Origin: Candidatus Sericytochromatia bacterium
GTDB lineage: Bacteria > Cyanobacteriota > Sericytochromatia > UBA7694
NCBI GenBank assembly: GCA_963797915.1
Contig: CAWCRG010000017.1
Span: forward strand, 171,074-235,073
Reading direction: 5' to 3'
Length of the DNA: 64,000 nucleotides
Part shown: piece by piece, positions 1-64,000 of the stretch
Numbering within the stretch: position 1 is the first letter of the stretch
Layout: each line of letters begins with the position of its first letter
The notes under the pieces: model-generated
Databases searched by the model: none
The model's input: only the letters and a program-made list of their open reading frames with translations
Told to the model about the DNA's origin: nothing
Translations under genes and position numbers: made by a program

Positions 1-359
1 CGACAAACCATTACGATACTTTATTTGGGGGCACTGCACTTCAGTGGATGGACGAAGTCGCCGCCATTGCTTCTATCCGGTTTTCTCGCCAGCAAACGGT
101 AACGGTTTCTCTGGATAAAATTGATTTTCAAAATCCGATTCCGTCGGGTTGTATTGTGGAGCTTGTGGCGCGTGTGATTGAGGTGGGTCGCACCAGTATG
201 AAAGTGCGCGTCAATGTCTACAAAGAACTCAGAGACCATGATGCGCGTGAAAAAGCAATCACGGGTGTTTTTACCTTTGTGGCCATCAACTCTCAAAAGC
301 AGCCGATACGTATTGAATGGGATCGTCCCCTGCCTGACGATCTGCCCGAGTTGGTCTAA
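1..359 (+). CDS. acyl-CoA thioesterase, hotdog fold (YciA-like); 5' partial, gene starts upstream of the window
   Basis: The reading frame is open from the window edge. The translation ...GGTALQWMDEVAAIASIRFS... matches the YciA 'FGG.L..W.D' motif region. The stop overlaps the next start (TAATG). Confidence 0.6.
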   Translation, partial: TNHYDTLFGGTALQWMDEVAAIASIRFSRQQTVTVSLDKIDFQNPIPSGCIVELVARVIEVGRTSMKVRVNVYKELRDHDAREKAITGVFTFVAINSQKQPIRIEWDRPLPDDLPELV

Positions 360-2277
360 TGCATCGCCTGGTTCAGGGGCGGGAGTGTTTTAAAAAAGGG
401 CTCTGGGAAGAAGCGCTGTCCTGTGTTGAAGATGCTTTAATTGAAAGCCCTCAAAATGCCGAAGCCCATGCCTTTGCTGCACAGATTTATAGGCAACAGG
501 GGTTTAATGCGCTTTCGCGTAAGCATTTGGAAGCGGCCCATGCTTTTGCGCCTGAAGAAGTCGGCTACGCCCTGGCACTCATTGATGATTACTTGCACGT
601 CGGTGACGCGAACTCTGCGCTGATCCACTTGCAGCCCTTGTTGGCTCAGTCTGCAGACGCCTTCGACCAGATTGCAGATAGCTCTATCGAGCGGTCTACT
701 TATGTGGCCAATGTTTTGGCGCGTCTGGGGCAAAGTTTCTTTTTTTGGGGAAGTGGCAAGACGCCCTTCAGGCCTTTTTAGAAGTGCTTTCCCAGCCTGT
801 GCGAGAGGTCTCTACTTATACGGCTCTGATCTATGCCCTTGAAATCACTTTTCGTCAGCAACACTACAACCAGGCCACACTGATTCTGCAGAGCTTGTCT
901 ATTGAAAATATGTCTGTGGGCTTCAGCTCGCTCTGGAAAACCCTCTGGGCCAGGGTGTGCTATTGGCAAGGTGATTTTGTACAGGCACGCCACCATTGGC
1001 AGCAGGTTTTAGACCAGGACTTCAATGAGCAGGCCTTTAATGCTTTGCACTTATTACCGCCTCCCGTGGCTCAAAGTTTAGCGGAGTCTGAGAAATGGGA
1101 GCAACTGCTCCAGCAGACGGTGGATTTATTCCCTGAGCGTCCCGTGTTGACGGTTCTGGAGGGGCAGTCTTTATTTAATCCCTTTGATTTTGCCCTAAAG
1201 CACACCGAGCAGGAGCGTTACCGCTTAAGGCTTTTGGGAGACTGGTACCTGCGACATTTTCCCTCAGCGCCTGATGACGGGGGAGATCGAGACAAAAAAA
1301 CCTCGGTTTTACCTGCGCGCCGTCATATCGGTGTGATAACTGATTTTTTATCCGTGCATTTTTGTGCCACCGTTTTGCCCTGGTTACATTACTATCGCCA
1401 ACATGGAGACTATCGCCTCACTTTATTTTATAGCGCCGGTGAGATCCCCTCTATTTTAGAGCCCTTTAAAGATTTACTCTACCAATTGTCGCTATCAGTA
1501 CCTCAGGCTTTAACGCAATTAAACAGTTTAGATCTTACCACCCTGCTCTATACCCAACTCAAAGGGGAGTTGTACCGTTTGGCAATGACTCCCCCGAGGG
1601 GAGTTCAACAGTATTTGTACCCCTTGAATCAATACGACAGTGGTTTAGGTACTTTGAGTCAAAAATTGGTGGAGCGCTTCTGTGAGGCGGGGATCTATTT
1701 CTCAGCGGATTGCGCCCCTGCCATGACACCGCTTTCTCGCCGGGGCGTGGGGCTGCCCACTCTGGGAAACCTCTATTTTTTTAGTGTGACGCCGGTGGAC
1801 TGGTCACCGGCAATGGATGCGCTGGCAGAAGCGATTTTAACTCAGGATCGCAAGGCCTTTATTGTAGCGCTAAAGGTTCCCGAAAGCACCATGCATGTGC
1901 GCATTCAGCAGCGTCATGAGCAAAGTATTCGGCGTTTTCACCGCATTCGCTGGGTGGATACAGATGCCCTTGCGCTTATTGCTCTGGTGGACAGTGTGGT
2001 GGGGACTTCAGTTCCCGACAGTGAGTTTATTCTCTGGCAGGCGCTCTGTCAACACAAGAACGTGGGCTATTTTGATCAGGGGATGCAAACCCCCTTATTG
2101 CAGAAGCTTTCTCACGAGAAGTACCCCTGGGTGCAAAGAAGTGCGCTTTCGCTTGCGGATATTTTAACAGAAAGCGTCAGACATGTTAGACTTGAAGGCA
2201 CGTCTTTTCAGGCTTTGTCAGTTGCTGACCTCGAAGCCTGGGAGTCTATTTTATTGTCATTGGAAGAGCCATTATGA
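359..2277 (+). pseudogene. TPR-repeat + GT41 (O-GlcNAc transferase-like) glycosyltransferase, split into two frames (359-781 and 745-2277) by an apparent -1 indel in a T7 run at about 730
   Basis: The N-terminus has TPR-like helices. The C-terminal 510-aa frame has the GT41 catalytic-domain pattern (RRHIGVITDFLSVHFCATVLPW...). The two frames fuse if the T7 homopolymer 'tttcttttttt' is read as T8. This could be a sequencing error or a phase-variable tract. Confidence 0.5.
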
Positions 2278-3314
2278 AAGAAAACAGTCCTGAAATTCAA
2301 GCCATTTTAGATTTGCAAAGAGCCGGGAAGTCTGAAGAGGCGCGTACTACCTTAGATGCCCTGGTGGCCAAAGATCCCAATAATGGTGAAGCCGTTCATG
2401 TTCAGGGTATTATGGCTTATCAAGCACGCAATTATGAAGACGCGCTAAAATATATGGAAAAGTCGATCACTTTAGATCCCAAACCCTCTTTTTATAGTAA
2501 CTTAGGCAATGTTTATGCAGACCTTAGGCAGTTTGCGAAAGCAAAAGCGACCTACCAAAATGCGCTACGCCTTGATCCAAGTTTAACGGCAGTCTATGGT
2601 AATATCGGCAATATGTATCGGGCACAAAATAATCCTGAGCAGGCGATCTTTCAGTATCTGAAGGGGCTGCGCATTGACCCTAAAAATGTAGAAATTCATC
2701 TGCATATGGCCAGTCTTTTCTTTGATCTTAAGCGCTACCCTCAGGCTATTGAAAGTTACCATAAAGCATTAGAAATTGCGCCGAACCGCCTTGAGGCACT
2801 CAATAATTTAGGCAGCATTTATCACCAACAGGGCAATGCTGAACAAGCCATTACCTATTATGAAAAAGCGATTGGCATTGCGCCTGATTTTGTGGCGGGT
2901 TTGTTTAACCTGGCCAATCTTAAGCGCGAGCAGCGGGACCTCGAAGGGGCCAAAACGCTCTATGAGCAAGTGCGAACGCATCACCCTGATCTGGTGGAAG
3001 CCAGTTTGCAATTGGCGCAAATTTTGGACTTTGAGGGCAACCCTGAAGCTGCAGAAGCGCTGTATAAAGAAGTGCTTGAAAAACAACCGCGGGAAGAAAT
3101 TTACCTCTTACTGGGAGACCGCGCTGCGCAAAAGAATAACCTAACAGAAGCCATGGGTTACTTTCAAAAAGCCCACGAGGTAAACCCCAACAATCCCGAT
3201 ACCTGTTACAACATGGGAACGATTCTCAAGCAGCAGGGCGATTCAAACGGGGCTGCATACTTTTTAAACCAGGCCTTACAACTGCAGGATTATCAGTCTC
3301 AATCTCAAAACTAA
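2274..3314 (+). CDS. TPR repeat protein
   Basis: There are 8 or more canonical 34-aa TPR units (e.g. AVYGNIGNMYRAQNNPEQAIFQYLKGLRIDP). The ATGA overlap with the upstream gene suggests translational coupling. Confidence 0.7.
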   Translation: MKENSPEIQAILDLQRAGKSEEARTTLDALVAKDPNNGEAVHVQGIMAYQARNYEDALKYMEKSITLDPKPSFYSNLGNVYADLRQFAKAKATYQNALRLDPSLTAVYGNIGNMYRAQNNPEQAIFQYLKGLRIDPKNVEIHLHMASLFFDLKRYPQAIESYHKALEIAPNRLEALNNLGSIYHQQGNAEQAITYYEKAIGIAPDFVAGLFNLANLKREQRDLEGAKTLYEQVRTHHPDLVEASLQLAQILDFEGNPEAAEALYKEVLEKQPREEIYLLLGDRAAQKNNLTEAMGYFQKAHEVNPNNPDTCYNMGTILKQQGDSNGAAYFLNQALQLQDYQSQSQN

Positions 3315-3365
3315 GTTTTGTCTTGATAACGATCCCTGCGCTTCTTTGCTTTTAAGTCTTACCGC

Positions 3366-4487
3366 TTAAGGGCTTGAGGAGCTCAGGGATTGCTTTTTTT
3401 TCAAAACATTGGGCAGGTGACGCCAGTACACCAGCGGGAGAACGCCCAACGCAGCCACAATTAAGGCGCCTTTTATGCCTAATCCTGCACAGACGGCTCC
3501 AATCACCATTCCAGGATCAGACAAACTGTTAAAAAGAGCAAACTCTCGCCCGGAGCGAATTTTTTGGGTGAAGTTGAGGAAGGCGATAAAGAGCAGGTAG
3601 GCTTGTAAAACCGCTGCGATAATTAAAAAGGGTCCCCACTTGAGCGTGAAAAATAATACCAGTGAAATCGCAATACTCAGGGGAATGACGATTTCCAGCG
3701 CCCGGGGGTTAAAATACTTAATGGTTTTGGCCCCGAGCTGTTGCCCACCGGCAAAAATGAAGGCCAACATTAAGGTGAGCAGTGTAATGGTGTCTATCCG
3801 ACCGATTTGCCAGTGAAAGTAAACGGTGGCGTAGCTGGTTAAAAAGGTAAGCAAAAATCCATAAAAACACTTGCCGTAAAATAGGGAGTAAAACTTATCA
3901 AACCAGTTCATGCTTCCAAAAAGCTTGCTGAGTTTGAGCTCTGATTCAGGGACGGGCTCAAAATTGGGGAGTAAAGGAATAATGGCCAGATTAACAAAAA
4001 TAAACAGCAGACCAGAGAACAACAGAAAAGATTGAATTTCAAAGTGCAGCAGGGTAATTTTAACAAACACCGGCCCCAGTACGTAACCTAAAGCATAGAC
4101 GGCGTTGTAACGCACAATTTTGGTTTTGTTTTCGATGTTGTTGGGTGCCAGAATGAGGTGGGTAAAGAGCAGGGGGGTCGCGAGACCGGCGGCAAGTCCT
4201 TCCCATCCCCGGCCAAAAGTCAGTATCCATTGCCCCGAGAAAAAGCCCATATAGATCAAAGAGCACCCAAACAGAATTTCATACACGGCAAAAAGAGCCC
4301 GGTGCTGACTGAGCTTGCCTACCCAGTAAATCATTAACTGACCGACCAGTAAGCCAATAAAGTAAAGGGCAAAAGGCCAGCTGGCCTGATCGCCTAGCTT
4401 ATCGTGCAAAATGGGAATAAATCCACTGGCAAAGACACCGTGCAAAAGTGAGATAAGTAGGATCAGATTAAAAAGCGGGTATTTCAT
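3366..4487 (-). CDS. MFS-type transporter (12 TM)
   Basis: The protein is multi-pass hydrophobic with a GRGWEGLAAGLATP-like MFS loop motif. The ATGA overlap with the upstream DUF2339-like gene indicates an operon. Confidence 0.55.
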   Translation of the reverse strand: MKYPLFNLILLISLLHGVFASGFIPILHDKLGDQASWPFALYFIGLLVGQLMIYWVGKLSQHRALFAVYEILFGCSLIYMGFFSGQWILTFGRGWEGLAAGLATPLLFTHLILAPNNIENKTKIVRYNAVYALGYVLGPVFVKITLLHFEIQSFLLFSGLLFIFVNLAIIPLLPNFEPVPESELKLSKLFGSMNWFDKFYSLFYGKCFYGFLLTFLTSYATVYFHWQIGRIDTITLLTLMLAFIFAGGQQLGAKTIKYFNPRALEIVIPLSIAISLVLFFTLKWGPFLIIAAVLQAYLLFIAFLNFTQKIRSGREFALFNSLSDPGMVIGAVCAGLGIKGALIVAALGVLPLVYWRHLPNVLKKKQSLSSSSP

Positions 4488-6313
4488 GCATGTTCCTTTA
4501 CATGTTCTTCATAGCGGATGTAAACCCAGGCCAAAGCCATGAGTACACTGCCAAGAACAAACAGTGAGATAATTCTTAACCCCATGCTTAAATACTGCAA
4601 ATCAGAGATCAGTAACTTAAGACCTGCACAGGCTAAAATAGCCAACCCCTGATAGCGTACCACCGATTCTCTTAGCCAGAAACCGGATACTACAAAAAGA
4701 GCGCCCAATATCGCCCAGGTGGTCGTTAGGCTGTCCATAGGCAGCAAGGCATAGCTATAAAGAACAACAGCCAGCGTGTTGGGCCAGAGCCATGTGTGCT
4801 GGAGCGCGCTTTTCATCAGTGGTTTTCTCCACAAAAAACCCGCAAAGAGCAGCAGGGTCAAGAGTCCGTCTCGTAAAGGTGAGAGGCGATCGTAATGCTT
4901 GATATAGAGCACCAGAATGCTGTTGATATGAAACATCCAGGCGATACCCCAGTAATGGCTGGTGCTTTGTGCTTGCCAGTACTGCCATGACAGCGGCAGT
5001 TTGATATGAAAAAGAAAAAAAAGAGAAAGTCCCATCAGGCAAATAGCGGTGTAAGGGGTGTGGGTTAACAGGTACACAGCCCCGAGTAGACAACTTGCAC
5101 TCAAACTGTCATAGAGTTTCCATAATACCGCAGGGCCCGTTTTGTGTTGCTGCAGAAAGCGGGCACACCCATAGAGCACCAGAGCGGTAAGCCCCAGGAA
5201 GAAGCCCTGGAAGCGGTCGCTGCTTTCCATGAGGCAAAGATAAAAACCGATGGGTAAACTCAGGCCGAGTACGCCATGGTACGCCGCACTGAGCTTGTGT
5301 TGACGCTGGGCACCATAAATGAGACCCAGGGCTATCAGGGTGTAGAAACTATGTATCCACCACAGATAGGGAGCCCCTTGGTTATACAAGAGCGAGAAAA
5401 CCCCCAGATACCCTCCAATATTAACCATGCCCGTTAGTATCTCGGGCGCGGTCTGATCGTTTTGGCGTTGGTTTAGCCACAGTCCCGCGATACCGTAGAG
5501 CAGGACATATAAGAGCAGAACGCTGTGCGTTCCCCAGGTCAGCCCCGGATTAGCGTAGCTCCAGACGCCCTGAAGTACCCAGGAGCCCAGCACGCCCATA
5601 CGCAAGAGTAAATGCCAGCGGGTTTTAAACACCACACCCAAAAGGCCCAAAGACAAAAAGAGATTGTAAAACAGAGTGAGCCCAGAGAAAGAGGTGCTTA
5701 AAACAGAGGTGAAAAAACCCAGTACAAAGGCTCTGCTTGCTAAGGTTTGGGATTTTCGATACAGGGAAAGGGCAATGGCACCGGCAACAATGAGCATGAG
5801 CAAGATGGCGTCGGCAAAGGCGTTGAGGTGGGTGACCTCTTGAAAGTACGCAAAATGATAACTGGCATAAGCCAAAAAGTAAAAGAGGGCAATGCCCGCG
5901 CCCATCAGGGCATGGGCCCAGCTCTGATAGCGTGTATAACGCAGGGCAACGGTGTTTCCCGTGACCAGTAAGCTCACGCCGAGTAATAAACCACTCAGGA
6001 GGACAGACCAGGGGCCGAGCCAACCTTCAAGATAGGCATAACGTATAAACAGGCCGGCCCCACTTAAAAAAGCGAACACACCTAGCCAGGCAAAGCCCTG
6101 TACGCCCAGCAGTTGTTCCCAGGCGTAGGGCTGAGATTGCTTCGGCGTGGATTGAGCCACCGGATTAGAGGCCCGTGGTGCTTTTTTTGTCGCCTTCTGT
6201 TCAAGTTTTTCTACGCGCAGTTGGAGTTGCTTTTGCGCTTGCAAAAGCCCTTCATAAGCGGCTTGAAGGGCGTGTATTGATGGGGGATCTCCCTCAGGAG
6301 GTAAGGCATTCAT
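4484..6313 (-). CDS. large polytopic membrane protein with N-terminal coiled coil (DUF2339-like)
   Basis: The N-terminus has a Q/L/E-rich coiled coil followed by a Pro/Ser linker. More than 14 predicted TM helices follow. This architecture is typical of the DUF2339 family; the family assignment is from memory of that architecture, not from an alignment. Confidence 0.4.
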   Translation of the reverse strand: MNALPPEGDPPSIHALQAAYEGLLQAQKQLQLRVEKLEQKATKKAPRASNPVAQSTPKQSQPYAWEQLLGVQGFAWLGVFAFLSGAGLFIRYAYLEGWLGPWSVLLSGLLLGVSLLVTGNTVALRYTRYQSWAHALMGAGIALFYFLAYASYHFAYFQEVTHLNAFADAILLMLIVAGAIALSLYRKSQTLASRAFVLGFFTSVLSTSFSGLTLFYNLFLSLGLLGVVFKTRWHLLLRMGVLGSWVLQGVWSYANPGLTWGTHSVLLLYVLLYGIAGLWLNQRQNDQTAPEILTGMVNIGGYLGVFSLLYNQGAPYLWWIHSFYTLIALGLIYGAQRQHKLSAAYHGVLGLSLPIGFYLCLMESSDRFQGFFLGLTALVLYGCARFLQQHKTGPAVLWKLYDSLSASCLLGAVYLLTHTPYTAICLMGLSLFFLFHIKLPLSWQYWQAQSTSHYWGIAWMFHINSILVLYIKHYDRLSPLRDGLLTLLLFAGFLWRKPLMKSALQHTWLWPNTLAVVLYSYALLPMDSLTTTWAILGALFVVSGFWLRESVVRYQGLAILACAGLKLLISDLQYLSMGLRIISLFVLGSVLMALAWVYIRYEEHVKEHA

Positions 6314-6328
6314 AAGCTTTAGTTTAGC

Positions 6329-6338
6329 ATGCTATAAT
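6329..6338 (+). promoter_or_regulatory. sigma70 extended -10 (TGcTATAAT) for the 6367 gene
   Basis: TGcTATAAT lies 29 nt upstream of the ATG. An AGGAG RBS sits at 6355-6359. Confidence 0.4.
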
Positions 6339-6366
6339 TTGTCTACAAATTCACAGGAGTTCTTCC

Positions 6367-7236
6367 ATGTTAAAATCGGTCACCCGTATTGTTTTGAGTC
6401 TGACTTGTGTCTGCACAAGCGCAATGACAGCCTATGTTTCAGCCGGATATGCTGCCGATGCCACTGATATGAAGGTTCAGCGCGTAACCGAAACGCACGG
6501 GAATGTAACGATTGACTGGTCTGAAGGTGTGGTGCGGGTCATTGGGGTGGGAACACCTCCTGATCGTGGAACCCTTTCTCAAAAACAGCTGATGGCTGAA
6601 CGCTCCGCCACTGCGGATGCCTATCGTCAACTGGCTGAGGCCCTTGGTAATATTCGGGTGAACTCTGAAACCATTGTGCGAGACTATACTGCTGAAAGCG
6701 ATACCCTTGAAAGTTATTTGCAAGCCCTGATCAAGGGTGCGCCAAAGCTAGACCAGCGGTATTTAGACGATGGCACGATTGAGGTTGAAATGGCTGTTAA
6801 GCTTTACGCAACCAAGGGCTTAAGCGGTATTTTACAACCCCAAAAACATATTACCCCCCCCCTGCCGGTGACCGAAAAGCCCGATGCCAACCCTGGCGAT
6901 TACTCCGGCGTGATTATCGATTGCCGTGGTCTGGGGTTAGAGCCTGCCATGAGCCCGGCCGTCATGAGCCAAACCGGGGGGGAGGTCTATCTGGGGACTG
7001 TTCAAGTAGAGCCTGACTTTGTGATCACCCAGGGGATTGTGGGCTATGCCTACTCTCTGGCCCAGGCTCGCCAAAATGTGCGGGTGGGAGCCAAGCCGTT
7101 GATTATTAAAGGTCTGAGTGCTACTGGAAGTTTTCGTACAGATGTTGTGATCGCCAAGGAAGATGTGCGGCGTTTGCTGGGATTAGACGCCAGCAAAAAT
7201 GTTCTGCGCCAGGCTCGCGTTATTCTGGTAAAGTAA
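6367..7236 (+). CDS. secreted/periplasmic hypothetical protein (signal peptide)
   Basis: The N-terminus has a signal peptide (LSLTCVCTSAMTAYVSAGYA). I recognise no catalytic motif. Confidence 0.4.
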   Translation: MLKSVTRIVLSLTCVCTSAMTAYVSAGYAADATDMKVQRVTETHGNVTIDWSEGVVRVIGVGTPPDRGTLSQKQLMAERSATADAYRQLAEALGNIRVNSETIVRDYTAESDTLESYLQALIKGAPKLDQRYLDDGTIEVEMAVKLYATKGLSGILQPQKHITPPLPVTEKPDANPGDYSGVIIDCRGLGLEPAMSPAVMSQTGGEVYLGTVQVEPDFVITQGIVGYAYSLAQARQNVRVGAKPLIIKGLSATGSFRTDVVIAKEDVRRLLGLDASKNVLRQARVILVK

Positions 7237-7561
7237 GCCCTTTAAGCTCCAGCGTTCTCACATTTTGAATGCAAAACCCTGGGGCAATTTCAGTATAGGC
7301 AATGACCGGTGTGTGAGGAGCTGCGCGCTCAATGAGAAGGCGCAGCTCTCGACGAATGCGAGAGTCACACAAAATAGCTACCCGTTGAAACCCTTCGGCC
7401 CTGGCATAGGCAAGCGTTTCAGATAATACCTCAAAAAACTGAGCCAGCAGGTTCGGTGCTAGAATTAAGCGCGAACCCGCTGGTGTGTCTTGCAACGACT
7501 GAATGAGCGCTTTTTCTAACGCTGTAGACAAGGTCATCACATTCAGTGCGTTGGTGCACAT
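7220..7561 (-). CDS. hypothetical protein translationally coupled to thiolase
   Basis: The start ATG immediately follows the thiolase TAA (TAAATG). I have no family assignment. Confidence 0.3.
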   Translation of the reverse strand: MCTNALNVMTLSTALEKALIQSLQDTPAGSRLILAPNLLAQFFEVLSETLAYARAEGFQRVAILCDSRIRRELRLLIERAAPHTPVIAYTEIAPGFCIQNVRTLELKGLTLPE

Positions 7562-8752
7562 TTAGATCGTTAGGTTTTCGATAATAATGGCATCACCCTG
7601 TGCGCCGCCACTACAAATACCCGCTGCGCCAAAGCGTTTTCCCCGTGCAATCAGTTCGTGGGCGAGGGTCGCCACCAGACGGGCGCCACTGGCTCCCACG
7701 GGGTGACCCATTGCAATGGCTCCGCCGTTGACATTCACAATATCGGGGCTGACCTCCAGCATTTTCGTGCTGAGTAGGGTGACCGCAGCAAAGGCTTCAT
7801 TGATTTCGATCAGATCCAGTTGATCGGTGGTCATATGCGCTTTTTGTAGGGCGGTTTTGATGGCGTTGGCAGGGGTGCGGGCCAGATAAGGATAGTCGTC
7901 AGCGACTTCACCATAAGACACAATGCGTGCCAGCGGTTTGAGACCCAGTGCTTTGGCTTTGTCTGCGGACATCACGAGCAAAGCTGCGGCCCCATCGTTA
8001 ATGCCCGGAGCATTTCCGGCGGTAATGCTTCCTTCTTTATCAAAGACGGGGCGCAGTTTTGCCAGCTTCTCCAGAGAGGTGTCCGCGCGTACAGCCTCAT
8101 CCTGAGTGACGGCGACGGGATCCCCTTTGCGTTGAGGAACGTGAACGGGAGTGATTTCAGCGGCCATGCGCCCTGATGCAATGGCTTTTGCTGCCAATTC
8201 ATGGCTACGAAGGGCCCATTCATCTTGAGCTTCGCGGCTGATGTCGTATTCTTTGGCCACATTCGAACCATGAATAATCATATGCACATCATGAAAAGCG
8301 CACCATAAACCGTCGTGGATCATAGAGTCTACCAGTTCGGCATCTCCCATACGCATACCCCAGCGGGCTTTGGGCATAAGATAAGGTGTGTTGCTCATGC
8401 TCTCCATGCCCCCGGCGACCATAATCTCACGATCACCGAGACGAATCGCCTGGGCAGCGAGGCCCACGGCCTTCATGCCGGAGGCACAGACTTTATTAAT
8501 GGTGGTGGATTTGACCTGAGAACCCAGACCTGCACTGGCTGCAGCCTGTCGGGATGGAATTTGACCCGCACCCGCATTGACGACGATGCCCATGATGACT
8601 TCATCGAGATTATCGCTATTTACCGGGGTATCTTTGAGCACTGATTGAATGACGTGACCGCCCAGATCCACCGCGCTGACATCGGCGAGGGACCCTCCAA
8701 ATTTTCCGAAGGGGGTTCTTAGTGCTTGAACAATAACAACTTCTTGAGACAT
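7562..8752 (-). CDS. acetyl-CoA C-acetyltransferase (thiolase II)
   Basis: The full-length thiolase signature is present. It includes the N-terminal catalytic Cys region (VNKVCASGMKAV) and the C-terminal GHPVGASGARLV...CSGGAQGDAIIIE motifs. Confidence 0.9.
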   Translation of the reverse strand: MSQEVVIVQALRTPFGKFGGSLADVSAVDLGGHVIQSVLKDTPVNSDNLDEVIMGIVVNAGAGQIPSRQAAASAGLGSQVKSTTINKVCASGMKAVGLAAQAIRLGDREIMVAGGMESMSNTPYLMPKARWGMRMGDAELVDSMIHDGLWCAFHDVHMIIHGSNVAKEYDISREAQDEWALRSHELAAKAIASGRMAAEITPVHVPQRKGDPVAVTQDEAVRADTSLEKLAKLRPVFDKEGSITAGNAPGINDGAAALLVMSADKAKALGLKPLARIVSYGEVADDYPYLARTPANAIKTALQKAHMTTDQLDLIEINEAFAAVTLLSTKMLEVSPDIVNVNGGAIAMGHPVGASGARLVATLAHELIARGKRFGAAGICSGGAQGDAIIIENLTI

Positions 8753-8792
8753 AGGGTAAAGACCTCTCTTTTTTTATCAGTGTAACGCAAGA

Positions 8793-9254
8793 TTATATTC
8801 TTCCGCCGCCTAAAAACTGAAAGAAGCTGCGCATGATTTCGGTAAATGCCCAGCAAACGCTCATTAAAATAAAAGCAGGAACGTTCATTAGCGCGCCCCG
8901 CAGGGCAATCATCACCAAATTGTGTTTTTGTTCAGGATAACGAAAATAGTACCAGCCGCCCAGGAAAACGGCGTCGGCTATAATTGAAAAGAAAGAGATT
9001 TTGACGATTTCATTGGGCCAGGTGACCAGCATTTTTTTGAAAAACTGGGTCATGGTGCCGGTGGCTTCTAAGCGGGACAGCACCGGACCAAAAACAAAGA
9101 CAATGAGCACCAGCGTGAGTAAGTTAACAGCCACTACATCGCCGATAGTTTGGTTGAAGTTCCCTTTGTATTCGTCCTCTAAGAGTTGATGTAAGAGCAT
9201 GACCTCAAAAAAAACGAGGCCTCCATAAACCAAAAATAGCAGGAAAGCACCCAC
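8793..9254 (-). CDS. small integral membrane protein, hypothetical
   Basis: About 4 TM helices and no recognised motif. Confidence 0.35.
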   Translation of the reverse strand: MGAFLLFLVYGGLVFFEVMLLHQLLEDEYKGNFNQTIGDVVAVNLLTLVLIVFVFGPVLSRLEATGTMTQFFKKMLVTWPNEIVKISFFSIIADAVFLGGWYYFRYPEQKHNLVMIALRGALMNVPAFILMSVCWAFTEIMRSFFQFLGGGRI

Positions 9255-9259
9255 TTGCT

Positions 9260-9931
9260 TTAGTTTCCTTCGGTAAGAGACAGCGCTTCGCTAACGGCGA
9301 GGGCCTTGGCTTGAAGGGCTTCGGGCTCCAGGGAAAACACCTTTAACTGTAAGCGGTATAAGTGATTGCCCTTTGCGAACAGGAGCACCCGGGCTTGCTT
9401 GTCCCAGGCAGCGGTCTCACTTATTTTTTCAAAACCGAGACCTTTCAGAGGATCGGGACTGCCGAACTTTGGCTCCGGGCCGTTACGGGTAATCTTTTGT
9501 AAGGCAGCAACGGCTGCTGCCGCGCTACTGGTGGTTTGATATTGTTCTAAGACCACCTGATTCCACAGCGGCGTTGTGCTGGTGTCTTTTCCTGCACCTT
9601 GCTTAAGCGAGGCTGCATTGGCTGCTTGAAGTTGGGCTTGATCTTCTCTTGCCCAGGAGTAGTCACAGCGTCCCGGAAGCTGGCTTCGTTGCTCTAGCAT
9701 GGGCGTGGATTCAAAGATTTGCGTCATGCTGGTGGGGTTAAGGGGGCAACTCCAGAGGGGCAGTGCCATACTCCAGAGTAGGGCACCACACAAGCCAGAG
9801 CAAAGCATTTGAGCTTGTTTTAACATAGAGAAATCCTTTTTTACAGCAGACAGAGGCATTGTCTGGAGATCTAAGCTCAGTATAGCACCCGGCCTCTGGC
9901 AAGACTGTAAACTCCTCCGCTTCGTTCCCAC
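9260..9931 (-). CDS. secreted hypothetical protein (true start probably at internal MLKQAQML... signal peptide)
   Basis: An internal signal-peptide-like stretch is present (LCSGLCGALLWSMALPLWSC). The C-terminal part is Ala/Gln-rich. Confidence 0.3.
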   Translation of the reverse strand: MGTKRRSLQSCQRPGAILSLDLQTMPLSAVKKDFSMLKQAQMLCSGLCGALLWSMALPLWSCPLNPTSMTQIFESTPMLEQRSQLPGRCDYSWAREDQAQLQAANAASLKQGAGKDTSTTPLWNQVVLEQYQTTSSAAAAVAALQKITRNGPEPKFGSPDPLKGLGFEKISETAAWDKQARVLLFAKGNHLYRLQLKVFSLEPEALQAKALAVSEALSLTEGN

Positions 9932-10462
9932 TTATTCCAGCAACAAAGATCCCGATACAATATGAAGGACGCCATTACTGGCATTAATATCGGTAGTCAC
10001 CAGTGGAAAGTTATTAATAAGAAACTCGTTTTTGTCGTTAGTCAACAAAACCTCTCGCGTGGATAGGGATCGAATCGCATCGGTTTTCTTTAAAAAATCA
10101 CTGGTCATTTTTCCTGGGAAAACGTGAGACATAATAAATGCTTTACGGTACTGGGTGTCTTCCTTTAATAACTTCTGTGTCTTGTCAGGTAAGTTGGTAA
10201 TCGCTGCATTAATGGGTGCGAAGACCGTAAAAGCTCCCTGGGCGTTGAGAATACTTTCTAGCTTTGCCCGATGTACCAGGTCTCGAAACCGGGTTAAACG
10301 ACGATCGTTTAGAATTATGGTGCCCATGGGCTGTAGACTAATGTCTTCTGCCGCTGCGATTTTAAAATCAGGGGGTGCTGACGATGGTGTTTGTGCGAGG
10401 CCGGGTGTGGCTGAAAGCACGAGTATGCAAGTGGTGAGGGTAAAGTGATGGTTTAATTTCAT
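9932..10462 (-). CDS. fasciclin (FAS1) domain protein, secreted
   Basis: A signal peptide is followed by FAS1 motifs (FTVFAPINAAI ... NGVLHIVSGSLL). Confidence 0.7.
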   Translation of the reverse strand: MKLNHHFTLTTCILVLSATPGLAQTPSSAPPDFKIAAAEDISLQPMGTIILNDRRLTRFRDLVHRAKLESILNAQGAFTVFAPINAAITNLPDKTQKLLKEDTQYRKAFIMSHVFPGKMTSDFLKKTDAIRSLSTREVLLTNDKNEFLINNFPLVTTDINASNGVLHIVSGSLLLE

Positions 10463-10558
10463 CGGGAGAGTTCCTTTGTGTTTAGCGTTAGGTACTCTTT
10501 CACCCTATCGGTTTTTTCTCAAATAAAAAAGACTTCAAAAGGCCTTTTTACAGTCCTT

Positions 10559-11356
10559 TTAGGCGGTTTTATGAGCTTCTTTGCGCCAAAAAATCGCTGC
10601 GGCATCAATGCGCTCCACGGGGGCTTTAATCTGGTGGGCGCTGCGGTATTCTCTGACGGCCCGCCGACACCCTTCAAAAATATAGTAATCATCAATAATC
10701 ACAAAGCCGCCGGTCACTACTTTGGGGTAAAGATATTTCAGGGTACAGGCGGTAGAGTCATAAAAGTCACTGTCTAGCCTGAGCAAAGCCAGGTTTTTGA
10801 CAGGGGCTTCCGCCAGGGTTTCTTCAAAAAAGCCGGGCAGAAAACGCACCTGATCATCGAGCAGCTGATAGCGCGCAAACAGGGCTTTAACCTCAGCCAG
10901 GCTGGCGGCCTGGCGATTAAACTCTTCAGGGTTTTCAATGCCGTGCGCCGCCAGCTCAGCCTCAGGAAAGCCCTGAAAGGAGTCGGCGACCCAAACGGTT
11001 CTTTGGGTGTTTTGCAGAGCGTTGAGTACAGCGCGCATTAAAATACAGGCACCGCCTCGCAGTACACCCGCCTCTAAAAGGTCGCCCGTAACCCCTTCGC
11101 GTTCTAAGGTTTCAATGGCCGTTTGTAGCTGCCCCATGCGTTTTAAGCCGATCAGCGTATGGGCGTTTTGAGAGTCAATTAAGCCTTCTGCTTTTAAAGC
11201 TTCATAATCGTTCAGGGTTACTTTTTCACCGGTATGTAAGCGGGTATAGGTATAGGGGTGAAAGTGGTGCCTTCGGGCCGCGTCACTATCGTATAAAAAA
11301 TCGCCCAGAGAACGTTTTATCAGCTCCAGGTAAGCACTATAGAGGTGAGATTGCAT
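10559..11356 (-). CDS. TylF/MycF-family SAM-dependent O-methyltransferase
   Basis: The GVLRGGACILMRAVL (SAM-binding) and WVADSFQGFPE motifs are typical of the macrocin O-methyltransferase family. The track ORF is trimmed to the internal Met (MQSHLYS...). Confidence 0.55.
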   Translation of the reverse strand: MQSHLYSAYLELIKRSLGDFLYDSDAARRHHFHPYTYTRLHTGEKVTLNDYEALKAEGLIDSQNAHTLIGLKRMGQLQTAIETLEREGVTGDLLEAGVLRGGACILMRAVLNALQNTQRTVWVADSFQGFPEAELAAHGIENPEEFNRQAASLAEVKALFARYQLLDDQVRFLPGFFEETLAEAPVKNLALLRLDSDFYDSTACTLKYLYPKVVTGGFVIIDDYYIFEGCRRAVREYRSAHQIKAPVERIDAAAIFWRKEAHKTA

Positions 11357-11361
11357 CTGTC

Positions 11362-11751
11362 CTAGTTGGCATCCATAAACGTTTCGATATAGCCAAACTT
11401 CCAGCCGTTGGTTTCTTGAATCATGCGCAGGTGTACCCCTGATGGGGAGCACTTGACCAAAATTTCCCCTTCGGATTCAGCCAGGGACTGATACTGCTGT
11501 TGGATCCACTGGTTGAGATCTAGAGATTCTGCAAAGTGTTTCCAGTAGGTAATGGCCGGCTCTTTGGCGCCGGCAAAGGCGATTTCTAAGCTTGAGATGG
11601 TGTCGTGGGTGAGATTTTGGGCCAGTAAACGCACAATGACGCTTTGACTGCGGCGGGAAAGGAGTGTCCATACTTTATCATAATGGTTGTGTTGTAAAGC
11701 CTGGAAGAAATCGAGCGGTATACGGGCTGCAGCAAGGGTCGCCATAATCAA
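11362..11751 (-). CDS. hypothetical protein
   Basis: A 129-aa ORF in an operon between the TPR protein and the TylF-like methyltransferase. Confidence 0.3.
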   Translation of the reverse strand: MIMATLAAARIPLDFFQALQHNHYDKVWTLLSRRSQSVIVRLLAQNLTHDTISSLEIAFAGAKEPAITYWKHFAESLDLNQWIQQQYQSLAESEGEILVKCSPSGVHLRMIQETNGWKFGYIETFMDAN

Positions 11752-11766
11752 AGTGTCCTTTATGTT

Positions 11767-13131
11767 TTAAACGCCCGGGGCGTGGCGTAAGTGGTGCTGA
11801 AGGTAAACACTCCAACGGTGTAAGTGTAGCGCATTTTGCAGCGGGTCTTGTCCTGATTTTAAAAGCAAGGTGCCGGTAAAGCAGGGGTCTGCAGGGGTGT
11901 CCTGCCAGATCAATTCATTTTCACCATAAAGCGTCCAGCTTAAAGAGGGCTTTTTCAGGATACGGCAGGCGAGCGCCGTTTCTACCGCTGTACTCTGGCG
12001 ATCTGCGCCAGCATGTAGCAAAAGATCTGCTGAGATTTTTTGCAATAAGGTGGGCAGATGGCTGGGTTGTGCTCTATGTATTTCGGCTTTTAGTCCGTCC
12101 ATGGGTACGGCCAGAGCATGGCAAAGCACCACGTGAATTTGCCAGGTGCGGTTCGGTAAGCTGCGCAGGTGTTGCAAATAAAGTGGCCACAAGGGCAACG
12201 CGCTTTCATGCATAACGCAAACGAGATTCAGTCTCGGATGTTGGTGAACGGGAAGGTCTGGCGCAGTGGGAGCAAGGGAAGAAGCGGGTGTGCCCAGCAG
12301 ATATGCGTTCACCACAGGCTGTAACCCATATTTTTGCCAGGCCAATAAACGGGGGGCTTGCGCCAGACTGAGGCCTTCGATGGGCGGTTGCTGTTGCAGA
12401 TGTTCTTTGAAGGACTGCTGTACTTCAGGGGACGCTTCTAAAGATAAATAGAGGGGCTTTAAGGCCTGAGAGAGCTCAGACGGAGGGCCCGATGTGTTTA
12501 AAAGTGCGAGGGCCCGATCATCATCTCTTTGCTCATGGGCCAATTGTAGGCCCAGCGCGATGGCATCAATCCACTGCTCCCGCTGGGTTAGCTCCTGCGG
12601 CTGGGCGCTCAGGTGTTGTAAAACGGTGTTTAAAAGCGGGGCGACGACCCGGTGCTGGTTCTGCCAGAGCAGGGTGCGCGCCAAAGAAAGCAAGGCCAGA
12701 AGATCTGTCGATAGAGTGCAGGCGCGCGCAAAGTGTGCTGTTGCGGCGGCTTGCGCATCGGGTGCTTCTTGTTGGGCATACAGAAGTCCCAGATGCAGAT
12801 GGGCTTCGGCATAATCAGAGTTAATGGAGAGGGCCTGTTGCCAGTATTTAATCGCCAGGGTTTCGGCCTGTTGTTGCGCGGCGATAGTTCCCAATCGAAA
12901 CCACGCTTCTTGAATATCTGGCTGCCGTTCGAGCACCTGCTCGTAATAGCTAATGGCGTCGGTGAAGTTATGCTGCTGTTCTGCAATTTCGGCCCGTTGA
13001 AACCAGGCTTCCACGCAGGTCGGCCATTGTTGTGTAATTTGAGAAAACTGTTCTGCAGCTTGCTCCAGTTGGCCTGATACATAGGCCTGCATGGCATGAT
13101 GAAATTGGTGCTCAAGTTCGGCCTGTAACAT
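11767..13131 (-). CDS. TPR repeat protein with an uncharacterised ~190-aa C-terminal domain
   Basis: The N-terminal TPR units read ...AEAHLHLGLLYAQQEAPDAQAAATAHFARA.... The C-terminal domain is Cys/His-containing and of unknown family. Confidence 0.55.
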   Translation of the reverse strand: MLQAELEHQFHHAMQAYVSGQLEQAAEQFSQITQQWPTCVEAWFQRAEIAEQQHNFTDAISYYEQVLERQPDIQEAWFRLGTIAAQQQAETLAIKYWQQALSINSDYAEAHLHLGLLYAQQEAPDAQAAATAHFARACTLSTDLLALLSLARTLLWQNQHRVVAPLLNTVLQHLSAQPQELTQREQWIDAIALGLQLAHEQRDDDRALALLNTSGPPSELSQALKPLYLSLEASPEVQQSFKEHLQQQPPIEGLSLAQAPRLLAWQKYGLQPVVNAYLLGTPASSLAPTAPDLPVHQHPRLNLVCVMHESALPLWPLYLQHLRSLPNRTWQIHVVLCHALAVPMDGLKAEIHRAQPSHLPTLLQKISADLLLHAGADRQSTAVETALACRILKKPSLSWTLYGENELIWQDTPADPCFTGTLLLKSGQDPLQNALHLHRWSVYLQHHLRHAPGV

Positions 13132-13196
13132 TGTCTATCCTCTTTGGGTGGGCTCACAGGTTCTGACCGTGTAAGTTTCTACATTACCACAAATAT

Positions 13197-14003
13197 TTAT
13201 ACCTTCCAACGGTGGACGACACAAGCCCCTTCACCGGTTTTGTTTAAGGTCTCGGTGAGGCGTTTTCTACCGGTTTCCACATGGGTATCTTCTTGCTCGA
13301 TGCTGATGGAACATCGCCCTAAGCGCGCACAGACCGTGGCGGTGGTAAAAGTGCCCGCAAAGGGGTCCAATACACGGTCACCCGGGTTGCTGCTGGCGAG
13401 AATAATACGCTCCAGGAGAGCTTCCGGTTTTTGTGACGGATGGGGACGATATTCGGCCATTTTATAGCGTACCCGAGGAAAGCTCCAAACGTTGCCCGGT
13501 ACTTTGGTGGTGTTGTAGACCCGTGGTGTCTTGCTGCGGTAATCAATCAGCTTGCGTTGCGCGCCGGTTTTGGCTTCTACGCTAATGTCATCGCTATTAA
13601 AGACGTAGTTTTTAGAATCGCGAACGCAGTGTAAAAGCGGCTCATAGAGAGATCCGTAATGCTTTTTGGCCTGGCGGCCGGAGCTGTCATAGCACCACAC
13701 AATGCGAGAGAGAATATGAATTTTATCGCGGAGGTAGATATCAAAAAAGGGCATGTATTGTGTCGCTGACATGAGATATAAGCTACCGTTGGGGGCCAGT
13801 TTTTGAAGGCAGAGATCGATCCATTGGTAGCACCAGTCCAGATAGGCTTGCGCTGATGTCCAACGGTCTTTACATTGGCCAAAATCCTTGCCAATATTGT
13901 AGGGTGGATCTATGAAAATTAAATCGATGCTTTGATCGGGGATTTCGGGTAACCACTTGAGGGTGTCACCGACATAAATTAAAGGGTCAGAAAGCTTATC
14001 CAT
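13197..14003 (-). CDS. DNA methyltransferase, beta class (N6-adenine or N4-cytosine; motif IV DPPY before motif I)
   Basis: DLIFIDPPYNIG lies near the N-terminus and RVLDPFAGTFTTATV (FxGxG) near the C-terminus. The start is set at MDKLSDPL (ATG at 14003); the 70-aa N-terminal extension in the track ORF is rejected. Confidence 0.75.
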   Translation of the reverse strand: MDKLSDPLIYVGDTLKWLPEIPDQSIDLIFIDPPYNIGKDFGQCKDRWTSAQAYLDWCYQWIDLCLQKLAPNGSLYLMSATQYMPFFDIYLRDKIHILSRIVWCYDSSGRQAKKHYGSLYEPLLHCVRDSKNYVFNSDDISVEAKTGAQRKLIDYRSKTPRVYNTTKVPGNVWSFPRVRYKMAEYRPHPSQKPEALLERIILASSNPGDRVLDPFAGTFTTATVCARLGRCSISIEQEDTHVETGRKRLTETLNKTGEGACVVHRWKV

Positions 14004-14052
14004 ACTTCTCAGGATAGCAAACCCTGAACGCGATATATCATGATAGAGACGA

Positions 14053-15822
14053 ATGACTAGAAAGCTAATCTTTATGAAAACAGAGACCCTCATTATCGGA
14101 GCCGGCCTGGCCGGACTGACCTGCGCCCGCGCCCTGCAAGAAGTCGGCCACGATTTTTTGTTGGTGGAAGCCGAAGGCGAGCCGGGAGGTCGGGTGCGAA
14201 CGCAAAACAAAGCCGGTTTTTTATTGGATCGGGGCTTTCAGATCTTTTTAGAAGCCTACCCTGAGCCACAACGGTGGTTGGACTATGATGCTCTGCACCT
14301 CAAGGCTTTTTATCCGGGGGCACAAATTATGCGGGATCAGGGGCCTGTACTTTTGGGCGATCCCCTCCGTAAACCCCAGGACTTCTTGTCTACCGCTCTG
14401 GCCCAGGTGGGAACACCCCTCGATAAAGTAAGGGTTTTGGCCTTGCGCTCTTATACGCAAATGCGCAGTCTTGAGCAGCTATGGCAAGGACGCGAAACGT
14501 CTACGTTGGCGTGTCTTCAACAATGGGGTTTCTCAGATGCCTTTATTCAACAGTTTTTTAAGCCGTTTTTAGGTGGCGTCTTTTTAGACCCGAGTCTTAG
14601 TACCAGCTCATATATGCTGTATTTTGTGATGAAAATGTTTGCCGAAGGGCGGGCTGTCATCCCCGCCAAAGGCATGCAGCAGATTCCGCTTCAATTGGCA
14701 CGGTGGATTCCCGAATCGCAAATGCTTTACCATTGCAGGGTGACAGCGTTAGTCTCTCAGGGAGATGGCGGCAGTCAATGGCACAAGTTGCGCTTACAGA
14801 GAGAAGGGCTTACCCTGGATTGCGAAGCCCGTCAGCTCGTGGTGGCTACTGATGCTTTTCAAGCCCAGCAATTATTGGGAGCTAAAATGCAGCCGCGCCA
14901 GTTTCACGGCAGCCGCACGCTCTACTTTGCCAGTGCAGAGTCGCCGGTGGATCGACCGGTGCTGGTGTTAAATGGAGAGGGCAAAGGGCCCGTGAATAAT
15001 CTTGTGAACTTAAGCCTGGTGTCTGCCGCTTACGCACCGTCAGGACAGCATCTGCTCAGCTTAAGTGTTTTAGGCGATGCGGCCCAGTGGCCCCAGGAAA
15101 TGCTCATCGACGCCGTGCGGGAGCAAATGCACCGTTGGTTCGGTCGTCCCTGTGACTGGACCTTACTCGAAGATATGTGGTTGCCTCACAGCTTACCCGT
15201 ACAGAACCCGCCTTTACTTTCTCAACCTTCCCGTACACCGGGGCACACCAGTGCTGGTATTGTGGTGGGCGGTGACCATACCGAAACCGGCTCTATTCAA
15301 GGCGCCATGAAAGCAGGCCGCTTAATGGCCCAGGCCGTGCCTGAAATCGGCAGGAGTTGCCGTATGAGTGGGAGCAGCGCGTTTATTTTGCATCTGGGGG
15401 CCACCCTTTTTATGACCGGAGTCATTTGGGTGATTCAGCTGGTGCATTATCCTTTGTTTAACCGGGTCAGTCCAGAAAACTTTGTTGCTTTTGAGGCTGC
15501 CCATAGTTACTGGATCACCTGGGTTGTGCTCCCCCCTATGGTGACGCAACTCTTGACGGCCTTTTTCTTGCTCTGGCGTCCGCCCACTTTTCTGCCGCTC
15601 TGGATGCTCTGGGTGGGGGCGGCATTAACGGTGGGCACATGGGCTTCTACTTTTGTTTTATCTGTACCCCAGCATCAGCGTTTGTCCATGGGGTTTGATG
15701 CTCATGCGCACCAACTTCTGGTGAGTACCAACTGGGTACGTAACGGATGCTGGACACTTCACAGTGTGCTGCTCTTGTATTGCCTAAGCGACCTGTTGCG
15801 GGGATTGCAAAATAAGATTTGA
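14053..15822 (+). CDS. FAD/NAD(P)-dependent oxidoreductase (amine-oxidase/desaturase-like) fused to a C-terminal ~150-aa 4-TM domain
   Basis: The N-terminus has a Rossmann GxGxxG (LIIGAGLAGLTCA ... EAEGEPGGRV). The C-terminus from about aa 440 is hydrophobic (HLGATLFMTGVIWVIQLVHYPLF...). Confidence 0.6.
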   Translation: MTRKLIFMKTETLIIGAGLAGLTCARALQEVGHDFLLVEAEGEPGGRVRTQNKAGFLLDRGFQIFLEAYPEPQRWLDYDALHLKAFYPGAQIMRDQGPVLLGDPLRKPQDFLSTALAQVGTPLDKVRVLALRSYTQMRSLEQLWQGRETSTLACLQQWGFSDAFIQQFFKPFLGGVFLDPSLSTSSYMLYFVMKMFAEGRAVIPAKGMQQIPLQLARWIPESQMLYHCRVTALVSQGDGGSQWHKLRLQREGLTLDCEARQLVVATDAFQAQQLLGAKMQPRQFHGSRTLYFASAESPVDRPVLVLNGEGKGPVNNLVNLSLVSAAYAPSGQHLLSLSVLGDAAQWPQEMLIDAVREQMHRWFGRPCDWTLLEDMWLPHSLPVQNPPLLSQPSRTPGHTSAGIVVGGDHTETGSIQGAMKAGRLMAQAVPEIGRSCRMSGSSAFILHLGATLFMTGVIWVIQLVHYPLFNRVSPENFVAFEAAHSYWITWVVLPPMVTQLLTAFFLLWRPPTFLPLWMLWVGAALTVGTWASTFVLSVPQHQRLSMGFDAHAHQLLVSTNWVRNGCWTLHSVLLLYCLSDLLRGLQNKI

Positions 15823-15904
15823 CGAATGGTGTCTAAAGGCGTATTATAGTAAAAATATTGAATTATTTTAATATTAAAGTAAAAAATTCAAAAGGAAATA
15901 AAAA

Positions 15905-16492
15905 ATGAAACTTAAAACCGGTTTAAAAACCCTTCTGCACACAGCGCTGTTTGCTGTGATGCTTTCTCCAGCGGCTCTTGCGGCAGATACTTATGAAATT
16001 GATACCGTACATTCCCACGCCATTTATAAAATCAAACATTTAGATGTCGGCTTTCAGTATGGCCGTTTCAAAGAAATGAAGGGCATGGTGATGATGGATG
16101 AAAAAAATCCAGAGAACAGCCGTGTTCAAGTGGTTATTCCCACCGCCAGTATTGATTCCAATCACCCCAAGCGCGACGAGCACTTAAAAAGTCCTGATTT
16201 CTTTGATGCCCGTAAATTCCCCACGCTAGAATTCAAAAGTACCAAGGTAAAGAAACTATCGGCCAATATTTATGAAGTATTGGGCAATTTGACCATGCAC
16301 GGAGTCACCAAGCCCATCACCTTTAAACTGATGAAAACCGGTGAAGGCAAAGGCATGCAGGGTGAATACCGCATGGGTGGCGAAGCGACCCTGTCGATTA
16401 ATCGCAGTGACTTTGGTATGAAATATATGCTGCCCAATGGTTTGAGTGACAAAGTGGACATTATGTTGGCTTTTGAAGGCATAAAACAGTAG
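15905..16492 (+). CDS. YceI-family periplasmic protein
   Basis: A signal peptide plus the YceI-like pattern (YEIDTVHSHAIYKIKHL ... PTLEFKSTKV). An AT-rich promoter region and an AAGGAAA RBS lie upstream. Confidence 0.8.
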   Translation: MKLKTGLKTLLHTALFAVMLSPAALAADTYEIDTVHSHAIYKIKHLDVGFQYGRFKEMKGMVMMDEKNPENSRVQVVIPTASIDSNHPKRDEHLKSPDFFDARKFPTLEFKSTKVKKLSANIYEVLGNLTMHGVTKPITFKLMKTGEGKGMQGEYRMGGEATLSINRSDFGMKYMLPNGLSDKVDIMLAFEGIKQ

Positions 16493-16518
16493 TCTCGGTA
16501 TAGATTCGGGGCACTCTC

Positions 16519-17382
16519 ATGGCCATTGTATGGAGTATGCTGCTTTCCTTAGGCAGCGTACTGCTGTGCGGTGGCTTTTGCTATGGCTTATTCAGTCTTC
16601 CTTTGTTTCAAAAAAGCCGCAGACGCTCATTTCCCCTGAGTGTCGCCACTCTCGTGGGCTTTTGGGGGGGCTACGCTTATATGTATCAAGAGCTCCTGCC
16701 GGGCTTTCCTCCCGTTGACGTTAGCCTATGGTGGGTATATAGCTTGCCCGTGCTCGCGATGCTGGCCTATTGGCCCAGCGGCGTCATGCTGGTGCTTTTA
16801 AGTGGTGGGTATGCCTATTTATTAACGGGCCCTTTGCGACAATACGAATGGTCGATGATACAGGCCATTGCCTTTTCATTGGCGGTGTCGGTCATTATGG
16901 GGCTCTTGCCTTTGGGCATAAATCGCGTATTGCAAAGCGCTATACCTTCTGAAAAAAAGGCGCTACTCTGGCCCGTGGTTATGGCAGTCACCAGTTTGGG
17001 GAGCGCCGTTATTTTTGTGTTGAGCAGTAGTGCCAGTCTTGCGCAACAGGCTTTGTTTTTGCTGGTGGTTCAAGCCCTGTGGTTGTTTCACTGGCTTCAC
17101 CGTTCTGCCGCTGATGCGCCAGACATAAAAGGCACCGTCATTATCAACGTTTGGTTATTGCTGATGCTTTGGTTGAATATGCTGGTGTTTGCTTCACTTT
17201 CTTACGTGGCGCTGGTGGGGCTTTTGGCACTTTTCTCGCCTTGGGTATTACGTTTTAAGCCGCTTGCAGAGGCTTCTCTTTTTAAACAATGCTTGACGGT
17301 AACTTTAGGTTCTGGTTTATGCTTAGCAATAGCGGCTGCCTGCCTGTTTTTGTTTCAGTCTCAGGCCGGCGTGTACTACTAA
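16519..17382 (+). CDS. polytopic membrane protein, hypothetical
   Basis: About 8 TM helices and no recognised motif. Confidence 0.35.
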   Translation: MAIVWSMLLSLGSVLLCGGFCYGLFSLPLFQKSRRRSFPLSVATLVGFWGGYAYMYQELLPGFPPVDVSLWWVYSLPVLAMLAYWPSGVMLVLLSGGYAYLLTGPLRQYEWSMIQAIAFSLAVSVIMGLLPLGINRVLQSAIPSEKKALLWPVVMAVTSLGSAVIFVLSSSASLAQQALFLLVVQALWLFHWLHRSAADAPDIKGTVIINVWLLLMLWLNMLVFASLSYVALVGLLALFSPWVLRFKPLAEASLFKQCLTVTLGSGLCLAIAAACLFLFQSQAGVYY

Positions 17383-17407
17383 TCTGTGACGACAAGGAGC
17401 GTTTCTC

Positions 17408-18206
17408 ATGAAACAGCGTTTTCGGTTTGTTTCGCGTCTACTGATCGCGAGCTTGTGTCTTCTGCTTATCGCTTGTCAAGCTATCGTGCCTGCACAGTTT
17501 GATTCCGTGACCGGTCAGCGTCTCAAAGCGCAAAGTGTCGGCCGCTTTCGTGTGCAAATGGAAACCTCAAGCCTATGGTGAAGAAGTGGTCAGCGATTTG
17601 GAGTCCATGGGACAATCGCTGACTCAGGCGCTCAATGCGCGCTATCTCTTTCCGAAAGGTGATGTACAAGCTGTTTTTCAGGATTGTGGTTTTGCCAATG
17701 CCTATTATCGACCGGCGACCTCTACCATTGGCATGTGTTATGAAATGTATCGCAGTTTACAAGAACAGTTTAATCCCCAGGACGCGCTGGAGGTTTTTCG
17801 TTTTATTTTTTTACACGAGTTGGGCCATGCCTTGATCGATCAATTTGATCTGCCTATTCTGGGGGGAGAAGAAGATGCCGCTGACGCACTGGCTACGGTG
17901 CTTCTTATTGAAGGCGGCGCTCCTTCACGGGCGGCGGTACTTGCCGGTGTTAAATTTTTTGATCTCTATCGCTCAGGCCTAAGCAACAACTGGGCCGGTG
18001 TACATGCTGTTGGCCCTCAGCGCATGTTTAATCTGGTGTGCTGGGGAGCTGGTGGCGAAGCGGGTGTTTTAAATAATCGAACTATTGCTGCCTTGTACCG
18101 AGAAGCCGTTCGTAGTGGGCGAGACTGCGATAAAGAATACCTCAGGCAGAAGGGTTCTGTGATGGATTTGCTGGCGCCTTTTGTAATAGCGGAAGAGACG
18201 CTTTAA
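17408..18206 (+). pseudogene. DUF4344-like putative Zn-metallopeptidase lipoprotein, frame-shifted near 17535-17580
   Basis: The 17408-17580 frame encodes a lipoprotein signal (LLIACQA). The 17535-18206 frame carries an HELGHAL (HExxH) motif plus a DUF4344-like pattern. The two are in different frames and overlap by 46 nt. Confidence 0.45.
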
Positions 18207-19221
18207 TCGACGTGATATAGCGTTCGAGTTCGTGACTTTGCGTAAATAACGTCATTTCTTTAAATCGAGGATCCTCACTTGAGGCACCATTAACGTTGTG
18301 AATGGCAATGCCCAACACTTGTTTGGGAAAGGTTTTCTGTATCGTTGCATAAATTTCAGGATCCTTTTCACCATTGTCACCCACCAGTAAAAACTGGCGC
18401 TTAGGAAAGCGTTGTAATAGCTTTTGTAGGCGCTGTAGCTTATAAGTGCTCGAAGAAAGAATCGCGTCAGTACCCGCTCCAAGGCCCCAATGCCTAAGAT
18501 CCATTGAGCCCTCTGGAAATCCCTGATGCTTTATAAATGAGCGCAAGCGCTGATGTAAATTAATCGGGCTTCCTGAAAGGTAATGGAAGCCAAATCCCTC
18601 CTGCTGTAGGCTCTTATAAATACTGGCCATGCCCGGTACCGCTTTCGCGGTAAGTCCATTGCTGAACAAGAGTGCTTTGAGCATTTTCATCCGACGGGTG
18701 ACCTGGGTCTGCAGGATCGTATCATCAATATCAGAGATAACTCCTAAAGAAGCGTATTGCGTCGGAAGAATAAAAACCTCGGCCGTGCTGGGCCGTGCCT
18801 TGTGAAAGGCGTTTTCGGGTAAGTGTGCCGTGACCGGATAAATGCCCGGTATAAGGGGGTGCTCTGGCGTTATTTCCAGCTCAAAAAGTCCCTCATTATC
18901 GGTGCGTACTGTATAGTCTTGTCCCTGAAAGTTAATCGTTACATCTAAGTCGATGACTTCATCGCTTTCCAGGGCATGCCAGGTGCGTTTTAAATTGACC
19001 CACCAGGAGTCAGCAATTTCGAGGGGAACGTCCGTTGGCTTTTTTTCCAGCGCGCGTCCGCGAATAAAAACGGTTTCTGGAGGACTGTAGGTGTTATACA
19101 TATCTAAACGGATGCTTAGCGGTTGAGCGGCGAGTTTTCCGACGATTTTCTGGGTGATTTTTCGGCCAAGGGCAGGCTTAAGTAGTTGTCCTAAAGGGGG
19201 GGGACAATAAAAAGGGGACAT
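18142..19221 (-). CDS. App1-like/DUF2183 phosphatase-domain protein (HAD-like, lipin/LNS2-related)
   Basis: ISDIDDTIL (DxDxT) and LLVGDNGEKDPEIY motifs are present. The 3' ends overlap convergently with the upstream gene. Confidence 0.55.
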   Translation of the reverse strand: MSPFYCPPPLGQLLKPALGRKITQKIVGKLAAQPLSIRLDMYNTYSPPETVFIRGRALEKKPTDVPLEIADSWWVNLKRTWHALESDEVIDLDVTINFQGQDYTVRTDNEGLFELEITPEHPLIPGIYPVTAHLPENAFHKARPSTAEVFILPTQYASLGVISDIDDTILQTQVTRRMKMLKALLFSNGLTAKAVPGMASIYKSLQQEGFGFHYLSGSPINLHQRLRSFIKHQGFPEGSMDLRHWGLGAGTDAILSSSTYKLQRLQKLLQRFPKRQFLLVGDNGEKDPEIYATIQKTFPKQVLGIAIHNVNGASSEDPRFKEMTLFTQSHELERYITSIKASLPLLQKAPANPSQNPSA

Positions 19222-19308
19222 GGTTACCTCCGCGGAGCACTTTAGCGTAACAGGGCATAAAATACTGTAAAACCGAAATTAAAAAATGCTAAAAAAAGGG
19301 TGGCAATG

Positions 19309-19338
19309 GCATTTACACGCATGAAACGCTACTGATAT
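19309..19338 (+). promoter_or_regulatory. sigma70-type promoter for tRNA-Leu (TTTACA-N18-TATACT)
   Basis: TTTACAcgcatgaaacgctactgaTATACT ends 12 nt before the tRNA 5' end. Confidence 0.45.
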
Positions 19339-19350
19339 ACTGCCTTCTAT

Positions 19351-19435
19351 GCCGTGGTGGCGGAATTGGCAGACGCGCTAGATTCAGGTTCTAGTGTTCA
19401 TTACGAACGTGAGGGTTCAAGTCCCTCCCACGGTA
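19351..19435 (+). tRNA. tRNA-Leu (anticodon CAG)
   Basis: Cloverleaf with a GCCGUGG/CCACGGU acceptor stem, GGTTCAAGTCC T-arm, long variable arm, anticodon loop TTCAGGT, discriminator A. Confidence 0.8.
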
Positions 19436-19459
19436 CTTGTATTAAATCCCCCCCTTTGA

Positions 19460-19485
19460 CCTCCGGAGTAGCCGGAGGTTTTTTT
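19460..19485 (+). terminator. rho-independent terminator after tRNA-Leu
   Basis: Hairpin CCTCCGG-agtag-CCGGAGG followed by T7. Confidence 0.6.
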
Positions 19486-19514
19486 GCGTCTGGTGTTTGC
19501 TTTTGCCCGCTGTG

Positions 19515-19787
19515 TTAGTGCCAGCCTATCTTCCAGTGCTCAGCATTTTTTAAGGCCTTCACGTTTATTTCATAGATCTGTCGGGTTAAGACCGCTTCGA
19601 TCTCAATAATTTCCGATTGTTTTCCCCGTTCTCTTTCATGCCAGCCCAAGACCACAAAGTGCTTATATGGGACGCCAGAGCGTTCTTGCTGAAGGGGGAG
19701 GGCGGTCCACTTGGAGCCGATAAGCTTCGCTTTACTAAATCGGTTCTGCGGGCCATTGCTATCGTTGGGTAGACGGTATCGCATCAC
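19515..19787 (-). CDS. small Trp-containing hypothetical protein downstream of fliR
   Basis: A 90-aa ORF 5 nt after the fliR stop. No recognised motif. Confidence 0.3.
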   Translation of the reverse strand: MMRYRLPNDSNGPQNRFSKAKLIGSKWTALPLQQERSGVPYKHFVVLGWHERERGKQSEIIEIEAVLTRQIYEINVKALKNAEHWKIGWH

Positions 19788-19792
19788 GACAA

Positions 19793-20746
19793 TTACTCAT
19801 TGAGTCCCGGTGATGTGGAGGGCTCTAGCGTACCTGCTGGGGGGGCAATCGGCCCACGATCGGGAAGTCCTTTAAAGATGGGGAAGCCTTCGGGAACCCC
19901 TTCATTTTCGAGTTGAGCTTTAAAGCGCGCATTTTCATTTTGCTGTTGATAACGAATACCCTCGGCAGCGGCGGTTACGGCATTTTGAGCATTGGCCGAC
20001 ATTCGGTAAGAGAAATCTTCCATGACCGATAATAGCGTGGAAAAAATAACGGTAATCAGCAGTGCGCCTGTCGTCGGTTTCAGAGCGAAGTTAAGTTCTA
20101 AAATATTGATCTGTGGAGCAACACGGTTCATCATTCCCAGGCCAAAGTCTACAACAAAAATAACAATAATAATCGGTAGGGCGATCTGAACACCGAGGTC
20201 AAACAATTGTGAAGTAATTTTAATCAGCTCTGCTAGCGCCATATTAGACCCAAAAGAAAAGGTGCCAATGGGCATAATCTCAAAGGTTTTGAAGTAAGCC
20301 CTGAGCATGAACAAGTGAGCATAAGAAGAAATCAAAACAATCAGTGCCAACTGATACATGAGCTTACCAATAACCGTCGTACGCGCCTTGGTTTGCGGGT
20401 TAAATTGAGACACCATGCTTAAACCAATTTGTACGTCGATAATTTCTCCACCGGCCTGAATGGCCAATAAAATAATACTGGCGCTAAAGCCAAACAGTAC
20501 CCCCACTAAAAACTCTTGAATGAGCATAAGAATATAAGGCAGTAATGTGGCCGGGAGTTCCATGGGGAGATTGGGATTACCCAGAAGATAAAAGAAGGAT
20601 AGCGAAAGGGCAATGGCTACGCGCACCATGCCGGGGACGGTCTGAGTGCCTAAATAGGGAGCCTGAATCGTAAGGGCCATGGTGCGTGCCACCACGAGCA
20701 TAAAGATCGGCACATAATGGGCGAGCGTGAGTACAATATTATCCAC
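19793..20746 (-). CDS. fliR: flagellar export apparatus protein FliR with ~60-aa C-terminal extension
   Basis: A 6-TM protein in the FliR position after fliQ. The operon context is conserved. The extra hydrophilic tail reads ...AAAEGIRYQQQNENARFKAQLENEGVPEG.... Confidence 0.75.
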   Translation of the reverse strand: MDNIVLTLAHYVPIFMLVVARTMALTIQAPYLGTQTVPGMVRVAIALSLSFFYLLGNPNLPMELPATLLPYILMLIQEFLVGVLFGFSASIILLAIQAGGEIIDVQIGLSMVSQFNPQTKARTTVIGKLMYQLALIVLISSYAHLFMLRAYFKTFEIMPIGTFSFGSNMALAELIKITSQLFDLGVQIALPIIIVIFVVDFGLGMMNRVAPQINILELNFALKPTTGALLITVIFSTLLSVMEDFSYRMSANAQNAVTAAAEGIRYQQQNENARFKAQLENEGVPEGFPIFKGLPDRGPIAPPAGTLEPSTSPGLNE

Positions 20747-20749
20747 GGT

Positions 20750-21022
20750 TTATCGCCCGAGATAGGCAGGAAGATTGTTTAACAAATGCCGCATATATTG
20801 ATCTAAGGTACTTAAGTGCCAGGGGCTAACCAGCAGCAGCATGAGAAATACACAAATGGTTTTGGGTACAAAGCTGAGGGTTTGTTCCTGAATCTGCGTG
20901 ACCGCCTGTAAAATACTGACGGTCAAACCCACCAACATCGCTGTCAAAATCATGGGCAATGACATGAGTACAATCAGCGTAACGGCTTCTTGACCCAGGG
21001 TGAGAATAAGAGATTGTGACAT
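20750..21022 (-). CDS. fliQ: flagellar export apparatus protein FliQ
   Basis: An 89-90 aa 2-TM protein with the FliQ/SctS pattern (LTLGQEAVTLIVLMSLPMILTAMLVGLTVSILQAVTQIQEQTLSFVPK). Confidence 0.8.
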   Translation of the reverse strand: MSQSLILTLGQEAVTLIVLMSLPMILTAMLVGLTVSILQAVTQIQEQTLSFVPKTICVFLMLLLVSPWHLSTLDQYMRHLLNNLPAYLGR

Positions 21023-21031
21023 AGTAGGTTA

Positions 21032-21862
21032 CTAAATCCTAAAACTGGTGACGAGGGCTTGCAAAATCAAGAACCAGCCGTCAGCGAGGGTGAATACCAG
21101 AATTTTAAAGGGAAGCGAAATCGTAACCGGGGATAACATCATCATCCCCAATGCCAGGAGTGTATTGGCGACCACTAGATCAATAATTAAGAATGGTAGG
21201 AATAGCACAAAGCCCATTTTAAAGCCGGTGGTCAACTCAGACACCATAAAGGCAGGAACGACCACTTGAAGAGGGACATCTGATGGGCGTTGGGGCTGCT
21301 TCTGATTGGCGAGACGAATAAAGAACCCCAGCTCCTGCTGGCTGGTATGCTTGAGCATAAAGGTCTTCAGGGGGGTAATGGCCCGTTCAACGGCTATGGA
21401 TTGGGTGATGGTATTGTCTAAATAGGGCACAATGGCGTCATTATTGATTTTGTCCCATACCGGCGACATGGTGTAGAGTGTTAAAAAAATCGCGATGCCC
21501 ATGACCACCTGGTTGGGCGGGTTGGTTTGGGTTCCCATCGCGGTTCTTAAAAAGCTGATGACAATGACGGTGCGAATAAACGATGTCGTCATGATAAACA
21601 GAAAAGGCAAAATGGTCAGCATGGACATAAATACAATCAATTGCAGAGGTGAGCCCAGCTCAGAAAGCTTCATGGGCTGACGCAGGTCGATCGTATCTAA
21701 AAGCCCTGTGGACTGAATGGCTGGTACAGGCGTTGTGGGTAGGGGACCTGAGTTACCCACCGCGCTCTGTGCTAAAGCCGGCATGAAATCGCTCATACCC
21801 CAAATAAGTAGCCCCAGGGCTACAAAAAAGACGCTTATTTTAATCCATTTAAGATGCTTCAT
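21032..21862 (-). CDS. fliP: flagellar export apparatus protein FliP
   Basis: Signal peptide plus conserved FliP/SctR blocks (ILPFLFIMTTSFIRTVIVISFLRTAMG ... PAFMVSELTTGFKMGFVLFLPFLIIDLVVANTLLALGMMMLSP). Confidence 0.9.
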   Translation of the reverse strand: MKHLKWIKISVFFVALGLLIWGMSDFMPALAQSAVGNSGPLPTTPVPAIQSTGLLDTIDLRQPMKLSELGSPLQLIVFMSMLTILPFLFIMTTSFIRTVIVISFLRTAMGTQTNPPNQVVMGIAIFLTLYTMSPVWDKINNDAIVPYLDNTITQSIAVERAITPLKTFMLKHTSQQELGFFIRLANQKQPQRPSDVPLQVVVPAFMVSELTTGFKMGFVLFLPFLIIDLVVANTLLALGMMMLSPVTISLPFKILVFTLADGWFLILQALVTSFRI

Positions 21863-22250
21863 TTTTAGTCAAATAATCCGCAAACGCATTGGTTTGTTCT
21901 TGTGGTTGTTGGGACTCAGGTTGATGACCTGGAGCCTTTAATTGGGCGAGGGATTCAATTTGGGTTTCGGTGGTGCCGATTAGCCAGTATTGCTCTCCAA
22001 AAACTCTCACCAGATAAACGTTTTTTCGAGGCTCTAAACTTTTTTTTTCGAGAACCTCGATATGGTTGGTATTCTGGCGCTGAGTGGGTGTGGCAAATAA
22101 ATGACCAATACCCAGAGCCAGCTTACTATTGGTCGGTGTGCTGTCACGGGTTTTTAACTTCACCAGAACATAGGCCAGAATTCCCATCAAAATGACGAGA
22201 AAAATCATGTTTTTCATGTAGCCTAAGTAATCGAAGTGAAAGGGTTCCAT
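21849..22250 (-). CDS. fliO: flagellar protein FliO (single TM)
   Basis: It sits immediately upstream of and overlapping fliP. It has one N-terminal TM helix and a conserved-type segment VYLVRVFGEQYWLIGTTETQIESL. Confidence 0.5.
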   Translation of the reverse strand: MEPFHFDYLGYMKNMIFLVILMGILAYVLVKLKTRDSTPTNSKLALGIGHLFATPTQRQNTNHIEVLEKKSLEPRKNVYLVRVFGEQYWLIGTTETQIESLAQLKAPGHQPESQQPQEQTNAFADYLTKNEAS

Positions 22251-22258
22251 GTCAGAGC

Positions 22259-22702
22259 TTAGTAGCCACCGTCATCAAAGCCGGTATCCATCATCATATC
22301 GTCACCCATGCCCGCATTGACGTTCTGGCTGCCCTGAGGCTTGTGAACGCGAGTGATTTTGACACCGAAGTTATTTCCAATAACCACGACTTCGCCCTGG
22401 GCGATGAGACGTCCATTGACGAGTAGATCAACAGGTTCTCCGGCGAGACGATCCAGTTTAATCACCGATGCGTCTTCCAGTTGTAATACTTCTTTTAACG
22501 GTAAATTGGTGCGACCGAGTTCAACGGTAACGTCCATTTTTACGTCTTTGACCAGCTCCAGATTACCGAGAACACCGGTGACTGCTGATGTTGGTAAATC
22601 TCGCACAAGCGGTGCAAATTTTACAGGGCTAACCGTCATTTTACGGCTGGCTTTAGGGGTTTGTAAATCTCCCACGGGTGAATGCCTCCTCTTTTGGATC
22701 AC
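22259..22702 (-). CDS. fliN: flagellar motor switch protein FliN (SpoA domain) with acidic C-terminal tail
   Basis: SpoA/FliN core (VTVELGRTNLPLKEVLQLEDASVIKLDRLAGEPVDLLVNGRLIAQGEVVVIGNNFGVKITRV). The tail reads GMGDDMMMDTGFDDGGY. Confidence 0.8.
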   Translation of the reverse strand: MIQKRRHSPVGDLQTPKASRKMTVSPVKFAPLVRDLPTSAVTGVLGNLELVKDVKMDVTVELGRTNLPLKEVLQLEDASVIKLDRLAGEPVDLLVNGRLIAQGEVVVIGNNFGVKITRVHKPQGSQNVNAGMGDDMMMDTGFDDGGY

Positions 22703-22705
22703 GCT

Positions 22706-24679
22706 TTATATAATTGCTCCACTTCCATTGCCATTCTGGCGCTGAAAGTTGGTGTTGGATACTTGAACAGCCAGTGAGTCTTCTGACACAATAAGCTGTC
22801 CTTTTCCTTTACGCACCCCGTTAAACAGGATGTCGATTTCTTCGTCTGCAGGTTTGTCCAGCAAGACAAGGGTTCCTACTTTAAGGTTAAGCCACTCCGT
22901 AATATCCAGAGTCGCCTGGCCTAGCTCTGCGGAAACCTCCACAGGAACATTACCCAGCTCACCAAAGGACTCATCAAGGGCGGTGGCCAACTGCTTGCGA
23001 TCCACAAAGCTGCTTTGACGGCCGCCTTTGGGTTGCGTAATCAGTTCGCGGGTATCGATACCAAAGACACTTTCGAAATCCCGACCAAATTCTTCAATAA
23101 TTTCAGACGTCAGGTTATCGTCTTCCATCGCCAGTTCATCCATCAGACGATCATTGGCCAGTTCGGTTTCCAACTCATCATCAGGAATAATCATTCCCAT
23201 GCCACCAAAGTTAACAATGGAAGGATTGGGAAGATTTCCGCCAACAAGCTGATCCGCAGGTATGAAGCGGCCGGTAGGTTTAATGACGTACTGGTCTAAA
23301 ATAACCGACTCACTCATGGACATGCCCTGAGGAGAAAGCTTGGCTACCATGATGAGTACGAGGGGAACCATGATACCGGCAACGGTTAATCCATTACTAA
23401 AAGCCATATCTGGAACATTTGAGAGTCCCAGGCTTTGCAATAGTGGACGCACGTTGTCGTTTGTGAGCAGACCGCTGAAGAGTATATTCAGTGGCAGAAT
23501 CACCGCAGCACCGAGCAAGAAGCCGACCGAGGAGCCATAAAAGAGTCCGACGAAAGCACGGTAAATAAGATCTACAGGCTTCATAATCGGTGCTTTGTTT
23601 TGCACATTGGTGGTGACTTCACCGGTTTCAATGTTGAAGATTTCTTGCTTGGTTTCGGAGAATGGCGTGTCAAATTGTCTCAGTAAGCCAAAGAGCGCAC
23701 CGGCAATACCGACAATAAAAGCATATCCCAGGGCAGCACATAAAGCTCCGCCTAAGAAGGCACTATTGATAATGGGATCGTCGTTACTTAGCGGAGACTC
23801 ACTATTGTTTTCTGTGGGTGCAGAAGGGATAGCGTCGGCAGGAAGTGTGTTGACAATGTCTGCTGCGGCCGCGCCGGCCACAGGCTCTTTAACATACTCA
23901 CTCAGATTGTTGCCCTCTTGAGCACCGGCAGCAGCGACTGAGCCACCAATGGTGTTCTGGGCGTTTTCTCTATTAATTTGTGCCTGCTTAAATGAGGAAA
24001 ATACCGTTTCTTCCTGGTTTTCTTCGAATAAACGGGAGACTTTGTCAGAGCTCAAGGGCTTACCCGATAAGGTAAACGGATTGCCCGTCGCCATACCTGA
24101 AATGTTCCAGAATGTAATACCCAATAAAACCACTGAAATGGTGAGCAGTTCAGGCACAAAGCGGAAGAAACGACGAACGTTTAAACCGACCGTGAACTGG
24201 TCATAGTTGCTGGTGATAAAAACAAGATGATAGACAGAGAGTGCGAGTCCTACCACCAACCCCAGTGTGAATAACCACATAACAGAGCTTAGGCCTGCAC
24301 GTAAACCAAATAAAACAAGAAGAGATAGAGAAACTAAACCCGCTAAGATAATGCCCCCATATCCAACGAAATTCCGGTGGATACCACTTCTTAAAAAGAG
24401 TTTGCTTTGTTCGGGGGGAGGCTCAGGAGCGGCAAGCACCTCTTCCTCTTCAGTCTCATTTTCTGGGTGTCCACCCAAAAGAGAGGCTGCAAAGGCTTCG
24501 GCTGCATTTTCTTCGGCCTCGCGCTCAGCTTTTGCAGCTTCAAGCACGTCAGAGCCGAAGAGATCATCCTCTTCCTCGTCGTATTCATCATCGTATTCGT
24601 ATTCGTAATCGTCGTCGTTTGTGGCCATTTGCATGGGCCGACGCAACAAGTCGTCCAAAGACGAATCATGCTGGTACAT
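22706..24679 (-). CDS. novel polytopic membrane protein with acidic N-terminus and C-terminal FliN/SpoA domain, encoded between fliM-like and fliN
   Basis: The N-terminal 90 aa are D/E/Y-rich. About 7 TM helices span aa 105-540. A cytoplasmic acidic linker follows. The C-terminus is a SpoA domain (VPVEVSAELGQATLDITEWLNLKVGTLVLLDKPADEEIDILFNGVRKGKGQLIVSEDSLAVQV). A 4-nt overlap with the fliN start indicates translational coupling. Confidence 0.5.
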   Translation of the reverse strand: MYQHDSSLDDLLRRPMQMATNDDDYEYEYDDEYDEEEDDLFGSDVLEAAKAEREAEENAAEAFAASLLGGHPENETEEEEVLAAPEPPPEQSKLFLRSGIHRNFVGYGGIILAGLVSLSLLVLFGLRAGLSSVMWLFTLGLVVGLALSVYHLVFITSNYDQFTVGLNVRRFFRFVPELLTISVVLLGITFWNISGMATGNPFTLSGKPLSSDKVSRLFEENQEETVFSSFKQAQINRENAQNTIGGSVAAAGAQEGNNLSEYVKEPVAGAAAADIVNTLPADAIPSAPTENNSESPLSNDDPIINSAFLGGALCAALGYAFIVGIAGALFGLLRQFDTPFSETKQEIFNIETGEVTTNVQNKAPIMKPVDLIYRAFVGLFYGSSVGFLLGAAVILPLNILFSGLLTNDNVRPLLQSLGLSNVPDMAFSNGLTVAGIMVPLVLIMVAKLSPQGMSMSESVILDQYVIKPTGRFIPADQLVGGNLPNPSIVNFGGMGMIIPDDELETELANDRLMDELAMEDDNLTSEIIEEFGRDFESVFGIDTRELITQPKGGRQSSFVDRKQLATALDESFGELGNVPVEVSAELGQATLDITEWLNLKVGTLVLLDKPADEEIDILFNGVRKGKGQLIVSEDSLAVQVSNTNFQRQNGNGSGAII

Positions 24680-24706
24680 AGGTCAGCAACTCTTTTCTCT
24701 CTTGTT

Positions 24707-25606
24707 TTATGATTCTATTATCTGTACGGCAAGATAACGGCCGTCCGGGGTGGTTCCTGGAGAGCCCTTCATTTGGGTTTCCTTGCCGACTTTTACATTG
24801 AGTGGGGCATCAATGGTTTGTTCCAAAATAATGAAGTCGTTGAACTCCATATTCTGAATGTCCGAAAAACTCATTCGGGTCTTACCAAGTTCTACAATCA
24901 CAGGTGTGGTGATATCGTCCACCATGCCAATACGAGACTGGACCTGTTCAAAGTCGCCCTCTTCTACCATGGTTTCATTCACAGATTGCAAAACATGGTA
25001 GAGCGGTGCCAGGTAGGGCTGCGGGAAGATCAGGGACGCTTTTTGAACTTCGCGAGCAATCATGCTCACCTGGAAGGTAATGGTAATGCAGGGCGTTTCT
25101 GTATTCAGACCCATTAATAAATTGCGGAACTCATCAATGGTAGGAGTGTTAGGAAACGTTGCCAATTGTAAGCTGAGGGGGTGGTATTCTCCCCAAATGG
25201 TAGAGAACGCCTCAGAAAATTGCTGAATGCGATTGTCAATTTGCCCCAACTCGAACTCGGTTATTTCGTCTTCTGACTCCGGGGCAAGATCTGCACCGGC
25301 CTGACGTACCATAGAAATAACGGATTCTTTTTCGATCACGAGAGCGACGCCGCCCACCAATGATTCTCCGAATCCCAACAGAGACCAGACAGAGTCTCGG
25401 GGATACTTTCTCAAAATTTTCTGGAACGGATTTTGCTCAACACTAATCACTTGCCATGTTGCTGCAGACGTTGGTTCAGCGGATAATATCTCCGTTAACG
25501 TTTGTGCAACACGATCGTGAATATAATAAAGGGCTTTAAGATCCTCTGAAGTCAGAGGACGCGCGCTGGAAAACCGTAACGATTGCAGCGGATTATCCTT
25601 AGCCAA
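24707..25606 (-). CDS. fliM: flagellar motor switch protein FliM-like (TTG start)
   Basis: An N-terminal LTSEDLKAL peptide resembles the FliM CheY-P-binding motif. A middle domain follows, then a C-terminal SpoA domain (PVIVELGKTRMSFSDIQNMEFNDFIILEQTIDAPLNVKVG). A GAGGT RBS lies 7 nt before the TTG. Confidence 0.65.
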   Translation of the reverse strand: MAKDNPLQSLRFSSARPLTSEDLKALYYIHDRVAQTLTEILSAEPTSAATWQVISVEQNPFQKILRKYPRDSVWSLLGFGESLVGGVALVIEKESVISMVRQAGADLAPESEDEITEFELGQIDNRIQQFSEAFSTIWGEYHPLSLQLATFPNTPTIDEFRNLLMGLNTETPCITITFQVSMIAREVQKASLIFPQPYLAPLYHVLQSVNETMVEEGDFEQVQSRIGMVDDITTPVIVELGKTRMSFSDIQNMEFNDFIILEQTIDAPLNVKVGKETQMKGSPGTTPDGRYLAVQIIES

Positions 25607-25826
25607 ATGAAATTACCTCGCCATCAACAGGTGCTTGGGTTTTTTAAAAAAACCTGCTGTTCTACAATTTAACATCAAATCGTGAGTTTAACAAACTTTT
25701 GATAAGTCGGTCTCGTTTATCATACGTTAAACCCGTGTTTTTTCTACGTAAATGAATCACATGTGAACGCAACACAACGAATTTGACTTATAATTCTAAC
25801 AATCTTGATGGCTCAGTGGAGGCTCC

Positions 25827-27272
25827 GTGTTACATTTCTTTAAGAAAAACCCCTCAATGACTTCCCTGTGCGCTCTACTTTGCTCGTTTTCGCTTTTTTT
25901 TGCGTTTCCTGCTCAGGCTTTTAACGCCAGTACAGCGCAACAGATTCTCAATCAGGCGGGTTTATCTTCTCAAAACACAGCAGTACGTATGGTTTCAATG
26001 AAAACAGGGCAGGTGTTGTTTGAGCAGAATGCAGATAAGGCATTGATGCCTGCTTCAAATATGAAAGTGATTACCTCAGCGGCGGCACTGCACCTACTGA
26101 AGCCCGAGTTTCGCTTTAAAACCACCTTGTACAGCAATGCGAGTGTGCGAAGCGGCGTTTTGCGGGGAGATCTTTATCTTAAAGGCTACGGGGATCCTGT
26201 GCTTAACGATGATCGCCTCGGAGAGCTGGTCCAGGAGCTTCGCTTTGCGGGGGTAGAAAGCATCGCCGGTAATTTATACGTAGATGATTCCTTTTTTGAT
26301 GCTGAAACCCGTGGGAAAGGCTGGAAAGAAACCTACGGCGCAGCCGCTTATAGCGCGCGTATTTCAGCGCTTTCGCTCAATTTAAACACCGTTGAAGTCC
26401 AGGTGAAACCCGGTCAAATGGGGCAGGCCGCGAATGTGCGCTTAAAGCCAGACAATACGTTTTTTGATGTGGTCAATAAAACCCGTACGGGCAGTGGGCA
26501 AACCCGCCTTAAAATTTCTCGACAGTGGGTTAATAATCGCAATCAAATTGTTGTCTCTGGTCAGGTCAACGTTCGGGGGCGCACCGAAAGTGAGCGCATT
26601 AACTTAGATAAACCCGGTTTGTACGTGGGCAACGTCGCGCAGTCCATGCTCAAGCAAGAGGGTATTCAGTTTCAGGGTAAATTGCTCAAAGGCAACACCC
26701 CTGCAGGCGCCCGTATTCTCGCCTCTACGCTGTCTCCCCCCCTGAAAGATATTGTGACCCAGCTAAACAAAGACAGCGTCAATCTCATTGCTGAAAATTT
26801 GCTGAAGTTTATGGGCGCGAACTTTATGGGCGCTCCGGGAACGGCACAAAAAGGGGCGCAGGTCGTTAAAGAACGTTTTCTGATCAGTCAGGTGGGTATT
26901 GACCCCAATACGCCGATGGTTATTGCCGATGGCTCTGGCCTCTCGCCACTCAACCGTCTGACGGCGACGACGCTGAGCCGTGTGCTGGAGTATATGTTCC
27001 AGCAATTTGACGTGAGTGTGGACTTTATGGGTTCATTGGCCATCTCTGGGGTGGACGGAACCCTTCGGAAACGCATGAATACGCCCTTGCTTAAGCGGCG
27101 AGTACGCGCCAAAACCGGTTTTATTAACGGGGTCTCCGCACTGTCGGGTTATGTGTATACGCAAAAAAATGAAGTGATCATCTTTTCCTTTTTGATGAAT
27201 CACTTCACAAGTTATGGAGCCGCTATTCAGGCCCAGCAGCGTTTGTGTGAGTTGCTAGCCACAACCCCCTAG
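25827..27272 (+). CDS. dacB: D-alanyl-D-alanine carboxypeptidase/endopeptidase PBP4 (peptidase S13)
   Basis: A signal peptide, an SxxK active-site motif (PASNMKVIT) and DacB-like length and architecture. The likely start is the Met at 25857. Confidence 0.8.
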   Translation: MLHFFKKNPSMTSLCALLCSFSLFFAFPAQAFNASTAQQILNQAGLSSQNTAVRMVSMKTGQVLFEQNADKALMPASNMKVITSAAALHLLKPEFRFKTTLYSNASVRSGVLRGDLYLKGYGDPVLNDDRLGELVQELRFAGVESIAGNLYVDDSFFDAETRGKGWKETYGAAAYSARISALSLNLNTVEVQVKPGQMGQAANVRLKPDNTFFDVVNKTRTGSGQTRLKISRQWVNNRNQIVVSGQVNVRGRTESERINLDKPGLYVGNVAQSMLKQEGIQFQGKLLKGNTPAGARILASTLSPPLKDIVTQLNKDSVNLIAENLLKFMGANFMGAPGTAQKGAQVVKERFLISQVGIDPNTPMVIADGSGLSPLNRLTATTLSRVLEYMFQQFDVSVDFMGSLAISGVDGTLRKRMNTPLLKRRVRAKTGFINGVSALSGYVYTQKNEVIIFSFLMNHFTSYGAAIQAQQRLCELLATTP

Positions 27273-27284
27273 AGCAGCCTCCGG

Positions 27285-28487
27285 TTATTTTGCTTCAATA
27301 TTGGCACCCTGGTCAATCCACAGCCCCAGCGTGGCCCGCTCGGCGTCAGTCATGCCTGTTTTGTTTCCCAGGGGCATGGTTTTGGCGTCCACTGCACGGG
27401 CTTTGATCTTGTCAGCATAGCCCTTAATGCGTTCGGGAGTGTCGAACATGGCACCGAGGGGCGCCACCTTAAACACTTCATCGGTGGGCTGTTGGGCGTG
27501 ACAGCTGATGCAGCGGTTTTGCATAATGGTTTGTACTTCGGCAAAAGAGACGACGTTGGCCTGTGCCACACCCGAAGTGTTCGCTGCCTGCGTATTTTGT
27601 GGGGGAGCGGTATAAAAGAACAGGCCAAAAGCACCCGCGATAGCAGCGCTCAGGGTAAAGCGGCTAAAGGCCGTTTTGACGTTCATAAAATGACGAATGC
27701 CTGCACCCACCAGAATCATTCCCGCCAATACAGCCCAGTTGTAGGTGTTGCCATAGGTGCTGGGAAAGTGGTTGCTAATCATCATAAACAGGACGGGTAA
27801 GGTCATGTAATTATTGTGTACCGATCGTTGCTTGGCTTGCTCTCCTTTGGAATAGTCGGGGACTTCCCCTTTGAGGGTGGCATCAATCATTTGCTGTTGT
27901 GCTGGCAAAATGCGAATCCAGACATTGGTGACCATGAGTGTGCCAAACATGGCGCCAATGTGAATAAACAGCGCCCGGCCGCTGAGCACATAGCTGAGTC
28001 CATAGGCTGCTCCCATCGTCAGTAGAAACGATACCGCACCGCCTACTTTCGCCTGGTGTTTAAACACGGTGTTCCACAATAGATCATAAATGATCCAGGC
28101 CACGGGCAATAACAGCAATCCAATGGCCATAATGGCCCCTTTGGGTAAAGTGGAGTCAGGATTGATGAGATATAGCGCACCGCCCATATAGTAAACAACA
28201 CCCAGTAAAAAGAACCCCGTGATCCAGGTGAAGGTAGCCTCCCACTTAAACCAGTGGAGATTATCGGGAACCCAGCCGGGCTTGATACGGTATTTCTCTA
28301 CCTGATAAAAGCCGCCACTGTGAACCATCCACAGTTCGCCGCTGACGTCTTTTTTCTCAGGAGGTGGGGCTTCCAGATGGCTATCTAGCCACATAAAAAA
28401 GAAGGAGCTACCAATCCAGGAAATGCCTGCAATCAAATGCATCCAGCGGATGACTAAGTTTAACCATTCATTCATGTGTCCAGACAT
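27285..28487 (-). CDS. PuuD-like membrane protein (urate hydroxylase family) with C-terminal cytochrome c domain
   Basis: The N-terminus (EWLNLVIRWMHLIAGISWIGSSFFFMWLD) is typical of the family. The C-terminus has a CISCH heme-binding motif (CxxCH). Confidence 0.55.
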   Translation of the reverse strand: MSGHMNEWLNLVIRWMHLIAGISWIGSSFFFMWLDSHLEAPPPEKKDVSGELWMVHSGGFYQVEKYRIKPGWVPDNLHWFKWEATFTWITGFFLLGVVYYMGGALYLINPDSTLPKGAIMAIGLLLLPVAWIIYDLLWNTVFKHQAKVGGAVSFLLTMGAAYGLSYVLSGRALFIHIGAMFGTLMVTNVWIRILPAQQQMIDATLKGEVPDYSKGEQAKQRSVHNNYMTLPVLFMMISNHFPSTYGNTYNWAVLAGMILVGAGIRHFMNVKTAFSRFTLSAAIAGAFGLFFYTAPPQNTQAANTSGVAQANVVSFAEVQTIMQNRCISCHAQQPTDEVFKVAPLGAMFDTPERIKGYADKIKARAVDAKTMPLGNKTGMTDAERATLGLWIDQGANIEAK

Positions 28488-28523
28488 GGGTTTCTCCTGT
28501 AGGTTCAGTTTGGATTGACTCTT

Positions 28524-29261
28524 TTACAAGTCGGTGGGTGTATAAAGAATCTTGCGTAAGCGTTTTTCGGCCTGTTTGAGTTTTCGGCAAACATCCATTT
28601 GTGACATATCGAGGTGACGGGCGATATTCGCCTGGGTGAGATCTTCGAAGTAGCGTAGTCTCAGCAGGTTTTGATCGAGCTCTGACAATTGACGTAGGCC
28701 TTCATCAATCAAAATGCGGGTATCCATGCGCTGTTGTAGCCCACCGTCTTCATCGGGGAGGGTATCGAGGAGTGTGCGGCTTTCGTTTTCACTCCCGCTT
28801 CCGTAGCGTTGATCGAGCCAGAGCATTTTCGCTTTGCGGGCATAGTTTAGCGCATCATCTACCTGCTCAGCAGTAATCCCCAGGTGTTGGGCGACATCAT
28901 CAGGAGTGATCAGGCGTTTATGTTTTTGCTTGAGCTCTTTTTGAGCCATTTGTACTCGATAAGTCAGTTCCTGTAAGGAGCGGGGACCCTTGAGTAACTG
29001 CTGACGGTCTCTGAGATAGTGACGAATATGGCCGTTGACAAAGTGCGTGGCATAGGTCTTAAAAGAAGCGGCCTGATTGGGATCGTAACGCCGGTGAGAT
29101 TCTAACAAGCCGATCATGCCCACCTGAATAAGATCCTCTACCGGATCTACCGTGCGGCGGGAGAGGGTATGGGCAATTTTATATACCAATGCAGCATAGT
29201 CCTGTACCACTTGTTCAGGGGACAGTTTTGCTGTTTCATGCTGTTGTCGTGATTTTGCCAT
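28524..29261 (-). CDS. RNA polymerase sigma factor, sigma-70 group 3 (FliA/SigB-like)
   Basis: Region 2 (IQVGMIGLLESHRRYDP...FKTYATHFVNGHIRHYL) and region 4 HTH (LTQANIARHLDMSQMDVCRKLKQAEKRLR) are present. The gene lies 3 kb from the flagellar operon. Confidence 0.65.
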   Translation of the reverse strand: MAKSRQQHETAKLSPEQVVQDYAALVYKIAHTLSRRTVDPVEDLIQVGMIGLLESHRRYDPNQAASFKTYATHFVNGHIRHYLRDRQQLLKGPRSLQELTYRVQMAQKELKQKHKRLITPDDVAQHLGITAEQVDDALNYARKAKMLWLDQRYGSGSENESRTLLDTLPDEDGGLQQRMDTRILIDEGLRQLSELDQNLLRLRYFEDLTQANIARHLDMSQMDVCRKLKQAEKRLRKILYTPTDL

Positions 29262-29406
29262 AATTGCTATGTTTTAGCATACCGCAAAATTGTGTAAGTG
29301 ACGAGATTGAGAACCTTTAAATACAGGCTAAGATCTGTGCGTGGTTGGTGGTGAAGATGAGTTGGATCTTTGAAATGTCTCTGCTAAGCTTCTTTATCGT
29401 TTCTTA

Positions 29407-29769
29407 TTGGAAAACGTTCGGAAAGCATATAGAAAAGAGAATCAATACATGTACACATTAAACGAGAGTGACCCTAAACCGTGGAGTGATTCTTTACTTA
29501 AAGGCCTGGTGGTGGCCTGCTCTCTGCTTTCCCCCCTTTTTGGTGGGGCCATTATTTATTATAGTATGAAGCGCAAACGTCCTGATCTGGCACGTTTGGG
29601 CAATCTGCTCAGCTTCGTTTCGGTTGGCCTTATTTTCTTGCTAACGTATTTAGAGAGCCCGATCCTGCTCCTGTTCCTACTTCTTATTCAACTGTTATTT
29701 TTACCTGCTTTGGGTGTTACTATCTGGCTGGCCATCAAAGTCAACCGTCAGTTTGTCGAGTTAACTTAG
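29407..29769 (+). CDS. small membrane protein, hypothetical
   Basis: 3 TM helices and no recognised motif. Confidence 0.3.
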   Translation: MENVRKAYRKENQYMYTLNESDPKPWSDSLLKGLVVACSLLSPLFGGAIIYYSMKRKRPDLARLGNLLSFVSVGLIFLLTYLESPILLLFLLLIQLLFLPALGVTIWLAIKVNRQFVELT

Positions 29770-29812
29770 CCCTCAGGCCACGCCGGTACACGCGGAATGT
29801 CACTGGTGTTCG

Positions 29813-31880
29813 TTACTTCACTAATTCTTGTATAAGCTGAACACAGGCCTTTACGGCTGCAGTGTCTTCAAACAGCGCGCTACGACGTTTTGATATCTCT
29901 TGAGAGACTTCTCGCCGATAGTCAGGATTCCCGGTGATTTTTACGGCCTGTTGAATATAGGCTTCTGAACTGTGGGTTACACATTGGGTATAGCCCATTT
30001 GCTCATAGGCCGCTGTGGTGTACCTTGCCCGGTGTAGTTTACCTGCTAAGGTGACCACGGGCGTTCCCGCTTGAAAGGCGTCATAATTGGTGTTGGCACC
30101 CCCGTTATAACAAGGCGTGTCGAGAATAACATCAGCAGCTTTGACCCACTGTAAATAGAGCGCTACCGGCATGCGCGGTAAAATATGCAGTCGCTCTAAA
30201 TCTAAGTTGTTTTTTGCCCACCGTTGCTGTAAACGATCGTGTAGAGCCGGAAGCTTGTCTGCAATAAAAAAAATCTGACTGCGTGGATCTTCTTTTAAAA
30301 TTCCTGCCAGCAAAGGATCCATTTCGGGCTGTATTTTGCGTAGGTTTTGGGTACACAAATAGACATTTTGCTCAGGATTGAGTGACAGTGTTTCACGACT
30401 GACGTTTTGCGGTACAGGCGGGGGAGCGTAGTAGGTGAGCAGGCGGCTTGCCTGTAACAAGGGTTCGGTGTAATGATTGGCTCCCTCCACAGGCTCTAAA
30501 AATTGTGACGAAAAGAAGGCGTCAACACAGGGAATACCACTGGTGACGGGCCATCCCCAGGAGCCTGCCTGCTTACGCGCAGTGCGAAAAAAGGGCAGAA
30601 AGTAATTGTGGGCATCGGTACCGATCTCCCAATAATAAAGCAGATCAAAATCAGCGGCTTGTAGCGTTTTAGCCGCTTCTAAAAGATCCCTGGGCAGTGA
30701 CAAATAGGTACATTGCGGCATTGCCTGGGTCAGAATGCTTTGCCCATGGGGTTGCATACACACCACAATGACTTCAAAGTCGTTTTGCAGGTGTTGAATC
30801 ATACCGGCCATACACTTCATAAAAACGCCTTCATGACCCGCTGTAACCACAAAGCCAATGCGCTCTCGTGAACGGGACTTTCCTGCCGGAGCTAATTCGG
30901 GAATTACATCGGTTTCGATGATGCGGTGGGCAAAGGTTTCCCGCAAATGCCGATCGTTGAAGCCATAATAGGCCATGGTGTAAGGCGGAAAGAGGTCATA
31001 TCTGATGAAGGATCCAGATCTTTAAAGTCGAAGGCCTCTTTTTCTAAGGCTTGCTGTAAGCTTGTCCACAGCTTCTTCTTTTTCTGCAATACTTTGAGGA
31101 ATGACGGGGAACGCTAATCACTTTGGCCCACTTCATGGCAGTGGCGTCCTGCGGGCGCTTTTTTAAGATGGCCTGACAGTGCACCGCGGTTTTAGGGTGC
31201 TGATCAGAGGCCCCGTATAAACGCCACAATTGCAGGTGGGCCTCAGTGTGCTCCGGTTGCAATTGAAGGGTTTTCAGATAGTGTTGTTCTGCCCGTTCAA
31301 ACTGTTTATCGGCAAACAGTAATCTTGCGAGCGCGTACTGCATCGGCGCGTGATCCGGCGCGTGGGATACGCCCTGTAGATAATTATTCAGGGCTGATCG
31401 CTGGCGCTTGAGGGCTTCTAGACTTTTGCCGTATTGGTAGTAGGACTCTCCATGTGCCGGTCTGACGTACTTTAAGACAAAAGCATAATGATGACAGGCT
31501 TTCTCATGGTTTTTAAGGTGTTGATAAGCCTTTGCCAGAGCATAATGCGCTTTTTTAGCCTCGGGGGTAGAGAGTAGCTTTTCAAACTGCACAACGCCCT
31601 CGGCAAATTGCTGATTGCGACACAGGGCTTCTCCCAGGTTGAAAATATAGGCTTCTGGTCGGGGGGCGTGAGCTATCGCTTGCTCTAGATAATGAATGCC
31701 CTGCGCATAATGTTCTCGTTCTGCACAGAGGGCGCCCAGTAAGTTGAGAATGCCGTGGTGGGTGGGGTGGTGTTTAAGAGCCTGTTGGTAAAGGGCCTCG
31801 GCCTGAGCGAGATGTCCTTGTTGATGTAAAGCTAACGGCCCGTTGCATGTGTTGATCGAGGTTTTGCATAGGTTTGAATT
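29813..31880 (-). pseudogene. TPR + GT41 (O-GlcNAc transferase-like) glycosyltransferase distributed over three reading frames (2-3 frame changes at about 31000-31060 and about 31800)
   Basis: The 29813-30976 frame has the GT41 catalytic C-terminal domain (ILDTPCYNGGANTNYDAFQAGTPVVTL). The 31044-31592 frame has TPR units. A third frame (31593-31880, no in-frame ATG) continues the TPRs (LALHQQGHLAQAEALYQQALKHHP). The likely N-terminus MQNLDQHMQRA is in yet another frame. The junctions coincide with A5/T5 runs. Confidence 0.5.
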
Positions 31881-31922
31881 ATAGCAAAAGGGTGAGTAAA
31901 AGCCAGAGTGGCATGTGATGAA

Positions 31923-32915
31923 TTATTTTGAAAACGCACAGCCCAATTCTAACTGATCCTCAGGGAGAAAGCGACTTACTAGTGTGGCATTGGGCTGCTT
32001 CAGTTTGGCTTTAAGAGAAGGCGTGACTTCGGTATCCTGCTGCGTGTAGAAGGTGGTCAGTTTGTGATGCAGGTCTTTGGTTTGCTCTGTTTGTCCCATC
32101 ACACGTACCTGGTAGTGAATCGGGGGATGAGAGGCTTTAAGCACCTGCTGGCTTCGCTGCATCTCAGTCTGGGTTTTTTGATGGTAGAAGCTTTTGCGGG
32201 AGTGCACCTGATGCTCGCCCCAGGTATCCACACAAAAGTGGATGTCGATGCCCGTTGCGATGGCGCGCAGGGAAAAGTCAATGTCTTCGGCACCCCATCC
32301 CGTTATTTTTTCATTAAAGCCCTTGAGTGAGAGGTATTGCGTGCGGGAAATACTAAAGTTGCCCCCCCAACAAAAAAGAGCAGGTTCTGATAAAAGGCGG
32401 CTAAAGGGGTAAAAGCGCTCCGAAGAACAGGCTTCAAATCGTTTGTCGATGTAGTTGACCTCACGACTTTTATCAAAGGCAGAGGGGCTGACATAAGTGA
32501 AGTTATTGCCAAAATAGCTGCTCAGTAAGTGCATGGGGTAATTCTTGAATATGAGCCTGATACGCTTTTAAGGCATCTGGATTTAGCAGAATATCTCCAT
32601 CAACAAACACCAAATGCTCCTGACTTGCGTGGGCGACAGCCCGATTTCGGGAGCGAGAAATGCAGCGATCGTTGGGTCGAGAAAGGTAGTGGAGGGGAGG
32701 GAGGAGGTCCACTGCTCTACGACCTTCCCACCTGTTTCTCCATCATCGGTAACAATCACATCAATGGGCTGTATCGTTTGATGTGCGATACTTTGTAGGC
32801 AAGCGTTCAGGTTTTCTTCTCGGCCAGGGGCGGTGGTGATAATCAGGCTAATCATGGGGTGCTTTCTTCGGGGCGAATTGAGGGTAACAATGCCATTCAT
32901 ATTACCAAACTCCAA
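31923..32915 (-). pseudogene. family-2 glycosyltransferase split into three frames (32583-32915, 32503-32712, 31923-32534)
   Basis: The N-terminus has ISLIITTAPGREENLNACLQSIAHQT...VIVTDDGE. The middle part has RNRAVAHASQEHLVFVDGDILLNPDAL (DxD region). The C-terminal part has ITGWGAEDIDFSLRA, i.e. the WGGEDDD-type motif of the GT2/galactosyltransferase-like family. Confidence 0.5.
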
Positions 32916-32964
32916 AGCTGATCAGGGGGCTACTTCAAATCTCCTGGTTTTATCAGCCCTGGCT

Positions 32965-34251
32965 CTAAAGACTATCAATCCCCGGTAAGCGCGCCCGTTC
33001 TTGCAGACAGTCCAATAAAAAGCAGGCCAGTCCGGCATCTCCCGTCCAGAGACTATAATGCCAATCGCCATGCTGAGCGTGGGCGTCTATGGACTGTTGT
33101 AGGGCATACATGCCAAAACGACGGGCGTGAGCTAACCAGTCAATGGGGGGCAGGTGAGCCGGGAGTTTGCTTTTTAGGCGCTGGTGTAAATAGAGCAGGG
33201 CGTACCCGTTGCCTGCGGTGCCATGGCATAGCGAGGCGCCTTTGCTGACGGCTCCGGCTTCTAAAATACTCAGCCCGCCTTTATAAAGCCAGGCGTCTAA
33301 CTCCGGTAAGTCGGCCCGCTGTAGGGCACAAAGTATCCCCGGTGCCCCATGGCACCACTGCATCAGCATGTCACCGGGCTGAGGGTTGCTCAGCTGACTG
33401 GCTAATCCGGGCCAATTGATGGCGCCCGCGTGGGTTTGCTCAAGACTGTCTGCGTGGCTAATGGCAAGGGTTTTGATGCCACTCAGGGTGCGTTCCCGCA
33501 GTTGATTATACTGAAGGTCACTTAACAGAGGCTCCGCGCGCCATAAGCCATATAAGTTGCTGGCCCAACCATGACCGGCACCTAATAAGATCCGTTTTTT
33601 ACCGTAGAGGTCCTGCTCCCAGAGCCAGGCTCCGTAAGCGTCAAACCAGGTCCATTGCTCCCAGAGTTTATTGACGTGAGACTCACACAGTTCTCTCCAG
33701 CGTTTTTCAGCCGTGGCCTCCCATAAAAACAGTGCGGCCAAAAAAGTGCCTGGTGCTCCCCATAAGATTTCCTGACTGGGGTGATCCAGATTGCTCTGGA
33801 CCTGTGCAAACAACAGATCTTGCCACTGCTCTCGCTGGTCGGCGGGGGTCTGAGGGTCCAGGCAAATCTTGGTTAACAGGGCGCTTTCACCTAAAAACCA
33901 GGACGGAACCCGCATACCGCTATCGGGTTGTTGAAGGTAGCGTTGGTGAAGCGTGCTGTAGAGCGAGGCAGTGTCATGCATCGGCCTTGTGGGAATCAAT
34001 TCGCTTTGCTGCAGGCGCTCCAGGGCTAACCATACGCCCAACGCTCCGTTGTAAAGGGTTGTCGGGGTTTCACTCTCCAGGTCCATCGCGTCCCGGGGAT
34101 GGACGGGAAAGCAGCCGCGCAGAGCAGAAGACTGCGACTGGTCGAGGGCGGCTGTGCCCCAGCGGTTCAGCCATTGCTTAATAACCTCAGGATCCCAGCG
34201 GAGATCCTGAGGCAGGGGATGGTGACGATCTGCCTGAAAAAGAACCTGCAT
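32965..34251 (-). CDS. LanC-like (lanthionine synthetase C-like) protein, stand-alone
   Basis: Repeated GxxG plus conserved WCHGAPG and LCHGTAGNGYALL (CHG) motifs of the LanC alpha-toroid family. No lanB, lanM or precursor peptide gene is evident nearby. Confidence 0.6.
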   Translation of the reverse strand: MQVLFQADRHHPLPQDLRWDPEVIKQWLNRWGTAALDQSQSSALRGCFPVHPRDAMDLESETPTTLYNGALGVWLALERLQQSELIPTRPMHDTASLYSTLHQRYLQQPDSGMRVPSWFLGESALLTKICLDPQTPADQREQWQDLLFAQVQSNLDHPSQEILWGAPGTFLAALFLWEATAEKRWRELCESHVNKLWEQWTWFDAYGAWLWEQDLYGKKRILLGAGHGWASNLYGLWRAEPLLSDLQYNQLRERTLSGIKTLAISHADSLEQTHAGAINWPGLASQLSNPQPGDMLMQWCHGAPGILCALQRADLPELDAWLYKGGLSILEAGAVSKGASLCHGTAGNGYALLYLHQRLKSKLPAHLPPIDWLAHARRFGMYALQQSIDAHAQHGDWHYSLWTGDAGLACFLLDCLQERARLPGIDSL

Positions 34252-34261
34252 GGGTGGCTAA

Positions 34262-35626
34262 TTATTCAATACGAGAAACGGTAAGTAATTGGGGGGGCGT
34301 ACTATCTGCTGGGTAGTAAAGGCTCAGGGTGACATCGTAATCAATTCCTGGTGCCAGGGTAAAACGCTCCAGGGGCTGAGGCTCTTGTCCGTGCTGTAAT
34401 ACCAGATGAGAAAAGCGTTCTTGTTTTTGATTATACTCATCGGTCCATTGTAGTTTGGTGCTGCCCCGGTACATGACTGGTTTATTGGGCGGGAATACAA
34501 AACTTTGTTCATCCTTGTTTTGTGACACCGGGTGAGAAAGTCCGATGCTATAGGTTTGATAACTACTGGTGCGGTTATGCAGCGGAATTTCAATATCGTA
34601 GCGGACACCGTAGTTGGCATGATTTTGATAGGCCGTATCCGCGTAGCGTCTTAAGAGTTCTCCGCTCTGGTTTTGGTTGGTGCCCATGCGCTTTAAGTAA
34701 ACCGCAGAGATCGGGTAACCGACAGTGTCCCCTACCCCCGGACGCTGCAGAAGCGCATCGCCCTGAAAGAGCTTGCTCTGCCAGGTGAGTCCCTGGCTAA
34801 TGCCGGCCACACGGCCATAGCGGAAGGGGCCTTGTGGCTTTTCACGCGTGTAGTTGGTGGGCGTTTCTTCGCGCTTACCGGCCATTTTGCCGCTGTTTAA
34901 TAGCTCGCGGTAGTCTTCGACGGTAGGGGCGACAAAACCCTCGCCTTTTTTATCGGCGAAATAGGCCAAATGGGACACATAAAGCGAGTTAGAGCTGTTG
35001 AAGTACATGAGACTCGAGCGGCCGTTGATGGGCGGCAGGATTTTGACATTGGTAGGAACAGGCAAACTGGCGATCAGCTCTGTGGAGCGGGGGGGGATTA
35101 TAAAGGTCTTGTTTTTAAGGGGCGTGGTATCGGTTAAGAGTTCTGTGGTCACGCGATCACCGGGTCCGGCATAAACGCTTCCATTGGGGTTGTCGGTCAG
35201 TGTGGGCAGTGACTTAAAGAGAGCGTCGGGCTGGCTCAGGTAAGAGGCTCCGCTGGTTAACTCAAGGGTTACCGGTGTGGCGTTCGGGTTTGTGACCAGG
35301 GTGCCTAAGTAAAGTAAGCGCACACCGGGAGCTGGATCTCGCGCGATATGGTGGGAGAAAACACCAAAGCGCCCTTTGAAAGGGAAGTCTAAATAGGCCG
35401 GCGATTTACCGGGCAGTGAAGAGACTAAAATGCCAGAGCTCTCGACAATTTCGGGGCTGTTGCTGTTGAGCATGGGGTCGGCATCGAGGCTGCCGGGCAA
35501 GGGGAAAATCTTAATATTTTGAACTGTTTTAACCTGGTCTGGGCTATCGGCCAGGACGGGACTGATAGGCGAAAGGGAGAAGCTTGCGAGCAGTGCTAAA
35601 GAAAAAAGGGCGTGTGTGTACTTCAT
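34262..35626 (-). CDS. large secreted hypothetical protein (signal peptide)
   Basis: Signal peptide MKYTHALFSLALLASFSLSPISPVLA. The mature 430 aa are unassigned. Confidence 0.4.
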   Translation of the reverse strand: MKYTHALFSLALLASFSLSPISPVLADSPDQVKTVQNIKIFPLPGSLDADPMLNSNSPEIVESSGILVSSLPGKSPAYLDFPFKGRFGVFSHHIARDPAPGVRLLYLGTLVTNPNATPVTLELTSGASYLSQPDALFKSLPTLTDNPNGSVYAGPGDRVTTELLTDTTPLKNKTFIIPPRSTELIASLPVPTNVKILPPINGRSSLMYFNSSNSLYVSHLAYFADKKGEGFVAPTVEDYRELLNSGKMAGKREETPTNYTREKPQGPFRYGRVAGISQGLTWQSKLFQGDALLQRPGVGDTVGYPISAVYLKRMGTNQNQSGELLRRYADTAYQNHANYGVRYDIEIPLHNRTSSYQTYSIGLSHPVSQNKDEQSFVFPPNKPVMYRGSTKLQWTDEYNQKQERFSHLVLQHGQEPQPLERFTLAPGIDYDVTLSLYYPADSTPPQLLTVSRIE

Positions 35627-35670
35627 GAAACCATCCTGGATTGTCGTTCGTTTATTTGTCTAAGAGTCGT

Positions 35671-36057
35671 TTAAAAGTCAATAAAAATAGAGAGTATGCC
35701 AAACACAAACATAAAAACAAAGGCGATGCATAAAAAAGAAACCCAAAAGTTAAAAAACAATTCGATGGCCTGGCCGCTATCGAACTTTAAGTAAAATTTA
35801 GCTAGCACGGCCAGAATGGCGGCTTCCATGCCATAAAAAAATAGACTTGAAAAAAAGCCGAGCCCCAGGGTGAATCCGGCCACCAGTACAATAACGGGAA
35901 TAACCCATGCAAGGACCGGCTTCAGCTCTTCACTTTTGAGACTTTCAAAGGTTGTGTTGACGTTGCCTTTGCTCCAGGCATCGACCGGAAAGATCAAATG
36001 GTGGACGAGTGATTTTTGAGAGGTGGTGGTGTAACCATAGTTATATGTATTGCTCAT
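35671..36057 (-). CDS. small membrane protein, hypothetical
   Basis: 3 TM helices. Confidence 0.3.
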   Translation of the reverse strand: MSNTYNYGYTTTSQKSLVHHLIFPVDAWSKGNVNTTFESLKSEELKPVLAWVIPVIVLVAGFTLGLGFFSSLFFYGMEAAILAVLAKFYLKFDSGQAIELFFNFWVSFLCIAFVFMFVFGILSIFIDF

Positions 36058-36151
36058 ACGCCTATTATAACACTACAAAAGCTGATGTCTTGGCGGGGCG
36101 TTGTGCTACAATTGAGTCCAAATATTCAAGAATGACGGCGGAAAGTAGCAA

Positions 36152-36661
36152 ATGTCTGACTCCAAGACTCTCAACGAAAATAAAGTAGACACCTATTTAG
36201 AAGAACTGCAGCTCATACAAGGACAGGGCGTTAAAAAAATTGCTCTGATTGGTAGTCGCCACGTTTCCTTTGCGCACCAGCAATTTATTGAAACCCTGGC
36301 TTATGCTCTGGCTCTTGAAGGGCACCAAATTATTACCAGTGGTGCGCCCGGTACAAATTTTGCGGTCATTAAAGGCGTTCAGCGGGCTAACCCCGATCGT
36401 CTCACCGTTATTTTGCCGCAAACTATTGAAGAGCAGCCCGACGAAAGCCGCGAACAGCTGGTGACCTTAAAAACGGTGCACGAGCACCCTGAACGGGTAA
36501 ACATGACCCTTTCTCAGGCTTCTGAACTTTGTTACTCCGAAATTATTGGCCAATGTCAACAGCTGGTTTCTTTCCTTTATCACACCAGCTTGACCCTTAA
36601 GCAAACGATTCAGTATGCCCAGGAACAAAACAAAATGGTCACCGCTTTTTATCTTGACTAA
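36152..36661 (+). CDS. DprA-like/SLOG Rossmann-fold protein (putative nucleotide- or DNA-binding), hypothetical
   Basis: KKIALIGSRHVSF...ITSGAPGTNFAVIKGV resembles the DprA/Smf Rossmann core (GSR...VSGGA.GID). This is a weak call. Confidence 0.3.
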   Translation: MSDSKTLNENKVDTYLEELQLIQGQGVKKIALIGSRHVSFAHQQFIETLAYALALEGHQIITSGAPGTNFAVIKGVQRANPDRLTVILPQTIEEQPDESREQLVTLKTVHEHPERVNMTLSQASELCYSEIIGQCQQLVSFLYHTSLTLKQTIQYAQEQNKMVTAFYLD

Positions 36662-36663
36662 AT

Positions 36664-37680
36664 ATGGCAAAATTAACACGTGCCCTCGCCTTTCTTGTGG
36701 GGTTGGGGGTATTCGCCCTTCTGGTGGGCATTACTTATTTCTATTTTCAACTGGCGCCGCCTGAAGACAATAAAAGCGCCGTCTACCTTATTCGTCCAGG
36801 TACAGCCCTGAGTCAGGTGACCTATGAGTTAGAAGCGCGCGGTGTTATTCGTAACGCCCGTGCTGCCCAGCTGTACGCCCGTTTGCGTCAGTGGCACACC
36901 CAGCTCAAAACCGGCTATTACCGCTTTGACGAAGGCCTTGCAGCGACGGTAGTTCTCAAAAAAATAGTCACCGGGCAAACCACCAAAATTCCCTATACAA
37001 TTCCTGAAGGCTACCGTATTGATCAGGCCGCCAAAAACCTGGATCAGTATAATTTGTCTTCCAAACGCTATGAAGCAATCGCAACCGCTCCCCCGGCAGC
37101 GCTGCTCGCACAGTTTCCTTTTTTAAAAGAGACCTCGGCAGCAAAGCGTTTAGAGGGGTATCTTTTTCCCGATACCTATTATCTCAGCGGCTCAGAAGAA
37201 GAGCTTATTCAGGGGCAATTGCGCCGTTTTCAGGAGGTGATTATGCCCCTCTGGAATCGCCGACCTGCCACCCACCCCCTGGATCTTAATGACACCATCA
37301 AGCTTGCATCAGTGGTGGAGTTAGAGGGTCTTTTAGATCGTGAGCTACCCATCATTGCGGGCGTGTTTTTACACCGTCTGCGTATTGGTATGCCGCTGCA
37401 GTCTGACCCCACTACTGAATACGCCCTCGGTTGGCATCAGGGTGAAAAAGGCCTCTCCCTTGAGGACATTAAAATTGATTCACCGTATAATACCTACAGA
37501 TATAAGGGACTCATGCCGACACCTATCGGTAATCCGGGCAAAGCAGCGGTAGAAGCAGTGCTTTTTCCTAAAGAAACGCCTTATCTCTACTTTGTGGCCC
37601 GAGGAGATGGTTCTCACACCTTTTCCGCAACGTACCCTGAGCATCTCGCGGCCATTCGAATGATTCACGCAGGCAAATAG
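36664..37680 (+). CDS. mltG: endolytic murein transglycosylase MltG (YceG family)
   Basis: An N-terminal TM helix plus YceG motifs (TIPEGYRIDQAAKNL, FPDTYYL, ASVVELEG, TEYALG, YNTYRYKGLMPTPIGNPG). Confidence 0.85.
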   Translation: MAKLTRALAFLVGLGVFALLVGITYFYFQLAPPEDNKSAVYLIRPGTALSQVTYELEARGVIRNARAAQLYARLRQWHTQLKTGYYRFDEGLAATVVLKKIVTGQTTKIPYTIPEGYRIDQAAKNLDQYNLSSKRYEAIATAPPAALLAQFPFLKETSAAKRLEGYLFPDTYYLSGSEEELIQGQLRRFQEVIMPLWNRRPATHPLDLNDTIKLASVVELEGLLDRELPIIAGVFLHRLRIGMPLQSDPTTEYALGWHQGEKGLSLEDIKIDSPYNTYRYKGLMPTPIGNPGKAAVEAVLFPKETPYLYFVARGDGSHTFSATYPEHLAAIRMIHAGK

Positions 37681-37700
37681 TAACTAAAGGATGAGGCATT

Positions 37701-38840
37701 ATGGGCGAAGTTAAACTCACAAATATTATTAAACGTTTTGGTAACACTGAGGTCATTAAAAATCTTTCTTTGCACATCAAAGATGGTGAGTTTTTGGTGC
37801 TGGTAGGCGGCAGTGGTTGTGGTAAGTCCACCACACTGCGATTGATAGCGGGTCTTGAAACTGCTACCGAAGGCCAGATTATGATAGGTGATAAAGAAGT
37901 TACCGATGTGCCTCCCAAAGGCCGTGACATTGCCATGGTGTTTCAAAACTATGCGCTATACCCCCATATGACGGTCTACGACAATATTGCCTTTGGTTTA
38001 AAGCTCCGCAAAATGCCCAAAGCTGAAATTCAAAAAAAAGTCGAAGAAGCGGCAGAAATGCTGGATATTACACCTTATTTGAAACGTAAACCCAAAGAAC
38101 TTTCGGGTGGGCAACGCCAGCGGGTGGCCTTAGGCCGCGCCATTGTGCGCGACGCTCAGGTCTTTTTGATGGATGAACCCCTGTCTAACCTGGACGCAAA
38201 ACTGCGCATGCAGACCCGTACCGAAATTAAACGCTTACAGAAAAAACTCGGTATTACTACGGTGTATGTGACCCACGATCAGGTAGAAGCTATGACCATG
38301 GGTGATCGCATGGCCGTCATGAAAGACGGGATTATTCAACAACTGGCAACGCCGGCAGTGGCTTATGAGTTTCCGGCAAATCTGTTTGTGGCCGGTTTTA
38401 TTGGGAGCCCAGCGATGAACTTTATTCCGGTGAACGTCAGTGAACTCGATGCCGAGCACGTGAGTATTTCTGGTAAAAACATGCAGCTCAAGCTCAAGCG
38501 CCCCAGCAGTGCTCAGGAGATGGACGGCTTTAAAGGCCAGGATATGTTGTTTGGTGTACGCCCTGAGTCGATTGCGCTGGTGGAAGAAGATACCCGTGCA
38601 CACAAGGGAGACTGGCAAGCGCTTAAAGCAATGGTCGATGTGGTCGAACCCTCGGGATCGCGCACCTTTGTGCATATGACGATTGGGGGACAGGACGTGA
38701 TTTCTGAAGCGGATACGATTAAAGTGATGCATCTTCAGGGCAATACAGAGATTACCGTCTGGTTTAATACTTCTCATGTTCACCTCTTTGACCCCGCCAG
38801 TGAAAAACGCATTATGAGTACGGCCCAGGATAAACTATGA
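37701..38840 (+). CDS. ABC transporter ATP-binding protein, MalK/UgpC/MsmK type with C-terminal TOBE domain
   Basis: Walker [11 protein letters not shown]-loop, signature [14 protein letters not shown], Walker [14 protein letters not shown]-terminal regulatory/TOBE-like domain is present. No permease gene is adjacent. Confidence 0.85.
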
Positions 38841-39682
38841 TACGAACCTCTGGCCTGATTAAAACCTATCGCCGCCGCCGTGTAGTTAACAGTGTTAACA
38901 TCCAGGTGGGTCGGGGCGAAGTGGTGGGGCTTCTCGGACCCAACGGTGCGGGTAAAACCACCACTTTTTATATGGTGGTCGGCCTGGTGGTTCCAGAGAA
39001 AGGCGAAGTCTTTCTGGATGAAAAGCGCATTTCTAAATTACCCATGCACAAACGCGCCCGTCTGGGGATTAGTTATCTTCCGCAAGAGGCTTCGGTATTT
39101 CGTAAGCTGAGTGTCGAAGATAATATTCGCGCGGTCTGGCAATTGCTGGGTGTGCCCCGTAAAGAGCAAAAAACCCGCCTGGACGACCTCTTAGATGAGT
39201 TTCGTTTGAACCATGTGCGTAAGTCTCGGGGCGATCAATTGTCAGGGGGCGAGCGCCGACGGGTGGAGATTGCGCGTGCGGTGGCCACCAACCCTGAGTA
39301 TTTATTGCTGGATGAACCCTTCAGCGGGATTGATCCCATCGCCGTGGCGGGGATTAAAGAGATGATTGTGCATTTACAAAAACGTGGGATAGGCATTTTA
39401 ATTACCGACCATAATGTGCAAGAAACCCTCGGAATCACCGACTGGGCCTATATCATGACCCGTGGTAATGTGATTGTAAGCGCGCCCTCTGAGGCGGTTG
39501 CTGAAAATGAGCTCGCCCGCCGCTATTACCTGGGGCGCGACTTTCGCTTTCAGCGTTATCACTCAAAAATGAATTACCCTTATGAGCCTGAGTTTATTCA
39601 GGAACGGCACGATGAGAGCGTGATCAATCTTGATCAAATTAATTTCGAAGAATTTGACACCGAAAACAACGCGGCGCGATAG
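38837..39682 (+). CDS. lptB: LPS export ABC transporter ATP-binding protein LptB (with ~40-aa C-terminal extension)
   Basis: The LptB-like N-terminus ([46 protein letters not shown]), the [14 protein letters not shown] signature and YLLLDEPF. The ATGA overlap with the upstream ATPase gene suggests coupling. Confidence 0.75.
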
Positions 39683-39686
39683 CGGC

Positions 39687-40979
39687 TTACGTTCCGCTTT
39701 CCCAACTCAGTTGATAATCTTCTTGTTCCTGCGTCCGTGTGCCCAATTCAATACCCATGGCCTGCAATTTAAGTAAAGCCACGCGCTCGTCGATATCCTG
39801 AGGGACAGGGTAGACCCGTTGCCCGAGGCTGCGATGGAAGCGCGCCAGGTGAAGAATGGTGAGCAGTTGGTTGGCAAAACTCATGTCCATCACGGCTGCC
39901 GGATGTCCTTCACCACAGGTCAGGTTCACCAGGCGTCCTTCTGCCAGCAATAAAAGATGCTTATCGGCGGCCATTTCATAACGCCATAGATAAGGGCGCA
40001 TTTCTTCTTTTTGTCGGGCCAGGGCTTCGAGGGCGAGCACTTCGATTTCGGAGTTAAAATGCCCGGCATTACACAAGATGGCTCCAGACTTCATGACATC
40101 AAAGTGTTCAGCACGGATGACGTTGATATCTCCGGTGGCGGTAATGAAAATTTCTCCAAAGGTGGCCGCGCGTTCCATGGGAGTGACCAGGAAGCCATCC
40201 ATGGCTGCTTCCAGAGCTTGCATGGGGTTAATTTCTACAATGGTTACGATGGCACCTAAGCCGCGTGCACGGGCTGCAATACCTTTACCACACCACCCAT
40301 AACCAGCGATGACGATATTTTTACCGGCCATTAAAGCGTTGGTGGAGCGCATAATCGCGTCTAAAGTGGACTGACCGGTGCCATAGCGATTATCAAAGAG
40401 GTATTTGCTTTTGGCGTTGCTAACGGCAATCACGGGGAATTTTAAAAGTCCGCTTCGTGCCATGCTGTTGAGTCGTGCAATACCGGTGGTGGTTTCTTCG
40501 GTGGCGCCAATGACCTCAGGTAAAAGATCTTTTCGCTGTTTGTGCATTTCGGTAATGAGGTCTCCCCCGTTATCCAGCAGAAGGTGAGGGGTGGTGTCTA
40601 AGACGGCGTCAATGTGCTTATAGTAAGTGGCGTTATCTTCTCCCCGTCGGGCAAAGACTTGAATGTTTTCGGTCACCAGGGCGGCGGCGACTTCGTCCTG
40701 TGTGCTTAAGGGGTTGCAAGCGCATAGCGCGACTTCGGCACCTGCGGCTTTGAGCACCTGCGCCAGGCGGGCCGTCTCAGAGGTAATATGAAGGCTCGCA
40801 CCCACCCGTAAACCTTTGAGCGGGAGCTCCTGGCTCACTTGTTCTTGAATCTGACGAAGAACAGGCATTTGCTGCTGTGCCCAGGCTATTTTTTTATGGC
40901 CAATGGGTGCGGTGTCAAGGTTTTGGATATCTGATGCGTTCACAGTGCGATTACTCCCTGATGGTGTTGAGCTTATCAT
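39687..40979 (-). CDS. ahcY: adenosylhomocysteinase
   Basis: A short-type SAH hydrolase with the NAD-binding GYGWCGKGIAARARGLGA motif and conserved substrate-domain blocks. Confidence 0.9.
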   Translation of the reverse strand: MISSTPSGSNRTVNASDIQNLDTAPIGHKKIAWAQQQMPVLRQIQEQVSQELPLKGLRVGASLHITSETARLAQVLKAAGAEVALCACNPLSTQDEVAAALVTENIQVFARRGEDNATYYKHIDAVLDTTPHLLLDNGGDLITEMHKQRKDLLPEVIGATEETTTGIARLNSMARSGLLKFPVIAVSNAKSKYLFDNRYGTGQSTLDAIMRSTNALMAGKNIVIAGYGWCGKGIAARARGLGAIVTIVEINPMQALEAAMDGFLVTPMERAATFGEIFITATGDINVIRAEHFDVMKSGAILCNAGHFNSEIEVLALEALARQKEEMRPYLWRYEMAADKHLLLLAEGRLVNLTCGEGHPAAVMDMSFANQLLTILHLARFHRSLGQRVYPVPQDIDERVALLKLQAMGIELGTRTQEQEDYQLSWESGT

Positions 40980-41055
40980 AGCAAAAAAAGGGCTTTAAGG
41001 CGCTGTTGAGCGTATTTCTTTTTCTCTTTCTTTTGTGCTTGAGAAGCGTCTTTAC

Positions 41056-41091
41056 GAAAAAAGACCATCTGCATGCAGATGGTCTTTTTAT
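41056..41091 (-). terminator. rho-independent terminator after the tRNA-Glu/Lys pair (perfect 11-bp stem)
   Basis: AGACCATCTGC-at-GCAGATGGTCT is flanked by an A-run on one side and a T-run on the other, so it has a bidirectional look. Confidence 0.6.
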
Positions 41092-41094
41092 AGG

Positions 41095-41167
41095 TACCCC
41101 GTAGGGGAGTCGAACCCCTGTCGCCGCCGTGAAAGGGCGGTGTCCTAGGCCACTAGACGAACGGGGC
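41095..41167 (-). tRNA. tRNA-Glu (anticodon UUC)
   Basis: Reverse complement GCCCCGTTCGTCTAGTGGCCTAGGACACCGCCCTTTCACGGCGGCGACAGGGGTTCGACTCCCCTACGGGGTA. Anticodon loop CTTTCAC. Confidence 0.8.
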
Positions 41168-41170
41168 AAA

Positions 41171-41246
41171 TGGTGAGCCGTCCGAGACTCGAACTCGGGA
41201 CCGTCTGATTAAAAGTCAGATGCTCTACCAACTGAGCTAACGGCTC
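41171..41246 (-). tRNA. tRNA-Lys (anticodon UUU)
   Basis: Reverse complement GAGCCGTTAGCTCAGTTGGTAGAGCATCTGACTTTTAATCAGACGGTCCCGAGTTCGAGTCTCGGACGGCTCACCA. CCA is encoded. Confidence 0.85.
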
Positions 41247-41368
41247 TCACTTGTTAAAACAGACGATTCAAATCGCGTGCTTCAGACACTCCTTAGTATA
41301 GCTTAGCCGCGGTGGAGTGGCAACATAATAGAGACGCATTTTTCTTGTTTTTCTTGATAAAAAAGCTT

Positions 41369-41875
41369 TCACAGGTAAACTTGCCTTATCCATTGCTTTA
41401 CCTGTCCTTGATTTGGCGACGCGTTTTTGTCTAAATACAGAGAAAAATGTTTTAAATCAGCAGAATTAGACAGCGCGCTTAATTCTGATGTAGAAGCTCT
41501 TGCCGCAAAAGAGACTTCGAAAAAATAAAAAGGGATATTTAAGTAACGGGCCAGATAAGCGCAAAAAAAGCGATCGGTGAGGTGGGGCGTTAAGGATTTT
41601 GCTTGTTGCTTTTGTTTACCCGTGGATGTGCCCAAACAAAAATAATGGATACTTAAGGGGTGCAGTCGCCCCAGGCGATCAAAGAGATACATGGTATCTT
41701 CAAGAGAAAAAGGCAGGCTGTGTCCGTAGGTTCCCATGGGAATAGATGTGGATACCTTTTGAAATGTCTGCGGCCACTGCCGGGGGTTCGCTATAATATA
41801 ACGTCCGGCCAAATGTTCTGCTTGCATGGCCAGCAGCCAATGATACGCCAGTGACCGGAGTTTTTTTTCTGCCAA
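41369..41875 (-). CDS. hypothetical protein (TTG start in track; frame stays open upstream to 41948 without ATG)
   Basis: An ORF of 168 aa or more with an N-terminal ...HEGKRDILEDHSTFGHEHLV.... I have no confident family. Confidence 0.3.
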   Translation of the reverse strand: MAEKKLRSLAYHWLLAMQAEHLAGRYIIANPRQWPQTFQKVSTSIPMGTYGHSLPFSLEDTMYLFDRLGRLHPLSIHYFCLGTSTGKQKQQAKSLTPHLTDRFFCAYLARYLNIPFYFFEVSFAARASTSELSALSNSADLKHFSLYLDKNASPNQGQVKQWIRQVYL

Positions 41876-42052
41876 AACAAGATGTTCATGACCGAATGTG
41901 GAATGATCTTCTAAGATGTCCCGTTTCCCTTCGTGATGTACCTGTGCTAAAATAAGGTTGCGTTAGTCCGCCCTAAATCCTCGTTTAACTTTTAAAGACC
42001 GAACTTTAAATTACGCAAACTAACAAAAGACATTATAGAGGTTATTACACCA

Positions 42053-42319
42053 ATGGCTAATTATAAATCCGCCAAAAAACGTATCCAGGTTGCTGAGCGC
42101 AATCGTCAGCGCAATATGCTGGTTAAATCTCGCGTGCGTACCGCCGTGAAGAAAACCATCCGCGCTATCGAAGAAGGTGGCGAAAATGTTGACGATTTAA
42201 CGAAATTGGCGATTAGCCAACTAGATAAAGCCCAGTCAAAAGGTGTTTTGCATAAAAACACCGTCGCCCGTCACAAAAGCCGTTTAATGGCAAAAGTGAA
42301 CGCCGTCGCAGCCAGCTAA
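42053..42319 (+). CDS. rpsT: 30S ribosomal protein S20
   Basis: MANYKSAKKRIQVAERNRQRN...HKNTVARHKSRL is the canonical S20 sequence pattern. Confidence 0.9.
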   Translation: MANYKSAKKRIQVAERNRQRNMLVKSRVRTAVKKTIRAIEEGGENVDDLTKLAISQLDKAQSKGVLHKNTVARHKSRLMAKVNAVAAS

Positions 42320-42334
42320 GATACATGTTATTTA

Positions 42335-42371
42335 AAAAAGCCCTTCAGGTACTTGCCTGAAGGGCTTTTTG
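42335..42371. terminator. bidirectional rho-independent terminator (rpsT on one side, GH57 gene on the other)
   Basis: The hairpin AAAAAAGCCCTTCAGG-tacttg-CCTGAAGGGCTTTTT sits between convergent genes. Confidence 0.65.
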
Positions 42372-42408
42372 CTGTAAGCCGTTCAACTTAACGACTGCTT
42401 ATGACAAG

Positions 42409-44069
42409 CTAATAGCCTTCTTGCGAAGCCTGCATGGTGCTCAATCCGTGGGCGCTGCCTTCATGGGCTTCAAGGGGACAGTGTAGTACATCCGGCACTT
42501 CAAGTTCTAACACCTCGTAGACGCCCTTGAGATAGGTGCGAAAGGCCAGGTCAAAATGGGCATCGTGGCGGCTGCTGTGGCCCACACCAAACCACCAGAA
42601 CCAATCACTGCCCTCGGCGGTATAGAGCATTTCCCAGGCATCGGCTTTGTCTGCTTCGCTCAGCGCGTCCTGATGGGCCAATAACGCATTGCGCGTGTCG
42701 ATCAATAAATCCCAGGCTTTGTTTTTGGTGGGCTCGCCAATCCAGGTGCTAAAATCTGAATTAATCCACGAGCCGGGATGTAGTTTTTCGAGCGTGTCAG
42801 TGGGAGGGTGCTGCTCCAGGTAGTCACTCACCGTGGTGCTGTTGATGTTGTCATCGTCATTGAGCAACTGGTAAAGGGTTTCTAAAAATATTTTGCCATC
42901 TTGTTGATAATATTCCCAGCAATTTTCGCCATCGAGGGCAATGGTCATAAGATAGGGAAAGTCAGAAATACTTTGCAAACGCTGCTGGATTTTTTTGATT
43001 TCCTGGTAGAACGCGTGGGCCTGGGTCACATTGTCACCTTTCCAGGCGTTGAAACCGAGCCAGTCTGAGAGATAAATATCGCGAAAAACAACCGTTAATT
43101 CTCGTTCTCCCGCTGTCAGGATATAAGGACGATAGAGTTGATCTGCGTAAGGGTGAACTCCATGCTCTCTCTGGCCCCAAACCCCTAAGGTATGCCAGAG
43201 GATGCCCTCGCTGCTGGCGATCCATTGAAAATCTTCATTGGCAACGGTGGCCAATAGGTCTTCGCTCATCGACTGCTCTGAGGGCCACAAGCCTTTGGGG
43301 AGTGCACCAAAGGTTTTCTGGTGATACGTTCGTGCGCGTTGTAAGTGAAGCTTTGCGTCATCGGGGGCTTGCATGCGCTGTTGGGGGATGCTGGACTCCG
43401 GGCGGCTGTGTCGGGCATTTTGGGTGTCCTGCAACAGGGGGAGAATGGGGTGGTAATAAGGAGTAGTGGTCAGTTCAATTTGCCCCGAAGCCAGTGCTTT
43501 ACGATAGGCGGGCAGGGTTTCTTGAATAATCTTGCGTTGCTCTTGAATCACCTGTGTGCGTTCTGCTTCGGTAAACTGGGCTCCTTTTTGGATTATTTCT
43601 TGTAAAATCGGCCGCTGTTGATGGATCGGATCGATCCAGGCCAGGTTAAACCAGGTGGTGAGATCCAAAAGTCTTGCGCGCTATAGCTGTGGGGGGCTTG
43701 CTCCCGTTGGGTGGCCAGTGCTTTATAACGCGGGTAGGGAAAGAGCATTTGTTCCCAGTTGAGATCGAAAAATGACTCTAAAATAGCGTGTTTATCTTCT
43801 TGTGTCAGCTGCTGTACCGGCTTTTGACTCAGGAGCAGATAATCATCGGTGGCATGACCTGCAGCGTAATCTTCGAGCTGCTCGAGTAAAGAGGGAACGA
43901 AGTTGAAGGTGTGTTTTAAGCGGGGATACTGCTGCAAAATGAGCAGCATGTCCAGGTAGTCTTTGGTGCCGTGCAGGCGCACCCAGGGCATCATATAGTG
44001 GTGAGTATGGGGTTTGCGATACATAGGCTGATGCATGTGCCAAATAAACGCGAGATGAAGTTGGGTCAT
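42409..44069 (-). pseudogene. glycoside hydrolase family 57 (alpha-glucan-active) gene split into two frames overlapping at 43593-43668
   Basis: The 5' frame has the GH57 N-terminal pattern (LHLAFIWHMHQP...RLHGTKDYLDMLL). The 3' frame has ELTTTPYYHPILPLL and the catalytic-domain continuation. The N-terminal extension in the track ORF is trimmed to MTQLHLAF (ATG 44069). Confidence 0.55.
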
Positions 44070-44154
44070 TGAAGCCTCTTTTCCTTGCATTCCTCTGATA
44101 TAGAGACCCGAGTGTATGCTATGCTTTGAGGGAAGTTTACGGGATAAATAGCAT

Positions 44155-45906
44155 ATGTCAAAGCCTAAGTTTGTGTCAAAGCAAGAAAAAAAAATGCAAA
44201 AAGCGTTTCGTATTTTAATCGCTACACTCCTTGTGTGTGGCGCTCTTTCTGTAGGAAGTATTGTGGGCGTGATGGCCCAGACCTTTAACTTCTCTGGAGA
44301 TACCCGCCTGTCGATGAATCCCTTTACCCTGGACAATCCCCGCACCGGTGGTAACGGCGCAAACTCAGGACAAGCTCTGGATCCCATGGCTTTAATTCAA
44401 AGTATGTTTTCCAGCACCCGGCGCTTAGACCGGCGTTTAAATATTTTGATCCTGGGCAGTGACTATAACTATAGTTACGGTAAGCGCGTCGATGACAAAG
44501 TCGCCGGCGTGCGCAGTCGTACCGATACCATTATGGTGGCCAGCTTAGACCCTTCTACCCAGGAAGTGAATATTCTTTCCATTCCTCGTGACACCCGCAC
44601 CCTGCTCACCGGTCATCATTACGATAAAATTAATGCGGCCATGACCTATGGCGGTGTCGATCTCGTCAAAAGCACTGTTTCCGACCTGGTGGGCATTCCG
44701 ATTGATTATTATATGGCGCTTAAAGTCGACGGTCTGGTCAACACCATTGATATTCTTGGCGGTATTCGCATCTATGTCGAAAAAGATATGTATTATGTGG
44801 ACGAAACCGCTCATTTGGGGATTAACATCCACAAAGGGTGGAAAGAGCGCATGAATGGTGAGCAGGCACACCAGTATATCCGTTTTCGCAAAGATGAATT
44901 GGGAGACATTGGTCGCGTACAACGCCAACAAAAGTTTATTCGCGCCGCCCTTGATAAACTCTTACAGCCTCAAACCCTGTTAAAACTTCCTACGCTTTTG
45001 AAGCATCTCAATGAAAATATTGAAACAGACTTGCCCAGCGATGTGATTTTGCAATTGGCCAATTTTGGCCGCAGTATTGAGCGGGATAAAGTGCGCATGG
45101 TCATGCTGCCCGGTACTTTCGCCAATATTAGCGGTATCAGTTACTGGGAGCCGAACCCTTACGAGCTCCGCAAAATCATCAATCAAATGTTCCCCGACTC
45201 TACTTTTGCCACTCTGCCCGATCCCAATCCCACCGAAAATACGGATGGCTCAGTGCCTGAGCAGAGCAATCGCCAGTATCGGGTGGCCATCTGGAACGCC
45301 ACCAAAGATCTGCCCACCGTGCGGGAAGTGTCTCGCCGTTTACAAGAAGCGGGTTACACCGTGGTGAGTGTGCGCCGTGCACCCCACGATACCCCAGTGA
45401 CCAAACTGATTGCGCAAAATGGTGAAACCAAAGTATTGTCTCAAATTCAGCAAGAACTGGGCTTTAAGGGTGAGTTTGTGAATGCCAGTGTGGGCGAATT
45501 AAGCACTGACTTTACCGTGCTCATTGGCCCCGATCTCGTTAAGCATTATAAAAGTGTGCTCAGCGAAGAGGATTGGCAGCGCGCCGCCAAACAGCGCGTG
45601 TCTAACGGCGCGATTATGCAAGATAGCGCTCGTCGTCAGCAACAACGCTACGTCAAGCCGTCTCGCACGGCTGTACGTGCTCCCAGTCGGGTGCAAACGC
45701 CATCCCAAAAGCCGTCTGCAGTGGCGACGGGTGTTCAAAAGCGTAATCTGGCCCGTGATGTGGATGAAATGGGTATCGAGCCGACGCTGCCCAAGTCGGC
45801 CCGTGCGGGTAAGCTAGAACGCACCCAGACGGCTTCTACGCCAATTCCAATCCCTGTGCCCGCTCAGGACACAGCTCCCAATACGGTTGACCCACTGTTT
45901 GATTAA
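44155..45906 (+). CDS. LytR-CpsA-Psr (LCP) family protein with C-terminal LytR_C domain and Pro/Ser/Thr-rich tail
   Basis: An N-terminal TM helix. The LCP core (LNILILGSDYN...VRSRTDTIMVASLDP...ILSIPRDTR...YDKINAAMTYGG). A LytR_C-like segment from about aa 380. Confidence 0.8.
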   Translation: MSKPKFVSKQEKKMQKAFRILIATLLVCGALSVGSIVGVMAQTFNFSGDTRLSMNPFTLDNPRTGGNGANSGQALDPMALIQSMFSSTRRLDRRLNILILGSDYNYSYGKRVDDKVAGVRSRTDTIMVASLDPSTQEVNILSIPRDTRTLLTGHHYDKINAAMTYGGVDLVKSTVSDLVGIPIDYYMALKVDGLVNTIDILGGIRIYVEKDMYYVDETAHLGINIHKGWKERMNGEQAHQYIRFRKDELGDIGRVQRQQKFIRAALDKLLQPQTLLKLPTLLKHLNENIETDLPSDVILQLANFGRSIERDKVRMVMLPGTFANISGISYWEPNPYELRKIINQMFPDSTFATLPDPNPTENTDGSVPEQSNRQYRVAIWNATKDLPTVREVSRRLQEAGYTVVSVRRAPHDTPVTKLIAQNGETKVLSQIQQELGFKGEFVNASVGELSTDFTVLIGPDLVKHYKSVLSEEDWQRAAKQRVSNGAIMQDSARRQQQRYVKPSRTAVRAPSRVQTPSQKPSAVATGVQKRNLARDVDEMGIEPTLPKSARAGKLERTQTASTPIPIPVPAQDTAPNTVDPLFD

Positions 45907-45934
45907 GTTTTACGAAGCAATACTTTAAACGGTC

Positions 45935-46189
45935 TTAACGCTCGTCCCAGTATCTTTTAAGCCCCTTTAGGCAGGTGCGCATGACTTCGGGTGATAAATC
46001 AGACGCGTAAAGCTGTTCAAAGCGTTTGGCTTGTCTTTCACTGAGGGTGCTTTCAGGCATTTCACGCTGTAATCGCCAGTCCATAATCTTGAACCCATCT
46101 TCGATCATCTTCATTCCCAATTGGAACCGCTGTTGCGGGGTCATCTGTTGAAAGATTTGCGCTTGAATCTTGTCGATAGTCTCAGACAT
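45935..46189 (-). CDS. small hypothetical protein translationally coupled to the upstream nucleotidyltransferase
   Basis: The internal Met (MSETIDKIQ...) is chosen as start. This gives a short overlap with the stop of the upstream gene. Confidence 0.3.
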   Translation of the reverse strand: MSETIDKIQAQIFQQMTPQQRFQLGMKMIEDGFKIMDWRLQREMPESTLSERQAKRFEQLYASDLSPEVMRTCLKGLKRYWDER

Positions 46190-46718
46190 AGTCCAAATAA
46201 CCAAAGGTTTTGATTTTGAGGCGTCTGGCCCAGTCCTGTAGGTAGTTGCGATCAATGGAATCTAGTGCCAATAATTGTTGAATATCTAAGCGCTGTCGTT
46301 CGCTATCCAGCTCTTGAATCCAGATCAGTTTTGAAAGAATCAGATCCTCAGGTTTTACCAGATAAGCAGAAAATCCTAAGGCCTCGGTTCTAACCCGTCT
46401 TTGGAACTCCATTTGGCGATAGGGAGTTTGTTTTAAGACAATAAAGTCAAGCTTAAAACCGCTGGTATAGTCGATCACATTAAACATATTGTGATCGCGT
46501 ACGGCCTCCTGGGCAGCCTGTTTACTGATATAAAAAGAATCTTCCGGGAAGCAGTCTAAAAAACGGCTGAGATTACTCTTCTGGAGGGCAATGACAATAT
46601 CTATGTCTCGGGTCATGCGCGGTGTGGTGTAGATATTCAGAGCGAGGCTGCCCGATAGCATGTAATCAATCTGGGTTTCTTCTAAAAGGGAGCAGATGCG
46701 CTTTAATAGATCGAGCAT
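46182..46718 (-). CDS. nucleotidyltransferase-fold protein (minimal NTase / AbiEii-like)
   Basis: YMLSGSLALNIYTTPRMTRDIDIVI fits the Pol-beta NTase GS...[DE]hDh signature. Confidence 0.5.
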   Translation of the reverse strand: MLDLLKRICSLLEETQIDYMLSGSLALNIYTTPRMTRDIDIVIALQKSNLSRFLDCFPEDSFYISKQAAQEAVRDHNMFNVIDYTSGFKLDFIVLKQTPYRQMEFQRRVRTEALGFSAYLVKPEDLILSKLIWIQELDSERQRLDIQQLLALDSIDRNYLQDWARRLKIKTFGYLDYV

Positions 46719-46721
46719 GGC

Positions 46722-47480
46722 TTACAAGCGCGTGTTTTTGACCGGTGTGCGAGCCACATGCCATAAGCTCAGGGCCAGCAGAAAAAATGAAGTACAGGCA
46801 ATGGCGCTGCCCCAGATCCAGTAGGGCAAGAGCAGAGCTTCGGCAATGTGACCCGTATCTGATAACATTTGTTTGCCACCCACATTCGCGCTTTCCATAA
46901 ACAAATAATCCAGTTGGCGGTAGGTGCTAATACAGGCCTGTACGCCCAGAAACTGAATGACGACCTGTTGTAGCCACATCGGCCCTTTACCCGCAATAGC
47001 CAGCAGGCTGAGGCCCATCAGGGGTAATATTACCCAGCCAAAGGCGGTACGCACCCAAATGACCGTGGACACCAGCAAGACCAGCCCCAAAATGCTTAGT
47101 AAAACCTGGCTGCGTTTGGCAGAGGTGCTGTTAAGAATAAAAATAGAGCCCGCAATGGGCGGGCCTAAAAGCCCACCGGCGGCCACCAGGGCACCGCTGA
47201 GCGCGCCGCCTGCCGTGTGGTAAGCCACACCGGAACCGTTCGGGAAAATCAGCAATTGTCGAAATTCTTGCCCCAGCACTAACGCCGTAAGGCCATGGCC
47301 CATTTCATGAAACCAGGTGGCCAAAATACTAAAGGGGTAGAGCAGATAGTCGCCAAAGGGAATTTGCCAGATAAAAACGGTGAGTAGAGCAACGGTCAAT
47401 AACCAGGCGATATTGCGAAAGCCGCGCCGCTCGGGCACATACTCTTCTTTTAAAGCCTTTTGATAATCCAGATCACGCAT
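46722..47480 (-). CDS. M50-family (site-2 protease-like) intramembrane metalloprotease
   Basis: HEMGH (HExxH) lies within a TM helix. The protein is polytopic, consistent with the M50B architecture. Confidence 0.6.
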   Translation of the reverse strand: MRDLDYQKALKEEYVPERRGFRNIAWLLTVALLTVFIWQIPFGDYLLYPFSILATWFHEMGHGLTALVLGQEFRQLLIFPNGSGVAYHTAGGALSGALVAAGGLLGPPIAGSIFILNSTSAKRSQVLLSILGLVLLVSTVIWVRTAFGWVILPLMGLSLLAIAGKGPMWLQQVVIQFLGVQACISTYRQLDYLFMESANVGGKQMLSDTGHIAEALLLPYWIWGSAIACTSFFLLALSLWHVARTPVKNTRL

Positions 47481-47492
47481 GGTGTAGCTCCC

Positions 47493-49562
47493 TTACTTGG
47501 GTTCTAAAAGTAGCCGTACCCCTAAGTTAGAGGCTTTGTAGCTGGCTGATTCGTAATTTCGGCTTTTGACAGTACAATAATTGGCGCCTAAATTCCAGCT
47601 GCCACCGCGCATGACACGAGAGTTACCCCGGTCCGGGCCTTTGGGGTTCTCAAAGTCGCCAATAGGAAAGGCTCCGAATCGGTCGGCAATCCATTCCCAT
47701 ACATTGCCGTGCATATCGTATAAGCCAAAGCGATTGGGGCGTTTGAGGCCTACCGCGTGAGGGCGACCCTGGGCGTTGGCATCATACCAGGCAAAGTCTT
47801 GTAAGCGGTTTTCGTCGTTGCCAAAGCTATAGCGATCGTCAAAATCTTCTCCAGAGCAGGCAAAGAACCATTCAGCCTCGGTGGGCAAGCGATAAAAGCC
47901 TTCATTGAGCATATTCAGTCGCTGTGTAAAGCTGGCGATATCGTCCCAGGAGATTTGTTCTACCGGCTGCCAGTCATCGCCCTGAAATTGGGCGGGGTTA
48001 TTGCCCATGACAACACGCCACTGGCCCTGGGTAATTTGTGTGGTTTGCAAATAGTAAGGGCGGGTCAACTGAACATTATAGGGGCGGTGTTCGGTGCCTA
48101 GATTAAAGGTAATAAACTCGGCTTTGCCGGTTTTATTGAGCAAAAATGGCTTTACCAGCACAAACTCCATGCCCAAAGAGTTGCGAATACGGGGGGCTAA
48201 GGCATTGCTGTCTTCGGCCTGTACATTACTTCTCTGGGCGTTGCTTGATGGGCTCTGACTTTTGGGGGCTTCCATGCGCTGTTTAACGATTCGTTCACGA
48301 GAAGACGCATCAGCGGTGGGCGTTTCGGGCAGCTTATGTAAGGGAGCTGACTCCGTTTTGATGGCAGCCCGCCGATCTGATCCGGTCATGAGCAAGGCTT
48401 GTTCAATCAGTTCGTTCACCTGTTCGGTGTTAAGGCCAATAAACTTGGCGGCTTCGTGTACTTCTTGCTCATGCTCTGGGGTGAGCAGGCGCAGTGTCAA
48501 TCGGGGTAAAATTGCGCTGCGCAAAAACGCCATACCCATTTCTTTTTGTAGTTCTTCGGCTTTGAGCTCTACGGTTTGGGTAAAGTTGCGCTCCAGCATC
48601 ATACGCCAATGTGATACGGTTTCTGGACGACTGCTCCATTTGACTTCTAAGCCTTTGAGCAACCATTCTTCTTCGCGCGGCGGAATATCAATGCCTTTTT
48701 CGGATGGGCGAATCAGCTCACATTCTCCCATGGCGCGATCCTGGGGCACAGGAGGCGTTTCACCCATTAGCGCATAGTACATGGTGGCTGCCAGCGAGTA
48801 AATGTCGGTCCAGGGGCCCTGAATGCCGTTAGAGGAGTATTGCTCGGCAGGGGCAAATCCGGGGGTCACAAAGGCCAGTAAATTGGTGGTGGCCCCTGAC
48901 ATATGTTGACGGGCAGCGCCAAAGTCCAGCAGAATCGGGGTTTTGTTTTGAGAAATGTAGATGTTTTCTGGCTTAATATCGCGGTGGTAACACTGTTTGG
49001 AGTGAACTTCTTCTAAAGCGCCTAAAATGGGCAGGAGCAAGGCTTTGGTTTCTTCCCAGCTGAGCTGCCCCCCTTTTTTCATAATGTACTCTTTCAGCGT
49101 GTTGCCTTCGAGGTACTCCATAATAAAATAGGCGGTGTTGGCATTTTCAATGAACTGACGAATGCGAATAATATTGGGGTTGCGTAAGGTCGCCAGTAAG
49201 CGGGCTTCGGCGATAAATTTGTCTTTTCCCAGCTGAAAGAGGGTTTCTCGTTCGCCTTCATAGGGGATCACATTTTCGCCGTCCGGGGCTCGGTTGGCAA
49301 ACTCTGCGGGAAAATACTCTTTAATGGCCACCCGTGTACCCAGGCTGCGATCGTAGGCCAAATAGGTAATGGCAAAGCCCCCATGGCCCAATACACGACC
49401 GAGAATGTACTGCTGAATGCGGTAAGGCGGGCGTATATAGGTAGGGTTATATTTACTGGGCTGAAGGTATTGGCAATTTTCGCACAACATTTGCTCCGCT
49501 TCCATAATGCGGAAGCAGTTGAGACAGTATTTCTTTTGTGCTTTTTCAGGTGGGCTCATCAC
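47493..49562 (-). CDS. Ser/Thr protein kinase with N-terminal zinc ribbon and C-terminal formylglycine-generating-enzyme (FGE/SUMF1) domain
   Basis: CLNCF...CENCQY zinc ribbon. Kinase subdomains (GRVLGHGGFAITYLAYD...VAIKEY; HRDIKPENIY; DFGAAR). C-terminal FGE-sulfatase motifs (RLPTEAEWFFA...GLYDMHGNVWEWIADRF...GGSW). Confidence 0.8.
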   Translation of the reverse strand: MMSPPEKAQKKYCLNCFRIMEAEQMLCENCQYLQPSKYNPTYIRPPYRIQQYILGRVLGHGGFAITYLAYDRSLGTRVAIKEYFPAEFANRAPDGENVIPYEGERETLFQLGKDKFIAEARLLATLRNPNIIRIRQFIENANTAYFIMEYLEGNTLKEYIMKKGGQLSWEETKALLLPILGALEEVHSKQCYHRDIKPENIYISQNKTPILLDFGAARQHMSGATTNLLAFVTPGFAPAEQYSSNGIQGPWTDIYSLAATMYYALMGETPPVPQDRAMGECELIRPSEKGIDIPPREEEWLLKGLEVKWSSRPETVSHWRMMLERNFTQTVELKAEELQKEMGMAFLRSAILPRLTLRLLTPEHEQEVHEAAKFIGLNTEQVNELIEQALLMTGSDRRAAIKTESAPLHKLPETPTADASSRERIVKQRMEAPKSQSPSSNAQRSNVQAEDSNALAPRIRNSLGMEFVLVKPFLLNKTGKAEFITFNLGTEHRPYNVQLTRPYYLQTTQITQGQWRVVMGNNPAQFQGDDWQPVEQISWDDIASFTQRLNMLNEGFYRLPTEAEWFFACSGEDFDDRYSFGNDENRLQDFAWYDANAQGRPHAVGLKRPNRFGLYDMHGNVWEWIADRFGAFPIGDFENPKGPDRGNSRVMRGGSWNLGANYCTVKSRNYESASYKASNLGVRLLLEPK

Positions 49563-49621
49563 AAAAATTGCTCCATTACTTTATGATAACAGACCTCTAA
49601 TTTTACTGTGTATTTTAGCAT

Positions 49622-51457
49622 TTACCGTTGGTTGATTTTATTTAAGAGCCAAAGCCCTAAAATAATCGTCAGGGCAAAAAAGCCAATGCTCACCAGCGGG
49701 GTTCCAAAAATACTGGGACCTTGACGAATCTGTAAACTCAGGGCAGAGGCAATAATTAACCCACAGACGATCATGCCGGCGGCCAGCTGGTTTCCTAGCC
49801 GCTGCAGGCCTGACTCCAGACCTTCGAGATTGCGGTGTTCCGTAATGGTTTGTAGGCGCCCAGAGTTCAGGTTCACAAAAAAATCATCCAGTTGTCGGGG
49901 CAGGCTATTAATGAGTTGGGTCAGTTCTAAGCCCACGCGCGCCATGTCCCGCAGGGTAAAGGTCTGCACAAACTGGTTTTTAATGGCCTCAACCACAAAG
50001 GGCTCGGCGGCCTTAATCAATACGTACTCCTGATCCAGCTGGCGACAAATGCCTTCAATGGTAATCAGTACCCGAATGAGGGTAATAAAGATACCCGGCA
50101 GCTGAATGCGATAACGCAGGGTCATGTCCAGAATATCTTGCAGGATTTTACCCACCTGGACTTCTTTGATGGGCTTGCCCAGGGTGCTGCGCAATACGTG
50201 GTCAAGATCCTGTGAGAAGGCGTGACGATCAATATTTGCTGGGGCTTTGCCAAATTCTAAAATGCGGTCGGTGGCGCGGCGGGAGTCAAATTGAATAATC
50301 GCCAATAAAAAGTCGATGAGAATACTGCGCGAGCGGGGGTCAATGCGGCCCACCATACCAAAGTCTAAAAGCACCAGCTGCATGTGACCCGCTTTATAAT
50401 CGGGCTGGAGCAACATATTGCCTGGATGGGGGTCCGCGTGAAAGAAGCCATCAATAAAGACCTGATGTAAAAATGCGTTGGTAATAATTTGGGCCAGTCG
50501 CTTGCGTTCGCGACTCATTTCGTCCCGCTTATTCCCCGGTTTACGCTGTTGGTACTGTAAAATTTGATCGATTTGTTGAATAAAAAACAGCTCGATCTTT
50601 TCGCCTTCAATAAAGGCCATGGTCATCATGCGTTGGCTGGTGTAATCCCAGTGGATTTGGGCTGTTTTAATGTCTTTTTCGGAGTAAAAATGGCTCAGGT
50701 TTTCTTTAATGGTCTCGGTGTTTTCGGCTTCTTGTATAAAGTCGAGCTCGTTGCGAATAACGCTGGCAAACTCATCGACCATGGCCATAAAGTTATAGTC
50801 TTTGCCCCAGCTGGTGCGCTCCACCAGGCCCACAATATCTTTAAGGATTTTAATATCGGCATCAACGATGGGAAGAAGTCCTGGGCGTTGAACTTTGACA
50901 ACCACCGGCACCGCTTTGCCTTCGTCCAGAATGCTGGCGCGATAGGCTTGTCCCAGCGATCCTGCGGCCAAAGGTACTGTATCGAAGTCGGTGAAGATGT
51001 CGTGGACTGAGGTGGCAATTTTTAGGGCGTTTTGCGGGTTTTGCAAATTCAGCAGCCGTTGACGGGTGTTCCATTCTTGCAAAATGACGGGCTCCATTAA
51101 AGCCCAGGGAACTGCACTCACCTGTTCTTGAAGCTTTTTTAACTCCAGAATATAGCTTTCGGGCAGTAAGTCTGCACGGGTGCTTAGCACTTGTCCGAGT
51201 TTTACAAACGTAGGGCCAAGTTCTTCAAGGGTTTTACGCACCGCCTGAGGAACGGGCAGCAGAGGGCTATTGTCCTCTTCTTCGAGCAGAGACTGCTTCA
51301 TTACCTTTTGTCGCCAGCCGCCGGGAATAATTTCTAACAGTCCCAGCCGCCGGACCAGGACGTCCCAGCCGTTTTGCAATAAAATAGCGGCGATTTCGAC
51401 GCGCCGTTGGTTTCCGGTCAGGGGGTCTTCTACAGGAAGGTCGTAGGGTTTTACCAT
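49622..51457 (-). CDS. ABC1/UbiB-family atypical kinase with C-terminal TM helices
   Basis: ELGPTFVKLGQVLSTRADLLPESYILELKKLQEQV, the ABC1 kinase catalytic motifs (HADPHPGN) and 2 C-terminal TM helices. Confidence 0.8.
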   Translation of the reverse strand: MVKPYDLPVEDPLTGNQRRVEIAAILLQNGWDVLVRRLGLLEIIPGGWRQKVMKQSLLEEEDNSPLLPVPQAVRKTLEELGPTFVKLGQVLSTRADLLPESYILELKKLQEQVSAVPWALMEPVILQEWNTRQRLLNLQNPQNALKIATSVHDIFTDFDTVPLAAGSLGQAYRASILDEGKAVPVVVKVQRPGLLPIVDADIKILKDIVGLVERTSWGKDYNFMAMVDEFASVIRNELDFIQEAENTETIKENLSHFYSEKDIKTAQIHWDYTSQRMMTMAFIEGEKIELFFIQQIDQILQYQQRKPGNKRDEMSRERKRLAQIITNAFLHQVFIDGFFHADPHPGNMLLQPDYKAGHMQLVLLDFGMVGRIDPRSRSILIDFLLAIIQFDSRRATDRILEFGKAPANIDRHAFSQDLDHVLRSTLGKPIKEVQVGKILQDILDMTLRYRIQLPGIFITLIRVLITIEGICRQLDQEYVLIKAAEPFVVEAIKNQFVQTFTLRDMARVGLELTQLINSLPRQLDDFFVNLNSGRLQTITEHRNLEGLESGLQRLGNQLAAGMIVCGLIIASALSLQIRQGPSIFGTPLVSIGFFALTIILGLWLLNKINQR

Positions 51458-51458
51458 G

Positions 51459-51701
51459 TTAAAGGTGCCAGTAGCGATCCTCTGTGCTCTGAGGCCAGCG
51501 ATTTAACTGCTCACTGCGGGCCGCTTGAATCCAGGGTATGGGTTTCTTCGGCAATGCCAACGCCGAGTGAGCAGCGTCAGGAGATACACGCATTGCATGT
51601 ATCCGCGCTAAAATAAGCGCCTGTTCTTCGTCGCTGGGGTTTCCTTTAATCACGACCCGTTGAAGCTTATTGCTCTCGTCTATTGCTGTCAGGGGCTTCA
51701 C
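51459..51701 (-). CDS. small protein coupled to the carboxyltransferase gene; possibly an acyl-CoA carboxylase epsilon-like subunit
   Basis: An 80-aa ORF overlapping the pccB-like stop by 4 nt. It has weak resemblance to ACC epsilon peptides (A/L-rich core, conserved W). Confidence 0.25.
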
Positions 51702-53251
51702 AGGGGAATGTTTCCGTGTTTGCGTCGCGGGGCTTGCTCGCGTTTGCTGCGATTCATGGCCAGTGCTTGAATGAGACAGCGGCGCGTTTCAGAAGGCATA
51801 ATGACATCATCAACATAACCCCGTTGTGCGGCGATATAAGGGTTAGCAAAGGTTTCTTTGTACGCATCGGTGAGAACTTTTGTGGCCGCCACAGGATCTT
51901 CTGCTTCAGCAATTTCTTTGCGGGAAATAATTTGGACTGCGCCCTGGGGACCCATTACGGCGATTTCAGCAGTCGGCCAGGCGAAGTTCATATCGGCATG
52001 AAGGTGTTTACTACACATGACGTCATAAGCGCCGCCGTAGGCCTTGCGAGTAATGAGGGTGATTTTGGGAACGGTTGCTTCAGCATAGGCATAAAGTAAC
52101 TTAGCGCCGTGGCGGATGATGCCGCCGTACTCCTGGTCTTTGCCCGGTAGAAAACCGGGGACGTCAACGAGGGTAATGAGGGGAATATTAAACGCGTCGC
52201 AGAAGCGCACAAAACGTCCGCCTTTGACTGATGCGTTAATATCGAGTACGCCTGCCAGCGCTAAGGGTTGGTTGGCGACAATGCCCACCGATTGACCATT
52301 CATACGGGCAAAGCCCGTGAGTAAATTCGGGGCATATTCGGGTTGGATTTCAAAGAACTCTCCGTCATCCACCAGGCTTTCAAGAACAGTATGCATATCG
52401 TAGGGTTTATTGGGATTATCGGGAATAAAGGTATTCAGGCTTTCGTCTTCGCGATCGATGGGGTCTGTACACGGCGTTTCTGGGCTGCCTGAAAGATTAT
52501 TTGCCGGTAGAAAGCTCATCAGGTAACGAACATGTTCCAGGCAGCTGGCTTCGTCAGGATACGTGAGATGAGCCACGCCGCTAATGCTGGCATGGGTGTG
52601 AGCGCCGCCGAGATCTTCAAAGCTAATTTCTTCGCCGGTGACGGTTTTAACCACGTCAGGCCCGGTGATAAACATATGGCTGGTGTTCTCTACCATAAAG
52701 GTAAAGTCGGTGAGCGCGGGTGAGTATACGGCACCACCGGCACAGGGACCCATAATCACCGAAATCTGTGGAATAACCCCCGAGGCTTGCACATTGCGAT
52801 AAAAAATATCAGCGTATCCCGCCAGCGAAACAACGCCTTCTTGAATGCGTGCCCCGCCAGAATCGTTGATGCCAATGAGCGGGGTTCCGTTTTGCACGGC
52901 AAGATCCATGATTTTGCAGATTTTTTCTGCAAAGACTTCTCCAAGAGAGCCGCCAAAAGCGGTGAAATCGTGAGAAAAAACATAGACAGGCTTGCCTTCA
53001 ATTTTTCCCCAGCCGGTAATCACGCCGTCGCCTTCGATTTTTTTGTTTTCCATGCCGAAGTGGTTGCAGCGGTGCACAGAGAACTTGTCAAATTCGACGA
53101 AACTTCCGGGGTCTAGCAATAGGTCCAAGCGCTCACGGGCGGTTTTTTTACCGCGCGCATGCTGCTTCTCAATCGCTGCCGGCTGTCCTTTTAGAATATC
53201 TGCGTGTTTTTGTTTTAGAACTTCAATTTTTGCAGCAGTGGAATCTGTCAT
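51698..53251 (-). CDS. acyl-CoA carboxylase carboxyltransferase (beta) subunit, PccB/AccD5-like
   Basis: Full-length CoA carboxyltransferase N and C domains. The N-terminus [18 protein letters not shown]...[26 protein letters not shown] is characteristic of PccB. Confidence 0.85.
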
Positions 53252-53338
53252 TCGGAATCTCTTTCTTGGTCAGGCTCTTGCTTCAAGATGTTGTTTGAAG
53301 TATTGTACAGCAACACCATACAGCAACACCAATCCCAA

Positions 53339-53735
53339 TGTGAAACGAGAGAAAAAGTATCTTGTGAAAGCTCTTTTCTGTTTATTACTCATCCTTCTTA
53401 TGCCTGCCTGTGCGAGTGTTGCCTCCGGGCCTGCTCCCGCAGATCATAGCGATACACCGCAATGGTTGCAACAAGCCTTTCCCGCTGCGCAGATTACGGC
53501 TGTGACTTATTACACATCGCCCCAGCATGAGCAAGAGGGGCAAAAACGATTAAAGGGAGCGGAGCTTATTTTTGAAGCCGTACAGGATATCACCGCCTTA
53601 CGTCTGGACATTCAAAATACGTTGATTGACTCCCTCACAAAACGCAATCACCCGGAGGGGAATTGTGTTCAGGTAGAACACACCCTCCGGGCGAAAAAAA
53701 ATATTTTTAAAGTGCTTGTGGTGTGTGTTAACTAA
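53339..53735 (+). CDS. small lipoprotein, hypothetical (GTG start)
   Basis: Lipobox LLMPAC after a K-rich n-region. The track ORF is 5'-extended across the promoter and convergent end of pccB; I reject that extension. Confidence 0.35.
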
Positions 53736-53741
53736 TGTCTG

Positions 53742-54548
53742 TTAACGAACCACGAAGTTAGCAAAAGCTGTTTGAGACTCCTGATGTAAGGTGCGCAGCA
53801 GGCGACTCATGGTGTCAAGCGTGCTTTGGGCACGCTGTAACTGTTCCTGGATGGCCCCTGCAGACGCGCCTTGCTTATCTCTAAAAGAAATGAGTCCCAC
53901 GGGGCGGGTGTACATTTCTTCAGTGATGTTTCCCGGTAGAAAAGCCGCGTTGGGAGTATAGGTGTTCGTAGCGGCATTATAAGCACCGGCAGGAAATCCG
54001 TTGCCGTCAGCGGCAAACTCCCAATGGCGATAGGGGCCGTTGGCTGCGTTTGCACTAGGGGGTGGCTCATTACCTCTGAGCTCTAAAATATCGTAGACAA
54101 TGCCGTCTGCTTTGACAATATAACGCGGGGTGCTGGAGTAATCAAAATCGGGGTTGGTGGGGTCGATGATGCCGTTAATGCGGGCGTCTTCAATGGTGAT
54201 GATTCCCTTGCCGTCGTAGCGCTGCATGGTGAAAATGGGGCCGTCAGAGGTCATTGTTTTAACTGCTCCCACGGGGTCTCCTTCTAAAGGACTGTAGTCA
54301 GCGCCAAAACCGCCGGTGTTGCCCGCGATTCCAGGTACTTGAGGTTGTCCAGCAACCGTGGTTCGTTGAGCCTGGGTGAGGCGCATGGATTGACCACTGC
54401 GATTTCCCATATAGCCACCATTCATCGGTTGAGAAGGGTTGTTGATGTTCACCAATACCGGGAAAAACAGCTGATCGGCTAGTTCTAGACGCATACGGTG
54501 AGCGGCACCGATGCCGAGTTTTGCTAAGTTATTGGTGGGTGTAATCAT
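53742..54548 (-). CDS. Gly/Asn/Pro-rich hypothetical protein
   Basis: A 268-aa ORF with no signal peptide and no confident family assignment. Confidence 0.3.
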   Translation of the reverse strand: MITPTNNLAKLGIGAAHRMRLELADQLFFPVLVNINNPSQPMNGGYMGNRSGQSMRLTQAQRTTVAGQPQVPGIAGNTGGFGADYSPLEGDPVGAVKTMTSDGPIFTMQRYDGKGIITIEDARINGIIDPTNPDFDYSSTPRYIVKADGIVYDILELRGNEPPPSANAANGPYRHWEFAADGNGFPAGAYNAATNTYTPNAAFLPGNITEEMYTRPVGLISFRDKQGASAGAIQEQLQRAQSTLDTMSRLLRTLHQESQTAFANFVVR

Positions 54549-54719
54549 AATTTTAACCTATTTATAGATAGAGTTCTGGATGTTTTACTTATACGGGTGA
54601 GTATTGTGGGGCTTGTGTCGTTGGACCGCTTTTTAAAGAACATTTAATAATTAGCCATGCGATGGGATTTAGCGATGGTATAATGCCCCCTAATTATTTA
54701 AGTATAGGACAACACTATT

Positions 54720-55817
54720 ATGAGTCTCGGTATTGGCATTGTAGGCCTTCCCAACGTAGGCAAATCCACCCTTTTTAATGCAATTACAAAAGCAGGTGCA
54801 GTGGCCGCAAATTTTCCTTTCGCCACCATTGATAAAAACGTAGGCATGGTAGCGGTTCCTGATGATCGCCTTCCCAAACTCCAGGCACTCTATGCCAAAG
54901 GCGAGCGCATACCCACCATTATTCCTGCTTCGGTAGAATTTGTGGATATTGCAGGGCTTGTGCGCGGTGCTCATAAGGGTGAAGGGCTGGGCAATCAATT
55001 TTTATCGCATATTCGTGAAGTTGATGCCATTGCCCACGTGGTGCGTTGTTTTGACGACGGTCAGGTGGTGCACGTTGATGGCTCCGTGGATCCTCTACGG
55101 GATATCGAAACCATTAATTTAGAGCTGATTTTAGCCGATTTGGCCACGCTAGAAAAGCGCCTGGAACGCATGAAGAAAAACACCAAAGGCAAATCTAAAG
55201 ATGATGAAGCCAGACAGGCGTTGGCCGAAGCCATTTGTGCCACCCTTGCTGAAGGCAAGCCCGTACGGTCTGAAGAATATGACATGCCGATTCCCAAGGA
55301 TTTTGGGCTGGTGACCGATAAGCCCGTCATCTATGTGGCCAACGTTGCTGAAGAAAATCTGCTGGAAGACAATGATATGGTGAGAGTGGTGCGTGATCAT
55401 GCCGCCACTGAAGGCCATGACGTGATTAAAATATCGGCGCAAATTGAATCGGAACTGGCCACTCTGGAAGCTGAAGAGGCACAAGAGTTTTTAGCAGAGC
55501 TGGGTGTGAAAGAGCCCGGACTCAATCTGCTTATTCGCAAAGGCTATGAGATCTTAGGGCTGATTACCTTTATTACTGCTGGAGAAAAAGAAACCCACGC
55601 CTGGACCGTGCTGGGAAACAGCAAAGCACCGGTGGCGGCAGGGAAAATTCACACTGATTTTGAGCGCGGTTTTATTCGCGCTGAGGTGGTTTCTACCGTA
55701 CAACTGCTCGAAGCCGGATCCTATGCCGAGGCCCGCTCCAAAGGTTGGGTGCGTACCGAGGGCAAAGAATATATTGTTCAAGACGGCGACATTCTCAATA
55801 TTTTATCAAATGCTTAA
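54720..55817 (+). CDS. ychF: ribosome-binding ATPase YchF (Obg-family)
   Basis: GIVGLPNVGKSTLFNAIT G1 motif, a TGS domain at the C-terminus, 365 aa. A candidate TATAAT lies about 30 nt upstream. Confidence 0.9.
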   Translation: MSLGIGIVGLPNVGKSTLFNAITKAGAVAANFPFATIDKNVGMVAVPDDRLPKLQALYAKGERIPTIIPASVEFVDIAGLVRGAHKGEGLGNQFLSHIREVDAIAHVVRCFDDGQVVHVDGSVDPLRDIETINLELILADLATLEKRLERMKKNTKGKSKDDEARQALAEAICATLAEGKPVRSEEYDMPIPKDFGLVTDKPVIYVANVAEENLLEDNDMVRVVRDHAATEGHDVIKISAQIESELATLEAEEAQEFLAELGVKEPGLNLLIRKGYEILGLITFITAGEKETHAWTVLGNSKAPVAAGKIHTDFERGFIRAEVVSTVQLLEAGSYAEARSKGWVRTEGKEYIVQDGDILNILSNA

Positions 55818-55820
55818 AGC

Positions 55821-56642
55821 GTGGTGTCAATGACTGAAGTGCTGTCCAACTGGGAGTACAGGGCCGGCGCGATTTATGTAGCGCTTGTTCCTCTGCCTGA
55901 CGCCTGTTGGGCGGTGCGTCATTGGCAAGGGGTAGAGACCAGCTCTTTCCTTGAACAACAGATGCTGATTCGGGCCCTGGTCCAGTGTTTACAGCAAAGA
56001 GACACTACTTTGATGGTAGACAGTCACCGTTCTGCAGCCGTTTTACGGTGGTTGTTAAACCACGATTTTATACCCAGACGCTGTAAGCACCTCTACGAAA
56101 AAATGGCGACATCTTCTGGCTTTGCGCTTCCGGTAGCGACTGACGAAGCGGTTTCTTTTACGCCTTTGGCATATAAAACACTTGCAGAACTCGGAGAAAA
56201 AGCATTTTTGGCTTATCTGACCGCTGCGGCTACCGATGATCCAGAGGGGTCTGCGGCAGAGAATCCTGAGCAGGAGTTTCAGGAGCTTTTGGCCCATGCT
56301 GGAGACGCTTTTCGTCCAGAGCAGTGGTTTGTGGTTTTTGATAGCGCCGACTCGCCCACGTCACGGGCGGTGGGTGTTCTGCTACCGCAACAGTTTTCAG
56401 ATAAGCCCAGCGAAGGGACGCTCTCCTATCTTGGCGTTATGCCTGATTTTCGTGGACAAGGATACGGTGCGCGTTTACACCAAAGGGGACTGGACCTGTT
56501 GTTTTCGTGGGGCGTTAAGCGCTACATCGGCTCCACCGGTCAAACAAATCTTGCCATGCAGCGGGTGTTTGAAAAAAATGCGTGCACCCTGTTGGGCAAA
56601 CGTTATTTTTTAACCCGTAAAACCGTTGAGCGGGCTGAGTAA
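55821..56642 (+). CDS. GNAT-family N-acetyltransferase
   Basis: The C-terminal GNAT core (YLGVMPDFRGQGYGARLHQRGLDLL) is present. Confidence 0.5.
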   Translation: MVSMTEVLSNWEYRAGAIYVALVPLPDACWAVRHWQGVETSSFLEQQMLIRALVQCLQQRDTTLMVDSHRSAAVLRWLLNHDFIPRRCKHLYEKMATSSGFALPVATDEAVSFTPLAYKTLAELGEKAFLAYLTAAATDDPEGSAAENPEQEFQELLAHAGDAFRPEQWFVVFDSADSPTSRAVGVLLPQQFSDKPSEGTLSYLGVMPDFRGQGYGARLHQRGLDLLFSWGVKRYIGSTGQTNLAMQRVFEKNACTLLGKRYFLTRKTVERAE

Positions 56643-58217
56643 GAACCAGAGTAAGAAGACGATCAGGAGCAGGCCACCGCTGAGCACCAGGTTTAGACCG
56701 CGCTGATTGTCTTTGAGAGCCGCTTCGTTTACGCCGCTGTTTTCAAACAGGCTCAGATGCTTACTGCTGGGACGCTCCGACAACAGGCTGACCCCAATAA
56801 TTACGCCCCATGAAATACAAAATAACAGCACGGCAAAGTGCAAGAAGTTAATCGTGGCGAAGCTGTGTAAGGGGCCTGTCGTCAAATAACCGGCTTTTAC
56901 CGCAATTTCGCTGGCGAAGCGCAAAAAACCTAAAATGCAGCCCGTAATCAAAGCACTGAAAGCGCCCTTGCCATTGGCGCGCTTCCAGAGCACACCGGCC
57001 AAAAAGACGGCGGCAATCGGCGGTGAAATATAAGCCTGAACCGACTGCAAATACAGGTAAATCTGCTCGCTCATCAGTCCCAATAAAGGCAACCATAAGA
57101 GCCCCATAATGACCATGACAATGGTGGCCATCTGACCTGCTCTGACGAGCTCTTTTTCTTTGGCTTCGGGCTTATAACGGCGATAAAAATCCATAGCGAC
57201 AAGGGTTGAGGCACTGTTAAACACGCTCGATAATGAACTCATCAGGGAGGCCAATAAGCCGGCAATTACCAGACCCTTAATACCCACCGGCAAGAGAGTG
57301 TTCACCAGTGTTATATACATCTTATCAGGAGCCATCTCCGGGTATAGAATGTGTCCAGCGAGGCCCGGTAAGACTAAGATAAACACGGGCAACAGCTTTA
57401 AAAAGCCTGCAAAAATGGTGGCTTTTCGGGCATGGTCAAGGTTTTTAGCAGCTAAGGTGCGCTGCACAATCATTTGATCGGTACACCAGTACCAGATGCC
57501 TAAAATGGGGGCGCCAAACAAAACCCCTGTCCACGGAAAATCAGGATGACTGGAAGGCTTCCACAGATTGAGGTAGCCCGTAGGTGTTTGAGACAACATG
57601 CTAGAGATGCCGCCCACCTCCTGAATGGCCAGATAGGTTAATAAAAAACCACCGGAAATAAGAATCCCTGCCTGCAGAAAGTCTGTATAAATAACGGCCC
57701 GGAGGCCCCCAAAGAGGGTGTAAATACCGGTGGCGACAATAAGCAGTGTGGCACTGACCCAGATATTCCAGCCTAAAATAGCGTTGAGCACGAGGGCTCC
57801 TGCATAAACAGATACCGATATTTTGGTGAATACATAAGCCAGTAAGGACACCGAGGCCAGGTACGTGCGGCATGCCCGGTTAAAGCGCTTCTCTAAAAAC
57901 TCAGGCATGGTAAACACACCGGTTTTAAGATAAAAGGGCACAAAAAGCCAACCCAGAATCAGTAATATAATACAGGCTAACCATTCAAATTGCCCCACGG
58001 CCAGTCCGCTGGCGGAGCCTGTGCCCGCCAGGCCAATAAAGTGCTCCGCAGAAATATTGCTGGCAAATAGGCTGGCCCCAATAGCCATCCAGCCCACATG
58101 GCTACCGCCTAAAAAATAGCTTTTGCTGTCCTCGCGACTTCCACGGCTGCTCCACCATCCGATCACGCCAATCAACATAAAGTACAGAATCAGAATGGCA
58201 AAATCGGTGGAGGTCAC
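56610..58217 (-). CDS. sodium:solute symporter (SSF/SglT-like), GTG start overlapping the stop of the upstream giant gene
   Basis: The SSS-family N-terminus (YFLGGSHVGWMAIGASLFASNISAEHFIGLAGTG) and about 14 TM helices. Confidence 0.8.
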   Translation of the reverse strand: MTSTDFAILILYFMLIGVIGWWSSRGSREDSKSYFLGGSHVGWMAIGASLFASNISAEHFIGLAGTGSASGLAVGQFEWLACIILLILGWLFVPFYLKTGVFTMPEFLEKRFNRACRTYLASVSLLAYVFTKISVSVYAGALVLNAILGWNIWVSATLLIVATGIYTLFGGLRAVIYTDFLQAGILISGGFLLTYLAIQEVGGISSMLSQTPTGYLNLWKPSSHPDFPWTGVLFGAPILGIWYWCTDQMIVQRTLAAKNLDHARKATIFAGFLKLLPVFILVLPGLAGHILYPEMAPDKMYITLVNTLLPVGIKGLVIAGLLASLMSSLSSVFNSASTLVAMDFYRRYKPEAKEKELVRAGQMATIVMVIMGLLWLPLLGLMSEQIYLYLQSVQAYISPPIAAVFLAGVLWKRANGKGAFSALITGCILGFLRFASEIAVKAGYLTTGPLHSFATINFLHFAVLLFCISWGVIIGVSLLSERPSSKHLSLFENSGVNEAALKDNQRGLNLVLSGGLLLIVFLLWFLLSPLNGFTG

Positions 58218-61200
58218 TAGACCTTGACCTCATCAAAAAGAATGCGTTCCATTTGGGCTTGCACGACCTCAGCGACGTACCGTAAATCTTCGGCCATGAC
58301 CTCGGGATCCTGGCCGGGATCCATGATGAAAGAGATAATGATATCTTTGCCGAACTTGTCTGCTAAAATCTCCTCAGGAGAAGGGAATGTTTTGATCACC
58401 GTACCTGAACGTTCGAGCATCATTAATACGAGCGAGGCGCGCACCGATTTCATCATGCAGTTTTCCATGAGCGTAATATGAGCTTCCATCCCCCACATGG
58501 CTTTTTCTTCAGCAGAGCGAATCAGACGTTTTTCAATGGGGTTATAATAAGGCGTCACTTTTTCAATCATCTGCTTTTTACCCCGATTGGCGCCGGTTAC
58601 CGGGGGTAAGAACACGTCATTCCCCATCTTAAAATACCAAACCCGTTCTTGATTGGCGTCGATTTCAGTCAGCTCTCGGCCATTGTTGTAGGTAATAAAC
58701 GTATTGCCATTCTCAAGACGTTCGACACGGGTCGGGTTTAAAATTTTCTGACGTAAGGTTTTATTGCCTTCGTAAAGCCAGACCTCTTTTCCCTCCAGGG
58801 TGACTTCGAGCACCCGATGATTCCGGGTGTCAGCAATTAAGGTGTTGCCATTACTTAAGCGGGTCGCAAATTCAGGGGCAAAGAGCTGACCGGGTCCGGT
58901 GCCTTTCATGCGGCTGCCGTAGGACCAGCGCAGATTGCCTTCGCGATCGACTTCGCGAATGCTGTTGAGCATAGAATCGGCAAATAAAATATGTCCGTTT
59001 TCTAGTTCCTCGACATATTGGGGGGAAGAAATTTGCCCCATGCGCTTAAATTCCCAGGTAATCTCTTCGCGCCCGTTGATTTCTACGAGACGTTTATTGC
59101 GCTGGTCGGCAATGAGTGTGCGTCCAAAGTTAAGGCGCTGGGCCGCACGAGGGCCACCTGAGCGGTCTGTCTCAGGGCCTCTAAATTCTGCAATGACATC
59201 TTTATCGGTTTTTGAAATCTCCACCACGCGATTATTGCCAGTATCTGCCACCAGTAGGGTTCGGCGGGTTTCTGTGAGGTGGTAAGGGCGGGACAGGGTT
59301 TGGCCCATCTCAAAGCCGTAGTGCCATTTGACTTCACCCTTACGATTGATGCGAATGACGGCGTTGTGGTGTTTATCAATGGCGTAATGACGAAGGCCTT
59401 TGAGCTCTGTGTTTTCTGCCTGAAAAATTTCAGAGGGTTGAAAGGTATCTAGCATTAACTCGTTGCGCAGGGTACGCTTGGATTCTAGCTTGCGATCTTC
59501 AATGAGGGATCTGAGTTTATCTGCAGCGCTATTGGATTTACCATCGTCATCGATATCGGTGGAGATCTCTCCCCGTAAACGGGCTTCGATCAGCTTTTGC
59601 ATGCGCTTAAAGTTAATTTTTTGGGCCAGACGCACCGGACGCAGCTCGCCATGATCAACAACCTTATAGACCAGTCGCTCGTTGCCATCGGCGTCCACAA
59701 CGACTTCAGGTGCGTCGACTTTGGGTTGAAAAGCCAGATCCTCAATTTTACTGTGCCAGACAAGCTTTTGACCACTTAGCATAATTTGCAGCATTTTATC
59801 TTCATCCATGATGAAAATATCTTTATTGATCATTCGAATCATTTTAATGGGAGACACTACCCGAAAGGCTTTTTCCATGTCGGGGGTGTAGTAGGTGCAT
59901 TCGTTGATAATATCGCCTGAGGGGTCAATCTCAAGAAGCCGATAATTACCGGCATCTAGAATCAACGTGTTTTCGTTAAACAATCGCATGGCTGCGGTGG
60001 GGGTTTTGAGCTTGTACTTCTCGCCAAAGACCTGTTCAATACCGCCCTCTTTTTTATACTCAATGACCCGATGATTGCCCGTGTCCGTGATCAGAAAGGT
60101 TTCGTTATGGGTGAACTGAACGTCACTGGGCGTATCGAGATTACTTCCTTCACTGCCGCGAACGCCTTGTACGCCAAACTCACGAATAATTTCGTGGCGG
60201 GTATTGACTTCTAAGACACGGTGATTGCCCTGATCGACAATTAGCCAATGGCGATCGCCCACATCTTCGGGTAAATAATAGGTGATTTTGACCGGCTCGT
60301 TGAGGGCGTGGGCTGGACTGGCGTGGGTATCGAAGCGCCAGAAAACTTTACCCCGCAGACCCACTTCTATAATTTGATTGCCGTCTTTGTCCACCACCAT
60401 GACGTTATCATTGGGCATCCACAGGGTATCCACAGGGTAGTCACAAGACAATTGATCGGGGTCCAGGTTCCAGCTGACATATTTATAGGGGTTGAGCTGC
60501 AATAGGCGCAGGCCTTGAGGGTCGGGAATGACGATATGTCCCCGGGGGAGGTTGGCGGTCGGTTCTGCAGAGGCGATGCGGCGTTTGTTGGCCCGGTCGG
60601 GACTTTCTAATTCAAAACCACACACATTACAGTCCCAGCTGCCCAGCAGTTTTTGATTACAATTGGGACATTGGTGAGGCACCAGACGGGCATTATCTTT
60701 GACGGACTCTTTAAGCTCGAGCATCATGACAATGGCTTCACGCACGATGACGCTTTTTAAGCCGTGTCCTTCAAAAAGATCCTCCACCTGCACAACGGTT
60801 GAGTCGTAGTCTTCTAGCTCGACACGGGCGCGTTCAGCCGCGTCCTGCAACCGTTGTACGACATCTTCATAGGTGCTGATATCTTCATCGACCTGCTTTT
60901 GGAAGGTATTTAAAAGAATGTCGTAAATCTCTTCTCGGGCTTCTGGTGGCAGAGAGATATGATTGGTTTTTTTCGGGGTAATACTGAGCGTATCAGAGTC
61001 TGGATTGTTTTCGGTACTGGTGGCAATATCCATAATCTGGTATTCCACCTCAAGGAATTCTTCTTCCTTGTCGGCTTCGTCAGCGCTATCCTCTGAAGCC
61101 GCGTCTAACTCGTCTTCATCTAACTCATCTTCAGCATGAATAACGGCGGGTGCATCTTCTAAGTCGGGATCTTCGCCCAGTTGTTCCCGCAGTTCCCGTT

Positions 61201-62353
61201 TTAGGGTCCACATGGCCTGGGGGCCCATGAGTTCTGCCCCCAGCACAAGCTCTTCAAGGCTGCGCGTATAAGGTGCCAGTTCATTGGCAATACCGTAAGC
61301 CAGTTGGTAAGGTTTGATTCCGTCTTTGAGCGAATACCGGCGAAGGGTTTTAACCTGTTTGGCGTCAATGACGCTAATAATTGGTGTAAAGGGCTCAGGA
61401 CTATTCAAATAGCTCATCACCATGACAAACTCTCCACCCGGAGAGACGCTTAACAAATCGCAGGGGTCACTGCTATCGGCCTTAAACAAGTCGCCTTTGA
61501 GCTTAATGTCTTTTTCGGACTCCCAGGTCTGGGTATTGACGTAATGCAAGCCAACATTGGGCTTGATACTTATCAAAAAGAGGTGTTGACCGGTAGGGGC
61601 CATGGCGAGGTTTCCCAAAATACCCAGGCCCACGCGCTGGCGCTCTAAACGCAAGGTTTCGAGACTTAGTTTATAAAGCCCGGCACTTTGGTTGTCTGTA
61701 ATATAGACCATGCCCTGATCTTCATCAATGGCTATATTAAGTGTGCTTAGCCCGCCGCTGGATCGAATATTGATGGGTTCTGAAAGCTCTCTATTGCGGG
61801 TGTTGAAAATTCTTACTGACCCCGCTCCACGGTCGCTAATGCAAAGATATTGTCGGCTGGGAGACAGGTAGAGATCAAAAGGGGTGCTTTCGGGCTTGCC
61901 TTTGTAAACGCCCGCAAATATCGCGTGACGAGACTGGGCAAGATGTTGGGTGTCGAGGCGGCCTTCATTGTATAAGTAGACGCGCTCATCGGTAACGACA
62001 AGTCCGTAGGGAGCGTTGAGCTCTCGGTCAAAGATTTCCTGGCGCTGGCCTTCTTGCGTGTCAGCCAATAAGGCATGGCTACCCCAGTCGTCCCAGTCTT
62101 CAATGTTATATCGGGGCGATTGGGGCGTTGCTAAAGAAACATTCGCCTCGACGGTTCCCGAAGGATGACTTTGAATACGTAATTCATTTTTTTTGAGATC
62201 AATAAGGTAGGCGGTGCCAGCGACTTTATCCTGGTGGCTGATAAAGTCTTGCTCCTGCTTTTGCAGGAGCTCTTGCAGGGTTTCAGCGGGCACTAGTTGG
62301 CGCTCAATCAGAGCTTCCTGGAGAATTTCATTGGTTATCTTTGATCTTGCCAT
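58217..62353 (-). CDS. 1378-aa multi-domain protein: N-terminal beta-propeller-like region, acidic linker, zinc ribbon (CPNC...CNVC), about 10 NHL-type propeller repeats, and a ~110-aa C-terminal alpha/beta domain
   Basis: There are repeated D[TQA]GN[HNY]R[VL][LVI]E[VIY] blades: DQGNHRVLEV, DTGNHRVIEY, DAGNYRLLEI, DTGNNRVVEI, DQRNKRLVEI, DTRNHRVLEV. A CPNCNQKLLGSWDCNVCG ribbon and an Asp/Glu-rich linker are present. There is no signal peptide. Confidence 0.6.
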   Translation of the reverse strand: MARSKITNEILQEALIERQLVPAETLQELLQKQEQDFISHQDKVAGTAYLIDLKKNELRIQSHPSGTVEANVSLATPQSPRYNIEDWDDWGSHALLADTQEGQRQEIFDRELNAPYGLVVTDERVYLYNEGRLDTQHLAQSRHAIFAGVYKGKPESTPFDLYLSPSRQYLCISDRGAGSVRIFNTRNRELSEPINIRSSGGLSTLNIAIDEDQGMVYITDNQSAGLYKLSLETLRLERQRVGLGILGNLAMAPTGQHLFLISIKPNVGLHYVNTQTWESEKDIKLKGDLFKADSSDPCDLLSVSPGGEFVMVMSYLNSPEPFTPIISVIDAKQVKTLRRYSLKDGIKPYQLAYGIANELAPYTRSLEELVLGAELMGPQAMWTLKRELREQLGEDPDLEDAPAVIHAEDELDEDELDAASEDSADEADKEEEFLEVEYQIMDIATSTENNPDSDTLSITPKKTNHISLPPEAREEIYDILLNTFQKQVDEDISTYEDVVQRLQDAAERARVELEDYDSTVVQVEDLFEGHGLKSVIVREAIVMMLELKESVKDNARLVPHQCPNCNQKLLGSWDCNVCGFELESPDRANKRRIASAEPTANLPRGHIVIPDPQGLRLLQLNPYKYVSWNLDPDQLSCDYPVDTLWMPNDNVMVVDKDGNQIIEVGLRGKVFWRFDTHASPAHALNEPVKITYYLPEDVGDRHWLIVDQGNHRVLEVNTRHEIIREFGVQGVRGSEGSNLDTPSDVQFTHNETFLITDTGNHRVIEYKKEGGIEQVFGEKYKLKTPTAAMRLFNENTLILDAGNYRLLEIDPSGDIINECTYYTPDMEKAFRVVSPIKMIRMINKDIFIMDEDKMLQIMLSGQKLVWHSKIEDLAFQPKVDAPEVVVDADGNERLVYKVVDHGELRPVRLAQKINFKRMQKLIEARLRGEISTDIDDDGKSNSAADKLRSLIEDRKLESKRTLRNELMLDTFQPSEIFQAENTELKGLRHYAIDKHHNAVIRINRKGEVKWHYGFEMGQTLSRPYHLTETRRTLLVADTGNNRVVEISKTDKDVIAEFRGPETDRSGGPRAAQRLNFGRTLIADQRNKRLVEINGREEITWEFKRMGQISSPQYVEELENGHILFADSMLNSIREVDREGNLRWSYGSRMKGTGPGQLFAPEFATRLSNGNTLIADTRNHRVLEVTLEGKEVWLYEGNKTLRQKILNPTRVERLENGNTFITYNNGRELTEIDANQERVWYFKMGNDVFLPPVTGANRGKKQMIEKVTPYYNPIEKRLIRSAEEKAMWGMEAHITLMENCMMKSVRASLVLMMLERSGTVIKTFPSPEEILADKFGKDIIISFIMDPGQDPEVMAEDLRYVAEVVQAQMERILFDEVKV

Positions 62354-62439
62354 GATTGCCTCATCTGATTTGTTATACCTATTCTAATACATAACTTTCA
62401 AAATCCAAGTTCTCTGAGGTGAATAAGTTGCTGAAGGAC

Positions 62440-62658
62440 TCAGGAGGGAGGCAGCTGCTTATCTTTTTCTTCCTCAGAGAGCTCAGGGTAATACACCGCT
62501 TTGATAATGCTCCAAAAACCGGTGGCGATGCCCAAAAAAATAAGGCCCAACATCCACCAGGGCTTGGTATTAAAAACTTGATCCAGATAATAACCGATAA
62601 CCATGCCAAAAATGACAGGTCCAACCATTTTATACGCAGTATCCATGCCAAAACCCAT
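62440..62658 (-). CDS. AtpZ/AtpI-like small membrane protein (2 TM)
   Basis: MVGPVIFGMVIGYYLDQVFNTKPWWMLGLIFLGIATGFWSII matches the AtpZ (ATPase_gene1) pattern. It lies 86 nt upstream of the giant gene, not next to an atp operon. Confidence 0.4.
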   Translation of the reverse strand: MGFGMDTAYKMVGPVIFGMVIGYYLDQVFNTKPWWMLGLIFLGIATGFWSIIKAVYYPELSEEEKDKQLPPS

Positions 62659-62741
62659 TGTTATACGCTCCCAATTCTCTGGTAAGATGATGTGAGACCC
62701 TTAAGATATGTAAAGAACCATAAGCGAGCTCTGTTTAGATC

Positions 62742-63836
62742 ATGAAGTCACGTTGCATTGTACCCTTTGTTTTTACCTCTTTGTTGCTCCTTCATTCCGC
62801 TGCCCTGGCGCAAGACACTGAGAGCATGCCCTTACCCGAAATGACGCCGGAGTATTTTCCTTCCGTGACCCCCTTGCCGGCACGAAGCCCCTCAGCGTTG
62901 CCCGTCCCTGAAGAACAGCCCTCAACGGTGCCTACGGTAACTCCCAGTTACGTCCCCACACCCGTTCAGGTGCGTCCTACCCCAATCCCTCTGGGAAAAG
63001 GGGTTCCCAAAATAAAGTTTGACCTGGCGGAAGCCATAGAAGGCCAAAGTACCCCGCTGACGCTGCGTGCAGTGGGGGCTGTACGTCAGTTTCCCGTAAA
63101 GGGTCACGTTGTTTTTGAGGATATGGACTACCAGGGCCAGAACAAATTAACCCAGAAAATCCCTTTTGTTTTAAAAGGAACCCAGCCGCAGTCTCTTACT
63201 CTGCGTTTTCACACACCGGGTAAAAAAACGGTGCGTATTGAAACAGCGAACCCGGAGTTGCCGACCCGCAATGTATTGGTTTATGTGAAGCCCTTCACCG
63301 CAGGCGTGTTTCCGCGAGAGATTAATCGCAACTGGAGTAAACAAGCCCGCGACTGGCAGGTGTTGGTTAATTTACATTATGATAATCGTCCGGGAAGTGC
63401 CCAGCGTCAATATTATGAAATCATTCATAAAGGAGAGTTGGTTCAGCGTTTACTGACTTCCAGCGCCACTGCCGATAGACTGACGCCTACGGGTAACTTT
63501 AAGCTGGGCGTTAAAGCGGCATCTCCGAAGTCTACACTGTACGAATCAGTGATGCCTTTTTGGACCACCATTATGGTGCCCGGATACAGCTATGAGTACG
63601 GTAACCACGGCTTAACCGGAGAGTCTTATATGTATTACCTGGGGGCGCCGGCTTCCCATGGCTGCTTGCGTTTGAGCAATAAATGGGTCAAAGACAATGG
63701 CGAGTGGTTGAACATTGGGGGGGCCCGCTGGGTCTATGAACATGTGCCTGTGGGTACACCCATTCACATTTATCGTCAGGCACGACAGCCTTTCGCTTTT
63801 GAAAACTATCAAATGTGGGTGAGTCAAAAACGCTAA
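62742..63836 (+). CDS. L,D-transpeptidase (YkuD domain) with signal peptide and Pro-rich linker
   Basis: The C-terminal catalytic motif SHGCLRLSN (HxxxxSHGC[IL]R) is present, as is an N-terminal signal peptide. Confidence 0.7.
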   Translation: MKSRCIVPFVFTSLLLLHSAALAQDTESMPLPEMTPEYFPSVTPLPARSPSALPVPEEQPSTVPTVTPSYVPTPVQVRPTPIPLGKGVPKIKFDLAEAIEGQSTPLTLRAVGAVRQFPVKGHVVFEDMDYQGQNKLTQKIPFVLKGTQPQSLTLRFHTPGKKTVRIETANPELPTRNVLVYVKPFTAGVFPREINRNWSKQARDWQVLVNLHYDNRPGSAQRQYYEIIHKGELVQRLLTSSATADRLTPTGNFKLGVKAASPKSTLYESVMPFWTTIMVPGYSYEYGNHGLTGESYMYYLGAPASHGCLRLSNKWVKDNGEWLNIGGARWVYEHVPVGTPIHIYRQARQPFAFENYQMWVSQKR

Positions 63837-63850
63837 GGAGTCTACCGCAT

Positions 63851-64000
63851 ATGTTCAGAAAAAATGGCCTGGGGCTGATTGTGCTGGGAGGGCTTTTGCC
63901 AGGACTTCTGTCAGGACAGACATCACCCACTGCTCAGGTTTCTGAACCGCTTCTGGGTACCGGCTTGCGGTTTGTTCCGCCTGAAGAATTAAGAGGTATT
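63851..64000 (+). CDS. hypothetical protein, 3' truncated by the window end
   Basis: An open frame from the ATG to the window end. The N-terminus looks like a signal peptide. Confidence 0.25.
   Translation, partial: MFRKNGLGLIVLGGLLPGLLSGQTSPTAQVSEPLLGTGLRFVPPEELRGI

Follow-up and report, generated by a model that had tools for sequence, protein, structure and literature searches.

We identified X, a polytopic protein of the inner membrane that is 657 amino acids long, ends in a SpoA domain, and is encoded between a fliM-like gene and a fliN gene of a Sericytochromatia bacterium. Its gene lies at positions 22706 to 24679 of the window (the whole 64,000-nucleotide stretch of DNA that was analyzed), on the minus strand, as do all features located below, and the open reading frame that a first-pass annotation had reported there proved to be genuine. 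The SpoA proteins of C rings and sorting platforms (FliN, FliY, the C-terminal part of FliM, and SctQ) are textbook soluble components. The first-pass annotation knew of no described equivalent of X, and full-text searches of the literature likewise yielded none: neither a membrane-integral SpoA or FliN protein nor the flagellar genes of Sericytochromatia were found to have been described. We tentatively propose, at slightly less than an even chance, that a second export apparatus derived from the flagellum has its FliM'/FliN' platform tethered to the membrane by X, which thereby replaces the FliG link.

Domain architecture of X

The C-terminal SpoA domain had been recognized from the sequence, with profile and fold searches suggested as the check, and both identified a FliN-type SpoA domain. 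Residues 574 to 642 (positions 22754 to 22960) matched the Pfam family FliMN_C (PF01052) with an E value of 1.3e-18 and 67.1 bits, compared with a gathering cutoff of 23.8, and the predicted structure of the C-terminal domain had the SpoA fold. All 30 X family members searched matched the same family, and the CheC Pfam domain was absent from all of them. X scored below the cutoffs of the FliN equivalog model (TIGR02480; 56.8 bits, cutoff 84.05), the FliY models (NF005995/NF006272; 39.4 bits, cutoff 218), and the SctQ model (TIGR02551; 37.5 bits in the SpoA region only, cutoff 100.8). When X was aligned with canonical Sericytochromatia FliY by hhalign, the SpoA domain alone aligned, without a CheC-like remnant.

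The membrane domain spans residues 103 to 451 (positions 23327 to 24373). The earlier estimate of about seven transmembrane helices was right as to a polytopic protein but not as to the count, which was six by both Kyte-Doolittle analysis (segments 103-126, 128-157, 171-197, 303-334, 375-407, and 425-451) and AlphaFold (helices 104-127, 132-157, 174-198, 313-333, 366-406, and 423-448). The AlphaFold helices had pLDDT values of approximately 71 to 93 per 10-residue block, mostly above 85, and the same six helices were predicted in a short subfamily of X with pLDDT values above 90. Basic residues flank the predicted cytoplasmic ends of the helices. TM4 and TM5 are rich in glycine, and the glycines of a zipper in TM5, G378xxxG382xxxG386xxxG390, are invariant. 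A MotB/ExbD/TolR-type acidic residue conserved within the membrane was not found in X; N192, R334, and E346, polar residues that are invariant, are located at helix ends or in loops. The domain matched no Pfam family or solved structure and showed no sequence or fold similarity to MotA/ExbB, FliO, FliF, SctD, or transporters.

Conservation was unevenly distributed along X. The predicted cytoplasmic elements were the best conserved (0.78 to 0.85), compared with 0.45, the lowest value, for the variable TM3-TM4 loop (residues 199 to 300; positions 23780 to 24085), which is predicted to be periplasmic and in some homologues carries Ala/Pro-rich insertions of more than 100 amino acids. The N-terminal peptide MYQHDxxLDDLLRRPMQMA (residues 1 to 20; positions 24620 to 24679) had a mean conservation of 0.81, with invariant or near-invariant columns in the alignment of X homologues, and its residues 6 to 20 form a predicted helix. 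Its DD pair is not kept in distant members, which have LHN-L, LYEW, or LDEI instead. When set beside the LSQxEIDALL-type CheY-binding peptide of FliY, the xLDDLLRRP stretch is conserved in X, diverged in distant members, and too short for statistics. Between TM4 and TM5 lies a predicted cytoplasmic beta-hairpin with the motif RxFxTPFSxKxxEIxNxETGEVT (residues 334 to 365; positions 23585 to 23680; conservation, 0.79), the strands of which span residues 343 to 349 and 355 to 360 in the AlphaFold model. An acidic helical linker segment (residues 498 to 548; positions 23036 to 23188; conservation, 0.78) lies between TM6 and the SpoA domain; it includes the motif LTSEIIEEFGRDFExVFGIDTRELI and contains the invariant residues L523, T524, E526, E530, F531, G532, E536, F539, and G540.

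The acidic, Tyr-rich character claimed for the N terminus was evident from its composition: residues 1 to 104 include 32 acidic and 7 basic residues, and this part of X carries DDDYEYEYDDEYDEEEDD. The acidic, Tyr/Phe-containing segment of residues 21 to 92 (positions 24404 to 24619) is of low confidence in the model, is absent from the short subfamily, and is probably disordered.

Operon context and distribution of X

As first noted, three consecutive genes encode SpoA domains: a fliM-like gene (fliM', with matches to FliM and FliMN_C), X, and fliN' (FliMN_C E value of 1.6e-24). fliM' (positions 24707 to 25606; TTG start) encodes a divergent FliM paralogue of 299 amino acids with a C-terminal SpoA domain (FliM, 30.2 bits; FliMN_C, E value of 2e-11). 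It scored 70 bits with TIGR01397, the cutoff of which is 219.6, and the match begins only at model position 36. The CheY-docking peptide ILSQxEIDALL and the FliG-binding GGXG loop were missing in all eight aligned FliM' proteins, and both were present in three canonical Sericytochromatia FliM proteins and in E. coli FliM. The contact between FliM GGXG and FliG EHPQR is the established FliM-FliG interface (PMC7355467). Stop codons occur 6 to 141 nucleotides upstream of fliM' (6 to 60 nucleotides in 11 of the 13 loci), and translations of the upstream regions of the same 13 loci contained no CheY-docking peptide.

The translational coupling of X to fliN' through a 4-nucleotide overlap, as originally proposed, did not hold. 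X ends with TAA at positions 22708 to 22706, and the earliest possible in-frame start of fliN', a GTG at 22702, leaves a gap of 3 nucleotides in the same frame, while its likely start, a GTG at 22675 located 9 nucleotides past AGGAGG, leaves a gap of 30 nucleotides. The resulting 138-amino-acid FliN was also present in an independent gene call on an identical contig. Read-through from X into fliN' was considered and rejected: the common frame is not conserved at other loci, and we regard it as a coincidence. A scan of the operon for promoters and terminators gave nothing above the shuffled expectation.

FliN' (positions 22259 to 22675) is a standard FliN/FliY-type SpoA protein that scored 100.9 bits with TIGR02480 (cutoff, 84.05) and approximately 100 bits against the SpoA domain of canonical FliY. 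It is followed by fliO' (positions 21849 to 22250; Pfam FliO, E value of 4.6e-14), fliP' (positions 21032 to 21862; Pfam FliP, E value of 4.2e-73), fliQ' (positions 20750 to 21022; Pfam Bac_export_3, E value of 7.3e-27), and fliR' (positions 19793 to 20746; Pfam Bac_export_1, E value of 6.3e-56), the last gene of the module. In profile comparisons FliR' was closest to the flagellar equivalog. Neither flhB nor flhA was found after fliR'; a gene for a DUF2389 protein comes next. A CheY-binding P2 domain is also present in a protein encoded by the window.

Full-length homologues of X, with 32 to 100% identity, were found in 17 GTDB species, all of them Sericytochromatia. A synteny search, which had been suggested earlier, showed that the order fliM'-X-fliN'-fliO'P'Q'R' is invariant wherever the contig extends, and metagenome contigs extended this synteny down to 31% identity. 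The family comprises approximately 60 sequences in two subfamilies with invariant motifs, and the short subfamily (approximately 470 amino acids) occupies the same slot between fliM' and fliN'. Independent assemblies (NCBI, ENA, JGI, and Logan) yielded 27 protein clusters in which X had the same length and uninterrupted architecture, and the architecture was also present in 35 short-subfamily proteins. An identical X sequence was recovered on an independent Logan contig, and conservation was continuous over the TM6-linker-SpoA junction. Across the same loci, X diverged more (31 to 82% identity) than FliM' (58 to 98%) and FliN' (68 to 96%). These homologues are not annotated as a known flagellar component, which had been an early concern, and carry only a generic "FliM/FliN family" label. 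Four single-pass or signal-peptide SpoA proteins (P0077, P0109, P0147, and P0179) look unrelated or chimeric and were placed outside the family.

The X module is, judging from sequence, a paralogous and divergent second module, because a true FliM-FliY-FliOPQR-FlhB operon shares its contig in related Sericytochromatia; this coexistence is known from short-subfamily genomes. The canonical FliM-FliY-FliOPQR-FlhB-FlhA operon was present on the X-module contig in full at loci L026 and L030 and in part at L023 and L025, that is, in four assemblies, all of the short subfamily. It includes CheY at L026 at least and in up to three of these four assemblies. X-linked and canonical FliP, FliQ, and FliR were only 39, 37, and 29% identical, respectively. 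In a neighbor-joining tree of FliP and FliR with E. coli as the root, the X-linked sets, among them FliP' of the window, and the canonical sets were each monophyletic in 300 of 300 replicates, although long-branch attraction could have strengthened the grouping of the two X-linked sets artificially. Their common origin is argued independently of the tree by the shared X gene and shared synteny. With tblastx and tblastn, no canonical genes were found in the window or in 20 long-subfamily loci with their flanks, and the surroundings of FlhB homologues revealed canonical operons only in short-subfamily genomes or in genomes not linked to either subfamily. In any long-subfamily genome without a canonical set, including the one that contains the window, the working flagellar switch and gate would have to come from the X module.

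The proposal that X fills the slot of FliY was contradicted by the true FliY operon on the same contig in relatives and by the lack of a CheC remnant, and for the same reasons we rejected the view that X is a modified FliY. The X module of short-subfamily genomes is adjoined by a second FlgD gene and a hook/rod-like (FlgE-like) gene, which suit a secretion device and a true second flagellum equally well. We saw no module-specific paralogues of FliF/FliG, FlhA/FlhB, or the ATPase, and no motAB, fliG, or fliF paralogues beside the module. The module may therefore share the canonical ones, FliG included.

Proposed role of X and alternative explanations

Sequence and predicted structure together make X a candidate membrane tether, and the tethering role raised in the first-pass annotation remains the best explanation. 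X would be the membrane-anchoring subunit of a Sericytochromatia-specific divergent type III module, FliM'-X-FliN'-FliO'P'Q'R'. We infer an N-in/C-in topology, which would put the N-terminal peptide, the TM4-TM5 hairpin, the linker helix, and the SpoA domain all in the cytoplasm. The SpoA domain may pair with that of FliN' and/or FliM' as the usual intertwined dimer, and the protein may oligomerize in the membrane through its glycine-zipper helices. X would link the FliM'/FliN' platform to the inner membrane beside the FliP'Q'R' gate, providing the attachment that FliM' would no longer obtain through FliG. Such a tethered platform would probably be CheY independent, and rotation would be unnecessary. 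We consider it rather doubtful that the module goes further and forms a previously unrecognized, non-rotary flagellum-derived secretion or appendage apparatus, with a SpoA platform bolted on by X rather than by FliG or SctD-SctK; if true, the lineage that is sister to the photosynthetic cyanobacteria would have taken an independent route from flagellum to secretion, parallel to that of the injectisome.

The unusual architecture of X alone would suit an assembly or annotation artifact in which a membrane protein is frameshift-fused to a normal fliN or fliY. Because the architecture is conserved across dozens of independent assemblies, we ruled this out and give it virtually no credence; the 27 clusters, 17 GTDB species, and 35 short-subfamily proteins already refute it. 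Alternatively, X could act like FliY, as a rotor subunit of a true second flagellar motor that rotates, with its SpoA domain in the C-ring base alongside FliM' and FliN'. In this case, the six-helix domain would co-rotate in the membrane annulus between the MS ring and the stators, and CheY-P would bind to xLDDLLRRP, displayed on a long acidic tether, instead of to the peptide lost by FliM'. Its gene has the position of fliY between fliM and fliN, its conserved N-terminal peptide, long linker, and C-terminal SpoA domain parallel those of FliY, and FliM' lacks a CheY peptide of its own; the FlgD and FlgE-like genes adjoining the short-subfamily module and the P2-domain protein encoded in the window point the same way. 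The N-terminal core LDDLL resembles EIDALL of FliM and the C-terminal ...VDDLL peptide of CheZ. However, FliM' also lacks the GGXG loop, so that torque and switching would have to be coupled to FliG in an unusual way. Distant members do not keep the DD pair, and the short subfamily has neither the acidic tether nor the larger part of the motif. With no CheC-like remnant in X and no motAB, fliG, or fliF paralogues seen beside the module, we regard a rotor subunit as unlikely.

It is quite unlikely that X is an assembly factor or regulator rather than part of the ring, holding FliN' or FliM' through a SpoA heterodimer as a FliO-like chaperone or nucleator or as a sequestering brake. FliO is an assembly chaperone; X lies directly upstream of fliN' and fliO', evolves faster than FliM' and FliN', and has a variable periplasmic loop, as such a factor might. 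Against this, X is strictly conserved in every examined module over deep divergence, and the high conservation of several distinct parts in the cytoplasm suggests that it has more than one fixed partner. The glycine-rich TM4 and TM5 with their invariant zipper, a feature common in oligomeric channels, would be in keeping with an ion-conducting, stator-like or channel unit that energizes or gates the apparatus, with SpoA as a docking module, but the absence of a MotB/ExbD/TolR-type acidic residue conserved within the membrane argues against such a unit, and we consider it highly improbable.

Returning to X as a tether, the motif losses of FliM' and the deep paralogy of the module to a normal flagellar operon in related genomes suggest a second mode of attaching a type III platform to the membrane. 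The module is possibly an undescribed flagellum-derived machine. It bears on how injectisome-like systems arise from flagella and on the use of two type III gate sets by the uncultured, non-photosynthetic Sericytochromatia, and the family of X is a clean, testable target.

Comparison with known systems

X and FliN (PF01052; PDB 1YAB and 8UMD) share a SpoA domain of approximately 70 amino acids and a place in a fliM-fliN-fliOPQR-type operon. However, FliN is small and soluble, while X has approximately 570 extra residues, including six transmembrane helices, and a normal FliN' is encoded directly downstream of it. FliY of Bacillus, Thermotoga, Helicobacter, and Campylobacter consists of a CheY-binding peptide, a CheC-like domain, and a SpoA domain. 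Like X, it is encoded after fliM and has a short N-terminal peptide, a middle region, and a C-terminal SpoA domain, but the middle region is a CheC-like domain in FliY and a membrane domain in X. In H. pylori and C. jejuni, FliY is a third SpoA protein beside FliM and FliN (PDB 5XRW; PMC6946799). X is likewise a third SpoA protein beside FliM' and FliN'.

In the sorting platform of the injectisome, SctK tethers the SctQ pods to a membrane protein, SctD, at the cytoplasmic domain of the latter. That platform and the one proposed here would resemble each other by analogy, as SpoA platforms held without FliG beside an SctRST or FliPQR gate. However, tether and SpoA domain are one polypeptide in X, whereas SctD-SctK is separate from SctQ in the injectisome, and no sequence or fold relation of X to SctD or SctK was found. 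Unlike the injectisome, the X module is of the flagellar type, with a FliM-like protein, FliO, and a FliR nearest the flagellar equivalog. Dual flagellar systems (Vibrio/Aeromonas polar and lateral, E. coli Flag-2, and Rhodobacter fla1/fla2) likewise have two divergent, paralogous sets of flagellar switch and export genes per genome. To our knowledge, those systems have complete second sets, with soluble FliM and FliN and intact CheY and FliG motifs. In contrast, only FliM', X, FliN', and FliO'P'Q'R' (with FlgD' and FlgE' in some genomes) were seen in the X module, which has a membrane SpoA protein in addition and a FliM' that has lost the two motifs.

The X gene, its operon, and its homologues

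The 657-amino-acid product of the minus-strand open reading frame at 22706..24679, here called X, contains a single Pfam domain, FliMN_C (SpoA), at residues 574 to 642 (E 1.3e-18; 67 bits against a cutoff of 23.8). Pfam annotation of the window placed the gene in a tight minus-strand operon with a fliM-like gene (fliM', 24707-25606; Pfam FliM plus FliMN_C), fliN' (22259-22675/22702), fliO' (21849-22250), fliP' (21032-21862), fliQ' (20750-21022), and fliR' (19793-20746), the prime denoting the X-linked set. SpoA domains occur in three consecutive genes (fliM', X, and fliN'), as the first-pass annotation had reported. The 4-nt overlap that it described between X and fliN does not exist: X stops at TAA 22708-22706, and the earliest in-frame fliN' start is GTG 22702. 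The start is probably GTG 22675, 9 nt after an AGGAGG; on an identical contig, the gene was independently called from the same start. At 22676-22708 (minus strand), fliN' is in the frame of X, with only TAA-AGC before the first GTG. Read-through from X into fliN' is unlikely because this frame relation is not kept at other loci.

A search of 5.8 billion proteins yielded 27 full-length homologues (32 to 100% identity, 637 to 775 amino acids) from NCBI, ENA, JGI, and Logan assemblies. When 1.84 billion cluster representatives were scanned exhaustively with HMMER, only nine clusters reached E < 1e-30, and nearly all of the remaining matches listed were to the SpoA domain alone. Scanning one genome per GTDB species located 17 X loci, all labelled Sericytochromatia, Blackallbacteria, or Cyanobacteria-MAG; the order fliM'-X-fliN'-fliO-fliP-fliQ-fliR was kept in every one, to the contig limits, and also on metagenome contigs around a homologue of 31% identity. 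These full-length proteins form a long subfamily. A short subfamily (about 470 amino acids), also from Sericytochromatia, lacks the acidic N terminus, retains the six helices, Gly-rich motifs, and C-terminal SpoA domain, and occupies the same slot. Given the conserved homologues, the synteny, and the short subfamily, the suspicion that X is a fusion artefact fails; we give it practically no weight, and X is a real, conserved gene. The family is also not a widespread, already annotated flagellar component: its distribution is narrow, and source databases name its members only "FliM/FliN family." A full-text literature search found no membrane-integral SpoA/FliN protein and no description of flagellar genes from Sericytochromatia. 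The SpoA domain is already known; the architecture of X, the motif losses of FliM', and the paralogous module are undescribed.

Divergent from fliM' lies a PBP4-type D-Ala-D-Ala carboxy/endopeptidase gene (Peptidase_S13; 25827-27272, plus strand). Because its position is kept in 10 long-subfamily loci (56 to 89% identity), its product may be a dedicated peptidoglycan-remodelling partner. Two genes beyond it is a SigF/FliA-like sigma factor (28524-29261, minus strand), syntenic in the two closest relatives. The region is flanked by DUF2389 (a Trp-rich protein; 19515-19787, minus strand), found directly after fliR' at several related loci, and DUF3370 (34262-35626, minus strand); both families are typical of cyanobacteria, consistent with a window that comes from a cyanobacteria-related lineage (Sericytochromatia). 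At 58217-62353 (minus strand), a 1,378-amino-acid protein combines NHL/PQQ beta-propeller repeats with a CheA-type P2 response-regulator-binding domain at its extreme C terminus (residues 1290 to 1367; E 5.5e-14); it is unusual for a CheY-binding module to occur outside CheA.

Two sets of flagellar genes in related genomes

Genomes of the short subfamily carry the X operon as a second set. The full arrangement is present on one contig of locus L026 (GCA_035285125.1), where a canonical Firmicute-type set, FlgE-FliK-FlbD-MotA-MotB-FliL-FliM(333 aa)-FliY(389 aa, CheC+SpoA)-CheY-FliO-FliP-FliQ-FliR-FlhB-...-FlhA, is followed by FlgD'-FlgE'(337 aa)-FliM'(307)-X(469)-FliN'(109)-FliO'-FliP'-FliQ'-FliR'. 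Locus L030 (GCA_040400605.1) has both sets in the same form from FliK on, with an unannotated 342-aa gene in place of CheY. Two further loci begin within the canonical set, L023 (GCA_035284745.1) inside fliO and L025 (a JGI contig) inside fliR, and so do not display canonical FliM-FliY; canonical FlhB and FlhA are present in both, and FliP/Q/R in L023. A second FlgD and a short (337 to 338 aa) hook/rod-like protein directly adjoin FliM'-X at L023 7499-8972, L026 15353-16808, and L030 17008-18455. We also observed a LIM/DA1-like protein between canonical FlhB and FlhA in short-subfamily genomes; a pilin-like gene, a secretin, and a T2SS-F gene after fliR' at L023 and L024; and FliO' and FliP' called as one fused 425-aa protein in a distant long-subfamily member (L002 6603-7880).

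The FliP, FliQ, and FliR proteins of the two L023 sets share only 39, 37, and 29% identity. The window FliR is closer to the X-linked set (36 versus 28% identity, 158 versus 105 bits), and the window FliP is closer to it by bit score only, at about equal identity (47.4 versus 47.0%). In a neighbor-joining tree of FliP plus FliR rooted on E. coli, the X-linked proteins of both subfamilies formed one clade and the canonical proteins a separate one nearer E. coli, each in 300 of 300 bootstraps. The tree implies that the gene-set duplication is older than the split between long and short subfamilies, and by these sequence comparisons X belongs to a paralogous (or xenologous) module that is old and evolves fast.

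The first-pass annotation had placed a C-terminal SpoA domain in the slot of FliY. The domain was confirmed; the equivalence to FliY was not. True FliY is encoded in the canonical sets of L026 and L030 beside the X module, and hhalign of the X family against canonical Sericytochromatia FliY aligned only the SpoA domain. Taken with the separate FliP/FliR clades, that coexistence shows that X is not a substitute for FliY. FliN' belongs to the normal FliN/FliY type of SpoA protein (about 100 bits to the FliY C terminus), and the X SpoA domain has diverged further (35 to 52 bits). Several other SpoA proteins in a representative library (P0077, P0147, P0179, and P0109) pair a near-identical FliN C terminus with an N-terminal part that is LolA-like, AcrB-like, or just one hydrophobic segment; such proteins may have arisen as chimeras during assembly, or they may represent a distinct small group of FliN-like proteins that are anchored or secreted.

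Neither a full flhA nor flhB was found in the operon or in the 64-kb window, and both must therefore be encoded elsewhere. A free-standing 113-aa protein (7220-7561, minus strand) is homologous only to the last FlhA subdomain (Pfam FHIPEP 565 to 654 of 657, E 3e-12), with 35% identity to residues 593 to 683 of one Sericytochromatia FlhA. Searches for canonical genes in the window and in the flanks of 20 long-subfamily X loci found no canonical operon; those recovered came only from short-subfamily genomes or genomes not linkable to X.

Motif loss in FliM' and the anatomy of X

We aligned eight FliM' proteins with three canonical Sericytochromatia FliM proteins and E. coli FliM. Canonical FliM begins with M(A/S)EILSQxEIDALL, and the FliM N-terminal peptide is the docking site of CheY-P. 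The start of FliM' is about 40 residues further on; upstream of it, stop codons occur at a distance of 6 to 141 nt (6 to 60 nt at 11 of 13 loci), and none of the upstream translations contained the peptide. The canonical loop LGGPGR (FGGDGR in E. coli) is replaced at the GGXG position by AGADLAPESEDE, by GGSEEEDD..., or by a deletion. Contact between FliM GGXG and FliG EHPQR is the established FliM-FliG interface (PMC7355467). With loop and peptide both lost, FliM' appears to lack the usual means of hanging from FliG and of receiving CheY-P.

X is polytopic, as first annotated, with six rather than about seven transmembrane helices: hydropathy gave six hydrophobic segments, and AlphaFold gave six long helices (104-127, 132-157, 174-198, 313-333, 366-406, and 423-448; pLDDT about 71 to 93 per 10-residue block, mostly > 85). 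Its first 104 residues include 32 Asp/Glu versus 7 Lys/Arg, and residues 22 to 39 read DDDYEYEYDDEYDEEEDD. Averaged across the 27 long-subfamily members, conservation peaked in the following regions: 0.81 in the N-terminal peptide (residues 1 to 20), 0.85 before TM1 (93 to 103), 0.79 in the TM4-TM5 loop (334 to 365; a predicted beta-hairpin, RxFxTPFSxKxxEIxNxETGEVT), 0.78 in an acidic helical linker (498 to 548; LTSEIIEEFGRDFExVFG), and 0.85 in the SpoA domain (566 to 643). The TM3-TM4 loop (199 to 300) averaged 0.45, and some members carry Ala/Pro-rich insertions of > 100 aa there. Six helices would put both termini on one side of the membrane, and the clustering of basic residues before TM1, in the TM2-TM3 loop, after TM4, and after TM6 fits an N-in/C-in topology, in which all conserved elements would be cytoplasmic and the variable loop periplasmic. 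An invariant glycine zipper (G378xxxG382xxxG386xxxG390) runs through TM5, TM4 is likewise Gly-rich, and no conserved intramembrane acidic residue was found in the family. For the membrane domain, no relatives could be detected: none of 30 members matched Pfam there at E ≤ 5, and when all PDB sequences were searched with a profile, only SpoA proteins matched.

A possible tethering role and its alternatives

SpoA domains are obligate intertwined dimers (FliN2, FliM-FliN, FliY-FliN, and SctQ-SctQc in PDB entries). We tentatively favor, short of calling it probable, a reading in which X tethers a FliM'/FliN' platform to the inner membrane and supplies the attachment that FliM' lost. The SpoA domain of X would pair with that of FliN' and/or FliM', and the approximately 125-residue linker and six-helix domain would fasten the platform, presumably nonrotating, near the FliP'Q'R' gate. 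Glycine-zipper helices would favor oligomerization in the membrane, and partners could dock at the conserved cytoplasmic elements (peptide, hairpin, and linker helix). Motif loss in FliM', paralogy, synteny, conservation, and architecture are established; nonrotation, tethering, SpoA pairing, and topology are inferences.

It is unlikely that X serves a true second flagellum as a FliY-like rotor subunit, with its N-terminal peptide docking CheY-P. The LDDLL core of that peptide resembles FliM EIDALL, and the gene slot, the modular plan of X, a FliM' without its own peptide, and the adjoining FlgD'/FlgE' genes all agree with such a role; however, FliM' has lost GGXG, and the motif in X is weakly conserved in distant members and missing from the short subfamily. 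Somewhat less likely again is an assembly factor or regulator keeping FliN'/FliM' at the membrane, which would suit the faster evolution of X relative to its partners but not its presence in every module. A channel or stator-like unit is very improbable, since X has neither a conserved membrane carboxylate nor a fold match.

That X marks an undescribed flagellum-derived apparatus is a minority possibility. As a tether, X would be functionally like the SctD-SctK tether that holds SctQ pods in the injectisome, without homology to it.
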